Assembly (NCBI GenBank): GCA_973895155.1
Contig: OZ316898.1
Coordinates: 5,133,079 to 5,197,078 of the forward strand
Direction: 5' to 3'
From: Marsupella aquatica
Taxonomy: Eukaryota > Plantae > Marchantiophyta
DNA length: 64,000 nt
In this document: in pieces, positions 1 to 64,000 of the stretch
How the letters are laid out: every line of letters starts with the position of its first letter
How positions within the stretch are numbered: position 1 is the stretch's first letter
Translations under genes and position numbers: made by a program
Notes under the pieces: model-generated
The model's input: the letters and a program-made list of their open reading frames with translations, nothing else
The model's database searches: none
Told to the model about the DNA's origin: nothing

Positions 1-3000
1 CTGGACGAAGACGACGGCGGAAATGACCACGATGCAGTACCAACACGGGCCGAGGATAGCGACCGCTATCAACCGTTAACAGCTACAAGAAACCGAAATC
101 AAGTAGGGTTAGGGGAGTACCAATCATCTCCCAGAGTCGTGGCTTGTATAAGCGTGGCTCCCTACCCCGCAGCGGCAAAGACCACAGAAGGGGAAGAACT
201 ACCGACGCACACAGGACCGTCCTTGGCTCGCCCGGCCAGGCCAAGTACCACCTCTAACCACTATCGACAGCAGCGAAGGGACCGAACAAACAAACAAGTA
301 CGGACAGCAGCGATTAAGGGATGTACGCTAGCAGATTACGTGAATGAAGTAGTCCCATCAAGCGGACCGTTTAGTTCAGCGAAGACAAGCCAAATCAAAT
401 CAATTGTACTAGCAGCAGAAGATCTATTGGAAATATTTCAAGTTCATGATTGGAAATACAAACTAACGAAAGGACAGGAAGAAGAGCGGGAACGATTTCC
501 GTATAGGGTAGTGATCGTAGGGTGTACTCACGGAAAATCATCCACCTGGATTGTGGATCGGATACTGATAGGACCTAACTCAATACCGTGCATAGAGAAC
601 TACGCCATGGGAAAATTACATGTGCTTCTAAAAGCTTACGAGACGGGGGAGTCCGAGAATCAAATACCCCTATCAGCGAGGGAGTTGCTAAGACGGAAAC
701 CCTATTTGCGGTTGGCGCTGAAGCTACGAGCGACTGCAGAGTGGAGCGGCTATCAGTGAGCACTGAGGTTCGAGTGGACAAGAGTGGGGAGCAAATATTA
801 CACATTGCCTGTAGGAATGAAGGTAGTAACCCTCAAGAGAGCAGGCAAATTTGCCGACGAGTACCCCAGGAAACGCACGACGATGGCAGAACTGCTAGAA
901 ACGCCAGCCATGGAAGGAACGACGTCATACACAGAAGAAGAACATGCGGAAGGAATGGAAACAGAGGTGCAAGAAGTCCTCACGGACACGACTATTAACG
1001 ATCAAGGAGTCGTCGGGAAGCAGCCACCGATCACCGATAGTGTAGCAGGAGCGAAGACGGAAATGGGAGAGCAAGAACTCGAAATGGAGCCGGGGTCCGA
1101 GTGGTAGGATGTCGAAGCATAAAAGGAAGTGCCGATCAAGGTACCGGAAGCTCAGGTCGAGAGGTCGGAGGTGCTGTCGGTGGGGAACGAAGGACCGCAG
1201 GTAAAACGAAAATTTATGCTTGCAGATTGGCTGACCGAAACCGACCCAAAGGTGGAGATTGCGGCAGTCACAGCAGCCATACTTGAGGAATCGATGCCTC
1301 CCGACACGAAGAGAACTCGCCCGAACAAGGTGAAATTTATTAACGAGGAACGGCCCAAGAGGAGAGCGACCGATTCAGAGAAGAAGAAGGCCAAGATAAT
1401 TGAACCCAAGGAGGAAAAAGAAGAGAGTAGCTCAGCCAGCGAGGAAGAAGAGCTTGGCAACGAAATAGCAGTCCAGAAGAAGAAGTCAGTTGGATCGAGT
1501 AGAGCCCGTCCGAGGGAAGTTTTCCATGTGCTTAAATTCGAAAGGATGGAGCCCCATATCTTGAAGAACATGAGAGACCCAACTCACCGGAAGTTCTTAC
1601 GGTCGCAAGGATTAGAGGATTTCGTGAATTCGACGTGGAGTGTTCCAACTGAGCTACAAGCCGAGGACTACAGCAAATTCATCTCCATGTGGAGGCCCAC
1701 CGAGAACCAAGGGAGATGCAGGGGGCAAATCATCAAGACCGACCCTCGGACATTGCGTGAGTTATTCAATTTGCCAGAGCGAGGAGCGGAAATTAAGAAG
1801 CGGATGGGGAAGACCTAGCAGCCAGCCTCATTTCCACAGCACAAGGAGGTAGATGACACACGAGGCTATCAGACCAAACACTGCACTAATGAGAGAATCA
1901 AAGAAAGGTTAGAATTCGTTACCCATGCCCTGCATTGGAAACGACCTAGGTCAGAGTACCCACGATTCATGATAAAAATCGTGGAAGAAGGGAGTGGTAA
2001 GCAAAAGAACTGGTCAGCGTTTTTTTATGAGGGATTCCATTCGGCGATTAAGCGAGCTCAGCGATTCATAAGTAGCCAGAGCAATTTGCCGGTAGAAATC
2101 GAATCGCATTTTCAAGTTTTAATAGGAAGTCAACTAAAGGAAGGAGGTAGCAAGAGAGGAAGTCCAGCAGTAGCACGACCCAAGACCGCAGACAAGACAG
2201 AGAAGGTCGAACCGACCGAGAAGCGCAAGAGCGCAAGGCAGGACGACAATGCATACGAGGAAGATAATCAACTAGGAGACGATCGATCGCCAATGCGAGT
2301 AACGAGGAGTATGGTCACGGAGCAGCCACCAACGAAGGACCAGGAGGGACCAGCTGAAACCAGGAAGTACTCGACGGCAGCGATTGAAGACGAGGATCTT
2401 AATTACGCTTTATCAGCGATTAGAGAAAAAGAGGCACAACTAGTACTGCAGGAGGGAGGATTGGAAGGGCTACGAGCTGAGATCGAAATGGTACAAAAGA
2501 ATAGCATTTTCAACGTCATGGTGGGACAGATCGTCAGTCAGATGTCAATTTATCAGGGGATACAAAGTGCTCTATTACAGTTGCAGTGGGACAAGCAGGA
2601 AGAAGACATGGCAAGGAAGTTAGCCAAGCAGGAAGAAGACATGGCAAGGAAGTTAGCCCAGCAGGAAGAATCGACAAAATGGGCAGTAGAGGCCGAGGGG
2701 ACGATTAAGAAGTTACTCACCCAAAATGCAGAGTTGTTACAAGAAAACGATCGATTAGCGACTAGTGAACGAGGATGGAGGCACAAAGAAACAGCCATCA
2801 AAGACTTAGCCGAATTCCTAGGCATCAAGAAGATACAAGCGGGGGGGTTAACAAGCAACTATAGGGAAGTAATCGAGGCCATCCGAGCAGCGATTACCAC
2901 GGTAAAGATGGAGAAACGAAAAGCCAACCTACAGACAGAGCAGGGTATAGAGAAGCTAAAGGAGATCGAGAAGTTGAGACTCCAACTCAAAGAAGAAGCA

Positions 3001-3398
3001 GCACGGCAACAGAGCATAGCCAGCAAGTGGGAAGTCAAACGCCAACGTGTAGAAGAACTGAAGCATAAAATCAAGGATCTGGATACACAACTCAGCCAAG
3101 CCACCTTACAAGGGGATCCGACGACGGCTTCAAGAGAATCCACGCTGGAGACCGCAAGGTATAAGGAAGCAGCCGAAAGTAGGATCGGTCAATTAGAAGT
3201 ACAACTTGCAGACGCCTTGAAACAACGACCAGAGGGGAGCAAAGCGAACGGGGAGCTGGAACAGCTCAGGTCAGAGCATGACCAATTGTCGCAAGAATTG
3301 GAAGACAAGGAAAGATCTATTCTAGATCTCAGGTCGGAGGTGAGGAAGCTCAAGGCACAAGTCCGAACACAGATCACCCCAATTAAGAAACCAGGTGT
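1..3398 (+). pseudogene. Large retroelement accessory ORF (plant-transposon-type domain plus long coiled coil), over 1,130 codons with 3 in-frame stops; last codons displaced to 20460-20484 by the CACTA insertion
   Basis: ORFs 139-759, 784-1107, 1129-1818 and 1969-3435 share one frame that is open from base 1, with single stops at 757, 1105 and 1816. Removing the CACTA and one TGT restores ...KKPGVSGGNGVH*. Core motifs align by eye with the LTR-encoded ORF at 33749-36400. Confidence 0.75.
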
Positions 3399-3469
3399 CA
3401 CTAGTAGAAACCGGGGGGTATTTAGACCCCATTAAACGACTATTCAATACCGTATAGGACTTGGAAACG

Positions 3470-3780
3470 ACTGGGAAGGACTCTAGTCCTTTATAGGACT
3501 GCGAGTCGTATGTTTTGTTACTATAATCAACTGAGTCCTTTATAGAACTGGTTTATAAGTCGTTTAATAGACTGGATTTTCAGTCTATTTTAGTCTTTGT
3601 GTGGGTAGCTTTGGTGAGTCTTTTTCAGTCTTTTATGGGCTGCGATGGTGAGTCGTTGGGAACAACTCAAAAGGTTATGGAGGGTAGTCTTTAAATATAC
3701 TTTGTGGGTTTATAAAATGACTAAAGTAGACACTTTGTGGGGGTTTATAAAACGACTAAAGTAGACACTTTGTGGGGTAT
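3470..3780. repeat. CACTA subterminal short repeats (AGTCTTT/GACT motifs; GTAGACACTTTGTGGGG x2)
   Basis: Repeated motifs just inside the left TIR. Related TAGTCTT motifs occur at 20305-20350 near the right TIR. Confidence 0.55.
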
Positions 3781-4299
3781 GTACAAGTCTTTCATGTCAA
3801 CTGGAAATGAGTGATGAAGACCCCACTATACTACTTGGAATGAACTCACTCTTGTGCACAAATAACACATTTCATTCATGTTTTATTGTGTACTTGGAAT
3901 GAACTCACTCTATAAGGTCACCATTCACCATGTTAACATTAGAACCTCACACAAATTTTCAGAAAGCCATCTTCTATACCATGTACACTAATATGAATTC
4001 ACAGATTCAAACATCATAGACTACAAAGAAGGTCACAAAGCATTCGTCTATACCATACACACTAATACTGAATTGATACAAAACAGATTCAAGTATCATA
4101 GACAATCACCATAGAGCCATAGTTTGACATCAATCACTTGTTTCATACATACAGAATTCAGAAATATCAATGTCACACACAACGGCTCCTTCATCCTCTT
4201 TACCAAATGGAAAAATTGGTACAGATATTTCTTGGATTTTTCCAAGGCAATGTCAAAATGTAACACAATTCACATGATTCTATCTACACTTGTATTCAG

Positions 4300-7200
4300 T
4301 CACTGCAGACTAACACACTCTGATGGCCAGAGCACAAGAGATCCTACTGCATCTGCAATTATTTCTTGAGGTGGATCATCGTCTCTATTCGGAAATGGCA
4401 AATTACAATCAGATACAATCACTGTAGTCAACAACACTACTACATGGTCATCCGAGACCACTTTGCCATGGAATTTAGCATGATCCGGTCGCAAAATGCC
4501 TGTACCCACACATACCTGCGAGTCATTCTCCCATGATAGAAGATTATGGACTGGCTCTGCTGTGGCTATCACCTCCACCTTACCCTGGCTGTTTTTCTTG
4601 GCTTTCCTGGGTGGCTTATACATGACATTATTCATACCTTGGTTGCGAGTCATGACTTTGGCACGAGTGTTTTGTGCTGGTGATCGAGAATTGGCTACAC
4701 TCTTCTTCAAAGAATCTGCATCCATATTTGACACTTCCGATTGTGTAGCAGGATTTCCCTGCGACATCATCTCAGTATCTGCTAACATTGTACTTGCTTC
4801 AATTGAAGCATCTACAATCTTACTTGCATCCAATGTTGCTCCCAAGTTTCGACGTCGCTTCACCCTGCTCCCACTTGGTTGAGAGTCTGTCAACTCTGCA
4901 TCAACTACAATTCAATGCATTGTCCAACATAAGTGAATCACTCATCACATGTGCGCCATGTACATGTCACCATCCACAAAGTTGTCACTATCTCCTTACC
5001 ATTATGAACAGCCTTCTTCCCCTTCTTTGCCATTGCCATATCCTCCATGTCTGCTTCTGCTGATCAATAAACAGACCACAAGATTCAGGTTCAATCTATT
5101 AACCACTGAATTGTTTCTCAACAATGGTAGGAGAGGAATTTAAAGCATCAGCTTACCTGATACCTCCTTGGCTATGGTCACTGAGGCACTGGGCACATCT
5201 TTTTCATTGCTCTTTGAATCACCTGATACATCAATCATGATGTCACTTCAATTCCCAGTTTATCCAACCAATTCTTACAGAAAAGATTACCTCCAACCGG
5301 CTTAAGCTTCACAAAACTCCATGCACTTTTCAAATGTAATGTACTGGATCATAGCAGGTTACCTGTCTCAGCAACCTTTTTGCCATTCTGCTTACCGATT
5401 ACAGGGTCCAGGTTCTCTGCCTCCACTCTTCCTGCATTCAAACCATTCACTCAATTCATGAAAACTTACTTCTAACATTTGAACATAGGACACAATGAAC
5501 AATGGGCCTCTCTTGTTTCAAAATCCTCATTGCATACCTGTGTCAGATTTGCCAATTCCCTTTTTTGTTAACAAGGGCACACTTTGTACAATGTTGCCCT
5601 CATTGTTTGGTTGGGAACCACCCAATTTTTCAATCACAAGCTTGAAATTAGATTCCACTGATGCAAGAAGGTTCGCTACAGATGCCTCCACAATATCCAA
5701 ACGATCAGCCAATTTACTTTCCACTCGAGGGAGTCCACACTCTAATGACTTCAACCGTTCAGACATCTTTGTGAGAGTTGTAACAGTTCCCTGTCATAAC
5801 ACAGTTTACATATCTCAAATAATTGTCCCCAAGAACTGGTTGCTTACTTCCTACTACAATTCTTTCTGATGCTCAAGGCCAAATAGTCACAGAACATATA
5901 GAATTACAACATAATCACCTGTTTGGAAGTCACACTTGTCACCTCACTCCTTTGTTTCATGAACTCCTCTCTCACTTCTTGTGCTGATGGTTCTTCACCT
6001 GTCAATTTCTTCTGCAGTCCACATCAACATACATATGAATGAAACCAAGTGTTGATTGTCCATGAAAATGTAATAATGGTAGCAAGATGATAAGTTTGAG
6101 GCTTACTATTAGGCATGTCACTGCCTTACCAATTGTTCTTTCACTGGAGCATAACTTCCTCTCCCAGCCTGTGAAAGGTGTTTCACTTTGCCTCGAGCAT
6201 TTGACATCAGTTCACTCTTGCTCTGTCCAACCTCCGACATGAACCCTTTGATTAACCGTGTCCATTGATCCAGTTCCAATGATGGGGGTGGTGGCATTCT
6301 CCTGTTAGAACCATTGTCTATCCACATCCTTTTCAACCTATGCCTCTCTTGTTTCAAAATCCTCATTGCATAATCTGATATGCAATCTTCAACTGGGCCC
6401 TTACCATCATTACCAACATAGTCCCACCGTTCAAGAATGTCCTTGCAGATAGCAGCCCAATCAGCTTTGTTCTGACTCCTAAACTCTGTAATGCTCAAAT
6501 CTAACCAACGCAATACTTCTCCTCTTAGGTCAGAATGCCAACGGTTCTTACCATCACATGTGGGAGTTATCCAACCTTCGGAATTCACTTCTACTTTACC
6601 AAATTTGTTACTGTCTCCTGCCTTGGTACTCCCTGAAGCGCTACTAGGTGTCCCTCCACGGCCTGGTGTCCCCCCACGGCCTGGGGTCCCTCCACGGCCT
6701 AATCTCCCCCCACGGCCTGGATTGCATTGTCCAAACCTCCCTGGAGTCCCTGCACATTTACAGGATCCATTTACAGTCACTTACATTAGGTAAGTATGAA
6801 TCATAAATCCTGCTGCCAAATATACACTGGACTTCAGAGCAATTCTGCAATGACCAAGTTACCTCTCCCTTGGCGCATAGATGGTTCTGGACCACCTGTC
6901 CTATTGCTTTGTCTTGATGAATTAGGGCCGTTTCTCCCGCCTGTGAATGATTGCCGCCTATCTGAACGTGGATGGCCTTTGTTGTTTTCGTGATTGTCCC
7001 AATCAGAGTCTGCATACCAACAGGTACATGCCACACTCATGGACCTGTAAGATAAACTCTTTGCCCTAGCTACACATCAGATAAGTCCATATTGAGCTAA
7101 ATCTCTACTACCATCACAAAATCACTAGCACAAGGCACTTACTTGTCCAATCATCCTCCTCACCTGTCCATTGCCCTCTGTACCCGTCTCTACCACGCTC

Positions 7201-7660
7201 TGGGTGTTCATATTCATCCCATCCATCTTCTGCTCCATCATAGTCATCATCATAATTATCAGGCGTCCCTTGCCAATAACTCTGGCTCCTTCTAGGGTAT
7301 GGATTATGTGATTTCTCTCTAGCTGCCCACCTACCTGGGACTTGATGAGGGCCCTGTGCATCCTGCATAGGTGCATTTTTCTGTGAGCCCCCTGCATCTG
7401 GGTCTCCATCCATATCCAATCTTTCCTCTTCACCCCACTCTCCAAGCCCCATGTCTGTCTCCATGTCATCACCCTCTTCCCCCATAGCTTCTGCACAGCA
7501 CCCACAACCAAACAGGGAGAATCAGCACACTAAATTCAAAGTATCAATCAATTTCATGCATATCCAACTATCCTAAACATCATTCCAGGCAGCAATTCCC
7601 GTTCTGTGACTCTGTGCAGGTAGTCATCCTCAACCTCATACTTGCCAATCGCCAGCTGTT
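4300..7660 (-). CDS. Multi-exon CACTA TnpA-like protein (Ptta/En/Spm-type region plus C-terminal Tnp1/En/Spm-like domain); exon boundaries approximate
   Basis: Segment 6118-6780 (ERHRLKRMW...QWTRLI...SELMSNARGKVKHLSQAGRGSY) resembles Transposase_24. Segment 4300-4893 ends VGTGILRP...FHGKVV..DHVVVLL...LPFP...ADAVGSLVLWP, typical of the TnpA C-terminus. GT/AG signals lie between ORF pieces. Confidence 0.75.
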
Positions 7661-7662
7661 GC

Positions 7663-10600
7663 CTATTGCAAATCATCAACCTCATCATATTCCATTTGCC
7701 CAGGTTCATCATATGTCTCTCTCAATGTTAAGGGGATGTAGTCAGTCCCTGCCCGAGTTGGAAGTACAGTCTCATGACTAGGATGCTCGAATGCAGCATG
7801 GTCATCCAAACTGAACTCTACTTTACTTCCATCCATCCGCCTGTTCCGTGCTTGGCTATGGCATACCACCCTCCAGCCATGTGACTCCTCCACATCTGCA
7901 AAGAAAGCCTGTTCAACTTGGCTAGGGAAAACAAAAGGCTCAGACCATTCTGGTACTCTGGACCTAAAATTGGCCAACAAGAACCCATCATGATCACGCT
8001 TCATGGTGGCCCTTGGTCTCTGCCACTCTGATTTCACCCATGATCCCTTCATCAATATCACTGGGACACTTGTGTTACCATAATTCAACACCCAAATGTC
8101 GGTCAACTCCCCCACGTAACCCATCTTCATCCACCCCCTCTGTTCTTCAGAGGTTCTCTGCTCAAACACAGAAATCAAACCACAATCATATGATACACAA
8201 TGGTCACCCTGCTCATCCCTCACTCGATAATGATTTCCATAAGCTCTCATCCGTTTGTAGGTCAGAATAGACAATCGTGGTGGCACAGATAGAAGATACA
8301 AATCCTTCTCCATATCTGGGTGATGTCTACTATGCTCTCGAATTGTCACCCGAATCCACTGCTCGAACTGTGGGAAGGGATCCTGCTGCCCAGAGTGTGC
8401 AGCTTTTTGCATATCATATTCCCTGCAATATGAGGTACAGGCATAGTTAGGTCTAAACAACACATGACACCCTAAGATCACCCTTGGAACAGACAAGAAG
8501 CATCACAACAAAGGCAAGTCAATTCAATCACTCACCTCCACCATGGTTGCATAGGCTCTGTGTTTGCCAGCACATATGAATGAGCCTTGTCTCGAATTGC
8601 AACAGGCAGCTGAACAGCACGTCCCACACCTTCAACAACCTCGCCACTCACTCCATCATCTTCACCAGATTTCCAAACTCTTGTCATAGCTTCACCAGAC
8701 CCAGCCATGTACTCTGTTAGGAATCCCAACGTCTCATCCTTAATGTACCCCAATGCCATGGAAGCCTCTGGCCTGTAGTATGTTCTCACATGACCTTTCA
8801 ACAACTTCATGTATCGCTCCATAGGGTACATCCATCTGGTACTGACTGGCCCATACTGCCCTAGCTCTTCTACCACATGGATTAGGAGATGAGTCATAAC
8901 ATCAAAGAAAGCAGGGGGGAAGTATATCTCCAAGTCACAGAGGACATAAGCAGCATCCTGCTTCAACTGCTCCAATCCTTGGGGATCCCACACTTTCACA
9001 CATATACGGCGAAATACATTGCACAGTCGAAGAATGACATTACGGACTGGTTTCTGCATGAGACCTCTGAGGCATAGGGGCAGAATGTGCTGCATCAACA
9101 CATGGTAGTCATGTGTTTTCATACTGCCAAGTTTATTCTTTGTAATATGCTTCTTGAAGGCACCAGCATAGCCAGAGGGCACTTTCAGACAGCTCAATCT
9201 ATACAAGAATGTCTTCCATTCATCCTGTGTGCACACATAGGGAGCTTGGAACTTGAGAAGTACATTGGGATTGCTTGCATGGGGCTTCAACCAAAGGTGA
9301 GGGCGAATCCCCTTCTGTTGCATATTAGCTCGAACTGCTCCTGTATCTTTCTCACCCGACAAGAACTTCAGCAAGCTCTCACAAATATTTTTCTCAATGT
9401 GCATGACGTCCACATTGTGTTTGCTGGGCTCGAATTCCTGCACTCCACAAAGCAAAGAATTCAACAACAGAAACACTAATTAACCACATAGGAGGATTGT
9501 AACCAACATCAATCCACCATTGCTCCAATCTAAAATTGCAATCATACAGGGGCTGGAGGCTAAGTACATTACCCTCCAGTACTCCAACTCCAAGTCCATC
9601 AAGGTCTGTCTTTTCACACCGTGTTTCACCACTGGATCCTCAGGTTCTCGATCAGTGGCACTTCTCTTGTCCCAATCAGCCTTCCTGGCTGCCCACCTCA
9701 GGACTTGCTCTCTGGTGACCCTCTGTGGTGGGCCACGAAGCTTTGTTTTGTTGTTGAAGTGTGCAATTTGAGACCGTGTGTGCCTGTAAGGATGATCAAC
9801 AGGCAGATACCTTCTATGCCCCTGAAATTTCATACTGTGCAGGGCATGCGACCACTCACTTGTCACATTTTTCCCACATGGTGTGCACCCCACATAGCCC
9901 TTTGTCACTCGTCCAGATATGATGCCATGGCCTGGGTAATCTGCTATATCCAGCAAACAAATTGCATGCAGTCTAAAGGGGCTGGGTCGAAGAAGCCCCT
10001 TCAGAACATCATGGGTTAACACCCCTTCTATCCACAAAGTCTTCCACTCTTCCACTGCTGGAGCCAACATGATATCTATGAATTGCTCGGTCACAGAAGC
10101 TGGTCCAGGGATTAACAGCACCATCATGACAAAAAACCTCTTTGTAGTCATCCATGGGGGAAGGTTGTAATTTAGCAGCGTAACCGGCCAACATGAATAA
10201 CGGTTGTTTTTGTCTCCAAATGGGTTTACTCCATCCAGTGATAGACCAAATCGAAAGTTCCGCTTCTCTGCAGCAAACTGTGGCCACCTCTCATCAACAA
10301 ATTTCCAATGGTTGGAATCTCCAATGTGACGCTGCAGGCCATCACTGCTCTTGTTATCAGGAGTCCATGTCATCAGCTTGGAAATGGCAGGGCATCTAAA
10401 CAGACGTTGTAGTCTAGGAATGAGAGGAAAATGACGAAGAACCTTGGCAGGGTGTGTACATTTCCCTACATTCTTGTACCTGTGCTTACCACAATGAGGG
10501 CATGTCAATTTATCTGCATGCTCTTTGCGAAAGAGAACACACCCATCAGGGCATGCGTCAATAGACACATAGTTCAGCCCAAGGTTAGACATCAATTTCC

Positions 10601-11375
10601 TAGCCTCGTACATATTTTTTGGAATTGAATTACCATCTGGTAACACATTTCGGCGCAGGAAGGTCAACAACTCTGTCACAAATATATTGGGAACATTGTG
10701 ATTGCCACAGATGTTCAACAACAACACGACAAAACCCAGCTTGGAGCAGTTCGACCCCTCGTAGATAGGAATGCAAGCTTCTTTGATGTGTTTTGGGCCC
10801 CCAAACACCCACTCCCTCTCTGCTGCACCTTCCCCAATGTCAAAGTCAGGTTCAGCTTGGCCGTCGCCAATGTGTGGCTGCGGTTCATTGTCCTCTTCTG
10901 ATTCCACTATGTCGTAAAAAGCATCAAGGTCTTCAAAAATCTCTTGAACCATTCTTGGGACATCCATCCCACCGTCCTCAGTGACTGCCTCTGCATCTCC
11001 ATCTTGGTCATCCACGTTCTCATGTTGGACCCCAGGACCATCCTCTGCACAGTCTATGTCCTGCTCTACGTAGTCTCTACGCCTAGCTGTATTAGAATCC
11101 ACAAAGTCAGCTCTCCACTCTTCATCAGAGGAGTCTTCTTCTGCTGGTACATTCCAAACCCTCCACCGAGGGTGCCTTTCATGCCGCAGCAGGTGAAGGT
11201 GCACAGTGTTCAAACTCAATGACTTGAATCCTTGGCACTGTGTGCATGGGCATCTCATCCTCCTACTCCTACCTTGGGCGGCCCGGGCTTGTTCACGCAT
11301 CCACAATTTAGAATCATGATGCCTAATCCTAAATGGGTTGTGAAGAGGCAACCTTGGAGCCATCACTATACACAC
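7663..11375 (-). CDS. CACTA transposase TnpD/Tnp2 (Transposase_21 + DUF4218 + DUF4216), three exons
   Basis: Motifs CPCTQC, IDACPDGCVLFR, LRHFPLIPRLQRLF, LSLDGVNPF, DVMHIEKNICE, MKTHDYHVLMQ, FFDVMTHLLIH, WMYPMERYM and EPFVFPSQVEQAFF. Introns at about 9571-9439 and 8535-8424 (GTAATG..TGCAG, GTGAGT..TGCAG). No stops seen in exons. Confidence 0.95.
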
Positions 11376-11691
11376 GCACTCAGCACCCTGTCATTTTATT
11401 AATTGCAAGTGAAAAATACACTTCCTGTTAAGGATTTCACCCCCGACTGTACTTGCCAAAATACGTAACGTTCCAAAAAAACAAAAAAACAAAAAATATA
11501 GGTGCCTGAGTCATGTACCTATTCTCAAGTGAATGAGACAAAATTCCTAAATGTTTGAGGGTGTCAACTCCTCCGCTGTCCTCACATGTACTGCCTCTGC
11601 ATGTACATCCATGACCATATCAGAGTCCAATCATGTATAGTCATAGACACAGGTGCCAGGTGCGAGACCGGTGTGAGATGTCCTCATCTTA

Positions 11692-12261
11692 CTACCACAT
11701 CAAATACGGATACCAATCTTGTTGTCGATGCCACTCAGCCCTGAGGTACTCAGGCATGTACATTAAGTCATCAAGGTCTAAACCCTGCTCATGCCATGGT
11801 GGTCTTCGATCCGTGCCTACAAGCAGTGGCAGCAGTGCCCTCCATGGTGCACATGTTGCTACCAAGTCCCTCCACTGGGTACTAATTAGTCTATATTTGC
11901 AGATATCTTGTGCGCCAGACACCACAAGAACCCTCGGCCAGACATGTGTAAGAACTATATCATCTGCCAAATCAGGCAACAAGGAACCACCTACAGCATC
12001 GTGCTTGTCTAACTCATCTGCTGAAAAGTAAATGTCCTCTTCCGACTGTGCATCCTCATTCACCACAGCATTCACAACACATCCAAGGTCTGCAGGCATT
12101 ATCTCGGATGGAGCTACACTCTGTCTGGTTACCAATCCACACAAGTAAGCCCAAGCAGTAGCCATGCACGATGCAACCCGTAGGAGGACCCTACACAGGG
12201 CCTGACGGTCTGGAAGAGGCAGCATACCCACCAAAGTCTTCAGCCAAACAGAGCCCAGCAA
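11692..12261 (-). CDS. F-box-like protein (CACTA cargo)
   Basis: LLPDLADDIVLTHVWPRV...ICKYRLISTQWRDLV follows the F-box pattern LP.LP.D....I...L......R.V...W..L. The start codon is uncertain. Confidence 0.6.
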   Translation of the reverse strand: MLGSVWLKTLVGMLPLPDRQALCRVLLRVASCMATAWAYLCGLVTRQSVAPSEIMPADLGCVVNAVVNEDAQSEEDIYFSADELDKHDAVGGSLLPDLADDIVLTHVWPRVLVVSGAQDICKYRLISTQWRDLVATCAPWRALLPLLVGTDRRPPWHEQGLDLDDLMYMPEYLRAEWHRQQDWYPYLMW

Positions 12262-12401
12262 GTAGATTCACAGTCACACCCCACGCAGCAGGAAACAACA
12301 ATCACTTCAACTGCGACCAACCATGACAAGATGAGTTAGTTCAAGGATCACATTTATTACAAAATTGTGATTTATACAAAAATATGAGGGACTCCTACTC
12401 C

Positions 12402-13265
12402 TCACTCTCTCCCACCTTTGCTAAGCATACATCTCCGCTGAATCTTGGAGGGCCAGGCCTCAAAAATATCAAAGTCCCAAGCATTCTGTCGCTTCCCTCT
12501 AGCTGCTGATTCCAGAAGCCAATCAGGGGAAAGCACCCAAAGATTGTTGTTCATGACAAAATCACGCACTGTTGTCTTAAAGAATTTTCTGCATATTTTC
12601 ATGTATGACAGACCTACAACATGAGTGGAGGTTTCTGTTAGACTCTCCTCCACTGTCCCACCTAGCTCAACAACTATAGACTTGTACAGTCTGCACTTAG
12701 TCTCCCCAATTCCTTCTTCTGCAAATACCACACTGAACCCCTTCATAATGGTATTTCTCTCCTTGCCATGCTCATTCAATATAGCATCTGCACGCATAGG
12801 ATGGTGTCCTATGTTGACAACAGGTCCATATTGGACAGAAGCAAAGTTGGGTTTCTCTGCCGCTGCTTCATAGGCTTCCTTTTCAGCCAAAGCCTCTGTA
12901 GTGGCCTCCTCACTCTCCCACAACTCATATTGCTCAGTACTCTGTACACACCTATGTTTAACAGAATCGGTCAGCCAAGAGACTTCAACTACTTTTAGAC
13001 CTTGGTTGGTAATGGCAGAATCAATGAAGGACCATGACCACTTGTTCATCACATCCAGCCATGTCCCCGCAACAACATGTGTAGTCTGTGGAGTGATGTC
13101 CTTGACTTCAGTCCCATGGAACTCTGAGAATCGTTTTTGTACGATTGGCCAACTCACTTGGGTGAACCCATAGTGGCCAGGAATCAAAATGGCTTTGATT
13201 CCAGCCAACAGAGGCGGGTGGTCAACATTTGTACGTTTCCTAGAGGCCATGTACACACGGGCCAC
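12402..13265 (-). CDS. Tandem BRCT-domain protein, resembling the plant DNA polymerase lambda N-terminal BRCT (CACTA cargo)
   Basis: Two repeats: G....DITPQTTHVV...VVEVSWLTDS and LGGTVEESLTETSTHVV...VLSPDWLLES, which carry the BRCT GG, THVV and W..D/ES hallmarks. Basic N-terminus MASRKR. Confidence 0.85.
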   Translation of the reverse strand: MARVYMASRKRTNVDHPPLLAGIKAILIPGHYGFTQVSWPIVQKRFSEFHGTEVKDITPQTTHVVAGTWLDVMNKWSWSFIDSAITNQGLKVVEVSWLTDSVKHRCVQSTEQYELWESEEATTEALAEKEAYEAAAEKPNFASVQYGPVVNIGHHPMRADAILNEHGKERNTIMKGFSVVFAEEGIGETKCRLYKSIVVELGGTVEESLTETSTHVVGLSYMKICRKFFKTTVRDFVMNNNLWVLSPDWLLESAARGKRQNAWDFDIFEAWPSKIQRRCMLSKGGRE

Positions 13266-13850
13266 CTAATCACTGCAGACCGGAAGATAATGCGTTCACC
13301 TGATAATCGGAGGGCCCTTAAAATGCTGCGTTTATAACTTGGTCCAGTCCAGTCGTCTGGTGAGTCTCTGCTCCGATTCCAAACGGGAGAAATATTGGGA
13401 CAAACGTACTAGACACCTGCAAGCATGCACTTCATAGTTTGAATATGTGCCTTCACAATATTGAAGGTGACAAGTGCAATTGTTTTGTGATGCCACATAC
13501 AGATGTTTCGTATGGGGGCAGACATTCAATGAGAATACAAAATGTTGGTACACTTTAAGGGAATTCTCGCAAATTAAATAGCCTTGTAACTTATATGCTC
13601 ATAATGAGAAGTCCTGATTTAATTTAAGCAGTGTCATGTAAGTCGTGATCAAAATGATTGCAGAGTTAAAAAAGTTCCTAGAAGGCTTAAGGGGAGATTT
13701 TGAAGGCATGTACCCAGGAACAAGTAATGAACTTAGGGTACTTGTTGCCTAAGCATCCTCTCCTACAGAGGTCCTTCTTCTCAAAATTGGAATGTCTGCA
13801 ATCTCCAAGGTATCCACATCAGGTGCACTATGCATGTACATTATTCAGGT

Positions 13851-14531
13851 TCAAAGCCAAGAAATGTGATCTCTCATGGGAGTGTGCAAAGTAGGATCTA
13901 TGGCATGGCGATGACAATAGAAGATCCATCGATCAACACCATGTGCAGAGTGATCATAGATGTGTCTGTCACAAGCATAGCCTTCTGCTTGACGCTCCTT
14001 CAAACAATGAAAGTGCCACATGGTGGGACACCTAACACAGTGGACTATGTCCACCCAGAAATCTTCATCGTGCTGACCACATGCCTTGCACTTATGAAGT
14101 GGGCAAGTTGTGGCAAGATCGGGCAAACATGAAAAACAAAAGAACCTCACACAATATCTGTCAGGGCATTTCCTAACAAGTGGTGGAGCATCAACAGAGC
14201 CCTCATAAGACCCCAACTTCCCACACTGTGCACACTTAGCCTGCTTCTCCAAACAATCAGTGCACATCCAGCCTCCTTGGTGTGCTGACGGGAGGCCCAC
14301 CCCTGGACAGTTGTTTTCTGCAGCAAGGTCAGACTCCGGGTTGAGGTGGAAATGCCTCATGCAAGGGCCCTCACATATGGCTAAGTCACCACCATCGTCA
14401 CAAATGGCACAACAATGAGCTGCCTTCTGGAAAATCTGACTTGCGGAGAAGTTACTACCATCTGGCCCAACTACACCTGTGTTGCTCACCTCTGTCCCCC
14501 GCTTCTTGGCTCGGATTTTAGGGCGTGCCAT
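13851..14531 (-). CDS. EDM2-like composite PHD-finger protein (CACTA cargo), intronless, 226 aa
   Basis: CAICDDGGDLAICEGPCMRHFH...CGKLGS...TCPLHKCKAC...CVRCPTMWHFHCL...IFYCHRHAIDPTLHTPMRDHI parallels the Arabidopsis EDM2 PHD region as I recall it (CAICDNGG..CEG.CLRSFH...LGS...TCPLHKC..C...CRRCPKSYH..CL...IYC..H.ID..L.TP.RDH). Basic NLS-like N-terminus. Confidence 0.88.
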   Translation of the reverse strand: MARPKIRAKKRGTEVSNTGVVGPDGSNFSASQIFQKAAHCCAICDDGGDLAICEGPCMRHFHLNPESDLAAENNCPGVGLPSAHQGGWMCTDCLEKQAKCAQCGKLGSYEGSVDAPPLVRKCPDRYCVRFFCFSCLPDLATTCPLHKCKACGQHDEDFWVDIVHCVRCPTMWHFHCLKERQAEGYACDRHIYDHSAHGVDRWIFYCHRHAIDPTLHTPMRDHISWL

Positions 14532-15200
14532 GCCTACGCATGAGACAGATAGTACAATTTAGCAGAGTGCACAGACAATACAATTTAGTGCAGTGTACAA
14601 AAAGTACAGTGTAGCATATAGACTAGAGTGGCAATTGCTACTGCAATGAAATGTTCACACACATGTGCAGAGTAGACATACTTTTTGGTTTGTTGAGCCC
14701 ACACTAAAAACTGATCCCCTCGTACAATAGCTCCACCTACACCTCAATTTTGTGGCTATGATTCACCAAAGGAGATCTGCAACAAGATTTAATGCATTTG
14801 AATCACATATAACAGTCGTGACATGTAAAACAGGCATTTTTTGAACAGGATTGGTATCAAGCAGTGTGATCAGGGTTGTAATTTATACATCCTAAATAGG
14901 CTATGATAGTGAATGAGACAAATAAGTTAGGCATAAATCACTTTTTCCAGGTTATCACATGGCCCATTAATTCCAGTCTTTGAAAGGAGACTTTTAAGTG
15001 AGCTTGCTAGCCTCTTAAATTAGGATATTGTACTTAGTGCAGCCATAATAGGATAAGTTATGTACTGTTGACCCTAAACCCTGGACCCAAAATTGGTCAT
15101 AATTCAAAATCTTAAGTAAATATCCTCTCTGTTCAAGTCAAAGTGTTAAGTTATAGGTCAATGGTCTCTGGTTTGTGCATGCGGTGTGACAAGTGGTCCT

Positions 15201-15650
15201 CTAGAGCGTGTGATCCAAACATGTGTAGACACCAAAGTGACCGGTGGTGGGGTCTGGGAGGGCAGGACAAGTGACATTGCCAGGCACACTGCAGGATGGC
15301 GAGTGGTTCCAGATGATACATTGTGCTCTGTGAAAAAACCGACATCCAAGAGAACGGTCATCCAACTCTAGGCCAGAAGCCCTACAGGCAGGACAGTCAT
15401 ATTGGCAACTGTGCACACACCCTTGGGCCCTAATTTGTGGCGGGTCATGTACAAGAGACAGAAATACCAAGGATGTTGGGAAGGGTGGAGAAGCAGGTAC
15501 AGGCCGACTGTAGTTGTTCCTGGCAACAACTGGGTACTCAAAGTACCATGCAGACTGGGCTGGAAGGATCCCAAGTCTGACATACTCAAGGCGCAACATC
15601 TCTGCCTTGCGTGCAAGCCGCACATGTTCAGCGTTGCGGGTCCTCACCAT
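15201..15650 (-). CDS. Cys/His-rich hypothetical protein (possible fourth CACTA cargo gene)
   Basis: 149-aa ATG-initiated ORF on the same strand as the other cargo genes, with CxxxCxxxCxxC and further Cys/His. No family recognised. Confidence 0.35.
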   Translation of the reverse strand: MVRTRNAEHVRLARKAEMLRLEYVRLGILPAQSAWYFEYPVVARNNYSRPVPASPPFPTSLVFLSLVHDPPQIRAQGCVHSCQYDCPACRASGLELDDRSLGCRFFHRAQCIIWNHSPSCSVPGNVTCPALPDPTTGHFGVYTCLDHTL

Positions 15651-18600
15651 AAGTGTTGCTTTTGTGGAGATGTCGTGTGTTCACGTCCTCTGATAAGCAC
15701 CTTCGATCAGCAAGGTGAGCAGGAGCTGTACTTGCCTCACCAACAGCAACCAACCTTAAATTATCAGTTCCCACTCACTGTGTCATTCCATTGGTTCCAG
15801 CTAGGGGTCACAGTGTAAACATAGCATGAAACACTCCTAATCAACTTGCTTACAAACTACAATATCCAGAAAGAGTGAAAGTCTCACCCTCCAGTGAGCA
15901 GCAGAGAGGTAGTTCACTAGATGTGTTGATGTGCAGTTAAACCTCCACTATTGCTTACTTCTGGTGTATGCTGCTCAGAAGAAGACATATTAGTAGCAGC
16001 AAATTGCAAATAATGGCCATAAGCAAACCGTGAGAGTTTGCAGAATGCTACGACAAATCCATCACAGCAGTGCTCCACAGGAATGAAACCAAGCAAAATT
16101 TGGTGACCTCGGCCAATGACAAGGCCAATGTAGTGAACAATCCTTGACCGATCAGGATATGGATTGGAATTACAATTAGTCAGCTCTTCTTCTTTGTTTT
16201 CTAACTCTGGGGGAAATGAGCATGACCAGGGAATTCTCTGAGAAATAGAAGTGCACAGGGAAAATGAAATTGGCTCATTCAGCTCTGCAAGATGGACCAT
16301 TGCAGCATACTTGGACAGTTGTTCCGCAATACATAAAATACCCTGACTTACATGCAATTGATACAATCTGCTTCTGTTGGCTGTCCTACAGCTCATGGCA
16401 GTGCCGTTGGGACAGGGTAAGTGAATATTGCCATAGCTGAAGCACATTGAGCTTGCAGCAACAAGTGAAGGAGCATGGCCAAAAGCAGAAAAGACAGACA
16501 GGTTTTACAAGAAGAAACTAACAACCGCCAATCTGCTCAAATCCGCTGCATAGATCAAACCCTCCGAACTACACAGCCCTCCTTTGAAAACAATCCAATG
16601 TGCTTTGGCTGGTGGATGACAAGGACTGGGAGAAGAGGAAACGTCTGCACAATCAATCCAAATGACGGTACATAGAGACCAGGCACAGAGAGGATTTGTG
16701 CTTAGACAAAAACCACAAATTGTAGCATGGGCGCCATAGCATTCTAGACAAAGCACAAAACATAGAATCTATGAATCTATGACTCATGGACTAACAAAAT
16801 GATTGGGTAGCATGGCAAAAGGAAAGACAAATTTCAAAATGACAACATGGCCCGTTTCCACCATTCATTTGACGTTGCTAGGTGTCCGTAAGATGACTGA
16901 CCCACAAACAATCCCGACAACCTCATCCGACAGACTGCTTTTCTAGTGTGAAGAAATACATGATTACAAGCAACACCACGCCTCATCCAAGCAGGGAATT
17001 GAAAACATAACCATGTCATTCCTATATTGGACAGTGTCCTCTGCCATTGCACTGCATAGTTGTTATTCCATGTTGGTTGTCAACAGTTTGTTGGCTTGCC
17101 ACAACCTAGATAGAACAATAAAATATTGTACATGAATACAACAAGAAAAATCTGCATACAGCGATGGCCCGGTCACTTGAGGAAAAAACAAAACTAAGAA
17201 GGCAGGCACACGGGCAACCGAGAAAAAAAGCTAGTGGCGCCTCGCGGAGAATCCAGAATGGTAATGCCCTCGCCCAGAAGCTTGGGAAACAAAAGAGAAA
17301 AAAGCAAAAACGAGCTACCGACCACCGTCTTGACCAGGCCTGCCACAAGGTATGGCTGGAGGCTGTGGTCCCCCCCTCAGTAAAGAAAAGGATGCAGGTT
17401 GGAGCACGGGGCACAAGGCATGTTTGGATCCAGGAGGAGCAAAACAGTAATGTCAAGCAGGAAGTGTGGAGAGACCAATCAGTAAACAAAAATAGGGGAG
17501 AACAAACATACATCAGCAGCAACAGGAAACGAGAAAGTTGATTTAGGAGGGATTGTAGGGAGAGAGCTTTTGGTGGGCTCGGCTGTGCGTGAAATATCGG
17601 GAGATAGATGCGCGAGAGAGTGAGGAGGGTGGCAAGCGGAAGACGGGTTGGGACTGGACCCTTGGTGCCGGTGGGTAATATATGGGGTTTCAGCAGACTT
17701 GGGGCCAGTTTGAGGAGGATTGAGAAGCGCGCACCCCACGTTCTTGGGTGGTGGTTGGGTGGGGTTTTGTTTGATTGAAGAAGAAATCACCATTCTCTTC
17801 TAGAAGAAAGAAAATCACAGGAAATAGTGGACGGGAGAACAAGGCATGTAATAGAGAACAACAAGGCATGTAATAGAGACAGTGCGCAGCTCAGCTCCGA
17901 GGTCACACTTTACGATGCACAGGGGGTCCTTGGTTGCACGTAGGAGAAGGACTGAATCACTGTGGCTGCTCTTCTCTACTATCGAAGCACCCGGCTGGCA
18001 GCTCCGCAAACACTGATCGTAGCTACAATCTCTACACCGTTGATTGAAGAGCAGCTGCAGCACAGTAAGGAGCTCCCACAGCCTCCCTCTTCAAAGCTCG
18101 GTTGACCTAGCTCTACGATCGACGGAGCATGGGCGCCAGACAAAGCACAAACTGTACCATGGAGCTGGAGAAAAACACAGAGTAATTGAAGCCTAACAAT
18201 ACCCTTCTCAGCTCCTGATTGAATGAGGAAAAACACATTACAAGACACATTGCAGGCAATAGGATTTTAACAATGAAGTCTCGCCTGTGCTGACAGAATA
18301 CCTGCTTACAGCCACGCGTTGCTCATCCTCCCACAGTTCGGTGGCACACTATCCAGATGGCATGACGCATGCCTTAACTTATGACGATTTGCGCAGCTCA
18401 AATCAAGTAGGTTGTCCCCACAAAAAGACAGAGGACAACAAAGAAAAGCAATGTAGCCGTGATGTCTTACCAGCCCTGACAATGGGAGCTTCAAAGGCGG
18501 TGCACTATGGCTGAAATGGCAGCACGCTGCTCGAACACTAAAGCAACACAAAACTTGGACTCTCACCTTATGCAACTCCTGGCTTGTATTCAGCTGGCGT

Positions 18601-18969
18601 TGGCCCACTCTAAGCTCCTGCGCCGCTCCGACTGCTAGTCGTTCTGTAGACGGTCTGTATCCTCCCTGACTGCAGCTCCTCCCCGCCCCCAGCTCGTCAC
18701 CCGCGTCTTCTCCCCAATTTGTGGTGAGCTCCTCCTCGACCACAGCACCCTAAACTGCTTTGCCCAGCCTCTGATGGCCTTCACGTTGTTACCGATTGTC
18801 GCTCCCCACAAAGTCCACAATCCATAAACCAGGCAGATAGTGCGCCCGTAGAACAGATGCAACCCGCATGCAGCTTCACCAGCTCAATGGCAGCTCAACA
18901 GCTTAAGGGTGCAGCAAAAGGGCGTTGAATAGGTTGTCTCACCTCACCCTTCGAGAGCCGGTCATTGCA

Positions 18970-20250
18970 GCATCCCTAAACTCCCGATCCCTCTTCTCGG
19001 ATTCCACAGAGCCGACCACAAGAAAATGGGAACACTAAACCTCACTGTAGAGACGTTCCCACCAAGATTACACGGAAAACCTTGCTCCGATCCCTAAGCT
19101 CCCAATCCCATCGAGAGAACACGATAAAACCTTGCTCCAATCCCTAAACTCCCGATCCCACCAAGAGAACACAATAAACCTTGCTCCGCAAGTTGGGAAT
19201 GTGGCGGGATCCCTAAACACATCAACAACCTGCTAAGTGTAAGCAAAGTTGCATAACCGGCTTGTTCCCTTCCAACGGTCGCGCGACTCGGGTGTCCAAA
19301 CGGTACTGCAAGCGGTACAGGCCCCTAGCTTGGGATACCCTTACCAAAGTCACTGGTGTTGCCGACATGGTAACGGCAAGATTATCCTGACCCTCCATAA
19401 ACCCCCTCCATTCACTCAAGTGTTGTGAGTGACAACTTAGTGTAGTGTCGCTAAACAAATACTTTGGCCTTAGCAAATATCTGTGGTGATCGAACTTCAT
19501 TAAACCAAACCTCTTTTGGTCACAAATAAGGCCATTTAATGAGTGATGCCCCTTGTCATCACCCTCTTAATTTATGCAATTACCCTTCCTGAACACAATT
19601 GAACATTGTCCAAATTGCCTACCCTCATGAATAATTTGTCAATTATCTTTCCCGACATATATGATGTCAATGGACATGATGGGGAACATGATGTCAATGG
19701 ACATGATGCCAACGATCCAATGGTTCCTAAACCCCCATCCCCTTAACATGCAACCCCCGACCCTTGACATCAAACCCCCCTAAACCCCCTTTAGTGAAAA
19801 CCCAGCCACCCCCTAGCCTTGACATATAAACCCCCTAAACGTCTTCACAACTCGACTGTGGCCAGACTATCTTTGCAATGCCAAGGGCCATTTTTAGAGT
19901 GCATGCCGCTTGCAAGCTCAGGCTCTCAAGATCCTCCCAAGGCAGCAAACAAGTTAGGGTCCCTAAACATGTTCCTTTACCCTAAACCATTGCGTCACTA
20001 TTTCAATCGAGTGTTCTTTTCCTGGACAACCCCCTAACCCTAAACCCACACCCCCTTGAGACCGGTACAAATCTACCTTTGTGCATCTTGGCCTTTTATT
20101 GATGGAGTTAGTAATCGATCCCTCCGTAGTCCACCCTCCATGAACCTCACTCCAAAACCTTTTTTGTCACAAATAAGGCCATTTATTGAGTTATGCCCCT
20201 TGCTATCTCCCTCTTTACAGAATTACCCCTCCTCAACATAAGTGAACATT
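18970..20250. repeat. Internal repeats in the CACTA right arm: about 52-bp AAACCTTGCTCC..TCCCTAA units (19075-19190) and a diverged ~130-bp duplication (about 19490-19610 vs 20140-20250)
   Basis: Direct sequence comparison; TCACAAATAAGGCCATTT occurs twice. Confidence 0.7.
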
Positions 20251-21741
20251 ACCCATGATGTGCTAGACTATTCACCGTTCACAAAGTAGCAAGGTTACTT
20301 CTCATAGTCTTTTAGTGAACCATAAAACACTAATAGTCTTTTGTAGTCTTCAACAAAACTGGTGCAATGGGTGCGAGTCGTTTCAAGTATGGAAAAAGGA
20401 CTTAGTGGGCTTAGTCCTATAAGGTATGGTCTAAATTGCCCCGGTTTCTACTAGTGTGTTAGCGGGGGCAATGGAGTCCATTAACTCGATGTTAAACGCC
20501 CAGTTTGACTTGCGATTAACGGACGTCTAACTGCCTTCTTCGCAGTATCTCCCGCTTAAACGATCAACCGACCTTCTAGCGGGGTACTCCCCTCTTCCTC
20601 TATATAGTCCCCGTAAGTGAATCCTACCAAGTGCTCTATAATGTCTAACTCTTTCTTCCACCTCTTGGGCACGACTGCTTCAGTCAACACCAGACCCTCC
20701 CTGTAGATGATCTCGATAAACCCACACCAGTAGCGGTAAGTAATTAAACAGATGGGAATACTCTCCTGGCGTAACGCTCGGGTAATCAGGTGGGAACCGA
20801 TGGAACAGATCCACAATTCCAGTGGTCTTAACTTAATCAAGGAGCAAGGCTTGTCCACCTTACTGTCTACATTCATGGTTGTTATAGTAGCAGTGACCGG
20901 GTTAGGTCCTGCTATCCCTCAATCGGCCTTCCTGGCAATCGATCTGTCTTTGGCTAAATCAAGCAATTTAAATAGAGGTATCCGTAGTAGGACCCCCAAT
21001 TTAACGGTTGACCCTGTATGTTGAAGGTGTACGACGACCAAGGTCACGTCCTGGATACACACAATCTCCAACCAGACCTTGCTTCCCACGAGCTGTCTGT
21101 TAAATCGCTACCTTAACGTGCTAAACCGTAAGGTCCTCACTCGTAGTGAGACGATTTCCATTCATCCCAGCGATTTATGATTAATCGACTTAACACATGT
21201 TCCTAACGAGTACTTTGCGCAAACTCCCATAACCGCACTCCTCGACTCTCAGTATTAATCATGAATGCCTCTCCTTCTTCGAATGACTTTCAAAGTTACT
21301 GCTTCTTCTGACTTGATTCACAACATTCTTCCAACGTTGACTCTGGACTCTTACTCACCGCTCAAGCACAAGGTAACGAAGTTCCTCTGCACTCTATTGC
21401 ATTCATACACATCTCTTTATAATCAAAAACTACTCAAAACAAGTAGGGACACTAATACAAAACGCTGGTAATCTTGAGGTGAGTCCGGCTCTACCTCTCA
21501 ACCAAGCTCCTAGCAAAAAGTGACAAAGCGCCTAGCGCTCCACAGCCTCTAAATACCTATGCCTTGCGTCCGTCTTTGCTGAGGTTTCTAACTACTTTCT
21601 GGGGTGCGCCGACTTCAGTTGGATGGTTCGCCCTTCAGCCGCGGTCTCCTGCGCTAATCTGCCAAGAAACTCTAACTGTCTCTTGCCAAGAACGATGAGC
21701 GAGCCAAGAACCGTGTTTACATGTCAAGAAGATTCCCGTGG

Positions 21742-22350
21742 TTACTGAACTGTGCAACGACGCCTTTGATTCTCTTCTTTGATGGCGCCTGAACTGGAAG
21801 CTTCCGGACTTTTGATCGCCAATTTTGCTAAGTGTGAAACGACATTTAGGTTATCGTTCCCTTCCTTAGCGGTAGTCGCTTTGTTGGCGATGATTACTTG
21901 ACCGGCGGTGATTAATCGCCATGCAATCTGTTGATCGCGGTTGTTATCCCGCCTTAGTACCAGATTCCACTTCTTTCGCATGACATTTCTGCAGAATTCC
22001 TCAATGGCCCCGCTGGTCGTGAATCGCTGACGAAACTCTTTGCCCTTCATTCCAAACAATTGTTGCCCGGCCTCATCCCAGACACGACAGCTCCCTTCTT
22101 TCACCCGAATGGTGAACATAAACATAAGCACTCCTTCGCCTAGCGGTTTACACCTATGCCCTACTCGATTTCGGCTAATAGGGGTTCCCATGTCGGTCCC
22201 CTCTTGTCTTTTCTGTCGAGCCCTTGTGCCTAAGGCACAGACCTTGCCATCTGCTAGAAAGCCATCGCAACCTTCATAACAGAACTCTACTCCTATCCGG
22301 CCACTAATCGCGATGATCTACGCCTCTCCTAATTCTAGCCTTTCCGCCAT
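21742..22350 (-). pseudogene. RPA70 C-terminal-like zinc OB-fold ORF, one in-frame stop
   Basis: Extending ORF 21742-22191 upstream gives MAERLELGEA*IIAISGRIGVEFCYEGCDG...KVC...HRC...LMFMFTIRV...VWDEAGQQLFGMKGKEF, which matches the Rep_fac-A_C pattern (FxYxxC...C...YxLxxxI...FxExAxxLFG). Confidence 0.65.
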
Positions 22351-22479
22351 TCTAACAGGATGCAATGAACTGCTACCGGTCCTTGCATGCTGCTCCCTAA
22401 ATACCCTGGATTAACTTATGGCTGACGCTTCTAAGACTAAAGGACTATGATTTAACTGGTATAATGTTACCGTTTACAT

Positions 22480-22690
22480 ACCGCCTCTTGTCGGGCCGCC
22501 TCTTGTCGGACGCCTCCTCTCTGGCCTCCTCCTGTCGGGCCGCCTCCTTCTTTTGAAGCTCCTCTTGCCGGGCCGCCTCCTGCCGGGACGCCTCCTCTCT
22601 AGCTGCCTCCTGCCGGGCCGCCTCCTGCCAGACCACCTCCTGCCGGGCCACCTCCAGCCGGGCCTCCTCCTGCCGGGCCTCCTCCTTGAG
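22480..22690 (-). repeat. 15-bp tandem repeat (GCCTCCTGCCGGGCC-like), reads QEAAR or GGGPA
   Basis: About 13 degenerate 15-bp units starting where gag similarity stops. Confidence 0.85.
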
Positions 22691-23117
22691 TAACCCGATC
22701 TGGATCTTCAAGCTGAAATTCTTCTTTCATCTTCAACTCAAAGACCTTCCATGCTTTCTCCCCAGTAGCTCCATCTATCAAGGTAGTAACAATTCCCTTG
22801 AGTTCAGGTTCTACTAAAGATACAAACTCCTTGACTGCAACTTCTGCATCAATCTTATGAATTGTAGCCTCCGTCCAGTACCCCTTGAGATACTTGGTTA
22901 CATTTCGCCCATCAAATTCTCCTTGCTTGGTAAAAACCGAGTGTAGGTACTTCGTGGTCCTACCAAGCAACTCCTTCTTCTTGTTCTCCTCCATCTCTTT
23001 CTCCTTCATTCCATGTAAGTAAGCAGCAATCAAGGATGAAAACCTCTCCATGTCAGTTGGATTCATCTCAGTTCCCATGATTGCAATTCTTCCCTCTTGA
23101 CTTAATAATATAAACAA
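22690..23117 (-). pseudogene. Truncated gag N-terminus
   Basis: GEFDGRNVTKYL...F.SLVEPEL...W..FE..MKEEFQLED.DRVT resembles gag N-termini of gypsy elements from non-seed plants. It lies directly downstream of the PBS. Confidence 0.7.
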
Positions 23118-23201
23118 GTTAAGAACTCAAAGTTCCAAAACCATATCTCTCTCCATCCATTAGAACTCAAACATGCACAAGCTAACTTCCAAATTCAGCG
23201 G

Positions 23202-23220
23202 TTCCCCAGTATGGTCGCCA
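23202..23220 (-). promoter_or_regulatory. Primer binding site, tRNA-Arg type
   Basis: The minus strand reads ...GGACA-TAAG-TGGCGACCATACTGGGGAA, similar to the Ogre/Tat Arg PBS TGGCGAC(T/C)..CTGGGGA. Confidence 0.75.
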
Positions 23221-23224
23221 CTTA

Positions 23225-24393
23225 TGTCCGGGTGACCGTGTTTTCTGGCAAGAGCATGTTGGCTCTTATGAAGTTAACCTTGCATGCTCATAAGTTCTAC
23301 ACTAAAATCAAAATGATAATTCTAGTAACAAGGGTAGTGGGTATTAAGAAAGGTTCAGGTGAAACTAAAATACTGTTAAACCCTATTTCACCATACTTGC
23401 GGACCAACACATCACGAAAATTAGTTTTCTTACGACATATGATCCTAATATCTCCAAGAGAAAATGAAACAGGAATATCATCCGGACTCCTATTCAGATC
23501 CATGACTTCAATAAAGGACAAAGATGATGCACTCCCACTCCTCTCGGTACGACACCACTGGGTATATTATTGGCTCGTTAGAAACCATAACAGCAGTTGC
23601 AAACTGAGCTCCCGACTTAGATGTTGCCTCATAGATGGTTTGTCTAAAAGATGGATTCTAATCAAAAACGGATTACGAAGGGGAAGATTAGGGATAACTC
23701 TCTCTCCTGGATTCATGATGGCTCTCCTATTCCTTTGCTATCCGGGCCAAAGGACGCCCCACCCCTACATTCCCAAAGAAACCTTATTCCCTAAGGTTCC
23801 ATCTATAAGTCTACCACTCATTCCTTTGCTATCCGGGCCAAAAGACGCCCCACTACTATGTTCAAGGCACAAAAGAGCTTCACAACCTTGAATGATAAAC
23901 ACTGCGGAATGAGGGGAGAGTGCCCCTCATCACTTTATTTATAGTGCACACCAAGAGGGCATGGATCAAGCCTAAGCACTTGAATGAAGGCCAAGTGTCA
24001 AACATCTAATACCTAAGAGTGTGCTAGTACTGTTCATAGTTGGTGAAACTACTTTTTGTAGGTGGAACTACCATGCGTTGGTGGAACTATTGTGCGTTGG
24101 TGGAACTACTATGCGTTGGTAGAACTACTGTGCGTTGGTAAAACTACTGTAGTTGGTAGAACTACTATACGCTGGTGGACCTACTGTGCGTTGGTAGAAC
24201 TACTGTGCGTCGGTGAATATTATTGTAGTTGGTGGAACTACTCATATGCATTGGTGGAACTACTATAGTCCGTTAATATAGCTAAAAAAGTTTAATAAAG
24301 TCTAAATTTAATAATCTAACTACTAAATTACTTATATAATCTATAGCATATTAAAACAAACAATTTTTTATAACTTAAGAGAAAATCACGACA
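23225..24393 (-). repeat. 5' LTR (about 1.17 kb) of the minus-strand element, with TATAAATA near 23936-23943 and a 19-bp tandem repeat (GTTGGTGGAACTACTGTGC) at 24040-24265
   Basis: TGTC...GACA termini, adjacent PBS, minus-strand TATA box and a sharp junction with the tandem array. Confidence 0.7.
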
Positions 24394-26660
24394 GCGTCAA
24401 CTGAACCTAAACAACTATATCCACTGAACCTTTCTTGTGGATATTTGGATATGGTACGCGCTCAGTAAATCTATCCAGTTTCCTTCTCACACGCGACTAG
24501 TCGCGTCAACTGGTCCTAAAAGGAACCTTACCTCCTCTAACAGAACCAGTCACTAAGAGAGCTACCTCAGACGCGACTGGTCGCGTCAACTAAACCTAAA
24601 CAACTATATCCACTGAACCTTCCTTGTGGATATTTGGATATGGTACGCGCTCAGTAAATCTATCCAGTTTCCTTCTCACACGCGATTGGTCGTGTCAACT
24701 GGTCCTAAAAGGAACCTTACCTCCTCTAACAGAACCAGTCAATGAGAGAGCTACCTCTGACGCGACTGGTCGCGTCAACTGAACCTAAACAACTATATCC
24801 ACTGAACCTTCCTTGTGGAGATTTGGATATGGTACGCGCTCAGCAAATCTATCCAGTTTCCTTCTCACACGCGATTGGTCGCGTCAACTGGTCCTAAAAG
24901 GAACCTTACCTCCTCTAACAGAACCAGTCAATGAGAGAGCTACCTCTGACGCGACTGGTCGCGTCAACTGAACCTAAACAACTATATCCACTGAACCTTC
25001 CTTGTGGAGATTTGGATATGGTACGCGCTCAGCAAATCTATCCAGTTTCCTTCTCACACGCGATTGGTCGCGTCAACTGGTCCTAAAAGGAACCTTACCT
25101 CCTCTAACAGAACCAGTCAATGAGAGAGCTACCTCTGACGCGACTGGTCGCGTCAACTGAACCTAAACAACTATATCCACTGAACCTTCCTTGTGGAGAT
25201 TTGGATATGGTACGCGCTCAGTAAATCTATCCAGTTTCCTTCTCACACGCGACTGGTCGCGTCAACTGGTCCTAAAAGGAACCTTACCTCCTCTAACAGA
25301 ATTAATCCGTGGACCCCATGTTCATCCAAGGAATGTTTGTGTGATTAAGTGAAATCAATTTTCATCAAGGTGGTAACCAACGGTTTTGAGTCTCCCGATA
25401 GTGTTGGTGCGTGCTCATACAAAAACAAATGCTCAAAAGATAGAGATCTATCAAACGGAAGGTTGAATGTGGAGGAATTGAGCTTTCTTATAGGTTTTGC
25501 TTACACATTGGAAAAATCATCTTTCAACCATTCTTGATTGATTGTTTGTGAGTTACATTGAGCATTACTGTCACAAGACAGACTAGAGCACAACACTCAG
25601 CTGTTGGCAAAAAAGCGCTTGTCAATTTGGTGGGAAGAACACACAAAACAAACGAGCCGTCACTTCAAACAAAGAATTTGTAGTTATTTTTATTTAAGAA
25701 AGTTATGGTGTGAGGGGAAGACCAACAATTGTTTCTTTGACATAGAGGCTCCATTTGGCGTCAACCTATGTTTAGAGTGAGCTTTAGTTGAAGACTATCT
25801 AAGAAATGCGAACAATTCAAGCCGGGAAGCAAACATTGTTTAAATTCAAGCAAGGAAGCAAACATGAGTATCTAAATTTCTCTAGCTTTCCAATGAACCT
25901 AACATTGATAGATTTTGTCAAGTACTAAAAAGATGATGAATTTTTAATTTTACTCTAGCTTTCCAATGAGGGACATTGAGAAATTTTATCAAGACATTAC
26001 TAAAGAGATCACGAGTTTCTAAATCTTGATCTTGAATTTTCCAATGAATCAAACATTGGCAAATTTTATCAATTACTAAGGAGATTTATTATTTAGTTTT
26101 ACAATGTGAAGCCAAATGGGTTTTAATTATGTACATTTCTATCAATTGATTTTTTCAAATTTACTAACAATTAAAAAATATAAGCATTTTGATATAAAAC
26201 ACTGATATATCTTTGACAAACATCAAAATGGTAACTTTGTTTTACTAAATGACATCTCTTCTTTTGTATTTTGTTTTTTTTATGTTTAATATTTACAGCA
26301 TGGCGCCCCAATAATTACGTTGTTTTTGCCACAAACAGGAATGTGCATGTTTGTTATTGTTAAAAGTAGGATCATTCCTGTTTGTGGCTAGTTGTGATGA
26401 TGTGGCGCAACCTCATGGCAGAGAATTTGCAAGAGACCCCTAATGGGGGTCCGTAACCAGTCAATGAGAGAGCTACCTCAGACGCGACTGGTTGCGTCAA
26501 CTGAACCTAAACAACTATATCCACTGAACCTTCCTTGTGGAGATTTGGATATGGTACGCGCTCAGTAAATCTATCCAGTTTCCTTCTCACACGCGACTGG
26601 TCGCGGCAACTGGTCATAAAAGGAACCTCACAATATTTTCACGCGACTGGTCGCGTCAAC
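24394..26660. repeat. 189-bp tandem array (about 4.8 units, then about 1 more after a 1.15-kb insert), each unit with two ACGCGAC-NN-GTCGCGT palindromes
   Basis: Unit starts at 24394, 24583, 24772, 24961 and 25150. The array resumes in register at about 26456. Confidence 0.95.
25302..26454. mobile_element. 1.15-kb non-autonomous AT-rich insertion with short asymmetric inverted termini and a terminal hairpin
   Basis: Splits CAGAA|CCAG of the array with AA on both sides. Left end TTAATCCGTGGACCCC, right end GACCCC-TAATG-GGGGTCCGT. Confidence 0.75.
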
Positions 26661-27752
26661 AGCTCAAACAACTTTTGGACACTAGGATAATACAATGATA
26701 CAACTGTGATTACTGACCCGTACGGACAAGGAAATCCGAGTAAGCATGATTTCATTCATTTGTATTCATTCATTTGTATTCATTCATGAACTTTACAATA
26801 ATTCAGATGTTTGAGCTCTGTCATTGTGAAACTATTATATATCAGAAGTTTAGAGAATGATTCACCTAAGATGATTCAATTTAGCAGTCTACTGGTTGTA
26901 TTCGTCAATTAAAGGATTCAGTGTAATGAGATTCACATAACATGAGAGTTTATATGATTAAATTCACAGCGTGCAAGTTTGTAATGAGTTTGTAATGAAT
27001 TTGTATGATTCACACATATTTGAGTTTACAAACAAACCGCATTATGAAAACTCAGCTTAACAATCAAGAGAAATTTTAGCAAACAACAATCAACACCAGC
27101 AGAAAATGTAGAAATTGCACCTGAATTCTGAAAAATTGATGTAATCGTCTGAGAGATTGACGTCCAAGCACTTGAAGACCTTGCTGCGGCATTCCAGAAA
27201 GTAAATATAAGATTGAATATATTAATATGCTAAGCAACAACAACACAGCTTCTATACTTCTATACATAGAGCTTCGCTGCCACCAATTGAATAACATGTG
27301 CTTAATGCTAAGGAACTCATTATGTCAAGTTAAAAAGACTCTTTCAGAAGTACAATCAAAGCTGTGGATAGGCAAATTGAGCATGAATAAAAGCGCACTA
27401 AACCTGAAGATTCAAAGAGGTGAAACAAACCTGAATGCTGAATGGAAGGAGCTGAAACAAGCTACCAAAAAGTAGTTCGAGCTGCTGAAACACATTGATC
27501 AAGCTGATATGAGCTTAAAATTGGCTGACACGAGCTGATACGAGCACTCCCAAAAAACTAGCTGCAACGAACCCAACGGGCTCCTAAGAATCCCTTCGAG
27601 CAAACTAGAAGTGAATACGAGCTGTAAATGCGAGCTGCAACGCGTCAACGAGCTCCTGGTCGAAACAATCGACAACTACTAAGAGCTGCAACGCGCCGAC
27701 AAGCACCTAACCACAATGAACGAGCTGCAACGACAAAAATGAAATCCAGGGC

Positions 27753-27790
27753 AGGAGCGAGAGCGAGAGCGAGAGCGAGAGCGAGAGCGA
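27753..27790. repeat. (GCGAGA)n microsatellite
   Basis: About 6 hexamer copies. Confidence 0.9.
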
Positions 27791-30238
27791 CGAGAGCAGG
27801 CACGCGAAAGTCTAGGGAGCGAGAAACAACAACAATGAACAGTGAACTCGAGACCGTGGGTGCCGATACTAAGGAAGGACTAATTAGGGTATTGTTTTAG
27901 CATAACCCTAATAATAGCCTAGCGACAGGAAGGTTCCAGATGATCTCCGTACACTCCACCATCGACTGAACAAACTATGCAATCGTGAAAAAAAGATTAT
28001 CGGATTCCTTTTGATTTGCCGTACTAAAGGAGATTTCTATTTGATCGCCAATTTGAAATTTAAACCGGTAATTATGCAACTGCGAAAGATTGTTAGTGGG
28101 GACCCCCGGATCCGTATCTTCACTATATCTGCCAATTCAAATCCAAAATGTGAACGAACGACAACTTTCTCACGATCGTTCCATTACGTAGTGGAGGCAA
28201 ACTTCAAAATCATTCCATTTTGGTAGTGGAGACCGTCGGATCCGGATCCGTACTCCACTCTCTATCTTGCCAATTCAAACCCATACTCTAAACAACGTAA
28301 AATGATTCTCACGGTCGGGGAGAACCGATATTCAAAATCAATCTTGTATAATGATTCTCACAACTAGAGACTCAACCACTTTTCAAAATCAAAATCGAGT
28401 CCAGATGAACACATCCTTCATGGAGTCAATAGATTGATCTCATTGCTCACGGATCATTCTTCATTTTCAATTTCTCCTGACCAGGATACTAGCTGGGCTC
28501 TCAGCGGAGGCTGATCCAAGGCACATTTGAGGTGGAGCAGATTGGATCATTCAACTATTCCAGTCAGAGGCGGAGCTCATTCAAGCAACGTTGGCGCAGT
28601 TCTTGTTGTATCACCTTCAATCTTGGGGAGAGCACATCCGATCAAGCGAGAGAGTTATGACGAAGCGAGACGACAAACATTTAGAACCTCCATAGTCTGC
28701 CTCATTCATCGAAGCATTCTAGTGGACCAACAAAGAGCGGCTATTCTGAAATCACTGTCTGGTCGAGGATTTTGATCTTGATACGATCAACAAGTTGTCA
28801 TTCTCTGGTGGTGCGATTTGGTCACAATACTCAAGGAAATTGGAGTTCGAAGGAGGAGGCTTAGTTGGCTGGGACGAGGAGGCTACGCTGGAAGGAAGAG
28901 GCTTGGCTGGGAGGAGGGTTTCCGCCAACATCGGAGGGTTGCCACCAACATTGTTGAGACCACACGCAATTGAATAACTTGTAAGTATCAATCAGCATTA
29001 ATTCCGCAATAAATGAGGAGAGTAGTTGCCTTAAATCACGCATTCAATGCATGAATTGAGTCAATGAAGTTATGGTCCAATTTCTCACTCCGATTTTGAT
29101 CAATCCGTGTTTCAAGTCCAATACAGAAGCAATGTATCAGATGTACTAGTAGAGGATCCGAATGAATTCTCTAGTCTAAAATTGTATGGCGTTCAAGTAT
29201 AGTTGTCCGTACGTTTTGCTATTGTTTATTGTAGTCGTCGGCCTAGCAAAACGAAACGTAATCGAGGTCCATTTTTCAGATCAGACTGATCTCAACTTGT
29301 TAGTAGGATGACCTGATTTTTTTGTTACACATGTAGTTCGTCACGCGCACAGTCGCGTGAACCAATTTATCTCATGTCTTTTGATATTGTTTATTGTAGT
29401 CGACAGCCTAGCGAATTGGCCAGCAATCTATTTTAAAACCAAGGTCTTCGTTTCATCACGCGCACGGTCACGTTAATGTTTTAGAGGTCAGCGAAAGCTT
29501 TGTACTCTTAGACGTAATCGCCCTTTATTTCTCAGATCTGCCTGATCTCAACTTGTTAGTAGGATGACCTCCATCTGATCTTCCATCGACAAATGTGGCG
29601 AACAATGTTGTCTCTCACAAAACATTTGACCCGATTTAGTCACCGTAAACATTATATTACATCACTGACACATTCTGTAAGGAGTACCACAAATTCGATA
29701 CGTCAAACCTTCTAAATCGTCCGTCGGAACATCCTCATTCTTCGAGCTCAACGGAGTAGTCATCGCCTTCAAACAAGAGATGCGGACCGAGACTAAGAAT
29801 TGGAAATGAGAGAGCTGATGTGCGAATAGATTATCCAGTAGTCAGAAAGTGGAATGCGTGGGGGAATGAGCAGTAGGGATCATCTCAATGCTTTATACTG
29901 TTTAGTCTCCACTAGTCATTGTACATAGTGGTTTCTAGAAGAGAGTGCGCATTTGACTGGCGCGTATTAGAATTGGCGGGAAGTTCAGTTGTCCTCTAAG
30001 TATGGCTTTAATTTCACGTTTGGCGACCGCCCCGGGAATACTGATTGCTAGTGAAGTACTGAGATTTCTTATGAGGGTCAGTAGTTACTGACTGTCCGGT
30101 GTCCACTCATTGGTAAACTGGTACTGTCTACTCATTTTTTCTGAGTGAAGTTGAAATGATTGTTCGTAATCGATTGTAGTCGTTCTCATTCACTTGAAAT
30201 GACGGCGGACCATGCATAATCTGTTACCGGTATGTGTG

Positions 30239-30546
30239 ATGCCTTTAGATCCGTAATTGTATCTTCCTGTCTCACGCGCAATCGTATCTTACTTATGAAG
30301 TACCAAGTACGAGCTAGAGTTTGGGCCTAGCCTTCTAGCTTCTACGTCGTAGACCCTGTTATCCCTACACCCTCTGACTAAGGTCACGCGACATGCCTTT
30401 AGATCCGTAATTGTATCTTCCTGTCTCACGCGCAATCGTATCTTACTTATGAAGTACCAAGTACGAGCTAGAGTTTGGGCCTAGCCTTCTAGCTTCTACG
30501 TCATAGACCCTGTTATCCCTACACCCTCTAACTAAGGTCACGCGAC
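30239..30546. repeat. Tandem duplication of about 154 bp
   Basis: ATGCCTTTAGATCCGTAATTG...AAGGTCACGCGAC is repeated twice, nearly identical. Confidence 0.9.
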
Positions 30547-31038
30547 TAGTCGCGTGCAGGGCAGTGCATTGACTACATTTTGCCTACTTATTGACGGTCG
30601 TGACAGGACAATGCAATTCATAGACGTTTTACTGGCGCTTATTAGCATTACTATCCTCAGTAGTTACTGACTGTCCACTCATTTGTTCTAAGTGGATGTG
30701 AAATTAATGATTGATCGTAATTGATTGTGGTCGTTCTCATTCATTTGAAATGACTGACGGACCATGCATAGTCTGTTGCCGGTATGTGTGGTACCTCTAG
30801 GGTCACGCGACCAGTCGCGTGCAACGCAGTGCATTGACTACATTCTGCTTATTGACCGACGTGACAGGACAGTGCAGTGAAATCGACGGACATGACAGGA
30901 CTGTACGCTTATAGTGATATTCTCTAATGTGCAGGATCATAATTATTATGGTGACATCTACAATCTGGATCAGGGAAGGCGGACAAGTTATTATAGGCAT
31001 ACGTGAGAAACAGGTTGGAAAAGGTCGCGTGATAAGTC

Positions 31039-33281
31039 TTGATCCTTCCAGGGTTTTGTCACAATGTTCCTCTTGGGGCGGACAGAGTTCTTCTTCTATT
31101 GGAGGAAGTTTTTGACGAGACCATTCTATGCGAAGATGGCAAACTTTTGAAGGACATGATTGGGGGTTACGGACCTTGTATGGGAAAGGAATCAGCTTTT
31201 TCGAGCTCCCATGGAATCGGAGGATGGTTTGGCACTGTTGGTGATGATCAAGATCCAGTCAATCAAAATTCTGATGGGAACAACCATAATGAGAGTCGGT
31301 CTGGTGTGGAAGTAGTTTTACCAAAGGCCTTGTGGATGGGCATGCCTGTAAAGGTGGTGGATGAGAACAAGTTGATTTTTGCAGTGGCAACTATACATGT
31401 TCTAGATCCTATAGTGAAGCTTGGGGATGTCACCCTTGGGAATACACATGTGGGAATTCTGATCAACGATTTTGTCGAGGGAGCTACCATAGATCATCTG
31501 AAGCATAGAGATTGCTTAAAAGCTTGGTCGATGGACCAACTCATTGCCAAGGATGGCAACTTGTTGTCTTTCCACAACATCAGGCAAGCTGTGGGAGGGA
31601 ACACATCTCCAACAAGTGGCAAGCGGTCCTACGTCCATAAAAGTAGGAAAAGAAAGAGTCCATCTTCCCAAACATCTAGAAGAGACACATCTTTGGCACG
31701 TCAAGATGTGTTGTTGATAAACACTAAGGACTGTTGTAGTGAACATTGTTGCCAATATTTGGACCGCAACTTGGCTATGGCAATTAGGCAAAAGTGGTGG
31801 TCAAAATCTTTTGCGGAGCGCAAGGAGGAGGAAATCAAGGCTATTAAAAATACAATACACTTGGGTACTGGAGAAAGGATTCTAGTAGTGGAGGGCAAAG
31901 TATTGTGCTTGGAGGCATGGAGAATCATTCATTCAAGAGGAAAGACTCAATTTTATGCCTTGAAGAAGACTGTGATGGCTGGAATGAACATAGGTACCCA
32001 TGGTAATGCTGGAAAAAGGCGTATGTCCGAGAAAGTATCTCAAGCGTTCATGTCAATGAAAGAGATTATTGAGGAGGCAGCTGATCATCATTCAGCCAAG
32101 TTGAGAACCATGGCAGATAATACAAGGATGGTTTTGAGGGAATTGCCAACAAATCTTACTTGGGAGAATATTAGAAATAGGGTTAATGTTGTCAACCAGG
32201 AGGCTGGTCTTCCTCCAATTTCCCAACCCACCTTGAGTCATCTACATCAGATGTATTTCAGGGAGTTCTCACGTCACAAAAAGGGCAACAACTTTTCAAA
32301 GTGTACAACTTGTAGTGAGTTGCTTCAACGGAAAGCAAACCTTACAGGAGCTAAGGAAGAGTTAGAGGGCCTAAGGCGTGACGAGGAGGAACATCACCAA
32401 GACCACACACAACAAAGAATGTGCTATCATACCTGGAGATATGAGTCCATCCATCGTCCAAAGGAAGTGTTATGCCTTATTCATGATAAGATGGATCATT
32501 CAAAGACAGCTCTCCCAAGAATGCCCTTCAATCCTAAGCATGTGGATGGTGCCCAAAAGTTCCCAATTACTGTCACTAGTATCCTTACTCATGGTCATGG
32601 TCCCAAGGCCATAGCCCAATATCATGTTGGAGTGTGGCCAGGTGATGTCAACATCACTATTGGGTCAATTGATTCAATACTAAGGATGTTGGAAAACCCA
32701 AATCCAATGATCAAATCACTTGTGGAGGGGCCAGACTTGACAAGTCTTTTTAAAGACCTCCTTTTTGGGAGAGCAGATATCTTGGAGGCAAGTGTCCTTA
32801 GAGCATTTGAGGATGACATTGCCTACATCTCAAGCCTAGGTACTTTACTCACAATCCTTTAATTTATTATTATTTAATAATATAAGCTCACACACACTGA
32901 CACTCTACTTTGTGTAGTTGTTGCTCCTCCTAGCCAAGGTTTCATTAATAGGGTTTAAACCCTAAACCCTAAATTGGGGTTTAGGGTCTGACTAGGGTTT
33001 TATTTAAAAGCATTATGAGATTGTTACATTGTGATGCAGCACCTGAGGCACCAAAGTTTAGGCCCCTTCCACGAGTATTGAAGCTACAACTGGATAATTG
33101 TGCCTCAGACAACAAGAACAGATATATGATGGCTTATTTGTCATTGTTGACGGCAAGGGAGGTGTTTGAAGAGGTTCATCTTGGTTTTATGGTGGTTGGG
33201 CATACTCATGAGGACGTTGACGGTATGTTTGGGCATTTTTCAGAGTCTATGATGCATAACCCCACATACTCATTGCCTGAG
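31039..33281 (+). pseudogene. Sola-like DDD transposase (DUF7869-type), 5' part; spliced (about 32839/32918-32938/33040); broken by the gypsy insertion
   Basis: CCSEHCC, FSKCTTC, HDKMD, LQLDNCASDNKN and FMVVGHTHEDVDGMFG motifs. A 21-nt mini-exon with GT/AG boundaries keeps the frame. Confidence 0.8.
32950..33000. repeat. Short interstitial TTTAGGG/CCCTAAA telomere-like repeats in both orientations
   Basis: AGGGTTTAAACCCTAAACCCTAAATTGGGGTTTAGGGT...TAGGGTTT inside a predicted intron. Confidence 0.7.
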
Positions 33282-36200
33282 TGTGACGCCGCCGGTACGG
33301 CGAGTAATGAGTAATTCGGTCTAAACCGTGCTTAGCACGCACGTTAGGGGTATCTTAGGCCGCTATGATTAGCATAACGACAGTATTTAGATAGCCATTA
33401 TGAGTAGGAAATCATTAGTCAATAAGGGGAATTCATGTTTGGGCTGGCGGCGCGTCGCCATTCGCACGCCCGGGTTACGAGCGTGGAGGGGCCCCTCCCT
33501 CGGGTCCGTATAACGAACTTCGGGAGGCGTCCACTGACATGCGGTGACTCAGACCGGCGAAGTGGCCGGTACACTACAAGCGTGAACGGTTCAGCCTATA
33601 GGCAACGAGGAGATGTCAGGGGATCGACAAGCCCTCAAGGTATAAAAAGGGAGCCGACCCTTTGTAGTGCACCAGTCCATCAGTCCACGCGCCATCTTCG
33701 ACCCCAACTCTCTCGTTTGCTCTTAGTCGCCACTACTATCTCCTCTGAATGTCGCACACGATCCTCTCCAGTTTGGCCATTCGATTCTGGATGCAGTTCA
33801 TATCTACCGGAAGACACTTGGCCGACTCATTGAAACACGCCAACCCGCGCCGATACGAAATCAAATGCGAGTACGAGAGAGCCATCCGCCTAGCAGGACG
33901 ACACCACTACATCCTTAACTTTGACTACCCGTCTCAGAGCGAGATTTACCGACCAGCAGAGGTATCTGGGTACTTCTTCAACGGAGACAAATATATCGGT
34001 TTCTGGGAAGCATTGCTTCAGCTTCCGGACGAGGTCTTTAATATCCCGGGTACGATCGACTTGCAACGACATCACTTTGACCACATCCCTGCTCAGGTTC
34101 GGGCTATCATCAATAGCGAGTCCAGCACTACCCGTTCGACAAGGTTGTCTATACTTGCTTTGGAGAACTTCTACCAGCACCTGCAGAGCTTCATGGGGAC
34201 TAGACCCGCAACCACCGGCGCCGACCCAGTCGACCCCATACCCGTACCCGCACCAACGTAGACTCAGGCTCAGGCTCAGCTTCAGTCTCAGTCTCAGTCT
34301 CAGCCTAGCCAACCCCCACCGCCGATCGCCCCGCCAGTAGTACAAGTACGCTCCGTCATCAATGCTGTGGACCTTAGCGATGATGACGAGGCTACCCCAC
34401 CCTTGCTCAGGCGGCCCAGAGGAGCAAACACTTAGGGGGCCGACACTACATTGTCCCCTCCCCATGCTCGGACCCAAGGAGCGGCTCCAGCAGACAACAT
34501 GGTGACCGTGGCCGCCCCGAGCCCAATACTAACGGCGGTAGCACTACCTATGCCCGATAGAGAGGATGGGGAGGTGTCACCCTCCCCGAGCCAGTCACGG
34601 GGGAAGAAGAGGAAGGAACCCACCACTGCATCCGGGTTACCATTGGCCACGGTAGCCGTGGCCAAGGTGACAATGCACCGCATGGGGGAAAACATGCATA
34701 AGAACATCCTCCATCCCAAGCATGCGGTGTACCTGAAGACTCAGGGATTCGAGCACCTCGCCTCTCTCCCCTGGAACACTTGCATGTACTAAGGGGAGGA
34801 CATGACAGAATTCGTCAAGAATTATGATGACGCACGTCAACATACTCGGCTGCGGGGAAGGAATATGTCCCTCACGGAAGAACGGCTCAAGATGATCTTT
34901 GGATTACCCGAAGGTGACCATCGAGTCGAATCACGGGCTCCCAGGGGCAAGGGAGCCAAGTACCAATCCTCGAGTTTTCCCTCAGAGGGAGCAGTGGACA
35001 ACGGGTTCGTGATGAGGACCTGCCTCATCCCTGAGATAGCTGAGCGACTGGAGTTCCAAAGGTACGCCCTCCACATGATGGAACCCTGGGGGGAGATCTC
35101 CGCCGCCCAGGTTATCCAGGTCGAGAACTATCGACCTAGGAAGTGGGCGTCGTACTTCGCTAAGAAATTCCATGAAGAGATGGAGCGGCGAAGGAAGACG
35201 TTGTACATTGGCGGGAAGGCGTATTTCGCTAGCCACATCGAGATCATTCTTGAGTGGTACGTTCGGTTTGATCGACGAACCCTTCCCCGTGTCAACGTTA
35301 CAAAGCTGGTCCCAGCTAGGTGGGTTTCCCCGGCCTTGGAGAGACGGCCCCAACCCGAGGCCCGAAGTCCAGCGGATACGCAAGCTTCACCCACCCCACC
35401 TCCACAAGTAGCTGTAGTCGTAACCGAGGAGGTACCGGATGGGTCGGTTATCGCAACCGTAGATGCGATCCAACAGGCTGAGCTAAGTACATAAGTTGGT
35501 ACAGTGGAGGTCTTACTCGAGCCCGGGTCTCCCAAAGACCCACCGGTGGCTATTCCGGAGAACCAGACATTACTACAGGAGGACACTCCAGCCCCTTCCA
35601 ACATTACGTCCCCAGGGCTGGATGTCACTGCCCCGGGCCCCGCGCGTGTTGACGTCTGCCCGTGCCCAACTCCAGACAGGCACAACCTGGACCACCCGGA
35701 ACTCTTCGTACCGGGTACATTTCTGAACGGGCTTCTGGGAGATTTCTCTCATCAAATTGCCCGGGATACCGGGGAGTTCATGGCCCGGAAGGTAGCCTGT
35801 TTCTTCAATCATTAGTTAGTTGCCGTAGTAAAGGCAGGTCGGGCCCAGTCAGAGGCCCTTCAAAGGATAGAGCGGTACCGGGTGGAGTCCGTATACTTAA
35901 AGAACAAAGTTGCAGCTCAAGAGGCTGAGCTTCTGCAACTACGACCCAAAGTTGTAGCCGCCGATGAGTTGTTAGCAAAGGCGCACGCCCTTACCGCCCT
36001 AGCCGAGCAGGCCAAAGCTGGGAACGAGGCCGAGATTGCACGACTCCGGAACCAGATTGACAGTTTGAAGAATCAAACTATCATCTGGCAGAAAGACCTG
36101 GAGGAGGCCGAAGAATGGGCCCAGCGGGACACTATGGAGATAGCCACGCTACAGGCCGAAGTGGCGCGGCTCCATATCGAAGCCGAGAAGCAGGACCAGC

Positions 36201-37296
36201 TGGCGGGCAAGCTGATGAGCAACGCCCAGCAGCTGGAGGAGGCATGCCAGGAGGTAGCGGAGGAGACAGACGCGGCAAAGCAAGAGAACGAATCTCTGCT
36301 GGACCAGGTCCAGCTCCTCAAGGTGGACAATGACAGACTTCGTAAGCAGCGGGATGGCCGCTCCCACTCGGGAGGCTCTGGCAAGCGTGCCAGACATTAG
36401 CGGCGGAGTAGGAATAGAATAGGGTTAGGAATAGCTAAGTCAGGCTATTGGGACAGGCACCTGCCTTAGTTACAGCAGCACTGCCATGCTGTCCAGCCTG
36501 CGTAGATTAGGATCTTCTAATAAGACACAGCCGTTTTTCGGCCTCACAGTCAGATTAGTTAGGACCTAAGTCAGCAAATCTTTGGGCGGGAGGACACTCC
36601 GTTCCTCGGCCCTTAGTATTTAGTGCACCCCTCGGTAGAGGCAGGGGGTTTTTAGTCTCAGAGTTGGACATCCATGGTATGTGCGGGGAGTCCCGACCTC
36701 TAGGAGTGAAAGAGTACCAAGGGGAGGGGGTAGGACTAAGCTCGCCAGGCGAGTGCGGAGCCGGGCTCCGTTGTAGTATACTCCCTCGGCCTTGAACCTG
36801 TTCATTCCAGAGCTGTCGGGTCAACCAAGTGTACGCACATGTCCCCTATGTAGTAAAATCCTTTTCCATTATTTCCTTCGTGTAAATCGAGATTGTATGC
36901 TTGTGTGCGTGTATGTGTGTGTGAATCTCGTGTATAGGTGACAACGCCGGGCAGAACGCACTACCCGAGTCGTGCACGGGGTGCAGCTTGCGGGTATGTG
37001 GTTGCGAGCACGGGTTGAGGACCTGTATCATAGAATCCGGATCAAAGGCGGACAACACGAAGGCTTAGAAGTCCTTAAGCCGGGGTCGATCCTGTTATCG
37101 ACTAAGGTACATTCCGGCGGTGGAACACAAACCATATCTAGGAGATGTCCGTATCTAACAGTAGGCGCACTTAGCGCTAGTTTACGTGAATTAGGTGCAT
37201 TACGTTCTTCCCTCCCTGCCCGAACCCTCATATTTACGAAGGAGGTGCCCGTTTAAAGCTAAAGCCCAAGTTAAGGCCAAGGCTGATGACGTGACA
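33282..37296 (+). repeat. 5' LTR, 4,015 bp
   Basis: Colinear with 45182-47884 plus 51489-52783. About 11 substitutions in the first ~380 bp, mostly transitions. TATAAAA at 33641. Confidence 0.96.
33749..36400 (+). pseudogene. LTR-encoded ORF of about 883 codons (N-terminal domain, Pro/Gln linker, plant-transposon-type domain, coiled coil)
   Basis: ORFs starting 33749, 34451, 34802, 35504 and 35882 are all in one frame. Four of the five internal stops are sense codons in the 3' LTR copy (CAG, TAC, GAA, GAG). Confidence 0.85.
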
Positions 37297-37309
37297 TAGC
37301 CTTTGTTTT

Positions 37310-37328
37310 TGGCGCTAGATGGAGGGGA
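37310..37328 (+). promoter_or_regulatory. Primer binding site (TGGCGCTAGATGGAGGGGA), 13 nt downstream of the LTR
   Basis: Starts with TGG after a T-rich spacer and resembles the TGGCGCTAGAAGGAGG PBS of Tat-group elements. The tRNA identity is not determined. Confidence 0.75.
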
Positions 37329-37537
37329 CACTCTACAGATCGTAGAGGGGAGACATGTGCGTATTCGCCTGGGCAGAATACACCAGGCCCTAGTACTAAC
37401 CATCGCATTTACACGAGTAAATGCCCATCACTCGTTCTCAAGCAGCTTACTTGAGGAGATTGACCAGCGAATGAGAAGGTGCGACCACAACAAGCTCCGA
37501 TTCTTCGGGCTCGGAGGACTCGCAATCGCCCCGACGA

Positions 37538-39554
37538 ATGAACATACCACCGGGACCTTCGGGGTCCAGTTCGAACGGTCCTACTGCGGTTCCTGTGCCA
37601 CCACCGCCACCACCGCCACCACCTATGGCAGCCACCCCACTGATGGCCCGCGCTGCCCAAGCTCCTCCACAAATATCGCAACGATCGCGGTTTCATTATC
37701 AACCTTTCAAAGGGCGTCATGGGGATGATCTGGATGAATGGTTGGATGAGTTTGAAGCCACTGCTAAGGCTAACGGGGAAGACGCCATTAAGTTAACCGT
37801 CCTCCCCGGAGTGATGCGGGGAGAAGCTCATCCATGGTACAACTCGCTGCCACCCGGGACTACCTGGGCACAATTCCAAGCTGCGTTGTTGCAAGAATTT
37901 CGTGCTATTGGATCCGAGCATCGCTCTCTATTAAAGATCGGCCAGCTTTGCATGGGAAAAAAGGAGTCCCTGTGAAAGTTCATTCAGAAGTTTCAGAAAC
38001 TTGCTGCCAAAATATGGCCCAGGCCTGGTGACGCACTCCAGCTTACATGGTTCCTCCATGGTTTGCCCACGAATATGCAATTCTGGGTGCGCCAGAATAA
38101 TCCAATTTCAATGCAAGCAGCCATAGCGTGCGCCGAAACCTACCGGGAGTCCACCTATAACTCCCGGCGAAGCCAACGGGCACGCCGCAAGAAGGGCAAG
38201 TACGAGACCTTCAGTGACAGTGACTCCGAATCAGATGACGAGAAGAAGAAGAAACGCAAGAAGAAGAAGAAACATCGTTCAACCTCGTCCAGTTCGGAGA
38301 CTGAATCTAGTTCGGATTCAACTTTGAACAGCGGGTCCTCCACCTCCAGCTCATCAGGAAGTGATTCGGAGAGTGAGAGCCGAAGCAAGAAGAAGAAAAG
38401 GCGAGTTGGCTGCCGAAGCAGACAAGCTTAACGAAATCACAGATCGCCTCAAAGCACTGTCAATACATCTCGCGGAAAAGCCGGTGGAGAAGAAGAAGCC
38501 ATTTGAGATTCGAGCTCATGCATGGTGTTCAAAGTGCTTCCAATCCGGGCATGTCGTGCAAGAATGTCCAAGATGGAAGAACCGAGTTCACCAGGTAGAC
38601 TTAGATGATGTCGACAACCCGGGACCTGAAGCGGAGTCCACGGAGTATTTCTTTGAAGACCCTCCTGATTCGGTGTATCAGATTTCAACGGTGGGTCTGC
38701 GTAACTTAGCAGGTAGAACTGCATACCCCTACCCAAACAATGGCCGAGGCTTCCAAGTTATCAGTAACCCTAGCATTCCACCTAAACCAGGGATTTGGCG
38801 ATCCCCGGTTTGTTACAACTGTGAGAAACCAGGCCATTTTGCGAGGGAATGCACAGAACCAAGACGCCAGGGGGATGGTCATGGCACGCCACTTTGTCAA
38901 GTCTGCAAAATGGAAGCTCATTCCACGACCAACTGTCCATTGGTAATGGCCGCTCGAACAAATGCAGCAAGACCAGCCCAAGGCGGACCGGCCACGAGTG
39001 ATGCGGTCGTCCAAATGATTGCGGTGGAATGGCAAGATGACAACACCGAGTGGGTGAATCTGGTGGACGTGGCGGAACACCCTAATCCATCTGACGAGGC
39101 TGAGTGCTATCGTGTATCAACAAGAGCCGAACGGAAGGAAGAGAAGCAGGAGGAGAATTGCAGGAAAAAGCAAGATACTACTCCGGTGCAGCCAGCGATA
39201 GATATACCCCCGGAGAAGGATGATGACTACCAACGGGACGACCCGAAGCTATTTTTTCCCCGCATCAAAGAATTGGTAAAGAAACAGCTGGAGGCCTACG
39301 AAGCTCGGGAGTACCAGAAGGCAATCGATAAGGACATCAAAGCAACTGAGACCGCCCGGCGACAGGAGCAAGAAAAGCAAGAAAAGCAAGAGGAAGCCAA
39401 GCAGCAGCCGAAGGAAGAAAAGAAGGAGGACTATGATATTAAGGAAGACGTGAAGAGTTGCCCGGTTACAGCAACGGTAGGACAACTGCTGCAAAACAAT
39501 CCACAGTACAGACGGCAACTGAGGGAGTTGCTTACGGGTCGACGACGGAGATGA
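37538..39554 (+). pseudogene. gag with three zinc knuckles; stop at 37973 and frameshift near 38400
   Basis: FKGRHGDDLDEWLDEFE...MRGEAHPWY...TW..F...LLQEF; CSKCFQSGHVVQEC, CYNCEKPGHFAREC and CQVCKMEAHSTTNC. Confidence 0.9.
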
Positions 39555-41073
39555 CTACCCCGAGTTGGGACCGCGGATTGCAACATGATATGCGAGGACC
39601 TGGGAGCGCCGGACATCTCGATTGAAATTAATAATTGTACCATCAAGATGGTTCTCGTAGACGGAGGAGCGGGAGTCAACATCATGACTGAAGAAACATC
39701 AGTCAAGTTAGGATACCTCACGTATCAACCCACAGCCCGAGCTATCAGATTAGCAAACGGGGCAGGGGTACTTCCATTGGGCACGCTTACACGGGTACTC
39801 ACTCTGGTAGGAGGGGTGGAGTTCTATCTCAACTTCCTAGTCATGAGGCCGGTTCGGCCCTCCTCTTATCCGGTCCTCCTAGGCAGGCCGTGGCTGTACG
39901 GTGGCCGTGTGGTCACGGATTGGGGAAAGAAGGAGCTACGGTTTGGGACACCCACAGTACGGGTATCATGGGCAATGGACGATTATCAGGGTGAAACCCC
40001 ACAGGGACCCGAGGAATATGATTTGGAGACCTCGGAGGAAGAGGAACTCAACATGATTGAACTCATCTCGTCCCTGTCTGAGGAAGATGTCTTCGGAGTT
40101 AAGGCAACCCGCGAAACACATCTCCTGAATTACCCGAAGGCTGCTATTGAGCCCACCCCAAGCACCTCTACTGCCCGGGATGAGGAAACGCAAAAACAAC
40201 TCATCGATACGGAGGACCCGGCTCCAGCTAAGCAAGGAGCCGATGCTGCTTCTACTAGTGTAGAGCCTCATGACCACGAACCAGCCAAACAACCGGCCGA
40301 GGCCGAAAACCCGAGACCGAGACATAAGAAACAAGTCTCCTGGGATCCGCCCATCCCGCAATTGGAGGAAGTAACTCCAATCCCGAGACCAATCCCGGTT
40401 CCACCCATGTACAGAGGAGTTCGGTTAGCTGAACTTGATGCGAGCCTGGACCCGAGCTTGCGGAACCAGGTTGAAGTCATCAGGAAGGAGCACTACCGGA
40501 AGTACACCATTGGGATGGACAAATCGTTTAACCTGGGCCACGCTCTGACGGGGGAGGTGGAAAAATCTATCCAAGCTCTGCTCAAGGAATATGAAGATGT
40601 GTTTGCATGGAGCCATCACGATTTAGCAGGAGTCTCCCCTGAGTTAGGAGAACACACGATCGATTTGAATCTGGGGGCCCATGCAGTACGGCAGTGACAA
40701 CGTCGCATGAACCCAAGGTACTCCATCTTAGTGAAGGAGGAAATTGATCGTCTCCTCGCCGCAGATATCATCTACCCGGTAATGGCCAGCGATTGGGTCT
40801 CTCCCATCGTCATTGTACCAAAAAAGGGAGGAACGGACGGAAAACCTAAGATCCAGATTTGTCAGGACTATTGTAAGTTGAACGACGCAACCTGAAAAGA
40901 CCATTACCCGTTACCATTCACGGATATGGTTCTAGATATGGTAGCCCAAAATGAAATTTATACATTCCTTGATGGGTATTCGGGTTATAACAAAATCTGG
41001 ATTCACCTCTCGGATTAGCTCAAAACAACGTTCACTACGGAATGGGGGACTTTTGCATTTCGGAGAATGCCGT
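39555..41073 (+). pseudogene. pol 5' part: aspartic protease and N-terminal half of reverse transcriptase
   Basis: VLVDGGAGVNIM...LLGRPWL; SDWVSPIVIVPKK, CQDY.KLN, KDHYPLP, LDGYSGYN, TTFTTEWGTFAFRRMP. In-frame TGA stops, probably from CGA. Confidence 0.92.
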
Positions 41074-43250
41074 CACTAGAAGAAAACCACCCATTCTGAG
41101 ACCCTCCCCTATGTGACTTGTGCGAGACCTTCATAAATATGCGACTCCAAGTTTGTGGGTGTCATGTTAGTTACATCATACCAACTAAGTTTTGGTGAGG
41201 TTGTGGGAAGTCATGCTTACAACTTTATCCAATGTCGCTATTGTAACACTGGTAAGTAAGAAATAGGTAAGTTATGTTAGTTACTCCACAATAGTGCAAT
41301 ATGAATTGGACATCATTTTTTAAAATTCCGTCAGCATGCATACCCCATTAGCCAATTTCGGATGCCAATCCCTAATATGCAACTCCCGGTGCAACTACAT
41401 ATTGCACACTCATGGTTGGCGAGGTCCAAATATAATGGGTATAAATATGGGGGTTTTCATCAGAATGGTGGGTACTTTCACTTATAATGTGGATTCATAC
41501 CTGACTATATTTGGCCTTGTTCTTGACCAAAGTGCACTCTCCCCACATTGAACTTTTTGCTAAGTCATTTGCATTGGTTCTTTTATGTCCAAACCAACCT
41601 GTTTGCTAAGTCACTCGATGGCTGCCCACATGTGAGGGGTACTACTTTCCCTCAGGGTCACTGTACCTTGGAGGTTGGTTTTGCAAGAGATTTTGGGGGT
41701 ACTACTTGCCCTAAGTGTTCAGGGTTAGTGTGCCGCAGAGGTTGGTTTTGCGAGGGAAATCGGGAGTCAACGACCTTCATTCCAGCTGCACTCTTCGCGA
41801 ACTTTCTGCAGGGTCGTTTGAAAGTGTTTGAGCGCGACTGGACTTTAGGGTGCAAATGTGTTTAGGATTGGGCCTGCTACGAGCGTCAGTGTGGAGGTCT
41901 GCCAATCAGTTTTGAGGGGAGTCCATTGTCGCTTTTCAACCTGCTGGTGAGCTAAGCTGCTATTGAGTTTCAAGTGAGAGCTGCCGACTTGGAGTTGAGC
42001 TCTACGAGGTGGTGCCTGAGTGTACATCTGCTCGACATACTTTTGGGAGCTCGTAGTTGGTAGGAGGGCCAAGTCGTTGCACAAAAAGTTGCAGCCGTGA
42101 CAGTGCAAACTAGCTAGGCGGAGGCTGGTTACTGCAAGCAAGGCGGAGGATCACTGCGAGCTAGGTGGAGGAATGCTGCGCTGCTTCACATTGTCAAGAG
42201 ACATGCTGCATCGGCCCAAGTAAGGTTGCATTGACCTATCTATCTCTATGTCTATAAGGTCCTAACCGATAGTCTGCTTAGTGAGGTCCTGCTTTAAGCT
42301 ACATTTGTGCGATTGATTGTGTCCTGAGAAGCTTAACCATCACATGGGGGAACGGTAGCGAGAAAGGAGGGGTGGAGCCTGATGGTCGCCAAATATTCAA
42401 ACAGGGTCGCCTTGCTCGATATTGGTCTCATTGTTTTTTGCTACGGTGTGAAGGCGGCGGAGCTTCTAGTCTGACCTTTGAGTGACTTGCGGTGAGCTTC
42501 TAGTGTGGCTATTGAGGTCGACTGACCTGCATTGACCAAGCTGATCAACCTACTGAGCTGCCATTGGGAGTTGGAGGTTGTGTTGCGTTCGATTTTGGAG
42601 TCGGGAGGCTAAATGCGATAGCTCTATTCCGGGCTCTGTTCAGCTAATGTAGACGTTTCTGCTCAGGAGATGAGGTAAAATCTATCAACCTTCAAGCTGC
42701 TGTGAGGTTCATTGAAGAGGGAGGTTGAATGCCTAGCGCTATGAGGTGAGGAAGGAGAGTATGGCCAAGCTGCATCTTTAGGGGTTTTGCTTCAGCTTCG
42801 ACCATCTTTCATCGTCGTAATCGCTGCTCTCGCCTATCGCTACATGGCGGATTGCTGCTCTGCCCTTTTGGCATGGGTCGCCGGCCTGCTGGATGCTATC
42901 TCCAGTCCCGGTGTTGCAGTAGTGTCCCCGACTCTAAGATGGAACAGAGTGTCATCTTTCTTGTTTCCTGCTGCTGCTGATGTATGTCTGTTCTCCCCTA
43001 TTTTTGCTTACTGATTGGTCTCTCCACACTTCTTGCTTGACATGACTGTTTTGCTCCTCCCTGTATCAGAACATGCCTTGTGCCCCGTGCTCTGGCAATG
43101 GGGTGGGGGGGTGAACAGACGGCCTTAAGGTCCACTAAATTTATAGGAACCGTGCAATCGTTCAGCTGATTTTAGCAGCAAGTTCCCTTGCTTTCCCCTG
43201 TTTTTGCTAGGATCCCTCCCCACTAATCACATGCATCCTTTACTTTTCTT
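41074..43250. mobile_element. Truncated CACTA fragment in the RT domain (one terminus only; right boundary approximate)
   Basis: Begins CACTAGAAGAAAACC exactly where RT breaks off. Shares about 130 bp (42960-43092) with 17401-17530 of the large CACTA in inverted orientation. No second TIR seen. Confidence 0.75.
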
Positions 43251-43259
43251 GGTGGCCCG

Positions 43260-45213
43260 TATTACCGTCGGTTCATTAAAGACTTTGCTAAAATAGCGTT
43301 GCCCTTGACTGAAATGATGAAAAAGGACGCGGTGATCGAGGAGACACCCAGGAGACGGATTGCTTTCGAAGAACTCCGTAAAAGACTCACCACCGCACCT
43401 ATCATGGTCACTCCAGACTGGAATAAGGAGTTCCACGTGTATGTCGATGTGTCATGGTTCTGTATTGGATCCGTGCTCAGTCAGCTCGATGAGGACGGAC
43501 GCAACTACCCCATCTACTTCGCTAGCCATCAATTATTCACAGCCAAAAAGAATTATTCCCCCACTGATCGAGAAGCTCTGGGAATAATCTACTCGTGTAA
43601 AAAGTTCCGACACTATCTGCTAGGCTACAAGGTCATATTCCACACGGATCATGATAGCCTGAAGTACATGGTCAACAAAGCGGACGTGACGGGACGGATA
43701 GCCCGGTGGGTGCTACTTCTCCAGGAATTTAACTACGAAGTTCGGGTTCGGCCCGAAAAGGCACACCTCAATGCCGACTTCTTTTCAAGGCTGGACGGCG
43801 TACCAGTCGATCAGCCAATTGATGATATTTTCCCGGATGAGGAGTTGTTCCACGTAGGGGCGGGGATGCCAACGTGGTACGGCTCAATAATCACCTTCCT
43901 CTTAACAGGCCGCATCCCTGACGGCATCAATCAGGAAGCCGCTGCTGTGTTTCTACGGAAAGCCGGGCCTTACGTCATGGTACAGGGTCACCTACATAAG
44001 GAAGGAGTTAATGGGAAGTTACGACGCTGCTTGGAGTATAAGGAGACGCTTATCGTGATGCGGGCCTTGCATGAAGAAGAAGCTGGAGGCCATTTCGCGA
44101 CTATCACGACAGCCCGAAAGATTATGGACTCAGGGTATTGGTGGCCTAAGTTGCATCGGGATGTACAACACTTCATCAAGGGCTGTGACCTGTGTCAGCG
44201 GGCTGGGGCTCCGAGACGAGCTCATCATCACCCTCTCACGTCCGTGCTTCCATTAGCACCATTCAAAAAGTGGGCATTGATTATATCGGGTCATTTACTC
44301 CCGTTACCCGAAGACGAAGATGCAGGTACATCCTACTTGCTATTGATTACTCCACCAAGTGGGTCGAAGCACGGGCTACGGTGAAGGACGACGCCGCAAC
44401 CAGCGCCAGGTTCTTATATGAACAGATTTTCACCCGGTTTGGACCACCCTTAGAGTTGGTAAGCGACCGTGGAACACACTTCCTCCATGACACTGTAGCC
44501 CAGCTTACGGAGTGTTACCTAGTCAAGCACCGCAAGACTACCCTGTATCATCCTAAAGCCAACGGGGTGACAGAGAGAGCAAATGGTATCAATGGGAAGA
44601 TCCTCAACAAAGCTGTAGCTGCGCACAAAACGGATTGGGATGATAAGTTGTACGCAGTAGTGTACTCGTATAATCTAGCTTACAAAACTACTACGAGTCA
44701 CAGCCCGTACTTTCTCGTGTTCGGCCAACATTCGTTGGTGCCCGTCGAGTTTGAGGTACACACTCCACGGGTCAGCATTCGGGATCGCTTACCTGAATCT
44801 GAAAGTTTGTCAGACCGAGCTTATCAGATTGAAGCCTTAGAAGAGGCACGGCTACTAGCAGCTCGACACGCCGTAATGAAGCAGACAACTTCCAAGAAAC
44901 AGCACGACAAAGGACTACGGAAGGTCGACGTCGTGACAGGCGATCTAGTCCTTCTGTATGACAGTAGGTACATGCAGTTTCCAGGGAAGCTTCATACCCG
45001 TTGGTTAGGGCCCTTCCTAGTCAATTAGATCTACCCTAACGGATCTTTGGAGCTTGCGACGTACGCCGGCGATTTACTCCCCACGCGAGTCAGTTATGAT
45101 CGTGTAAAGAAGTACCACCATCAAGACGACGACGCCAAGAGTGATGTTCGCGAGGACGCTTCACAATTAAGCAGGGAGCTATGTGACGCTGCCGGTACGG
45201 CGAGTAATGAGTA
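43260..45213 (+). pseudogene. pol 3' part: RT thumb, RNase H and integrase (HHCC, DDE, GPF); frameshift near 44270; reading frame ends just inside the 3' LTR
   Basis: YYRRFIKDFAKIA.PL, FHVYVD, NYSPTDREALG, HTDH, H...GGH...CDLCQR, GIDYIG, LVSDRGTHF, YHPKANGVTER and WLGPF. Confidence 0.93.
45169..45181 (+). promoter_or_regulatory. Polypurine tract
   Basis: AAGCAGGGAG-CTA immediately before the TGTGAC start of the 3' LTR. Confidence 0.7.
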
Positions 45214-47884
45214 ATTCAGTCTAAACCGTGCTTAGCACGCACGTTAGGGGTATCTTAGGCCGCTATGATTAGCATAACGACAGTATTTAGGTAGCCATTA
45301 TGAGTAGGAAATCATTAGTCAATAAGGGGAATTCATGTTTGGGCTGGCGGCGCGTCGCCATTCGCACGCCCGGGTTACGAGCGTGGAGGGGCCCCTCCCT
45401 CGGGTCCGTATAACAAACTTTGGGAGGCGTCCACTGACACGCGGTGACTCAGACCGGCGAAGTGGCCGGTACACTACAAGCGTGAACGGTTCAGCCTATA
45501 GGCAACGAGGAGATGTCGGGGGATTGACAAGCCCTCAAGGTATACAAAGGGAGTTGACCCTTTGTAGTGCACCAGTCCATCAGTCCACGCGCTAGCTTCG
45601 ACCCCAGCTCTCTCGTTTGCTCTTAGTCGCCACTACTATCTCCTCTGAATGTCACACACGATCCTCTCTAGTTCGGCCATTCGATTCTGGACGCAATTCC
45701 TATCTACCGGAAGACACTTGGCCGACTCATTGAAACACGCCAACCCACGCCGATACAAAATCGAACGTGAGTACGAGAGAGCCATCCGCCTAGCAGGACG
45801 ACACCACTACATCCTTAACTTTGACTACCCGTCTCAGAGCGAGCTTTACCGACCAGCAGAGGTATCTGGGTACTTCTTCAACAGAGACAAATATATCGGT
45901 TTCTGGGAAGCATTGCTTCGGCTTCCGGACGAGGTCTTCAATATCCCGGGTATGATCGACTTGCAACGACATCACTTCGACCACATCCCTGCTCAGGTTT
46001 GGGCTATCATCAACAGCGAGTCCAGCACTACCCGTTCGACAAGGTCGTCTGCACTTGCTTCGGAGAACTTCTACCAGCACCTGCAGAGCTTCATGGGGAC
46101 TAGACCCGCAACCACCGGCGCCGACCCATTCGACCCCATACCCGTACCCGCACCAACGCAGACTCAGGCTCAGCTTCAGTCTCAGTCTCAGCCTAGCCAA
46201 CCCCCACCGCCGATCGCCCCGCCAGCAGTACAAGTACGCTCTGTCATCAACGCTGTGGACCTTAGCGACGATGACGAGGCTACCCCACCCTTGCTCAGGC
46301 GGCCCAGAGGAGCAAACACTTAGGGGGACAACACTACATTGTCCCCTCCCCATGCTCGGACCCAAGGAGCGGCTCCAGCAGACAACACGGTGACCGTGGC
46401 CGCCCTGGGCCCAATACTAACGGCGGTAGCACTACCTATGCCCGATAGAGAGGATGGGGAGGTGTCACCCTCCCCGAGCCAGTCACGGGGGAAGAAGAGG
46501 AAGAAACCCACCACTGCATCCGGGTTACCATTGGCCACGGTAGCCATGGCCAAGGTGACAATGCACCGCATGGGGGAAAACGTGCATAAGAACATCCTCC
46601 ATCCCAAGCATGCGGTGTACCTGAAGACTAAGGGATTTGAGCACCTCGCCTCTCTCCCCTGGAACACTTGCAGGTACTACGGGGAGGACATGACAGAATT
46701 CGTCAAGAATTATGATGACGCACGTCAACATACTCGGCTGCGGGGAAGGAATATGTCCCTCACGGAAGAACGGCTCAAGATGATCTTTGGATTACCCGAA
46801 GGTGACCATCGAGTCGAATCACGGGCTCCCAGGGGCAAGGGAGCCAAGTACCAATCCTCGAGTTTTCCCTCAGAGGGAGCAGTGGACAACGGGTTTGTGA
46901 TGAGGACCTGCCTCATCCCTGAGATAGCTGAGTGACTGGAGTTCCAAAGGTACGCCCTCCACATGATGGAACCCCGGGGGGAGATCTCTGCCGCCCAGGT
47001 TATCCAGGTCGAGAACTATCGACCTAGGAAGTGGGCGTCGTACTTCGCTAAGAAATTCCATGAAGAGATGGAGCGGCGAAGGAAGACGTTGTACATTGGC
47101 GGGAAGGCGTATTTTGCTAGCCACATCAAGATCATTCTTGAGTGGTACGCTCGGTTTGATCGACGAACCCTTCCCCGTGTCAACGTTACAAAGCTGGTCC
47201 CAGCTAGGTGGGTTTTCCCTGCCTTGGAGAGACGGCCCCAACCCGAGGCCCGAAGTCCAGCGGACACGCAAGCTTCACCCACCCCACCTCCACAAGTAGC
47301 TGTAGTCGTAACCGAGGAGGTACCGGATGGGTCGGTTATCGCAACCGTAGATGCAATCCAACAGGCCAAGCTAAGTACAGAAGTCGGTACAGCGGAGGTC
47401 TTACTCGAGCCCGGGTCTCCCAAAGACCCACTGGTGGCTATTCCGGAGAACTGGACATTGCTGCAGGAGGACACTCCAGCCCCTTCCAACATTACGTCCC
47501 CAGGGCTGGATGTCACTGCCCCGGCCCCCGCGCGTGTTGACGTCTGCCCGTGCCCAACTCCGGACAGGCACAACCTGGACCACCCGGAACTCTTCGTACC
47601 GGGTACATTTCTGAACGGGCTTCTGGGAGATTTCTCTCATCAAATTGCCCGGGATACCGGGGAATTCATGGCCCGGAAGGTAGCCTATTTCTTCAATCAG
47701 GAGTTAGTTGCCGTAGTAAAGGCAGGTTGGGCCCAGTCAGAGGCCCTTCAGAGGATAGAGCGGTACCGGGTGGAGTCTGTATACTTAAAGAACAAAGTTG
47801 TGGCTCAAGAGGCTGAGCTTTGCAACTACGACCCAAAGTTGCAGCCGCCGACGAGTTGTTAGCAAAGGCGCACGCCCTTACCGC

Positions 47885-50800
47885 TGTGAGATAAGGATGT
47901 TTATGAGAGAAGGGTTAACTAGCCATAAATTTTTGAATTTTTAAGTTTAAGATCTCAAGTGAGGCTAAAGAGGGACCTGAAGACTACTATGAAGTGTTAT
48001 GAGACTTTCAAGCCCATCTGAGGTCAACCCGGATTGATATTAGAGAAGGAGGATCGACCCGGAACTTTTTGTTATAAACCTGGAATGTGATATAAAGCTT
48101 ATACCGAGACTCTACTCAACAACAGCTGTCCATTGCCAAAGTTTTTAAAACCATAAGTCAAACATAGGCACGACCACAGCAGAATCCGGATATAAGGAAG
48201 GAGAGTCGATCCGGCCTCTCACACCTCTCAAAGCCGAACTTAGTAGGTTTTGAGTTCCCGAGCGCATTAGGCTATTAAAGCAGTAGAGTGAGGAGGCTCT
48301 ACCCTTTTGGTAGAGGATCTTGGGTCCGGATTATAGGACCAATCTTGAATTTATTGATGAGAGCCTAGATATGAGGGTACTGACTGATTCGTTGTGAGGG
48401 GAATGCCTACTCCGCCGCTGGGAGTGAAGGCAGGAAGTTTGAGATTCTGATCGTGCATACATCGGTGATGAGAATGAAGGCCAGGTCTATCCGGACATCC
48501 ACATTGTAGGCCCGTTTGAGTCTATCTTTGCCCCACGTTCGATGCACCTGAATTTTGATTGACGGGATCTTGATCAACGTTTCCAGAAGCGCTTGTCAGT
48601 TGATCAGAAACGCCGTAGCCAGGTCGACCCGGACATTTCTACCATTGGTCGACACCGAAGCGATTGACCATTCTGAAGTCGCAGCATTGTAGAGCTCGCC
48701 GACAAGGAGGGAGGCCATTTATTGGGAATCCATTTTCTGCTTCGATAAGTCCTATGGAGCAAGGGACGGATCCAGCCGGAATGTCCACTTCTCGCGTCTC
48801 TAAGGGGCATTCAACCTCAACATCACCTGCACCTACTCCGGTTAAAGCCCCTGTGAGACGATCAAAGAGAAAGGAGGTCCCTATTGCCATGAAAATTCTG
48901 AGGCCAGTTATTCCGGACAGTGAAGCTGAGAAGGTCAAACTGAGGGAGTCTTTGCTCAGGATGGGCTGTGAGTCTCTGATGGAGCTACCTTGGAGTTATC
49001 AGAGCGAAGATATGATCAGAGAGATCCGATCTAAGGAGTATCCGGCTGAGTTTAAGGATACCTTCAGAGGCCGACCTGAGCGATGGACTCAGATGATGAT
49101 TGCAGGAGCTTTTGTATTGGAATGAAGGAGAAGGTCCAGTGGGAAGAGCTGTCAACCTAATCCTTCCTTACTTCAAAGGAGCCATCAACAGTAAGGACGG
49201 GTTCAATGTTTCTAAGTGTTTGGATCCTGACCTGAGACGAGTCTTCAGCTTTCTGCTACCCCTGCTGTACCCTGAGAAGCCAAGAAGAGTTATTGTTGGA
49301 GTTGGCTCTACCATTGTTGCTGCTTACAAGGGAGAAAGAAAAGTCAACTGGGCTAAGCTTATCTTTGATTTGATAAGGAAGTTGGTACAGAACCTATTCA
49401 ACAAGAGTCCTACTCCCCTCTCCTGCTACCTGGTACATCTATATAGCTTTGAAGGAGTTTTGTTCAGAGAGGAGAAGAAATTACTATTGGCCAAGTACAA
49501 CTTCATCAAGTATGGAGAGACAGATCCAGATATCACCAAGGCCACCTCTGATGACAGTGAGGGTGAGGAACTAGCAGAGACAAATCCTCGAAAGACCCGA
49601 TCTGCTGCCCGGAACCTCGACCCGGACTTTTCCGACCCGGCCTTCGTCGACCCGGCTGAATGTCTGGATGCACCCGGCCATGCCTCCCAAGATACCCTAG
49701 CTGATTTCCAGATCATCTCAGACACGTTCCAGAAGGTGAAGAGGAAGACCACTGTGATGGAGAAGGTCATCACCGACATTTCGCAGAAGCTAGGAGTGAA
49801 ACCAGGGCAGATTCTTGAGAAGATCTCCACCATGAGTGATGCCACAGATAAGAAGAAGTTGGAGAAGGAGAATGAGTTCCTCAAGAAGAAGGTATCTGAA
49901 CTCAAATAGCAGTTGGAAAGGAGTAAGAAGAAGAATGAGCTTGAGCATACTCTCCAACTCAGTATCACTCAATCTTTGGATCTGATTGAGCCTTTGACTA
50001 AGATAGCTTCTCTGGATCTTCTTAAGGCCCAAATTTATGATGAGTATTTGGCCAAGAACACCACACCCATCCTTTTCTCCAAGATTAACCATTTAGTGGT
50101 AGATGTGAGTACCAAGGTGGATGATGCACTTACAGGCCTCTCAAAGACCTGTGAAGCCTTAAGGGAGATGAGTGACTTGACTACAGAGGAGCTATTAGCT
50201 GATACTGAGATTCCTCCCTTTACTACCAGATCTTTCTCTCCTAGTCCTCATGAAAGAGTCTATTCCACTGGCCCCTCATCACCCCTCAACCCTCCTGGTT
50301 TCCCCACTCCCAGTACACACTTCCACTCCCATTCTTACACCTATTCTCATGACCCAAGTGCCCATCAGGAGAACATGGATATTGACCCGTCCATCCCTTT
50401 TACCACTGGCCAGCAAGGAGTTTTCCTTCGACCAGAACCCCTTGCTATGGCTAACCCCGAGTAGGTTCCTTCCCAAAAGCTAGGACCAGAATAGAGTTAT
50501 ATTTAGAGAGTTAGAGCCACATTAGTTTAGACTTAGAAATATCTATATAGATTAGTATATGAGTAAGTAGACTCCAGTATTTTGTTGATGTATCCATTGG
50601 AGACTCTACTCCATTTTTTATTAGGATAGTTCACTTTTATTTACATATTTCTTTAGACTTGGGTTTTTGAAGAGACATGTCTTTTCATAATCTCCACTTT
50701 TAGTACAAAAGGAGGAGAACCCAAAGTCAACAGAGAGAGAGAAAATATACATTTGATTTCCTCATTGCCTTTGAAGGAATCTATGTCTTTCTTCCCTTCC

Positions 50801-51483
50801 TTTTTACCATGGTTGAGTAAAAGGAAGAAGTTTAGCAACCCTTGAGTTGTTGTGAAATGTTCAATGAATGCTAGAGTGTGCCTATAATGATATTGGAAGA
50901 TCAATGAGATTTGTGACCAATACATTTGGAAGATTCACCAAAGAGGAAATTGACATTTGCACAAAACTCAACCAAGCAATCTTAAGGATTGTAGGAGAAG
51001 TAAGCCGATTCGAGTATCCTAGTACCGTCCTCAACAGGACCAGAAAAGTATCCCGGGTTGATTTACGTTCATATCTTCTAAATTCAAGAGATGGAGAAGA
51101 GTTGCTACGAGAAATCAAAAAGCATAGAAAATGTTGATTTCTGAATCTTAAATTAGGCCATAATCCTTATTGAAGGAGTGGTGATGGTCAGAAATTCAAT
51201 TCCCTTGCACTTTGAAAACTCCTATCTACTCTCTCTCTAGTTTCAATCTTTGTTAATTCTAGTCTTTATTATTGCACTGTGAATCCTAAGGATTACCCAC
51301 TTGAGTTTGTGGTTAAACACTTATGTTAAGGAGATCATTAGAAATCTCTCCAACCTAAGAATATTGGTGTAAACTTCTCAAATTGTGTTAATTAGGTCTT
51401 TTCGATCTTATCCACTCCTAACCGGAACAAAATCGATTTGTTAAGGAATAAATAGTCATTTATCTCTTTATCACCTTGCTACA
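47885..51483 (+). mobile_element. Solo LTR, 3,599 bp, from a different family, with an internal ORF
   Basis: TGT...ACA termini and 5-bp TSD ACCGC (47880-47884, 51484-51488). Absent from the 5' LTR. No gag, pol or internal LTR pair seen. Confidence 0.88.
48664..50464 (+). pseudogene. Solo-LTR-encoded ORF (about 570-600 aa; one frameshift near 49115, one stop at 49907): plant-transposon-type domain plus coiled coil
   Basis: LLRMGCESLMELPW...EDMIRE...FRGRP..WT...AF.L / KDGF....C.DP..RRVF.FL.P.LYPEKP.R...KVNWA...TPLS.YL.HLY. Confidence 0.8.
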
Positions 51484-52788
51484 ACCGCCCTAGCCGAGCA
51501 GGCCAAAGCTGGGAACGAGGCCGAGATTGCATGACTCCGGAACCAGATTGACAGTTTGAAGAATCAAACTGTCATCTGGCAGAAAGACCTGGAGGAGGCC
51601 GAAGAACGGGCCCAGCGGGACACTGCGGAGATAGCCATGCTACAGGCCGAAGTGGCGCGGCTCCAAACCAAAGCCGAGAAGCAGGACCAGCTGGCGGGCA
51701 AGCTGACGAGCAACGCCCAGCAGCTGGAGGAGGCATGCTAGGAGGCAGCAAAGGAGACAGACGCGGCGAAGCGAGAGAACGAATCTCTGCTGGACCAGGT
51801 CCAGCTCCTCAAGGCGGACAACGATAGACTTCGTAAGCAGCGGGATGGCCGCTCCCACTCGGGCGGCTCTGGCAAGCGTGCCAGGCATTAGCGGCGGAGT
51901 AGGAATAGAATAGGGTTAGGAATAGCTAAGTCAGGCTATTGGGACAAGCACCTGCCTTAGTTACAGCAGCACTGCCATGCTATCCAGCCTGCGTAGATTA
52001 GGATCTTCTAATAAGACACAACCGTTTTTTGGCCTAATAGTCAGATTAGTTAGGACCTAAGTCAGCGAATCTTCGGGCGGGAGGACGCTCCATTCCTCGG
52101 CCCTTAGTATTTAGTGCACCCCTCGGTAGAGGCAGGGGGGTTTTTAGTCTCAGAGTTGGACATCCGTGGTATGTGCGAGGAGTCCCGACCTCTGGGAGTG
52201 AAAGAGTACCAAGGGGAGGGGGTAGGACTAAGCTCGCCGGGCGAGTGCGGAGCCGGGCTCCGTTGTAGTGTACTCCCTCGGCCTTGAACCTGTTCATTCC
52301 AGAGCTGTCGGGTCAACCAAGTGTACGCACATGTCCCCTATGTAGTAAAATCCTTTCCCATTATTTCCTTCGTGTAAATCGAGATTGTATGCTTGTGCAC
52401 GTGTATGTGTGTGTGAATCTCGTGTATAGGTGACAACGTCGGGCCGAACGCACTACCCGAGTCGTGCACGGGGTGCAGCTTGCGGGTATGTGGTTGCGAG
52501 CACGAGTTGAGGACCTGTATCATAGAATCTGGATCAAAGGCGGACAACACGAAGGCTTAGAAGTCCTTAAGCCGGGGTTGATCCTGTTATCGACTAAGGT
52601 ACGTTCCGGCGGTGGAACACAAACCATACCTAGGAGATGTCTGTATCTAACAGTAGGCGCACTTAGCGCTAGTTTACGTGAATTAGGTGCATTACGTTCT
52701 TCCCTCCCTGCCCGAACCCTCATATTTACGAAGGAGGTGCCCGTTTAAAGTTGAAGCCCGAGGCCAAGGCTGATGACGTGACACTGAG

Positions 52789-54321
52789 TTAATGTCCTTT
52801 TTCATGAGAGCAAGGACCCCGGGTATGCAACTCCCCTTTTTATAAGGCAAGTTTTTAATTCCTTATAATGGCCTTATATCCAATTGACCATCTTAGATTT
52901 CATTTTAGTCTACTAAAGTCTTGTACCTCTGAACTCAAGGAATCCAAAAATGTAGCTTAAAAAAAAAACTAAACATCTTTTGATGTACAAAAAGTTGATC
53001 AAAACCAAATTATATGGGTTTTTTTTAATACAAGGGTCTACAGCCAAACTAGCCAGCTTTTTAGGATTTTTATTAAAATTTTAAAAATCTTTTAATAAAA
53101 ATTACAACATGTATAGGAATATTTTTTAATTTCATATGGAAAATGAAGAAAACCAAACCTTTTATATGACTTGAAAATTTTTTAAAGTGGAAAACCCAGG
53201 TTTTTTCAAATTTTAATTATTTTGTATAGCCAACTTTTTAGTCCATATAAAAATGTAGACCCCTGTGTATTATATAAGAGTTGTGTACCCGGGGCAAGGA
53301 CACCCAATGCAGTCCCACATTTTCTACAGGAGGTCCCAGATTTCAAAAACTACTTAGCTCCATTCATGTTGAAGGGCCCTGAGGCATTGGTGGGGCATTT
53401 AAAACCCAGACTGTTTAGGTTCTATGTTCATCATGATAGTATGCCATGCTTCCAATACAAAATGAAGTCAACTGATCAGGGATGGTTACCCAAGGAAGGT
53501 ATTGAAATGTGGTCATGGAAAGATGACAAAAGTCCTCACATCCCAATTGGGGTGCCCAAACGGCTACCAATGATGGAGTTGAAAATGCTTCCTGAAGTGC
53601 TGACAGGGTTGAAGAAGCATGTGTCATTCTTTGAGTTTATTCTAAAGCGAACAAAAGAGGAAGAACCAAAGCGACGTTGGACAACTCTCATCAATTATTG
53701 GAATGACATTGTAGATACTCTACAGGGTGAGCAGGTGCAATATGAACCTGAAGGTGCACACAACTTGGAATACGGGTTTTGGCCTTTATCAATATGGAGA
53801 GAGCACGTTCCACCAGAATATCAAAATGTGGCATGTGAGTTGGAGGCAACAGTGGATTATGTGGGACCAGCAAAAGATAAACCTCCTGAGAGTTTTAACC
53901 CTAGGGTTGATGTTGTGAAGGGCTGTTATGTGTTGGTACGGCCGGACGACTCAGACCTGGATGTTTATCCCGTCCATATGGGGTTAGTTGTTACATATGT
54001 GGTAGAAGGACCAGTGAATGAACAAAACCTTCTTACTCATGTATATATGTGGCATAGAGTGGTTTAGACCATTTATGGCAAAGAAGCAACGTGGTCAATC
54101 AGACTGGCAGCCAAGAGAGCGGTGGGCAGATTCTTGGGATAAGAAATGGAACGTGATCCAACTCCAATATACAAGGAAGCTGAGACAATAGATGTTTCCT
54201 CTGCCTTGTGGTGTTTCAAAGCACGCAAAAGACCAGTGACAGGGCTGGTAGGAATTCCAAAGAATGTTGCTATCAAGGCAAGAGACTATCTCTTGACATG
54301 CATAGCAAGTGACAAATCCTA
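52789..54321 (+). pseudogene. Sola-like transposase 3' part (interrupted by a MITE; frameshifts near 54055 and 54150)
   Basis: Removing the gypsy element and the MITE restores YSLPE-LMSFFMRARTPNAVPHFLQEVPDFKNYL...GHLKPRLFRFY. Confidence 0.8.
52818..53293. mobile_element. hAT-type MITE, 476 bp
   Basis: 16-bp TIR CCCGGGTA(TG/CA)CAACTC (14/16 match), 8-bp TSD GCAAGGAC (52810-52817, 53294-53301) and an AT-rich non-coding interior. Confidence 0.88.
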
Positions 54322-54399
54322 GACAGTAATGAAGCATGTAGTTTAGCATACAGTTTAAAAGGCAACTCAGAATAGTAGTAGCCAGAGAACTCAAGTTTA

Positions 54400-54945
54400 G
54401 ACAAGTCTTATCGTCTAAGTTAGTTAGTTGGTTAGTTTATTTAAGATATAATATTAGTTAGTGGGGCCTTAGTTTGGTGATATTAAGGCATGATATTATT
54501 GACATTCAAATGAATGTCCAGTAGACATTGTAATATACAACAATCCTATTAATAAATAATAATTATAGTTACACCTTCAAGTGAACTCAACTTTCAATGA
54601 TTTCTGATTTTATATGGTTCCATGCCTGATTGAGTCAAAGCAATAGAAACTAACTAATTAAAGGGTGATACTATGATTGTAGGTCACGCACCCTGGTGCG
54701 TGTCAATCTTTTTTTGTATTCAACCCTATAGTAATTAAATAGACAAGTTAGTTAGTTGGTTAGTTTATTTAAGATATAATATTAGTTAGACAGTGGGGCC
54801 TTAGTTTGGTGATATTAAGGCATGATATTATTGACATTCAAATGATTGTCCAGTAGACATTGTAATATACAACAATCCTATTAATTGTTGTAAAGGGTGG
54901 TCAATATTTTTTGTATTCAACCCTATAGTAATTAAATAGACAATT
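54400..54945. repeat. Local duplications downstream of the transposase (about 54418-54552 vs 54745-54884; 54710-54745 vs 54908-54943)
   Basis: Near-identical repeated blocks. Confidence 0.8.
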
Positions 54946-55590
54946 GAAACAATGAATGACAGTTTAATTAAGGATTTGTGCATGGATCAAGAGGTACTTG
55001 ATGTCATTTAGTGATGCATTGTTATAAAGATCTTGCAACAAAACATTTGAAGTTTTTGACTATCCCACCAAATGTTAAAGAGGTTGATCATTCATTAACT
55101 TATAATATTTAGATAAAATTGGAATTAATCTAATACTTCAGTATTCCTTAAATTGGGGTTTGCAAGCACATTCAAGGATCAATGATGATCCCTCTACTTT
55201 CCATCAATGCGTAAGTGAGAACAAGATGTCATTTTTAATGTAAATAAAAATGTTCTATTTATCTTAGGCATTTTTTGTAATAATTATCAAAAGCTGTAAT
55301 ACACTATGGCACCAATTTATACCATGGTCGCCTTCAAAATTCCCGGGCCGTTTTGGGTGAAAAAATCAAAACCAGAAAAAATGGAACCAATAAGACAAAA
55401 AAACCCAATTGGAAACTCAAGCCATCACTTGGATTGCAGTGCCGCGATGTCAGCACATGCCGCGGCAACAACACCAAGCCATAGCAAGTCGCGACCCGCC
55501 ATGCCCAACTCGCAACTGCCGATGCTGGCTGGCTCCGCCCTCTGCCTCCCAGGCCCCCTTTTGCCTCCCCACTTTGTGGCCCCTCCTCTC

Positions 55591-55922
55591 TGTTAATGAT
55601 TGCTCTTAGTCTTGTGACTCATAGGTTACGGCACTTAGGCTAACCACAGTTAGGGTCTTAGTTGAGATTAGGTTAGTCGTGTGTGACCTTGTATATACCA
55701 GGGCTAGTGTAAGCCGCGAGTGTGTGGTGCTTACTCATTGTAACGGAGCAACTTGAGGAAGAGGGAGAGCATGTGTGTTCGTCTACTCTTGAAGTAAAGC
55801 TTGAGTGTTCGTGTGGACATAGCCTTGGAGAAGAGGTGAACCACGTAGAGATTGTGTCGACTACATGTGCATGGAATGAGTAATGATTGGATCGTCATGA
55901 AGGAAGACTTCATAGTTCAACA
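55591..55922. mobile_element. Small solo LTR, 332 bp
   Basis: TGTT...AACA termini and 5-bp TSD CTCTC (55586-55590, 55923-55927). Confidence 0.8.
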
Positions 55923-56044
55923 CTCTCAACTCCCTCCTTGCCCTCCTTTAAATTTATCCTTTTTAAAAGATTAAATTACAAAAACAATTTAAAAAATCAT
56001 TCTCATTTTGTTGTACTTTGGTGGTGGTTGTCGCCTCTCTTTGT

Positions 56045-56725
56045 GTCATGACATCTCTCACTTGACAAATGTTTTTTACGCAATGAGATGTTTCTAACAA
56101 AGATATATTTTGCACCAACATAATTTTTCAACTACATCTTTAGCACAACATCACCTATTACACATTGATGTCTTTCGCCGAACGATATCTTTAGTAAACT
56201 ACATCTTTTGCGCAACATCTTTTGAGCAACCACATATTTTACTTAACAACATTTTTTATTTAACAACACTGTAAAATAATGCAACGATGTATTTATCCAA
56301 CAACATCTTTTGTGCAATGGAGACTTCACAACATATATCACTCTCGATATCACTCACGACGTCACTTTACTTATGAACCATTTTGTACTTAACAACATAT
56401 ATCACTCAAGACATCACTTTACTTATGAACCATTTTGTACTTAACAACATATATCACTCACAACATCACTTTACTTATGAACCATTTTGTACTTAACACA
56501 TACTTTATATTTAACAATATCTTTTTTCTTAATGACATCTTGGGCGTAGTGATATCTTTTGTCTCAACGACATCTTTTTTCTTAACGACATCTTGGGCAA
56601 CACAACATCTTTTCTCTTAACGACATCTTGGGCGTCACGACATCTTGGGCGTCACGACATCTTTTCTCTTGACGACATCTTGGGCATCACGACATTTTTT
56701 TTCTTCACAACATCTTTTGTGCAAC
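56045..56725. repeat. Degenerate ACGACATCTT/ACAACATC minisatellite, including three ~52-bp units at 56360-56500
   Basis: Dozens of related 10-13-bp motifs. Confidence 0.75.
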
Positions 56726-56735
56726 GCACGGGTAT

Positions 56736-59700
56736 TGAGCTTGTTAATGAAATGATAATATATTATTTTCCTGTATGTGCACATTAGTCTTTTTGTGTGC
56801 ACATCCATCTTCTATGCACATATATTATGGTGGGGCCATAGTGCTTATATTTTTTGAATGTAAAAATTAGAAATTATTATAAAAAACTGGCATATACATA
56901 CATCATAGTCATGTCATGAGTTTCTCTCATGCACATGATGACCATAGAGTTACGGTCTAGACTCTAGAGGCTTCACTCTAGACCTAGGCTCTTAATTATA
57001 GACTAGAGGCTTCACTCTAAACTTAGGCTCTTAATTATAGATTTCAGTTCGCGCTTTTATATTAAGATAATTGGAGGCTTTGCACTTTATTGTAATATTG
57101 TATGTGTGCTGGTCAATTGAAAGTATATTAAATCTAAAGTTTTGATAATTGGAGGCTTTGCACTTTATTTTATTGTAATATTGTATGTGTGCTGGTCAAT
57201 TGAAAGTATATTAAATCTAAAGTTTTGAGCAGTTTGGTTTCTGAGTTTTTTAATCATCAGGATCTCTATGAACCCTCGATTCAAATACCTCGGGATGTGA
57301 GCGCCTTTGGGATCTGAGAACCCTATTGGTGCGCACTTGGCTTCATCAACAGTTGATCGACTGCATACGCGCGATCCAAGACCCATCATGGATTTTGCTA
57401 GACTCCACGAAGTCCACGACGGTTCTGCAGTCAAGCAGAGTGTCCCTAGTATGGCTCATTTGCCCGAGGAAAATAGTGTCCCTAGCATGATCTTTGTAAG
57501 CGTAGGAAATCATTTTGCTTAGAGATGTCCGAATCCAAGTCCCTAGAGAGGAGCCAAAAAAGGGATGTCCGTCTCTCTGTCTCCCTCCCCGTCTCTCATT
57601 TCACCCCTGATGCTGGTTTTCCCTTTCTAAAAACAAAGTTTACCAGAAACCTATAGCGGTGAAAACTATTTGGGTTGGTATCATGCGCTGCAGAGTAATT
57701 AATGCCTTTTATTGTAGGTAGTACATTCAACTACAAATACAGTAATCATCAATGGGGTCCACAATTTTATAGGAGATTACGGTAATTGGAGGCTTGGGTC
57801 AACGCCAATCCGCACCGAGGTGGGCATTTTCCCGAACCTCACGGCTTTGAAATGAATAAGTGTCTCAGCGCGGGTCAGAGGGAAACGTGTAGCCTTTCTA
57901 AAATGTATATTCTTCTTTTCTAAAATGCTTTTCTCTTTGTTTGTAATTTTAAGTGATGTCTGGAGTGTCCCCAGGGATAACCGCGTTACCTTTATGAAAC
58001 GCTGCTGGCCTGCACCGGGAAGGCACGCATGTTAGGACTGTTCAATAATTCCTTCAATCCATCTGACCATCTCTCCTCTGCCACCAACCTCAGGAGCAGG
58101 TTAGAAAAATGAAAAGAGAAGCCGTGTTTGAATCATTTTTCTTTATTTTTATTAGGTGTCTCAAAGCTTCATCTTTACACGTGGTGTAGGGCTAAGCTTT
58201 CTGGACTGGCCAGGCCTGGGCAGGCACGCATGTTAGCACCGTTCAATTTCTGCAATCCATCCTTGTGATTCATGGCTCATCTTTACACTTGATTTATGGA
58301 CGTAAATGTCTTTCACATTGGGTTGTATAAAAGGTTTTTATGATTGTTTTTCACTAACGTCTGCAATGATTAGAGAGTCTGTGTGATGATTACTCACAAA
58401 AGTTATGGATTACGAATTTGGTCTTTAACTTTTTTTCTCCCCAAGCTTAATCTAGTATTGAACCTAAAGCAACTTTTGGGGTTTGCACTGGGACAATTCT
58501 AATAGCATCGGTACCAGTACTCCCGATCGACCCCGCATCCGCATCAGAGTCGTTCAAGGTTGGGAGGAGGCTTTATCACCCTGCACCAGTGGATGGGATA
58601 TATTTTTTTCCGGCACAGACCCAATTCAAAATGATGAATGGCATTTCTGTTGCTTTCCCGGTCACCAAATGCGTTTTCCATGCCTTGACAAAACTCATTT
58701 AAGTTGCCTGCACTGCCACATGGTTACATGCTACATCAAGTCTTCACAATCCCTCCCTGTTGCCTCTCAAGCTTTGTGACAGGATTTGCCAGTAGAAGCT
58801 GAATCGAAACTAGAGGTGCAATCCATTTTTCTTTGGGGAGGGTGGGAAATTACAGGCTTGCATGGCCCCTCAAAGTTGTCCCATGCAGTGCATGCAGTCG
58901 TCAGGTCATTCCTATAGTAAAGGGCCTTCAAGAGTAACACATTATTGTCTACTGACCGATGGTTGAATCTCTTGTTACGACATTTCAAGGTAAAAAAGAT
59001 CCCCTTCACAGATATACTAGCCTGACTTGCGTTTCTCACCTGTTTTCTCACCCTGAAACTTGTACGTACGTACTAGGCACTCCTAGAGGCCTGCTTCACT
59101 CTAAATCATAGGCTCCATTAAATCCTATAGTAAGAGGCCTTCAATACTTATAGTTACACATGATCGATTGTCTACTGACTGATGGGTGGATCGTCCGTCA
59201 TCACATTTCAAGGCAAGAAGGACCGCATATACATATATACCAGCTTGACTGCCAGACGATTGCCTTCCCCACCTCTTGTCTTGCCCTGAAATTTGCAACC
59301 AGTTACTTTCAGAGGCTTCAATCTAGACCCCCGTCTATACCATGCATAGGCTCCAGCTCTAGAGTGTGGAGGTTTTACTCTCGTCCATAGGCTCCAAAGA
59401 GTGGAGCTTTCATACCGAGCTTTGGTATACACGACAAGAAAGTTAAATAAAGTTCATGAAGGGAGTAAGCAGATGCTGCACTTCAGGTAAAGTAACTAAC
59501 TACATTGTACTAATATTTGGTAATTAAACAACTATTTAAATTTGCGATTGGTCAGAGTACGTTGTCAGTAAAACACATTGTAATCTGCATAGATAAGCTT
59601 ACTATAATTCAGATTGCGCAAGTTTGATCTATGCATTACGAGACATTGATCACTTCCAGATCATCTATTGCGAGTTTTTTTCCTCCGCGAAAAACAGAGA

Positions 59701-61451
59701 AGAATTCATCAACCGACTTATCGCGCGTCAGCTCTGCTACTGTGTACAAGTTGGCAGAAGACGTCAGCTAAGAATTGAGCTAGGCTTGAAACAGGAAGGG
59801 GAGACGAAAAAGTACCTGTGGCTGAAAAAGAGACTCTGTCCCACTACCTTGTGCACTAATAGTTGAAAACTATTGTTGCCCAGCAATGTCGGGTTGAACC
59901 TCAAAATAACATCATTATGTGCAATGCCACATTGATGGATTCAACTCTGGGTACTTTACAGGTGGTCCACGAACTAATTACTCAAAGGAAACGAAAGCCG
60001 CATCGAACTTTTGCTCATCCCTGTTTTAACGGTTTTTTCAGCCAGATGGTTCACCAGTTGGTGGGCATCAGAATCATTCAAATCTTGCAAATCTGGATCT
60101 GACTGCCTAGACTGGGAGGAGGCATATATGATTATATTCCCTTTTCACGTGGGCAAGTCGCGGGAAAATAGGTATCCGGTCAAAGAGTCAAGAAATTGTC
60201 ATTGACCTGAATGGAAATTTCTGGTCATCTTCTGCTTCAATCTGGATTTGAATTTTTCTAACTTTTGATGATTAAATTGATGTCCACTTTTTTGCTAGTA
60301 ATCTGTTCTGCGGTTGTGTTTTAAGTTGAAAGTTTTCTTGTAGCATTTGCTAACGAGTAGCATCTTTCTGTACCAAAATTTGATGAAGCTGATACCATTG
60401 CTAGGATCAATTGCTCAAATGATTGCTTCCATGGGAGGACTTCAGGAGTGGTTGCCTTTGCACCACCAAAATTAATCGTGGTCCGTGTTGACAACTGACC
60501 CCATAATTTGCGTCATCTTTCCACCGGTCACTCAAGTCATTCTCGGTGGTTATTTGTTAGAAGAATATCTTGGGCTCATCAGAAAAGTCGATCAATCATT
60601 TTTCCTTCCAATTAATTAGGGCTCTAGAGTTGTGTCTGCTGCGGGGAAGTTGAAATCTTGAAGGGCAGAGAAGAAAAGATTCATTTGATTAGTTTGCCAC
60701 TTTGAATTGCCTCAAAGCTTACAGGTAGATAATCTAACGGGTTTCCGCTGTCGGTGATATTTTGCTAGTTCCGGGTTGCTTGCGTAATTTGTGCTTTCTC
60801 TCGGATTTGGAGCTCGATGATAGTTTACTTTTGTTCCCTGAGTTTCCCGTGTAAAGAAGTTTGACGTTCGGCAGTGTGGTGTTATGACACAGTCCAGGAA
60901 GTTGCTGGGCCAAGGCTACTCAATTATTCTCGCTGTCATTCAGAAACTTAATGGCAACCCACTGTTGCTCATGGTGGAACCCAAAACGAAAAACTGTGCG
61001 TCTTTGGTAGTGATAAACTCGCTGGCACGGGCGGATCGAGTCTGATTGATGCTGACGATAAAGTGGGAGGTTCTCCATAAAAGGAAGTGAGCCAATTGTG
61101 TGTAATAAGTATGATCCTGGTCATCACAAGCCCTGATCTCCATCTTACTAATAAAGCTCAACCTACTCTTCACAAGCTAGGGTCTAGAGTGAAACCTCTA
61201 GATTGTAACTTCTAAATATTTTCAACTGCAGCCTACTCTTCACAACAGGCAAGGGTCTAGAGTGAAACCTCTAGATTGTAACTTCTAAATATTTACATTC
61301 AAACAATATAGGTAATATGGCCCCACCACAACATATGTACATAGAACATGGATGTGCATACAAAAAGCGTGATGTGCACATAAGGAGAATTATATATTAT
61401 ATATGATTATTAAAATGATGATTTTTTTTTTATCATTTCATTAAACTTCAA
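56736..61451. mobile_element. Degenerate long-TIR (Mutator/foldback-like) element, about 4.7 kb
   Basis: 56744-56840 is the inverted complement of 61317-61444, and TCTAGAGG(C/T)TTCACTCTAGA motifs are mirrored at 56963-57020 and 61183-61275. No TSD identified. Confidence 0.6.
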
Positions 61452-62086
61452 AGAATATGAATAGAGAATATATTTGATAATTCTTTTATTGTCTTCTCCG
61501 CTATTCACTTTCAAAGAAGGGGTAGTCGGGGCTAATTAGATTAGTACTTACCCAACACGGAAACCCAGCAAAAGACTGCATGTGGGCCGTCGAGTTAAGA
61601 ATGTAGCTCCATGGGGTCCATTAAGGCTAACTTTACAAGACATCATTCTACACAATTGTGACTTTTCCTCACCACTAGAGGGTCACCAAGAATCTCTTGA
61701 AAGTCAAGACATAATAAGCACTCCACATTATTTAGCATTTTCTTGGGCCCACTCTTTCCATGTGGAACATAGTTGAACACCGTACCTGAATGAGCATGAC
61801 TCTTGTAAGTCAACTGGAACCTTTCCATTCATCATACCATCCAGATTAATCTTACAATGGGCCCTGGACTAGATATCTTATAAAGTTAGTTTCAAAAGCT
61901 AGAAATGAAGCAGGAATCAACATGTTGGCCGAATTGATCCGAATATCCCAATTAATCCGAATATCCGAAAAGCCAAAAATCTAATAAAGGCGGAAAACAA
62001 ACGACAATTTTGGGAAGATCTAAGAGCCTAGAAGCCATAGGGCCAAAAAAACTGTTATTATAAACTGGAAGGTACGTGTTCCTTCT

Positions 62087-62308
62087 CTGCAGAGCCCAAA
62101 CTGCTTCATCTGGATATTAATTTTAAGGTTGATGAAAATACTTTCGTAATGTTCAAGTCACTGCAGAGCCCAAACTGCTTCATCTGGGTATTAATTTTAA
62201 GGTTGATGAAAATACTTTCGTAATGTTCAAGTCACTGCAGAGCCCAAACTGCTTCATCTGGGTATTAATTTTAAGGTTGATGAAAATACTTTCGTAATGT
62301 TCAAGTCA
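62087..62308. repeat. 75-bp tandem repeat x3
   Basis: CTGCAGAGCCCAAACTGCTTCATCTGG...AATGTTCAAGTCA starting at about 62087, 62161 and 62235 (period 74-75 bp). Confidence 0.9.
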
Positions 62309-63159
62309 GTATCACTAAATAACATCCATATTGTTTTGATTTGTTTTGGCATGAAAGTACAGTAGCTCAAAAGTTGAGTAATCTTTTTGAATCTTTCAAA
62401 AAGATCTTTCAAGGCAACCGAAAAAAAAAGTTGAGTGATCTCAGTTTTTCCTTTCAATGGGTTCTCTTGTTTTGTTTGCTGGCGGACAATTAATAATGAA
62501 GTCGAACGAAGACGGGTCAATCTTCAGTACATATGTGCTTCAGCTGGGTTTTTGTTTGATTCGTCATCTGGCGGCAACCTTGTAGTCAGATAATTATCAA
62601 ACTCATCTCAGTAAAATGTACGTGACCAAGTCTGGCGTACATCCGTGTATCAGAGATGATATGGAACGGGATGACTGAATTAAGGTTTAGACTGACTCCA
62701 CCGGAGTGGCATGGGGGCCAAGGTTGATCTCCTAACGAGGATGCTCGATCGATGTTTACATGGTCGGCTCTTCTGGAAAGTGGAAACCTTCCTGGAGGCG
62801 GCTTTCTGGAAAACCGTTATACTTCCCGACCTCGTGCGTGGACTCAGGGCCCAAGAGAATCTAAACGGACAAAACTGCAATTGTACTACTGTGACATTGG
62901 AATACTCTTGGGCCCTGAGTCACAAGTCGTAGAATGCTTAATAGGAAGCTTCCACTTGTCATATGCTAGGCTCGGATCGAGTCCAAGCTTAAGCCTGATC
63001 GTCCTGTGGACAAAGCAAGGGCTGCATATGATTTTGGAGGGGACTGTACAAGCCAGGGCATCATTCTTGCTAGTACATACTCGACAAACTAGTAAATATA
63101 TGCTATAGATTAGCAAGTTATCTGTTCAAGACATTTGGAACGTCCACTATCTTTCTGAT

Positions 63160-63316
63160 CTAAATTCATGAATTGGTTGGCCAAGTACTGATTTCAGTAC
63201 AACCCAGCTCCAATGAAAATCGTGTTGAAAGTATTAGCCTAAATTCATGAATTGTTTGGCCAAGTACTGATTTCAGTACAACCTAGCTCCAATGATGTGT
63301 TGAAAGTATTAGCCTC
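63160..63316. repeat. Tandem duplication of about 79 bp
   Basis: CTAAATTCATGAATTG..TGGCCAAGTACTGATTTCAGTACAACC...GAAAGTATTAGCCT occurs twice. Confidence 0.85.
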
Positions 63317-64000
63317 TGCACTAAATTCAACTGGATGTTGCAACTGTCAGCAGCTCTTATTCAGGACACCGTCGCCAACAGGAAGAAGAGCATCAAAATA
63401 TACTATGGTAGTATCTTCCATCATAAGTTTGAACGGCCATGTATTATAGCGAAGGTGCTCTTGACTGACTGATAAGAACGATTTATCCATTCAACTGGTC
63501 TTCTTTTGAGGAGAGCAGACAGTCGGCTGGAAAACTGTCAAACGCAATGAGTAGATAGAAGAATTTCAACTTCGTACGTATAGACCGAATTCCACAAGCC
63601 GTCTCCTGTAGGGCCCCTTATTTACGACGGGGAGATCGATCATATACTCTTTTGCTTACATTTTGGCAGTGAGTGTCCTGGCATCTAGTTCAGGCTTTCG
63701 GCACTTCGTTCGGAGTGGTGTGTGGGGGTTTGAGGGTGGGTTTAGGGTTTCATTCTCCTCTCCCTTCTCTTAATTCCTCGATCTTTTGCTCGTCCTTTTG
63801 GGACCTGCGCGTCTTGTTTCCTTTGATTCCCTTTCGTCAGGTTTTTTTCCTTTCGGTTTTGAGCTTCCTTCAGCCGCTTCTTTTCTGGCTTTGGTTGCTC
63901 TAGCTGTACCTCAGTCTCCTTGTTTTGCACCGAGTCACACTCAAAATTTCTATTGGGTTTCTTCTATCGAGTTATCACAATAAAGAATACCGGGTATTGG

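Follow-up and report, generated by a model that had tools for sequence, protein, structure and literature searches.

Decayed copies of an old LTR-retrotransposon accessory gene with a predicted VANC21-like core fold

Results

Accessory genes in a nest of plant transposons

The analyzed window, the whole stretch of 64,000 nucleotides, is a nest of plant transposons in which accessory open reading frames (ORFs) occur in three retroelements, here designated A, B, and C. ORF A can be followed on the plus strand from 910 up to 3398 and comprises a charged low-complexity head, a core of about 200 amino acids (1531-2124, +) with a predicted VANC21-like fold, and a predicted coiled-coil tail. It is interrupted by stops at 1105, 1120, and 1816, the last of which (1816-1818) lies in frame within the core, and its 5' limit at 910 is not necessarily the true start. 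A CACTA DNA transposon of 17 kb (3399-20456, -) sits in the last codons of ORF A and is flanked by a 3-bp target duplication, TGT. This transposon, whose minus strand encodes Transposase_21, DUF4218, and DUF4216 (Pfam), is not part of the family described here and parts A from the remainder of A's element. Contigs from two of four runs join position 3394 to 20456, at a joint whose shorter side comprises only 23 letters and with which the target duplication agrees.

Beyond the CACTA transposon, the internal region of A's element (20460-23225, -) has continuous contig cover and contains a primer-binding site (~23220-23203, -) and a gag-like fragment (~23100-22450, -), which was recognized as gag-like by eye and has no Pfam match. 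The adjoining LTR (23225-24290, -) has an approximate outer edge; its inner edge at 23225 is marked by a rise in depth of about 4- to 20-fold at 23214-23347 and by 20 diverse loose ends of low agreement. This LTR probably includes a candidate array of binding motifs, in which a 19-bp unit is repeated in tandem about 12 times (24039-24266). The element reaches beyond the window, its far end lying outside, and since no pol follows the gag-like fragment within the window, it may be non-autonomous. The joint between 3394 and 20456, the minus-strand gag-like fragment, the primer-binding site, and the LTR edge together support the view, put forward in the preliminary description of this locus, that A is internal and antisense to its element. 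Two other arrangements were considered. A location of A inside a plus-strand LTR ending near 3786 was rejected, as the CACTA transposon starts at 3399 and the contigs join A to 20456. For an insertion nested near 22480, between A and gag, there is no corresponding joint among the junctions listed.

The layout of A's element is odd in that gag without pol is accompanied by several extra ORFs: there are at least three more ORF-like stretches, of which 22317-21742 (-) and ~21170-20560 (-) run in sense within the element and the third is located at 1-759 (+). The stretch at 22317-21742 appears OB-fold-like by eye, and neither it nor 1-759 has a Pfam match. The high-copy CACTA transposon also encodes a BRCT domain (12402-13265, E 6.5e-14) and, in an ORF at 13851-14558, NSD-like PHD fingers that score below the cut-off; these are possibly chromatin-reading cargo.

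Element B is a full Ty3/gypsy element by its domain order, the start of its reverse transcriptase (RT) being placed by eye. Its 5' LTR (33282-37296, +; 4015 bp) has TG...CA ends and a target duplication, CTGAG, and its internal region (37297-45181, +) carries a primer-binding site at 37310, gag with a zinc knuckle, protease, an interrupted RT, RNase H, integrase, and a purine tract; Pfam returned no chromodomain match in the element. The 3' LTR (45182-52783, +) is interrupted by element C. The accessory ORF lies in sense and wholly within the LTR: in the 5' LTR it starts with an ATG at 33749, terminates at 36400, is broken by one frameshift and several further stops, and contains the core of copy B1 (34667-35251, +; in-frame stop at 34790-34792). 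A fourth copy of the family in the window, B2, is found within the 3' LTR (core 46555-47139, +; stop at 46933-46935), so that ORF copies in both LTRs of a Ty3/gypsy element establish the LTR position that had been claimed for B. The LTR pair differs by a K2P distance of 0.036, and B1 and B2 differ in 4 synonymous and 9 non-synonymous codons, a post-insertion decay that is uninformative on selection.

Several further features surround element B. At ~41075-43255, its RT is disrupted by a 2.2-kb insert with CACTA-like ends, and part of the RT appears to be missing there; over 140 bp, the insert matches the large CACTA transposon (17402-17541) in inverted orientation. The primer-binding site begins 13 bases past the LTR end (37297-37309 lying between), compared with 0-5 bases in the rule given in the available part of PMC6317226. 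The element is itself inserted in a transposase-like gene (31036-33281) consisting of a 608-aa ORF and a following exon, with a DDE-type motif recognized by eye and no Pfam match; this gene probably resumes at 53186-54067. Upstream of it are tandem arrays at 24394-25301, 26455-26631, and 30239-30546, with units of 189 bp (4.8 copies, 98% alike) and 154 bp.

Element C (47885-51483) is a probable solo LTR of 3.6 kb, inserted in the tail of ORF B2 and devoid of gag and pol. ORF C spans about 48754-50464, with an internal stop (49907-49909), and its core (48880-49480, +) is broken by a frameshift near 49100-49124. We infer from the TG...CA ends and the 5-bp target-site duplication ACCGC that C, as previously proposed, lies in an LTR. 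All four window copies (A, B1, B2, and C) are thus broken by stops, frameshifts, or insertions. As A is internal and antisense and its nearer relative B is in an LTR and in sense, the gene must have changed position once or more; the earlier wording, 'repeatedly relocated', goes too far.

One old family with many relatives

The motifs quoted for A, B, and C in the preliminary description are present in the window where it had placed them, and A (1531-2124, +) and B (34667-35251, +) align with 26% identity over 197 columns (E 7e-23), with a score of 196 that none of 1000 shuffles reached (shuffle maximum 58). Copy C is weak against the window copies alone (window-wide E 0.2-0.4): its halves score 8.2 and 9.2 bits on the A/B profile, scores for which no equal or better one was reported among 2000 shuffles. 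It is joined to the others through relatives. A profile of five window pieces, searched against 1.84 billion representatives, collected 229 relatives at E 0.001 or better; by nearest window copy, the best 150 of these comprise 13 A-like, 35 B-like, and 102 C-like sequences. One-sided profiles were built from 38 A/B-type and 98 C-type rows over 120 aa, with the window sequences excluded. The C-type profile finds A with 50.5 bits and B1/B2 with 30-32 bits, and the A/B-type profile finds the second half of C at E 1e-6 in the window but not the first half (0.3 bits). At E <0.001, calculated for a million sequences, the A/B profile recovers 61 of the 98 C-type rows and the C profile 22 of the 38 A/B-type rows. 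The relatives were gathered with a joint profile, which favors bridging sequences; the cross-scores are still far above chance. A comparison of the two groups by hhalign gave a probability of 99.0% (E 2.5e-18). The profile alignment on which the claim of one old family common to three elements had been made to depend is consequently significant, and on these sequence comparisons we have next to no doubt that A, B, and C belong to one family.

A tree of 55 rows, which included 27 C-type rows (25 random and the two nearest to C) and left out window C, separates the C-type from the A/B-type with a support of 100/100. Core residues are conserved across three deep groups, with W, F, G, C, F, and W positions retained in 79-99% of 131 rows; R74, R101, K134, and R148 (numbered by the A domain) are basic residues that are likewise conserved. 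At the DNA level, local alignment scores among A, B, and C are only 17-18, and the conservation of protein positions where DNA no longer aligns indicates long selection on the protein. Long uninterrupted relatives exist, such as P0151 (906 aa) and P0001 (744 aa). Among 20 relatives looked up, the four with a named source belong to the liverwort Calypogeia fissa, and another relative comes from the moss Physcomitrium patens; these named relatives suggest that the family is probably one of bryophyte LTR retrotransposons. Two word-indexed protein searches, which count as weak evidence, found nothing: one with A as query among 183 candidates, the other, for longer proteins and with alignment A2, among 5232 candidates.

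Protein anatomy and links to Pfam families

The anatomy described earlier for the three proteins holds in part. A basic patch closes the region before the domain in all three, yet the region as such is equally acidic in A, where 60 aa hold 15 K/R and 14 D/E. A crude heptad scan predicts coiled-coil segments 3' of the core in A, B, and C, of which that in C is short; 32 of 46 long relatives have such a heptad tail, compared with 11 of 46 shuffled tails. The absence of a transmembrane segment is upheld: the top 19-residue hydropathy is at most 1.43 in the window copies, and none of the 46 long relatives reaches 1.8. At the N terminus, the B-type proteins carry an additional domain of about 125 aa (33749-34150 and 45649-46050), which is without a Pfam match and also occurs in P0151, P0004, and P0064.

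The family does not reach any Pfam cut-off. A scan of 114 of the best 150 of the 229 relatives returned three matches to PF20167 (Transposase_32) at E 1.6e-7 to 3e-4, all below the cut-off of 45 bits (best relatives 21-32 bits), and the matching subgroup includes the Physcomitrium protein. Of the window copies, C matches PF20167 with 11.6 bits (E 0.25), and A and B have no match. A profile of the PF20167-matching relatives, in turn, finds B with 35 bits and A with 30 bits and does not find C; by hhalign this subgroup is related to the A/B type with 98.4% and to the C type with 95.0% probability. None of the 114 relatives matches PF10536, PF03078, or PF04195 at E 0.01 or better, and PF09331 (DUF1985) is likewise matched by none of them at E 0.01 and by no window copy at E 10. 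The profile comparison proposed for these families hence came out positive for PF20167, remotely and below the cut-off, and negative for PF10536, PF03078, and PF04195. ESM Atlas leads point to PMD and DUF1985 clusters with a score of only 0.84, and one Atlas row for PF03078, at 0.89, involves the bridge protein P0136. The suggested relation to Transposase_32/PMD-type domains therefore stands as remote profile homology to PF20167, and as a link to the PMD-type group by way of the predicted VANC21-like structure, but not as a match to PF10536.

Predicted fold of the core

We modeled the core of A with AlphaFold2 from an alignment of 104 rows (pLDDT 92.6, pTM 0.88). The top Foldseek match of this model in the PDB is the VANC21-DNA structure (E 0.024, probability 0.93, TM 0.45), followed by a match at E 1.2. 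In a wide search of 48,161 chains, the same entry was found with Z 7.7 and an rmsd of 4.3 over 204 of 220 residues, the next match having Z 2.9. A second AlphaFold2 model, that of the C-type relative P0021, was built from 79 C-type rows only (pLDDT 84.3). It again matched VANC21-DNA best among the 48,161 chains (Z 7.4, rmsd 3.9, 196 residues), and the remaining rows among the matches listed align the tail helix only. VANC21 is the sole match at Z >=5 in both wide searches, so that the structural comparison suggested at the outset leads, for predicted A-type and C-type models alike, to the VANC21-DNA crystal structure. Other searches returned less: VANC21 is absent among the Foldseek matches listed for the P0021 model, neither model has a Foldseek match in the PDB at E 0.001, viral models yielded nothing at E 0.001, and a PDB sequence search gave coiled-coil matches only. 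Identity to VANC21 is 7-12%, and Z scores of 7.4-7.7 are middling, best values of 7-8 being common for unrelated best matches according to the tool. We nevertheless give weight to the match: it extends across almost the entire domain, is the only one of its strength, and was obtained again with the second model; from these predicted models, a fold relationship between the core and the DNA-binding domain of VANC21 is very probable.

Discussion

A possible role in counteracting silencing

An interpretation to which we assign about even chances is that the window holds broken copies of an old LTR-retrotransposon accessory gene for a nuclear, DNA-binding regulator that would shield its own element from silencing. 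The basic patch would bring the protein to the nucleus, the coiled-coil tail would oligomerize it, and the core would bind motifs in the LTR or non-coding DNA of its own element; binding would then lower repressive marks and allow the element's promoter to work. Location within the LTR would moreover let solo LTRs retain the whole gene and act in trans. Precedents come from VANC and PMD biology. VANC21 binds a 9-base motif that is dense in tandem repeats of non-coding DNA, and it brings about a loss of methylation (PMC5735166). MAIL1, MAIN, and MAIL2 are described in the accessible parts of bioRxiv 2024.09.27.615353 and PMC13547354 as counteracting Polycomb silencing via promoter motifs, with a PMD that resembles the VANC domain, and PMD-A clades are reported to be Gypsy-encoded (PMC5418596, PMC13547354, and bioRxiv 2024.09.27.615353, each as far as available). 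PMD proteins were, on the other hand, first described as promoting silencing (PMC5418596, available part), and since the same fold group includes such members, the fold does not give the function.

The window itself offers mixed indications. A motif array is present in one of the three elements, namely the 19-bp array of A's element; in the LTRs of B and C, a k-mer scan of the non-coding parts revealed no enrichment of any 7- or 8-mer. The observed/expected ratio of CpG is 0.80-0.97 in B's LTR and within the internal regions of A and B, as against 0.27-0.37 in neighboring DNA transposons, which lends weak support. CpG is depleted in the LTRs of C (0.44) and of A's element (0.54), and age and coding constraint likewise influence CpG content. 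The differences between the B LTRs affect 72 of 540 CG, 31 of 437 CHG, and 17 of 1266 CHH sites, and their concentration at CG and CHG implies that the host methylates such copies and that this copy of B was methylated after insertion.

It is possible, though we regard it with some doubt, that the family and fold are as described and the role is another one: integration-site tethering, RNA export, nucleic-acid chaperoning, or transcriptional regulation without an effect on silencing marks. The fold and nuclear-type anatomy suit any nucleic-acid-binding role, such roles have been proposed for antisense extra ORFs (PMC7264820), and the LTRs of B and C are without motif arrays; yet the members of the fold group with functional data in the cited papers, VANC and MAIL1/MAIN, both act on silencing marks according to the text available. 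An improbable reading is that of a real Transposase_32-related accessory protein whose match to VANC21 reflects a similar helical arrangement and says nothing on ancestry or DNA binding. Z below 8, identity of about 10%, and a Foldseek E of 0.024 for one model, with the other unlisted, would fit such a coincidence. Against it stand two models, one of them purely C-type, that both select one and the same entry among 48,161 chains and align about 200 residues with it, the next globular match having Z 2.9, as well as the Atlas leads towards PMD and DUF1985 clusters. Finally, that the ORFs are env-like membrane proteins or functionless host gene fragments carried along is very hard to credit: plant retrotransposon extra ORFs are often called env-like (PMC7264820) and every window copy is broken, but the lack of a hydrophobic segment in the window copies and 46 long relatives leads us to reject an env-like function, a reading that the sequences appear largely to refute, and the core is conserved in three deep groups and uninterrupted in P0151 and P0001.

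Returning to a silencing-counteracting regulator, we put forward a broader proposal only tentatively: the family could be a retrotransposon-borne anti-silencing factor of bryophytes, LTR-placed or antisense, and its fold the early land-plant source of Transposase_32/Athila ORF1, PMD (MAIL1, MAIN), and VANC. A VANC-like fold gives a widespread accessory gene a testable function, and its presence in probably bryophyte retrotransposons would date the fold group back to early land plants. If the protein acts like VANC, it would be a retrotransposon-encoded anti-silencing factor, and the family would also supply natural DNA-binding variants.

Comparison with known systems

PMC7264820 describes the extra ORFs of plant LTR retrotransposons as being of unknown function. 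Such ORFs are common in non-chromovirus Ty3/gypsy elements, with PMD, Transposase_28, and Athila ORF1 as the principal named domains, and Phygy, a moss clade, is described as short and nearly all polyprotein (both PMC6317226, available part). Gypsy-encoded PMDs and the likeness of PMD and VANC are already in print, as far as the available texts go. In the literature searched, outside which lie most subscription papers and all supplements, neither this family nor a VANC-like fold in a bryophyte retrotransposon protein was found to be described, nor was a link between Transposase_32 and VANC or a retrotransposon-encoded anti-silencing factor; domain tables belonging to PMC6317226 and structure clusters belonging to PMC13547354, both beyond that scope, may bear on novelty.

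Like the Retand/Grande antisense 3' extra ORFs (Transposase_28, PF04195), for which nuclear regulatory roles have been proposed (PMC7264820), A is internal and antisense; unlike these, the family has no PF04195 match, and B and C are located in LTRs. To Transposase_32 (PF20167)/Athila ORF1 (PF03078) it is tied by the subgroup that matches PF20167 below the cut-off and is linked with 98% to the A/B type, and for Athila, an extra ORF that combines this domain with a predicted nuclear signal has been reported (PMC11728184, available part). It differs in its position inside LTRs and in that A and B have no match to PF20167 and C reaches only E 0.25.

With PMD (PF10536; Gypsy PMD-A, common in Ogre; host MAIL1, MAIN, and MAIL2), the family shares its occurrence as an extra ORF in Ty3/gypsy elements and probably, by transitivity via the PMD-VANC shared structure reported in the texts available, the fold group. 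In contrast to PMD, which was surveyed as an angiosperm family and whose origin from a retrotransposon or a host gene is called 'fully open' in the accessible part of PMC5418596, it has no PF10536 match in 114 relatives. Like VANC21 (DUF1985, PF09331; VANDAL Mutator-like; PDB 9LNJ, 9LNK), it is a transposon-encoded accessory protein, its predicted core fold aligns with VANC21 over about 200 residues, and a coiled-coil helix is predicted for VANC21 too (PMC13547354, available part). It is, however, encoded by LTR retrotransposons and not by VANDAL/MuDR DNA transposons, is probably bryophyte whereas the same text describes VANC as dicot-specific, and has 7-12% identity, no PF09331 match, and a DNA binding that is putative. 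By their sequence definitions, the family is outside VANC, PMD, and Transposase_32; the predicted models indicate that it is probably a divergent bryophyte branch of the fold group that unites all three.

Follow-up and report, generated by a model that had tools for sequence, protein, structure and literature searches.

What a protein of two BRCT repeats does inside a cut-and-paste transposon is the question raised by an open reading frame in the genome of Marsupella aquatica. The stretch of DNA analysed, referred to here as the window, comprises 64,000 nt of contig OZ316898.1 (positions 5,133,079–5,197,078, forward strand), and the frame spans 12402–13265 on its minus strand, encoding 282 amino acids when counted from the ATG at 13250. 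This ATG is the likely start codon rather than the GTG at 13265, because the closest homologues start there, and a bacterial-style GTG start was dropped on the same grounds; an AG acceptor-like site lies 22 nt 5' of the ATG. Since 282 open codons would arise by chance with a probability of about 5e-7, given the composition, a chance frame was also dropped. The parts of the gene are as follows.

12402–13250, minus strand: twin-BRCT ORF, 282 aa, intronless (from the ORF list, Pfam, homologue starts and structure model)
12921–13217, minus strand: BRCT repeat 1, residues 12–110, with the Trp-rich family signature W64/W73/W92 (model, profile)
12759–12920, minus strand: linker, residues 111–164, a predicted helix (114–137) and then a poorly conserved, low-confidence loop (model, alignment)
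12456–12758, minus strand: BRCT repeat 2, residues 165–265, with the human Pol lambda BRCT as top single-domain match (profile, alignment)

Two diverged BRCT repeats had been proposed here by a first-pass annotation, and they are recovered by profile, by fold and by mutual comparison. Pfam BRCT (PF00533) matches the ORF in two stretches (52 bits, E 6.5e-14), and profile and fold together place it twice in the BRCT superfamily, with fold matches reaching Z 16.4. An AlphaFold model built from an 18-row alignment (mean pLDDT 75) contains two confident BRCT folds, at about residues 12–110 and 165–265, joined by a helix (114–137) and a low-confidence loop (135–164); this placement sets the linker at about 54 aa, close to the ~50 aa first suggested, while a pTM of 0.44 means that the mutual placement of the two folds is not fixed by the model. 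Compared as proteins, the repeats give a local score of 79 (z 10.7) that none of 1000 shuffles matched, and at the DNA level no similarity between them is left, so that a recent tandem duplication was dropped. The earlier suggestion of an old duplication followed by divergence agrees with a tree of 23 repeat rows, in which 13 repeat-1 and 10 repeat-2 rows fall on either side of one branch (91/92); as far as this tree can be read, the repeats split before the family radiated. Built without the near-duplicates P0012, P0018 and P0019, and without P0010, P0014, P0015, P0017, P0020, P0021, P0023 and P0024, which lie outside the alignment, the tree has no outgroup and therefore dates the split as old without naming its donor. 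The absence of a polymerase domain, likewise asserted at the outset, stands: Pfam finds none in the ORF or in any of the 16 aligned family members, the polymerase X catalytic domain that defines Pol X is missing from the ORF, and a frameshifted or spliced continuation into such a domain was dropped, as the frames downstream close within about 25 codons.

Among 1.84 billion representative proteins searched, 17 matched at E ≤ 0.001, of which 16 are short family members and the seventeenth, at the E threshold, is a 931-aa multi-BRCT protein; P0025 was added as a further member from a search of proteins of 290–2000 aa, and look-ups of clusters contributed others. In 10 such look-ups 16 members were listed, all of them named no more precisely than 'hypothetical' or 'BRCT domain'. 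Seven distinct full-length relatives, at 16–61% identity, follow the same two-repeat plan, which is not universal in the family, since P0021 seems to hold two repeat-1-like units. Identity to P0001 amounts to 66/99 in repeat 1, 67/101 in repeat 2 and 9/27 in the loop, the corresponding ranges for five distant full-length members being 21–32/99, 18–32/101 and 0–3/27; as aligned, the family conserves its BRCT domains and not the linker. The long-term protein-level constraint read from these alignments is clear, in keeping with the long retention that had been postulated. An acidic C-terminal tail, present in P0001, P0025, P0006, P0004 and P0022 and containing a Y-[VM]-T-[ST]-[SC]-E motif in three of these five, is missing from the window copy, whose protein ends with a short basic tail (12402–12455, minus strand), possibly by frameshift or replacement within this subfamily. 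Locus scans for the family found 0/171 metagenome stretches (query A5), 0/75 in prokaryote genomes and 0/95 in viral contigs, and a scan of metagenomes with P0022 found 1/34 stretches. A sequence of 1404 bases, L001, holds a copy of the distant relative P0022 at L001:2–937 with an internal stop; over this length it has neither a transposase match nor a match to the element beyond the ORF, and its GC and CpG depletion are similar to the element's. P0012 and P0023 are pieces of the P0022 cluster; a family present in many copies, some of them broken, would be expected to yield such fragments.

That the ORF is carried by a cut-and-paste element, a premise of the first-pass annotation, is confirmed by the complete CACTA element surrounding it, whose features are these.

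3399–20456, minus strand: complete CACTA (En/Spm) element of 17,058 bp, with every recognised ORF on this strand (terminal inverted repeats, target-site duplication, transposase domains)
3399–3416, no strand: terminal inverted repeat starting CACTA, with target-site duplication TGT at 3396–3398 (repeat pair)
20439–20456, no strand: terminal inverted repeat ending TAGTG, with target-site duplication TGT at 20457–20459 (repeat pair)
4303–6780, minus strand: probable TnpA/ORF2 exons, weak (Transposase_24, PF03004, E 0.061 at 6118–6780)
7663–11363, minus strand: TnpD-type transposase, three open frames that in-phase GT-AG introns could join (Pfam, splice candidates)
11692–12261, minus strand: ORF of 189 aa with a weak F-box-like stretch (Pfam PF00646, E 0.081, below cut-off)
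13851–14531, minus strand: cargo ORF of 226 aa, three NSD-type PHD fingers, intact and intronless (sub-cut-off Pfam matches in NSD order)
15201–15650, minus strand: Cys-rich ORF of 149 aa, matching no family (ORF list, Pfam)

The terminal repeats form a perfect 18-bp pair, TGT flanks both ends as a 3-bp duplication, and in public sequencing run X2 one contig skips 17,061 bases, exactly the element plus one duplication, and is the pre-insertion form of the site. TnpD is recognised by Transposase_21 (PF02992, E 8.9e-59) and DUF4218 (PF13960, E 2e-27), its frames containing DUF4216 (PF13952) and Transpos_assoc (PF13963) besides, and its candidate introns at 9572–9438 and 8535–8423 are in phase and of GT-AG type; within the TnpA/ORF2 region, 4303–4911 has no Pfam match. 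Along the minus strand the Cys-rich ORF (15650) is followed by the triple PHD ORF (14531), the twin BRCT (13250), the F-box-like ORF (12261), TnpD and the TnpA exons. AG acceptor-like sites lie 2–22 bases 5' of each of the PHD, BRCT and TnpD start codons. En/Spm elements use alternative splicing from a shared leader, and we infer from this analogy that the twin BRCT may be expressed in the same manner, as its own spliced exon.

Autonomous CACTA/En-Spm elements, as defined in the available part of PMC4158355, have the same CACTA/TAGTG ends, 3-bp duplication, TnpD and probable ORF2, but the element of the window additionally carries no fewer than three complete ORFs (twin BRCT, PHD and F-box-like), located upstream of TnpD on the same strand. 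Its 5' part (16500–19900) has lower depth and several deletion joints among public contigs, and 17402–17541 is repeated as an inverted copy at 42952–43092. Pack elements are non-autonomous and carry recent gene fragments. Coding sequence of host origin within CACTA ends, as the accessible portion of PMC13317346 describes for Pack-CACTA, is a likeness to the present element, which differs in its open TnpD frames, its whole ORF and the fact that no close host donor was found; a Pack-CACTA identity was dropped, the TnpD frames being open and the ORF whole and conserved. Elsewhere in the window, 33282–52435 contains nested LTR-retrotransposon-type sequence, in which long direct repeats are separated by 11.9 and 15.5 kb, with matches to zinc knuckle, protease, RNase H and integrase. 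Tandem arrays of 19 bp and 189 bp occupy 24020–26793 and 30239–30861, a palindromic motif common to 24490, 26637, 30535 and 30805 may mark the ends of another DNA element, and at 56216–61382 inverted arms of 95 bp (86%), separated by 4.4 kb and accompanied by short subterminal repeats, may belong to a non-autonomous TIR element. Long open frames of 608 and 293 codons at 31036–32859 and 53186–54064 (plus strand) have no Pfam match.

Public sequencing runs bear on how regularly the element carries this gene. Eleven runs from 9 studies contain part of 11600–14600, and 6 of them were compared with the window. In run X1, which may be the window's own source so that its depth match is indicative, the main contigs have a depth of 1768–1931 over the twin-BRCT ORF and 1817–1949 over TnpD, rare variant contigs standing near 16; in X6 the corresponding depths are 376–477 and 397–451. 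A second, P0001-like subfamily in X1 (22 differences in 142 bases, depth 1608, or about 1600–2000) has K69, N77 and K82 in common with P0001. Depth is not copy number, and the runs were found through this region; still, because ORF depth equals transposase depth in two related subfamilies, the twin BRCT probably belongs to the regular make-up of the element, in a repeated family carrying both genes. Runs X7 and X9, covering 10/30 and 14/30 of the ORF bins, mostly at low depth, are not counted as evidence of range.

The same runs also reveal recent change of a kind that a mere passenger would accumulate, namely a captured gene, once useful or never useful to the element, that is now under relaxed constraint in this subfamily. 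Between the window and X6, 29 substitutions taken from 40 of the 81 listed rows are spread 9/11/9 over the three codon positions; they alter 26 codons, 8 of them synonymously, which does not depart from the neutral expectation (binomial p 0.25). Repeat 2 and the linker differ at 27/431 positions, intergenic DNA at 27/452 and the TnpD core at 24/1007, repeat 2 plus linker thus differing more than the TnpD core (p 0.0005); recent change in repeat 2 looks indistinguishable from neutral, this repeat being either relaxed or fast-changing in the subfamily. Loss of the acidic tail in the window copy, the stop codon inside the L001 copy and the many family matches that are single-repeat pieces are in line with such a passenger as well. 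However, the frame is kept across 16–61% identity with conservation confined to the domains, and the indels listed between X6 and the window keep the frame (all 3 rows sum to two 3-base insertions). Moreover, X6 contigs of repeat 1 differ at 3/237 positions versus 27/431 for repeat 2 and linker (Fisher p 0.003), in a comparison of partial cover where short contigs tend towards greater likeness. A passenger therefore appears improbable, and the reading that we prefer with good, though not full, confidence is that of an accessory gene which selection on the element has maintained.

The neighbours of the twin BRCT suggest one context in which such a gene could act. The 226-aa ORF matches PF23011, PF22908 and PF23004, all below their own cut-offs and yet in NSD order, its PDB matches (AIRE, NSD2) are weak, and it is likely a second accessory gene encoding a histone reader, as judged from its sequence; in all four runs compared over the element, the highest read depth falls at bins 13632–15927, a region that includes this ORF. 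CpG observed/expected is 0.37 in the element and 0.27 in the twin-BRCT ORF, against 0.73 in the rest of the window, so that the element has been methylated, and the CHG value of 1.03, which is not depleted, suggests a host where CG methylation dominates. Together with the repeats, these values would tentatively point to a non-seed land plant. With a PHD reader and an F-box-like protein beside it, the twin BRCT could be a protein-binding adaptor serving anti-silencing or insertion steering, with no part in end joining. Three consecutive cargo ORFs on the TnpD strand and the past methylation indicated by CpG depletion would suit this role, as would the variability of Ku-contact positions across the family (see below), but BRCT folds are mainly repair-linked, and the F-box match is below the Pfam cut-off. 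Even with TE-encoded anti-silencing factors on record (PMC13317346, in the part available), this is a reading we consider rather improbable, about on a par with the passenger.

If the gene is instead an accessory gene with a repair-type fold, its resemblance to particular BRCT domains becomes the informative point. The first-pass annotation had assigned the second repeat to the plant Pol lambda pattern, quoting a THVV...RKF...WLLES..RG motif that is found in the ORF. By sequence, human Pol lambda is the top single-domain match of repeat 2, while repeat 1 and the structure searches favour other proteins. A profile of 4 repeat-2 sequences gives its top single-domain score to the human Pol lambda BRCT (33.0 bits, the 92 aligned positions being broken by a single gap of two residues), ahead of BRCA1 (27.8), REV1 (27.5) and Rtt107 (19.5 bits, best domain), a lead of about 5 bits; by whole-chain score Rtt107 comes first. 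The repeat-1 profile scores PARP4 at 27, REV1 at 25 and Pol lambda at 15.7 bits, and a mixed-repeat profile REV1 at 31.8 and Pol lambda at 29.5 bits. Structural alignment of repeat 2 places the PARP4 BRCT first (Z 16.4, rmsd 1.4, 93 aligned, 14% identity) and XRCC1 BRCT2 next (Z 15.3), and Pol lambda is missing from the best 50 entries. The comparison with PolX, ligase IV and XRCC1 structures that had been proposed thus finds repeat 2 nearest to PARP4 and XRCC1, while in the Foldseek search the tandems of ligase IV and Rad4 come out on top, the ligase IV match superposing poorly (rmsd 24).

At the residues through which Pol lambda contacts Ku, K185/L188/Y189 of repeat 2 align with human Pol lambda R57/L60/F61; repeat 1 has S/I/V at these positions. 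Among 8 distinct full-length repeat-2 rows, K/R stands at R57 in 4 and L/M/V at L60 in 4, the R57 and L60 equivalents being kept together in only 2/8 (the window and P0001), and P0004 has an R at the L60 position, a substitution that proved damaging when made in human Pol lambda, according to the available text of PMC12056208. Likeness to Pol lambda was measured against the human protein only. Searches for plant Pol lambda, weak evidence in themselves, found none among proteins of 563–2000 aa (1 match, a fungal BRCT protein) or of 290–2000 aa (4 matches, 2 family members and 2 reptile BRCA1), and the ESM Atlas, where all matches were generic BRCT clusters scoring no higher than 0.90, returned no plant Pol lambda. 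Plant Pol lambda presumably shares a 'KFGK'-like segment with repeat 2. Taken together, repeat 2 resembles the Pol lambda BRCT in its full-length alignment, its GIG motif and its conservative residues at R57/L60/F61, whereas the protein departs from Pol lambda in having two BRCTs and no lyase or polymerase domain, in being intronless and transposon-encoded, and in a repeat 1 that is not preferentially Pol-lambda-like. Derivation of the twin BRCT from a Pol lambda BRCT is accordingly favoured by the sequence comparison, if only by a little.

Other donors and other uses of the fold have to be weighed against this origin. The gene could also encode a fragment or imitation of a host protein that has tandem BRCTs of its own, the ligase IV C-terminus being the most plausible model, and its product would then compete for XRCC4 or Ku; ligase IV BRCT regions indeed occupy the top Foldseek row and several others (E 5e-11), with a linker of ligase IV kind in length and helix and a VIA Z of 12.8 (193 aligned). 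Yet these Foldseek matches have rmsd 19–24 and TM about 0.3, repeat 2 scores 20.6 bits against ligase IV versus 33.5 for Pol lambda, the repeats resemble each other as duplicates would, and no ligase IV linker family appears among the Pfam matches of the 16 members at E ≤ 1, leaving such a mimic a doubtful candidate, less probable than either the passenger or the chromatin adaptor. Two BRCT folds per chain are also found in the ligase IV C-terminal pair and in the BRCA1/MDC1 tandems, but whole-chain superposition is poor (rmsd 13–24, and 16–18 for BRCA1/MDC1), the model orientation being open (pTM 0.44), and the BRCA1-type inter-BRCT linker is about half the length of the 54 aa found here. In the BRCA1 alignment of repeat 1 a Tyr precedes the Gly and a Ser stands at the BRCA1 Lys position; a phosphopeptide reader of BRCA1/MDC1 type was dropped, as repeat 1 lacks in this alignment the Ser/Thr-Gly and Lys that we take to be phosphate-pocket residues. 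The BRCTs of PARP4 and REV1 are nucleic-acid-binding, and their place at the top by structure, and by sequence for repeat 1, raises the notion of a BRCT pair that holds transposon or break ends directly. Against it, the repeats of the window have net charges of −1 and 0 (−10 to +7 across the family), and a common fold at 14% identity gives no function; this is the least credible of the readings considered.

Under the preferred reading of a selected accessory gene related to Pol lambda, a mechanism may be sketched from what is published on that polymerase. In the part of PMC12056208 available, the human Pol lambda BRCT binds the Ku70/80 bridge via R57 and L60, R57/L60/F61 carry its recruitment to Ku, and catalytically dead Pol lambda with an intact BRCT lowers survival below that of the knockout, an effect reversed by R57E. 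The Arabidopsis Pol lambda BRCT binds XRCC4 and LIG4, and the enzyme has been linked to repair at excision sites and to the integration of T-DNA (PMC4444747, PMC12707071, both in part), while excision breaks are repaired largely by Ku-dependent end joining, as stated in the accessible sections of PMC3894167 and PMC4561436. In this scheme a Pol lambda BRCT would have been captured by the element and then duplicated. At breaks made by the transposase, the resulting protein would bind the end-joining complexes of the host, either on Ku, at the site used by Pol X, or on XRCC4-LIG4, and, lacking a polymerase, would act there as a competitor. The most likely pay-off would be less end joining and more sister-copy repair at the donor site, since copying from the sister chromatid would restore the element there and raise its copy number, as expected from established transposon biology; in a mirror version, the twin BRCT would be a tether bringing end joining to new insertions. 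A role in host end joining is a tentative proposal, somewhat short of probable, and equal reserve applies to the full explanation, in which a selected accessory gene, likely derived from Pol lambda, would serve as a polymerase-less competitor at end-joining complexes. Bolder, and on present evidence unlikely, is the view that a plant CACTA lineage turned the Ku-docking domain of Pol lambda into a twin-BRCT effector within a long-kept kit of repair decoy, histone reader and ubiquitin-ligase adaptor.

VANC is an anti-silencing factor of Mutator-like elements, and retention of a non-transposase gene in a DNA transposon is in itself a familiar theme. In published examples, Mutator-like elements carry ULP1 proteases and anti-silencing factors, and fungal DNA transposons carry TET/JBP. 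These act on SUMO or DNA methylation, whereas the fold of the twin BRCT is one used for docking in repair. A literature search outside most subscription papers, Repbase records and supplements, where an annotation may exist, found no transposon reported to carry a BRCT gene, and an intact, well-formed BRCT cargo within an intact CACTA element has apparently not been described before. Even without an end-joining function, these proteins constitute a conserved BRCT group that has no name and that surveys of BRCT proteins would miss or count as host genes. The copy gain of cut-and-paste elements depends on host repair of the donor break, and the known accessory genes of plant transposons address silencing, not repair. 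A BRCT pair encoded by the element would give it direct influence over the choice of repair. A compact end-joining competitor active in plants could moreover serve gene targeting. If the bolder view is true, this CACTA lineage would encode an end-joining modulator of its own, steering host repair choice at sites of excision and insertion.

What the first reader, a model, noticed from the sequence alone, without database searches (positions are those of the whole stretch)
33282..37296. A 4-kb LTR that encodes an ~880-aa protein
Seen: two-thirds of each LTR (33749-36400) is one reading frame. The stops are mostly private to one LTR copy, so the ancestral ORF was largely open at insertion. A TATA box lies about 110 bp upstream of its ATG, and pol runs into the LTR with no 3' extra ORF. 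Known: extra ORFs of Athila/Tat/Ogre elements lie between the LTRs, and LTR-encoded genes are mainly known from retroviruses (MMTV sag, HIV nef). Inference: either an accessory gene and its promoter were absorbed into U3 by a PPT shift (purine tracts remain near 36405-36435 and 36719-36730), or the gene sits in R/U5, which would need a ~3.6-kb strong-stop DNA and splicing or re-initiation for gag. Either way every solo LTR would be a complete expression cassette.
Basis: partly seen in the sequence, partly recalled or inferred. Interest (0 to 1): 0.9.

Follow-up and report, generated by a model that had tools for sequence, protein, structure and literature searches.

The report
Anti-silencing-like gene inside retrotransposon LTR
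A high-copy jumping gene, likely from a liverwort, carries a long protein gene wholly inside its 4-kb terminal repeats; the protein's core is predicted to share the fold of the DNA-binding anti-silencing factor VANC21, so it likely helps keep the element switched on, although both copies here are broken.

Summary
Confirmed. 33282-37296 is a true 4,015-bp LTR of a Ty3/gypsy element (TG..CA ends, 5-bp target duplication, 96% identical 3' copy). Two-thirds of it is one 883-codon frame. Both copies are dead: 7 of 8 stop positions are private and one is shared, but the shared stop is nearly absent from other copies. The LTR with its ORF is the family's normal form in 5 of 5 runs laid; 9 of 9 listed intermediate-frequency ORF variants are synonymous. 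There are 66 distant relatives, one an intact, colinear 906-aa protein; the named ones are liverwort. The predicted core (pLDDT 90) matches only VANC21 among 48,161 solved chains (Z 7.8, next 2.5). A nested solo LTR of another family also holds a distantly related ORF. Best reading: an LTR-borne accessory gene for a VANC/PMD-fold DNA-binding regulator, likely in U3. U3 versus R/U5, expression and function are untested; no VANC-like motif arrays were found; the 'relic purine tracts' are no better than chance. This scan has noted LTR-internal ORFs in other genomes, mostly fungal. None of my paper searches listed a plant case.

The parts
33277..33281 (.). target-site duplication CTGAG, left copy (right copy 52784-52788)
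   Evidence: sequence
33282..37296 (+). 5' LTR, 4,015 bp, TG..CA
   Evidence: other copies begin at 33282 with unlike flanks (loose ends, agreement 0.43)
33641..33647 (+). TATA box, the only TATAWAW in the LTR, in a CpG-rich zone and followed by a pyrimidine patch; predicted promoter of the LTR gene
33749..36400 (+). LTR-internal accessory ORF, 883 codons, broken by 5 stops in this copy
33749..34090 (+). N-terminal helical domain (about aa 1-113), shared with relatives, fold unresolved
   Evidence: model pLDDT 53
34634..35341 (+). conserved core (about aa 296-531), predicted VANC21-like fold, preceded by a basic KKRK stretch (aa 286)
35846..36397 (+). C-terminal proline-poor, probably helical coiled-coil-like tail ending in a basic KRAR motif that P0072 also has
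   Evidence: heptad test not significant (P 0.17)
36853..36935 (+). polyadenylation-like signal (AGTAAA) followed by a GT-rich tract; inferred R/U5 boundary
   Evidence: sequence, repeat D1; inference
37310..37327 (+). primer-binding-site-like TGG motif, 13 nt after the LTR end; tRNA-Asn match recalled, not tested
   Evidence: sequence
37625..41073 (+). gag (zinc knuckles), protease and first part of RT, with stops and frameshifts
41074..43226 (.). insert starting with CACTA inside RT (right end approximate); the RT catalytic middle is not seen in the translation
43227..45214 (+). RNase H and integrase; the frame ends 33 nt inside the 3' LTR
45169..45178 (+). short polypurine-tract-like motif just before the 3' LTR
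   Evidence: sequence
45182..47884 (+). 3' LTR, first part, with the second copy of the ORF from 45649
47885..51483 (+). nested 3,599-bp TG..CA insert with target duplication ACCGC, no internal terminal repeats and no gag/pol: a solo LTR of a second family that also holds an ORF
48772..50464 (+). ORF inside the nested solo LTR (start approximate; one frameshift, one stop), distantly related to the core
51489..52783 (+). 3' LTR, second part (ORF ends at 51891)

Best explanation
This is a Ty3/gypsy retrotransposon whose 4-kb LTR contains an 883-codon accessory gene; the gene's core is predicted to have the VANC/plant-mobile-domain fold, so the protein likely binds the element's own DNA and likely counters host silencing. 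Shown: LTR status, the frame inside both LTRs, its presence across the family, protein-level conservation, and decay of both copies here. Predicted: the fold. Inferred mechanism: the gene most likely lies in U3 with its own TATA promoter (33641) and shares the LTR polyadenylation signal (about 36853). A weaker promoter between the ORF stop and that signal would start the genomic gag-pol RNA, so one U3 copy is written into both LTRs at each round of reverse transcription and stays in every solo LTR. The protein would enter the nucleus (basic motifs), oligomerise through its helical tail and act in trans on family members. My odds by step: real, selected LTR-borne gene 0.93; VANC/PMD-type fold 0.8; DNA-binding regulator that favours its own family 0.55; U3 rather than R or U5 0.55.
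For: LTR and frame. Family-wide: 30 of 30 depth bins covered in each run in both lays; no listed joint that skips ORF parts has depth above about 220, against 1e4-1e5 overall in X1-X3 (the ~3.6-kb joints are the empty site of the nested insert). Selection: of 30 ORF variant rows classified, 9 of 9 at intermediate frequency are synonymous third positions, while 17 of 21 where this copy is the outlier are non-synonymous. Depth peaks over the conserved domains and dips over the linkers. Conservation: 66 clusters at E<=0.001; P0072, 906 aa without a stop, aligns over residues 10-882 (E 1.9e-98). Fold: model pLDDT 90.5; Foldseek top hit VANC21-DNA, probability 0.97, TM 0.53, next TM 0.14; Z 7.8, rmsd 4.6, 205 aligned, next Z 2.5 among 48,161 chains; Z 8.1 on 9LNJ. 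Independent link: 4 of 39 relatives hit Pfam Transposase_32 weakly (best E 4.6e-7), and PMD and VANC are reported to share a fold (passages). For U3 (inference): no GT[AG]AG-type splice donor between the TATA box and the ATG, and 10 further ATGs before the LTR end, so gag can hardly come from the 33641 promoter.
Against: No RNA, methylation or binding data. No over-represented short motif or tandem array in the non-coding LTR, unlike VANC targets; one element-wide 9-mer (4 copies, corrected P 0.02 in one of 12 tests) is weak. The Foldseek E-value is only 0.027, identity is 9-11%, rmsd 4.5-5.3, and a shared fold shows no function; host PMD proteins with this fold also help silence transposons (listing). 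No canonical TATA lies downstream of the ORF, which argues for R or U5. The synonymous-variant count rests on 40 of 487 listed rows, and 8 of the 9 cluster in 36133-36268, so they may be one or two haplotypes. Between the two LTRs pN/pS is 0.93 (neutral decay). Both copies share one stop, so this element moved without its own intact protein. No genomic context could be fetched for any relative.
Confidence: 0.55

Rival explanations
1. Same gene, but it lies in a very long R (or U5). The TATA box at 33641 is the element's only promoter; cleavage at the 5' LTR poly(A) site gives a 3.2-kb accessory mRNA, read-through gives the genomic RNA, and gag-pol needs splicing or re-initiation.
For: The only canonical TATA box, with a CpG-rich zone and pyrimidine patch, lies 359 nt from the LTR start. 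The ORF sits between it and the polyA-like signal; removing the ORF leaves a 1.36-kb LTR of ordinary layout (inference).
Against: No consensus splice donor in the 108-nt leader. A poly(A) site 3.2 kb from the promoter could not be hidden by promoter proximity (recalled from retroviruses). A long R would put the ORF twice in a roughly 13-kb RNA.
Confidence: 0.4
2. The fold is VANC/PMD-like but the job is not anti-silencing: for example tethering the integration complex to chromatin, nuclear import, or plain transactivation of the LTR promoter.
For: No target-motif arrays. The review of additional ORFs proposes nuclear, accessory-type roles. The large N-terminal domain and helical tail are unexplained.
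Against: The only solved match is an anti-silencing protein on DNA, and PMD-C proteins are reported to counter Polycomb silencing.
Confidence: 0.35
3. A passenger: a captured or formerly useful ORF that is now carried along in the LTR and decays.
For: Both copies are broken, they share one stop, and pN/pS between them is 0.93.
Against: The shared stop is absent from at least 99% of the depth in 4 of 4 runs; 9 of 9 listed polymorphisms are synonymous; a 33%-identical relative keeps a 906-aa open frame with the same layout. Decay after insertion is expected for any dead copy.
Confidence: 0.06
4. The 4-kb repeat is a local duplication around a short LTR, not an LTR.
For: LTRs above 3 kb are uncommon (abstract).
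Against: The target duplication, TG..CA ends, PBS-like and PPT-like motifs all sit at the edges of the 4-kb unit; other copies begin at the same base; LTR depth is 4.1-5.9 times integrase depth in 4 of 4 runs.
Confidence: 0.02

Closest known systems
VANC21 of Arabidopsis VANDAL21 (Mutator-like) transposons; PDB 9LNJ/9LNK; PMC5735166 (passages read), PMC13547354 (passages read)
   Same: Predicted core fold; transposon-encoded accessory protein; VANC is predicted to oligomerise through a coiled coil, and this protein has a helical tail.
   Different: Encoded by a retrotransposon LTR, not a DNA transposon; 9-11% identity; no DUF1985 Pfam hit; no tandem motif arrays found; host likely a liverwort, whereas VANC is described as dicot-specific.
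Extra ORFs of plant non-chromovirus Ty3/gypsy elements: Ogre (plant mobile domain), Retand (Transposase_28), Athila ORF1 (PMC6317226 passages and table; PMC7264820 main text; PMC11963269 passages)
   Same: Accessory ORF of a gypsy element; weak link to Pfam Transposase_32 through relatives and, for the nested ORF, to Transposase_32 and ATHILA clusters (lead only, scores 0.82 and 0.78).
   Different: Those ORFs are described in the internal region, 5' of gag or 3' of pol; this one is wholly inside the LTR and present twice.
Rice Retrosat2/RIRE3/RIRE8 ORF0 (PMC3485330, passages read)
   Same: LTRs above 3 kb, an extra ORF and many solo LTRs.
   Different: ORF0 is described as upstream of gag-pol, and the passages seen do not place it inside the LTR; grass-specific; no relationship tested.
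MMTV sag and HIV/SIV nef (U3-borne or U3-overlapping retroviral genes; recalled, only a search listing seen)
   Same: Protein gene inside the LTR, copied into both LTRs.
   Different: Retroviruses of mammals; unrelated proteins; much shorter; the U3 position is not shown here.
Phygy lineage of Physcomitrium (PMC6317226 supplement table)
   Same: Non-seed-plant gypsy element; RH-INT relatives include Calypogeia, Marchantia and Physcomitrium proteins.
   Different: Phygy has 4-bp NCGN duplications, mostly a tRNA-Trp primer, 7.7-10 kb length and no extra ORF; this element has a 5-bp duplication, is about 13.8 kb without nested inserts, and has the LTR gene.

Membership tests
Ty3/gypsy LTR retrotransposon | domain order gag-protease-RT-RNase H-integrase | tested here: met
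   (RT identified by its translation; its middle is lost at an insert)
Ty3/gypsy LTR retrotransposon | paired LTRs with TG..CA ends and a target-site duplication | tested here: met
Ty3/gypsy LTR retrotransposon | PBS next to the 5' LTR and PPT next to the 3' LTR | tested here: inconclusive
   TGG motif 13 nt from the LTR end, farther than the usual 0-5 nt; short purine tract at 45169-45178; tRNA match recalled only
Phygy | 4-bp NCGN target duplication | tested here: not met
   5-bp CTGAG against the table
Phygy | no extra ORF | tested here: not met
   883-codon LTR ORF
Athila / OTA | 5-bp duplication and no archaeal-type second RNase H | tested here: met
   one RNase H region in Pfam scans of the pol pieces
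Athila / OTA | extra ORF between pol and the 3' LTR | tested here: not met
   integrase frame runs into the LTR
Athila / OTA or Phygy | placement in the RT-RH-INT tree | not tested
   no reference set at hand; RT is broken
VANC anti-silencing proteins | VANC core fold | tested here: met
   predicted model; Z 7.8-8.1, rmsd 4.5-4.6, 204-205 aligned
VANC anti-silencing proteins | DUF1985 sequence domain | tested here: not met
   no such Pfam hit for the window protein or 39 relatives
VANC anti-silencing proteins | encoded by a Mutator-like DNA transposon | tested here: not met
   lies in a gypsy LTR
VANC anti-silencing proteins | short target motif accumulated in tandem in non-coding regions | tested here: not met
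   one old copy only, exact words only
VANC anti-silencing proteins | sequence-specific DNA binding and loss of methylation | not testable with these tools
   needs experiments
Pfam Transposase_32 (PF20167) | score above the gathering cut-off of 45 bits | tested here: not met
   window protein no hit; 4 of 39 relatives score 17-30 bits
U3-borne genes of the MMTV sag type | ORF wholly inside the LTR | tested here: met
U3-borne genes of the MMTV sag type | position in U3 with a separate promoter | not testable with these tools
   no RNA holder listed; motif evidence points both ways

The most novel reading that the evidence does not exclude
Several bryophyte gypsy families have moved a VANC-type, sequence-specific anti-silencing gene into the LTR itself. 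Solo LTRs, which outnumber full elements, would then be self-contained cassettes that keep their family unsilenced in trans, and the VANC/PMD fold would be an old retrotransposon accessory module that predates dicot VANC.
Probability: 0.3. Interest if true: 0.88.

Novelty: new variant of a known kind. Interest (0 to 1): 0.72.

Why it matters
Solo-LTR formation is the usual way plants delete retrotransposon genes (established knowledge); a gene inside the LTR survives it, so the 'dead' remnants could still supply a trans-acting protein. The extra ORFs of plant LTR elements have no known function. A fold match to the only solved anti-silencing protein of a plant transposon makes that open question testable, and suggests that retrotransposons use the same strategy as VANDAL DNA transposons. 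It also bears on where VANC came from, now proposed as capture of a host MAIN-like gene in dicots. The survey read here looked for extra ORFs up- or downstream of the polyprotein; LTR-internal ones may be overlooked in seed-free plants.

Tried and rejected
Pfam on the LTR protein: 0 families. Word-index search with residues 300-530: 0 of 813 candidates; with the nested ORF among longer proteins: 0 of 123. Sequence search of PDB with either profile: no core match. Viral fold library: nothing credible, best TM 0.22. The N-terminal model was too poor to search (pLDDT 53). Context for relatives: 0 loci in viral contigs (26 pattern hits) and 0 in metagenome contigs (171 and 74 pattern hits). No genome is held. 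No RNA holder listed, which says nothing on expression. Relic polypurine tracts: chance level. Motif arrays: none in the non-coding LTR. A 15-nt complementarity between 36832-36846 and 37349-37363 is one of 110 inverted pairs and was not relied on. Heptad test of the tail: P 0.17. Dating: no substitution rate for the host, so K2P 0.036 was not turned into years. The Atlas was not searched with the LTR protein, so that source is blank for it. Paper searches for a plant LTR-internal ORF or a VANC-like retrotransposon protein listed none; subscription papers, including the VANC21 structure paper and the 2022 EMBO J paper, were not available and may bear on novelty, as may the closed bioRxiv supplements. 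Passages in PMC12885004, PMC6431247, PMC12844716 and 10.1101/2024.07.10.602892, a term look-up in PMC10398659 (0 hits) and supplement MOESM7 of PMC6317226 gave nothing decisive. Look-ups of this scan's notes by sequence and by genome were empty.
Full report
1. The observation. A self-comparison of the window finds 33282-37296 repeated at 45182-47884 and 51484-52783. The copies differ at 139 of 3,997 aligned sites, 121 of them transitions, mostly in CG and CHG context (K2P 0.036). Both start TG and end CA, the element is flanked by CTGAG on both sides, a TGG primer-site-like motif follows the left copy and a short purine tract precedes the right one. Between them lie gag, protease, RT, RNase H and integrase in gypsy order. 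So the 4,015-bp unit is an LTR. The frame 33749-36400 has 5 stops in 883 codons, against 22-44 in the other frames and at least 18 in 2,000 shuffles. Seven of 8 stop positions and one 1-nt deletion are private to one copy; codon 229 is a stop in both. The integrase frame ends 33 nt inside the 3' LTR. The element is dead: RT is cut by a CACTA-ended insert and the 3' LTR by a 3.6-kb insert.

2. Is it the family's normal form? Six runs under four organism labels hold the LTR or part of it, none on record as RNA. I laid contigs of five (X1, X2, X3, X5; X1-X4). All 30 bins are covered in every run. Depth rises at the LTR start, stays high across the ORF and falls after the LTR end. Ten contigs of X2 begin at 33282 with unlike flanks. 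The joints listed that skip parts of the ORF have depth of about 220 or less, against 1e4-1e5 in X1-X3 (15 of 43 and 15 of 90 joints shown). LTR depth is 4.1-5.9 times integrase depth in 4 of 4 runs; the tool warns that depth is no copy number, so this is only a hint that solo LTRs are common. At the shared stop, 99% or more of the depth reads another letter in 4 of 4 runs, so that stop belongs to this copy's parent, not to the family. One of these runs may be the source of the window and is not independent.

3. Is it under selection? Between the two LTRs pN/pS is 0.93 (32 synonymous, 58 non-synonymous, 6 to or from stops), as expected for decay after insertion. The table shows 40 of 487 variant rows; 32 lie in the ORF, and I classed 30, leaving out the two at stop codons. 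All 9 at intermediate frequency are synonymous third positions (nominal P 3.5e-5, but 8 cluster within 135 nt and may be linked), while 17 of the 21 where this copy is the outlier change the residue. A profile of three window sequences found 66 clusters at E<=0.001 among 1.84 billion proteins. A member of one, P0072, is a 906-aa protein without a stop that aligns over residues 10-882 (33% identity over 13-521); several others share the N-terminal domain and the core. Three of the 10 clusters looked up carry a species name, all Calypogeia fissa, and the best named RH-INT relatives are Calypogeia (up to 64%), Marchantia and Physcomitrium. The host is likely a liverwort (inference).

4. What is the protein? 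Pfam gives nothing for it; 4 of 39 relatives hit Transposase_32 below its cut-off. The core, folded with a 60-row alignment, reaches pLDDT 90.5 and pTM 0.85. Foldseek's top PDB hit is VANC21 bound to DNA (9LNJ; E 0.027, probability 0.97, TM 0.53; next hit E 1.5, TM 0.14). VIA-align gives Z 8.1, rmsd 4.5, 204 aligned and, searching 48,161 chains without Foldseek, Z 7.8 for 9LNK with the next at 2.5. The tool notes that Z under 8 can be a common arrangement, but the match stands alone and covers most of the domain. VANC21 binds a 9-base motif repeated in non-coding parts of its transposon and removes methylation (PMC5735166, passages). PMD domains are reported to share this fold, and PMD-A proteins are retrotransposon-encoded (10.1101/2024.09.27.615353, passages; PMC13547354, passages). 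The N-terminal domain did not fold with confidence, and the helical tail failed my heptad test. I found no motif array in the non-coding LTR and only a weak element-wide 9-mer, which counts against a strict VANC-like system, though one old copy is a weak test.

5. More than one family. The insert 47885-51483 has TG..CA ends, a 5-bp duplication, no internal repeats and no gag or pol, so it is a solo LTR. It is repetitive over its full length in 4 of 4 runs, and its frameshift and stop are not family-wide. Its ORF aligns to the core profile in the right order (E 3.7e-6 and P 0.013 for the two halves; iE 1e-4); the Atlas gave Transposase_32 and ATHILA clusters as leads under 0.9. A third element at the window start has a 26%-identical core, position unresolved. 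So at least two unrelated LTR sequences in this window hold such a gene.

6. How it likely works. The LTR reads as a cassette: CpG-rich zone, TATA at 33641, ORF from the first ATG, then AGTAAA at 36853 and a GT-rich tract. I favour U3 (0.55): gag cannot easily be made from the 33641 promoter, as there is no consensus donor in the leader and many ATGs follow, so a second promoter after the ORF is needed, and that would define the genomic RNA. Against this, no canonical TATA lies there, so long R (0.3) and U5 (0.15) remain. The purine tracts offered as signs of a PPT shift are chance-level. The protein would act in trans, which fits this element having moved with a broken copy (inference).

7. 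Comparison and novelty. The survey and reviews read place extra ORFs in the internal region (PMC6317226 passages and supplement table; PMC7264820 main text; PMC11963269 passages; PMC3485330 passages). The element fails the Phygy features and the Athila ORF position; its tree placement was not tested. It works like an accessory gene of the Ogre/Athila kind, placed like MMTV sag (recalled), with a VANC-like fold; it is not a VANC family member by sequence or by host element. Nine paper searches listed no plant LTR-internal ORF and no VANC-like retrotransposon protein beyond the PMD link; subscription papers are missing. This scan has 13 notes on LTR-internal ORFs in at least 2 other genomes, 8 shown, mostly fungal, and none with all the words VANC, anti-silencing, retrotransposon, LTR and liverwort.

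8. Verdict. Real feature; new variant of a known kind; interest 0.72. The architecture is shown, the fold is predicted, and the anti-silencing role and U3 position are inferred.

Noticed in passing
window 47885-51483: Solo LTR of a second family, nested in the 3' LTR, with its own ORF (about 48772-50464). The second half of its core aligns to the focal core profile (probability 87%, E 3.7e-6), the first half weakly (P 0.013). It is repetitive over its whole length in 4 of 4 runs. A PPT-like purine run lies at 50707 and a pyrimidine patch near 51225, which would fit a U3 position.
   Followed up: partly
window 1-3398 and 20460-22478: A third element with an ORF of over 1,100 codons whose core is 26% identical to the focal core (E 2e-19) and has a clear heptad tail. 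It ends in an LTR-like CA at 22478, inserted in a minus-strand gag-like frame. Whether its ORF is inside the LTR cannot be told, as it starts outside the window.
   Followed up: partly
window 21742-22317 (-): 190-codon antisense frame near the end of the third element; it looks like a zinc/OB-fold protein by eye, with no Pfam hit.
   Followed up: partly
window 3399-20456: 17-kb CACTA transposon (TGT duplication) with Transposase_21, DUF4218 and DUF4216 pieces, plus frames with twin BRCT and NSD-type PHD fingers: chromatin-reader cargo in a DNA transposon.
   Followed up: no
window 31036-33281 and 52789-54067: The focal element is inserted in a transposase-like coding region (DUF7869-like by recall; no Pfam hit for the two flanking frames scanned).
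   Followed up: no
window 41074-43226: CACTA-ended insert in RT that shares 140 bp (92%) with 17402-17541 of the large CACTA element.
   Followed up: no
window 24394-25301 and 26455-26631: Tandem array with a 189-bp unit.
   Followed up: no
window 36878, 37408, 43593, 45100: A 9-mer present 4 times in one LTR plus the internal region against 0.04 expected; not significant over all tests, but a candidate binding word.
   Followed up: partly
window 37297-37309: 13-nt spacer between the LTR end and the PBS-like motif, longer than the usual 0-5 nt.
   Followed up: no

Follow-up and report, generated by a model that had tools for sequence, protein, structure and literature searches.

Protein-coding genes kept in long terminal repeats (LTRs) are known from retroviruses: MMTV sag and lentiviral nef are ORFs located in, or overlapping, the LTR, and act on immune cells. 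In plants, non-chromovirus gypsy elements often have extra ORFs, which the available parts of two reports place in the internal region, either on the 5' side of gag or in the stretch from pol to the 3' LTR (PMC6317226, PMC7264820). LTRs of up to about 5 kb occur in the Athila, Ogre and Retand lineages (PMC6317226, available part), and the accessible text of PMC7264820 treats what the extra ORFs of plant retrotransposons do as a long-open question. The rice elements Retrosat2, RIRE3 and RIRE8 combine LTRs over 3 kb with an extra ORF and many solo LTRs; in the accessible sections of the report, however, their ORF0 is separate, upstream of gag-pol, and is not described inside the LTR (PMC3485330). 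Among DNA transposons, the VANDAL Mu-like elements encode VANC21 (DUF1985), to which the PMD proteins MAIN and MAIL1 are structurally related. VANC21 targets are short, family-private motifs forming dense one-orientation arrays (PMC5735166, available part). In the accessible literature on plant retrotransposons that we searched, we found no description of a gene of the kind reported here within a plant LTR; such cases may be listed in the supplements of PMC6317226.

The window analysed, a stretch of 64,000 nucleotides, contains a Ty3/gypsy element (33282-52783), hereafter the host, in which a Pfam scan identified gag, zf-CCHC, protease, RT-RNaseH and integrase domains. The host is flanked by the target duplication CTGAG, and its 4.0-kb LTRs differ by a K2P distance of 0.036 over 3,997 sites. 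The 5' LTR (33282-37296, 4,015 bp) is uninterrupted, and the 3' LTR (45182-52783) is split into two parts (45182-47884 and 51489-52783). All of these features lie on the + strand, as does the internal region (37297-45181), which features a PBS-like site near 37310, gag, protease, an interrupted RT-RNase H, integrase and a purine tract before 45182. The PBS-like site (37297-37330) lies about 13 bases from the LTR end, and its spacing and sequence presumably resemble those of Athila/Tat-type elements primed by tRNA-Asn. Each host LTR contains an ORF (34436-36400, + strand, in the 5' LTR) with a conserved domain at about 34733-35250; stops at 34790, 35492 and 35813 are private to the 5' LTR. The host LTR also carries, upstream of and in frame with the domain ORF, a second ORF of about 228 codons (33749-34435), which has no Pfam match and is preceded by a TATA-like box about 105 bp upstream. 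The stop separating the two ORFs is common to both host LTRs.

The sequence splitting the 3' LTR is a 3,599-bp unit with TGT...ACA ends (47885-51483, + strand), bordered by perfect copies of the 5-bp duplication ACCGC (47880-47884 and 51484-51488). The host 5' LTR provides the empty site, as it contains a single ACCGC (35993-35997) with identical flanks. The boundaries of the insert are therefore exact, and the insertion is later than the integration of the host. Within the host LTR ORF, the insertion point is in the part encoding the coiled coil. These results bear out the earlier note, which had described a 3.6-kb TGT...ACA unit with a perfect 5-bp duplication, free of gag and pol, inserted into the ORF of the host LTR. 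Its statement that the insert has no obvious DNA similarity to the host LTR also holds, as nothing beyond 17-bp chance words is shared. The single DNA match between the insert and the rest of the window lies outside the host, and consists of one 27-bp stretch (48550-48576 vs 31245-31271, 96%, opposite strand, E 9e-6).

The unit is probably a solo LTR. It has TG...CA termini and a duplication in the 4-6 bp range around a single unit, with an empty site present both in the host 5' LTR and in four of four sequencing runs; its ORFs contain no gag or pol match in the Pfam scan, and the four common PBS starts that were looked for are absent from it. Copies are dispersed and share the same boundary at the 3' end. 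A solo LTR is favoured because a single unit lacking PBS, PPT and terminal repeats has no known copying route. The solo-LTR reading of the earlier note is likely on the grounds of termini, duplication, empty site and dispersed copies, although the data showed neither a paired copy nor a PBS or PPT.

Other element classes fit less well. No direct repeat longer than 25 bp occurs within the unit and none is terminal, which speaks against a TRIM or LARD as the whole element and answers the earlier note, which had named such internal terminal repeats as a ground for rejecting its reading. A DNA transposon was considered since Ginger-type DNA transposons can have TGT...ACA ends. However, the ends of the unit are complementary over 3 bp only, with no further TIRs, and no DDE or integrase domain was detected in its ORFs. 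The ORF might also be a separate insertion nested in a non-coding LTR, the second ground for rejection named in the earlier note, but in all four runs coverage is as even over the ORF as over the remainder of the unit, and the ORF is collinear with full-length relatives. A TRIM-type element, a DNA transposon or a nested ORF is, taken together, barely tenable and already largely refuted. It is quite improbable that the unit is a solo LTR from a LARD-like, non-autonomous family, in which paired coding LTRs would surround a non-coding interior. Nothing links the unit to a gag-pol of its own, and there is no direct counter-evidence, but the homologous host LTR does flank gag-pol.

Sequence data from nine runs, none recorded as RNA, matched the unit, and four of them contain at least half of the sampled words. 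In each of four runs aligned to the unit, it is covered in 30 of 30 bins, evenly along its length. Contigs reach the 3' end in three of the four runs (none in X7), and depth collapses just past 51483. Fourteen contigs of runs X1 and X3 run past this position and form ten rows of differing flanks, one of which is common to both runs. Differing flanks and collapsing depth show that the unit belongs to a multi-copy family, dispersed and with its 3' end fixed. The continuation common to X1 and X3 was evaluated as a PBS and discarded, as it matches no known PBS type and a shared single locus fits equally. No common PBS-like continuation past 51483 was found among the 14 contigs, in a test that is biased against shared junctions: assembly-graph contigs leaving a repeat share only 30 bases with it and are probably missed by the junction test, so the negative carries little weight. 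Run X3 also contains a well-supported variant in which 19 other letters replace 48460-48618, which suggests subfamilies differing in this region, where candidate binding motifs lie. Searches for relatives with DNA context confirmed none of the pattern matches in viral contigs (0/39 and 0/66) or in metagenome contigs (0/154 and 0/202).

The same data bear on a further reading, by which the unit would be a non-autonomous element that contains the gene only, relies for its mobility on an integrase-like enzyme acting in trans and never flanks an internal domain. The even coverage and the missing PBS-like continuation agree with it. However, the junction test is biased, as mentioned; the unit offers no internal PBS, PPT or terminal repeats for reverse transcription and no TIRs beyond 3 bp; and its layout and homologous gene are those of a proven paired LTR, that of the host. 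We regard such a single-unit element as unlikely.

The insert contains a sense ORF region of 1,846 nt, stop to stop (48619-50464), in three pieces. The first (48754-49125) starts at the first in-frame ATG, with a second ATG at 48889, encodes the N-terminal part of the conserved domain and ends at a frameshift near 49121-49125. The second (49100-49909) encodes the remaining domain (to about 49490), an acidic linker and the start of a coiled coil, and ends at an in-frame stop (49907-49909). The third (49910-50464), in the same frame, comprises the coiled coil, a conserved C-terminal helical motif and a low-complexity tail. Both breaks are private to the window copy: at these two places, and at the stop that closes the ORF, other copies differ from it in all four runs. 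In the window copy, the gene is a pseudogene. The length of about 1.8 kb given in the earlier note is correct as a span, but the ORF is not intact; similarly, a gene has persisted in the lone unit, as that note proposed for genes surviving LTR-LTR recombination, but only as a pseudogene. The insert and the host LTR (3.6 vs 4.0 kb) are organized alike: the sense ORF ends 1,019 bp before the right end in the insert, leaving an AT-rich non-coding 3' part (50465-51483), and 896 bp before it in the host LTR.

The first relative of the insert protein, P0003 (31% identity over 220 residues), led to five more, and a profile of the six sequences retrieved 1,181 clusters at E<=0.001. The best identities to the insert are 44-45%. 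The alignment comprises 116 rows: 110 domain-covering sequences of the best 150, five sequences found before them, and P0036, the first in the list. Collinearity between the insert and the family extends over the domain and the coiled coil as far as the C-terminal motif. A domain profile built without any window sequence was run against the window translated in six frames (426 segments). It detects the insert (E 2e-43 and 2e-21), both host LTR ORFs (E 0.010 and 0.017, scores reached by none of 1,000 shuffles) and an ORF at 1123 (E 1e-7); no further locus of the window scored under E 1. HHalign aligned the family with the host plus 1123 sequences over 112 columns (probability 91.9, E 7e-7). Shallower comparisons were less informative: pairwise BLASTP of insert and host ORFs is not significant (E 0.033), a shallow profile places the host at a marginal E of about 2, with one of 1,000 shuffles scoring as high, and a word-index search with the domain yielded none among 630 candidates of 156-497 aa. 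The deep profile alone resolved the host.

Judged by the deep profile and HHalign matches, the two coding LTRs are distantly related, and their predicted proteins are distant members of one superfamily. Since both proteins belong to one superfamily, the two diverged families share an accessory gene by inheritance, rather than having captured one each independently. The earlier note was right in reading the locus as a coding-LTR architecture, and coding LTR-like units do recur at the locus. It was wrong in assuming an intact ORF and in calling the second coding LTR unrelated to the first, a description that holds for DNA only.

No Pfam family reached its curated cut-off for the insert or its relatives. 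The best PF20167 match (E 0.005) occurs in one of the 116 relatives and none occurs in the insert; DUF1985 and PMD are absent among 25 of the 26 Pfam families listed for the 116 relatives. In the ESM Atlas, the leads are PF20167 and PF03078 (0.91, 162 shared features), a language-model link, and the taxa reported for the protein are Streptophyta. The protein thereby resembles the extra ORFs of non-chromovirus Ty3/gypsy elements (Athila PF03078 and PF20167, Ogre PMD PF10536, Retand PF04195), which are likewise accessory ORFs of about 600 codons in large elements, with a globular domain and a coiled coil. It differs from them in that the gene is located inside the LTR, is duplicated in the host and is left in a lone unit. 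The internal-region position typical of Athila is not found here, as the homologous host ORF sits within both LTRs.

A structural model, of a relative rather than of the insert, has as its closest match across the whole domain VANC21, a DNA-bound anti-silencing protein (PDB 9LNK and 9LNJ), at 10-12% identity. Foldseek retrieved nothing with a first, low-confidence full-length model, and a PDB sequence search returned coiled-coil noise only, VANC being absent among the matches listed. True membership in a VANC/PMD/Athila-ORF superfamily is fairly probable. In the accessible literature searched, we found no assignment of the VANC fold to the 1,181-cluster retrotransposon family.

An 11-bp CG-rich word, chosen after the fact, occurs eight times on the + strand of the insert with at most two mismatches, whereas 200 dinucleotide shuffles averaged 0.34 occurrences and never gave more than 3. 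Six copies precede the first ATG (48023, 48053, 48205, 48485, 48623 and 48648, spanning 48023-48658), and two are found in the acidic linker of the second ORF piece (49616 and 49646). The top CG-containing 8-mer of the insert was reached by none of 300 shuffles. Three points weigh against a parallel with VANC21 targets: the choice of the motif after the fact, the CpG-poor composition of the insert (0.44 vs 0.83), and the host LTR, in which the motif is not enriched. The predicted whole-domain fold, the coiled coil and a short motif in one orientation are reminiscent of VANC21 and of MAIN/MAIL1. In contrast to VANC21, the protein is encoded in a retrotransposon LTR with a 5-bp duplication rather than in a VANDAL Mu-like DNA transposon, and the CG-rich motif is dispersed, not in tandem repeats, its copies being candidate sites only.

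On balance, we lean towards a scenario in which the insert is the solo LTR of a second Ty3/gypsy-type family, whose broken gene belongs to the superfamily of the host gene, has a VANC21-like predicted fold and would counteract silencing in a sequence-specific way, through a motif repeated within its own LTR. A second gypsy-type element would have integrated in the host 3' LTR, generating the 5-bp duplication; recombination between its two LTRs would have left one LTR with the duplication intact, and the gene would have decayed thereafter. The protein may bind the LTR motif via its VANC-like domain and oligomerise via its coiled coil, and may keep the LTR active. Binding to the motif and anti-silencing are put forward tentatively, on the strength of the modelled fold and the motif cluster. 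With gene and candidate sites inside the LTR, each full element would have two copies of both, and a single copy would be left in each solo LTR. An intact solo LTR could then provide the factor in trans.

The protein could instead be an Athila-ORF-type factor with another job, such as particle or RNA handling, nuclear import or coiled-coil integration targeting, encoded in a solo LTR whose motif is a host transcription-factor site. The Atlas links to PF20167 and PF03078 fit this, as does the reported occurrence of PF20167 in an extra ORF, its function unknown, of a sunflower Athila element (PMC11728184, available part). Furthermore, a fold does not show function, and the host LTR is without the motif. 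However, the best structural match over the whole domain is a DNA-bound anti-silencing protein, and the motif cluster is all in one orientation; we consider this alternative possible but doubtful.

If the anti-silencing scenario is true, such elements may hold a likely silencing-evasion gene in the part of the element that survives deletion: LTR-LTR recombination deletes internal accessory genes, but would retain and spread a gene located in the LTR. Solo LTRs are usually seen as inert scars. Here, a well-modelled domain, the nearest solved structure of which is a DNA-bound anti-silencing protein, is paired with a candidate motif that the LTR itself contains. As protein-coding genes kept in an LTR, MMTV sag and lentiviral nef are comparable, and no relation in sequence or fold is expected. 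More speculatively, plant LTR retrotransposons might possess a VANC-type anti-silencing system packaged with its binding motifs in the LTR, solo LTRs being self-contained modules able to lift silencing from family members in trans. Within the VANC/PMD superfamily, the retrotransposon branch would then consist of the 1,181-cluster family, perhaps together with Athila/PF20167 extra ORFs. For annotation there is a caution, which derives from one host element only: a "hypothetical protein" assigned to this large family may denote an LTR and not a gene of the plant itself.

Other features of the window were also noted. The ORF at 1123-3435 adds a third member to the superfamily of the insert and host LTR proteins (E 1e-7 with the profile, reached by none of 1,000 shuffles); element ends were not found around it. 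A gag-like ORF (22599-23126) lies on the opposite strand to it. The end of the 1123 ORF is cut by a 17-kb CACTA element (3399-20456) with matching termini, TGT on both sides and Transposase_21, which also carries BRCT and PHD-finger ORFs. A region of about 2.1 kb (41074 to about 43226) interrupts the host RT; it begins with a CACTA terminus, has 141 bp in common with 17402-17541 in inverted orientation, and showed no right terminus. The host element lies within a DUF7869 transposase-like reading frame (31036-33314 and 53186-54067), and a 189-bp tandem repeat array spans 24394-26793.
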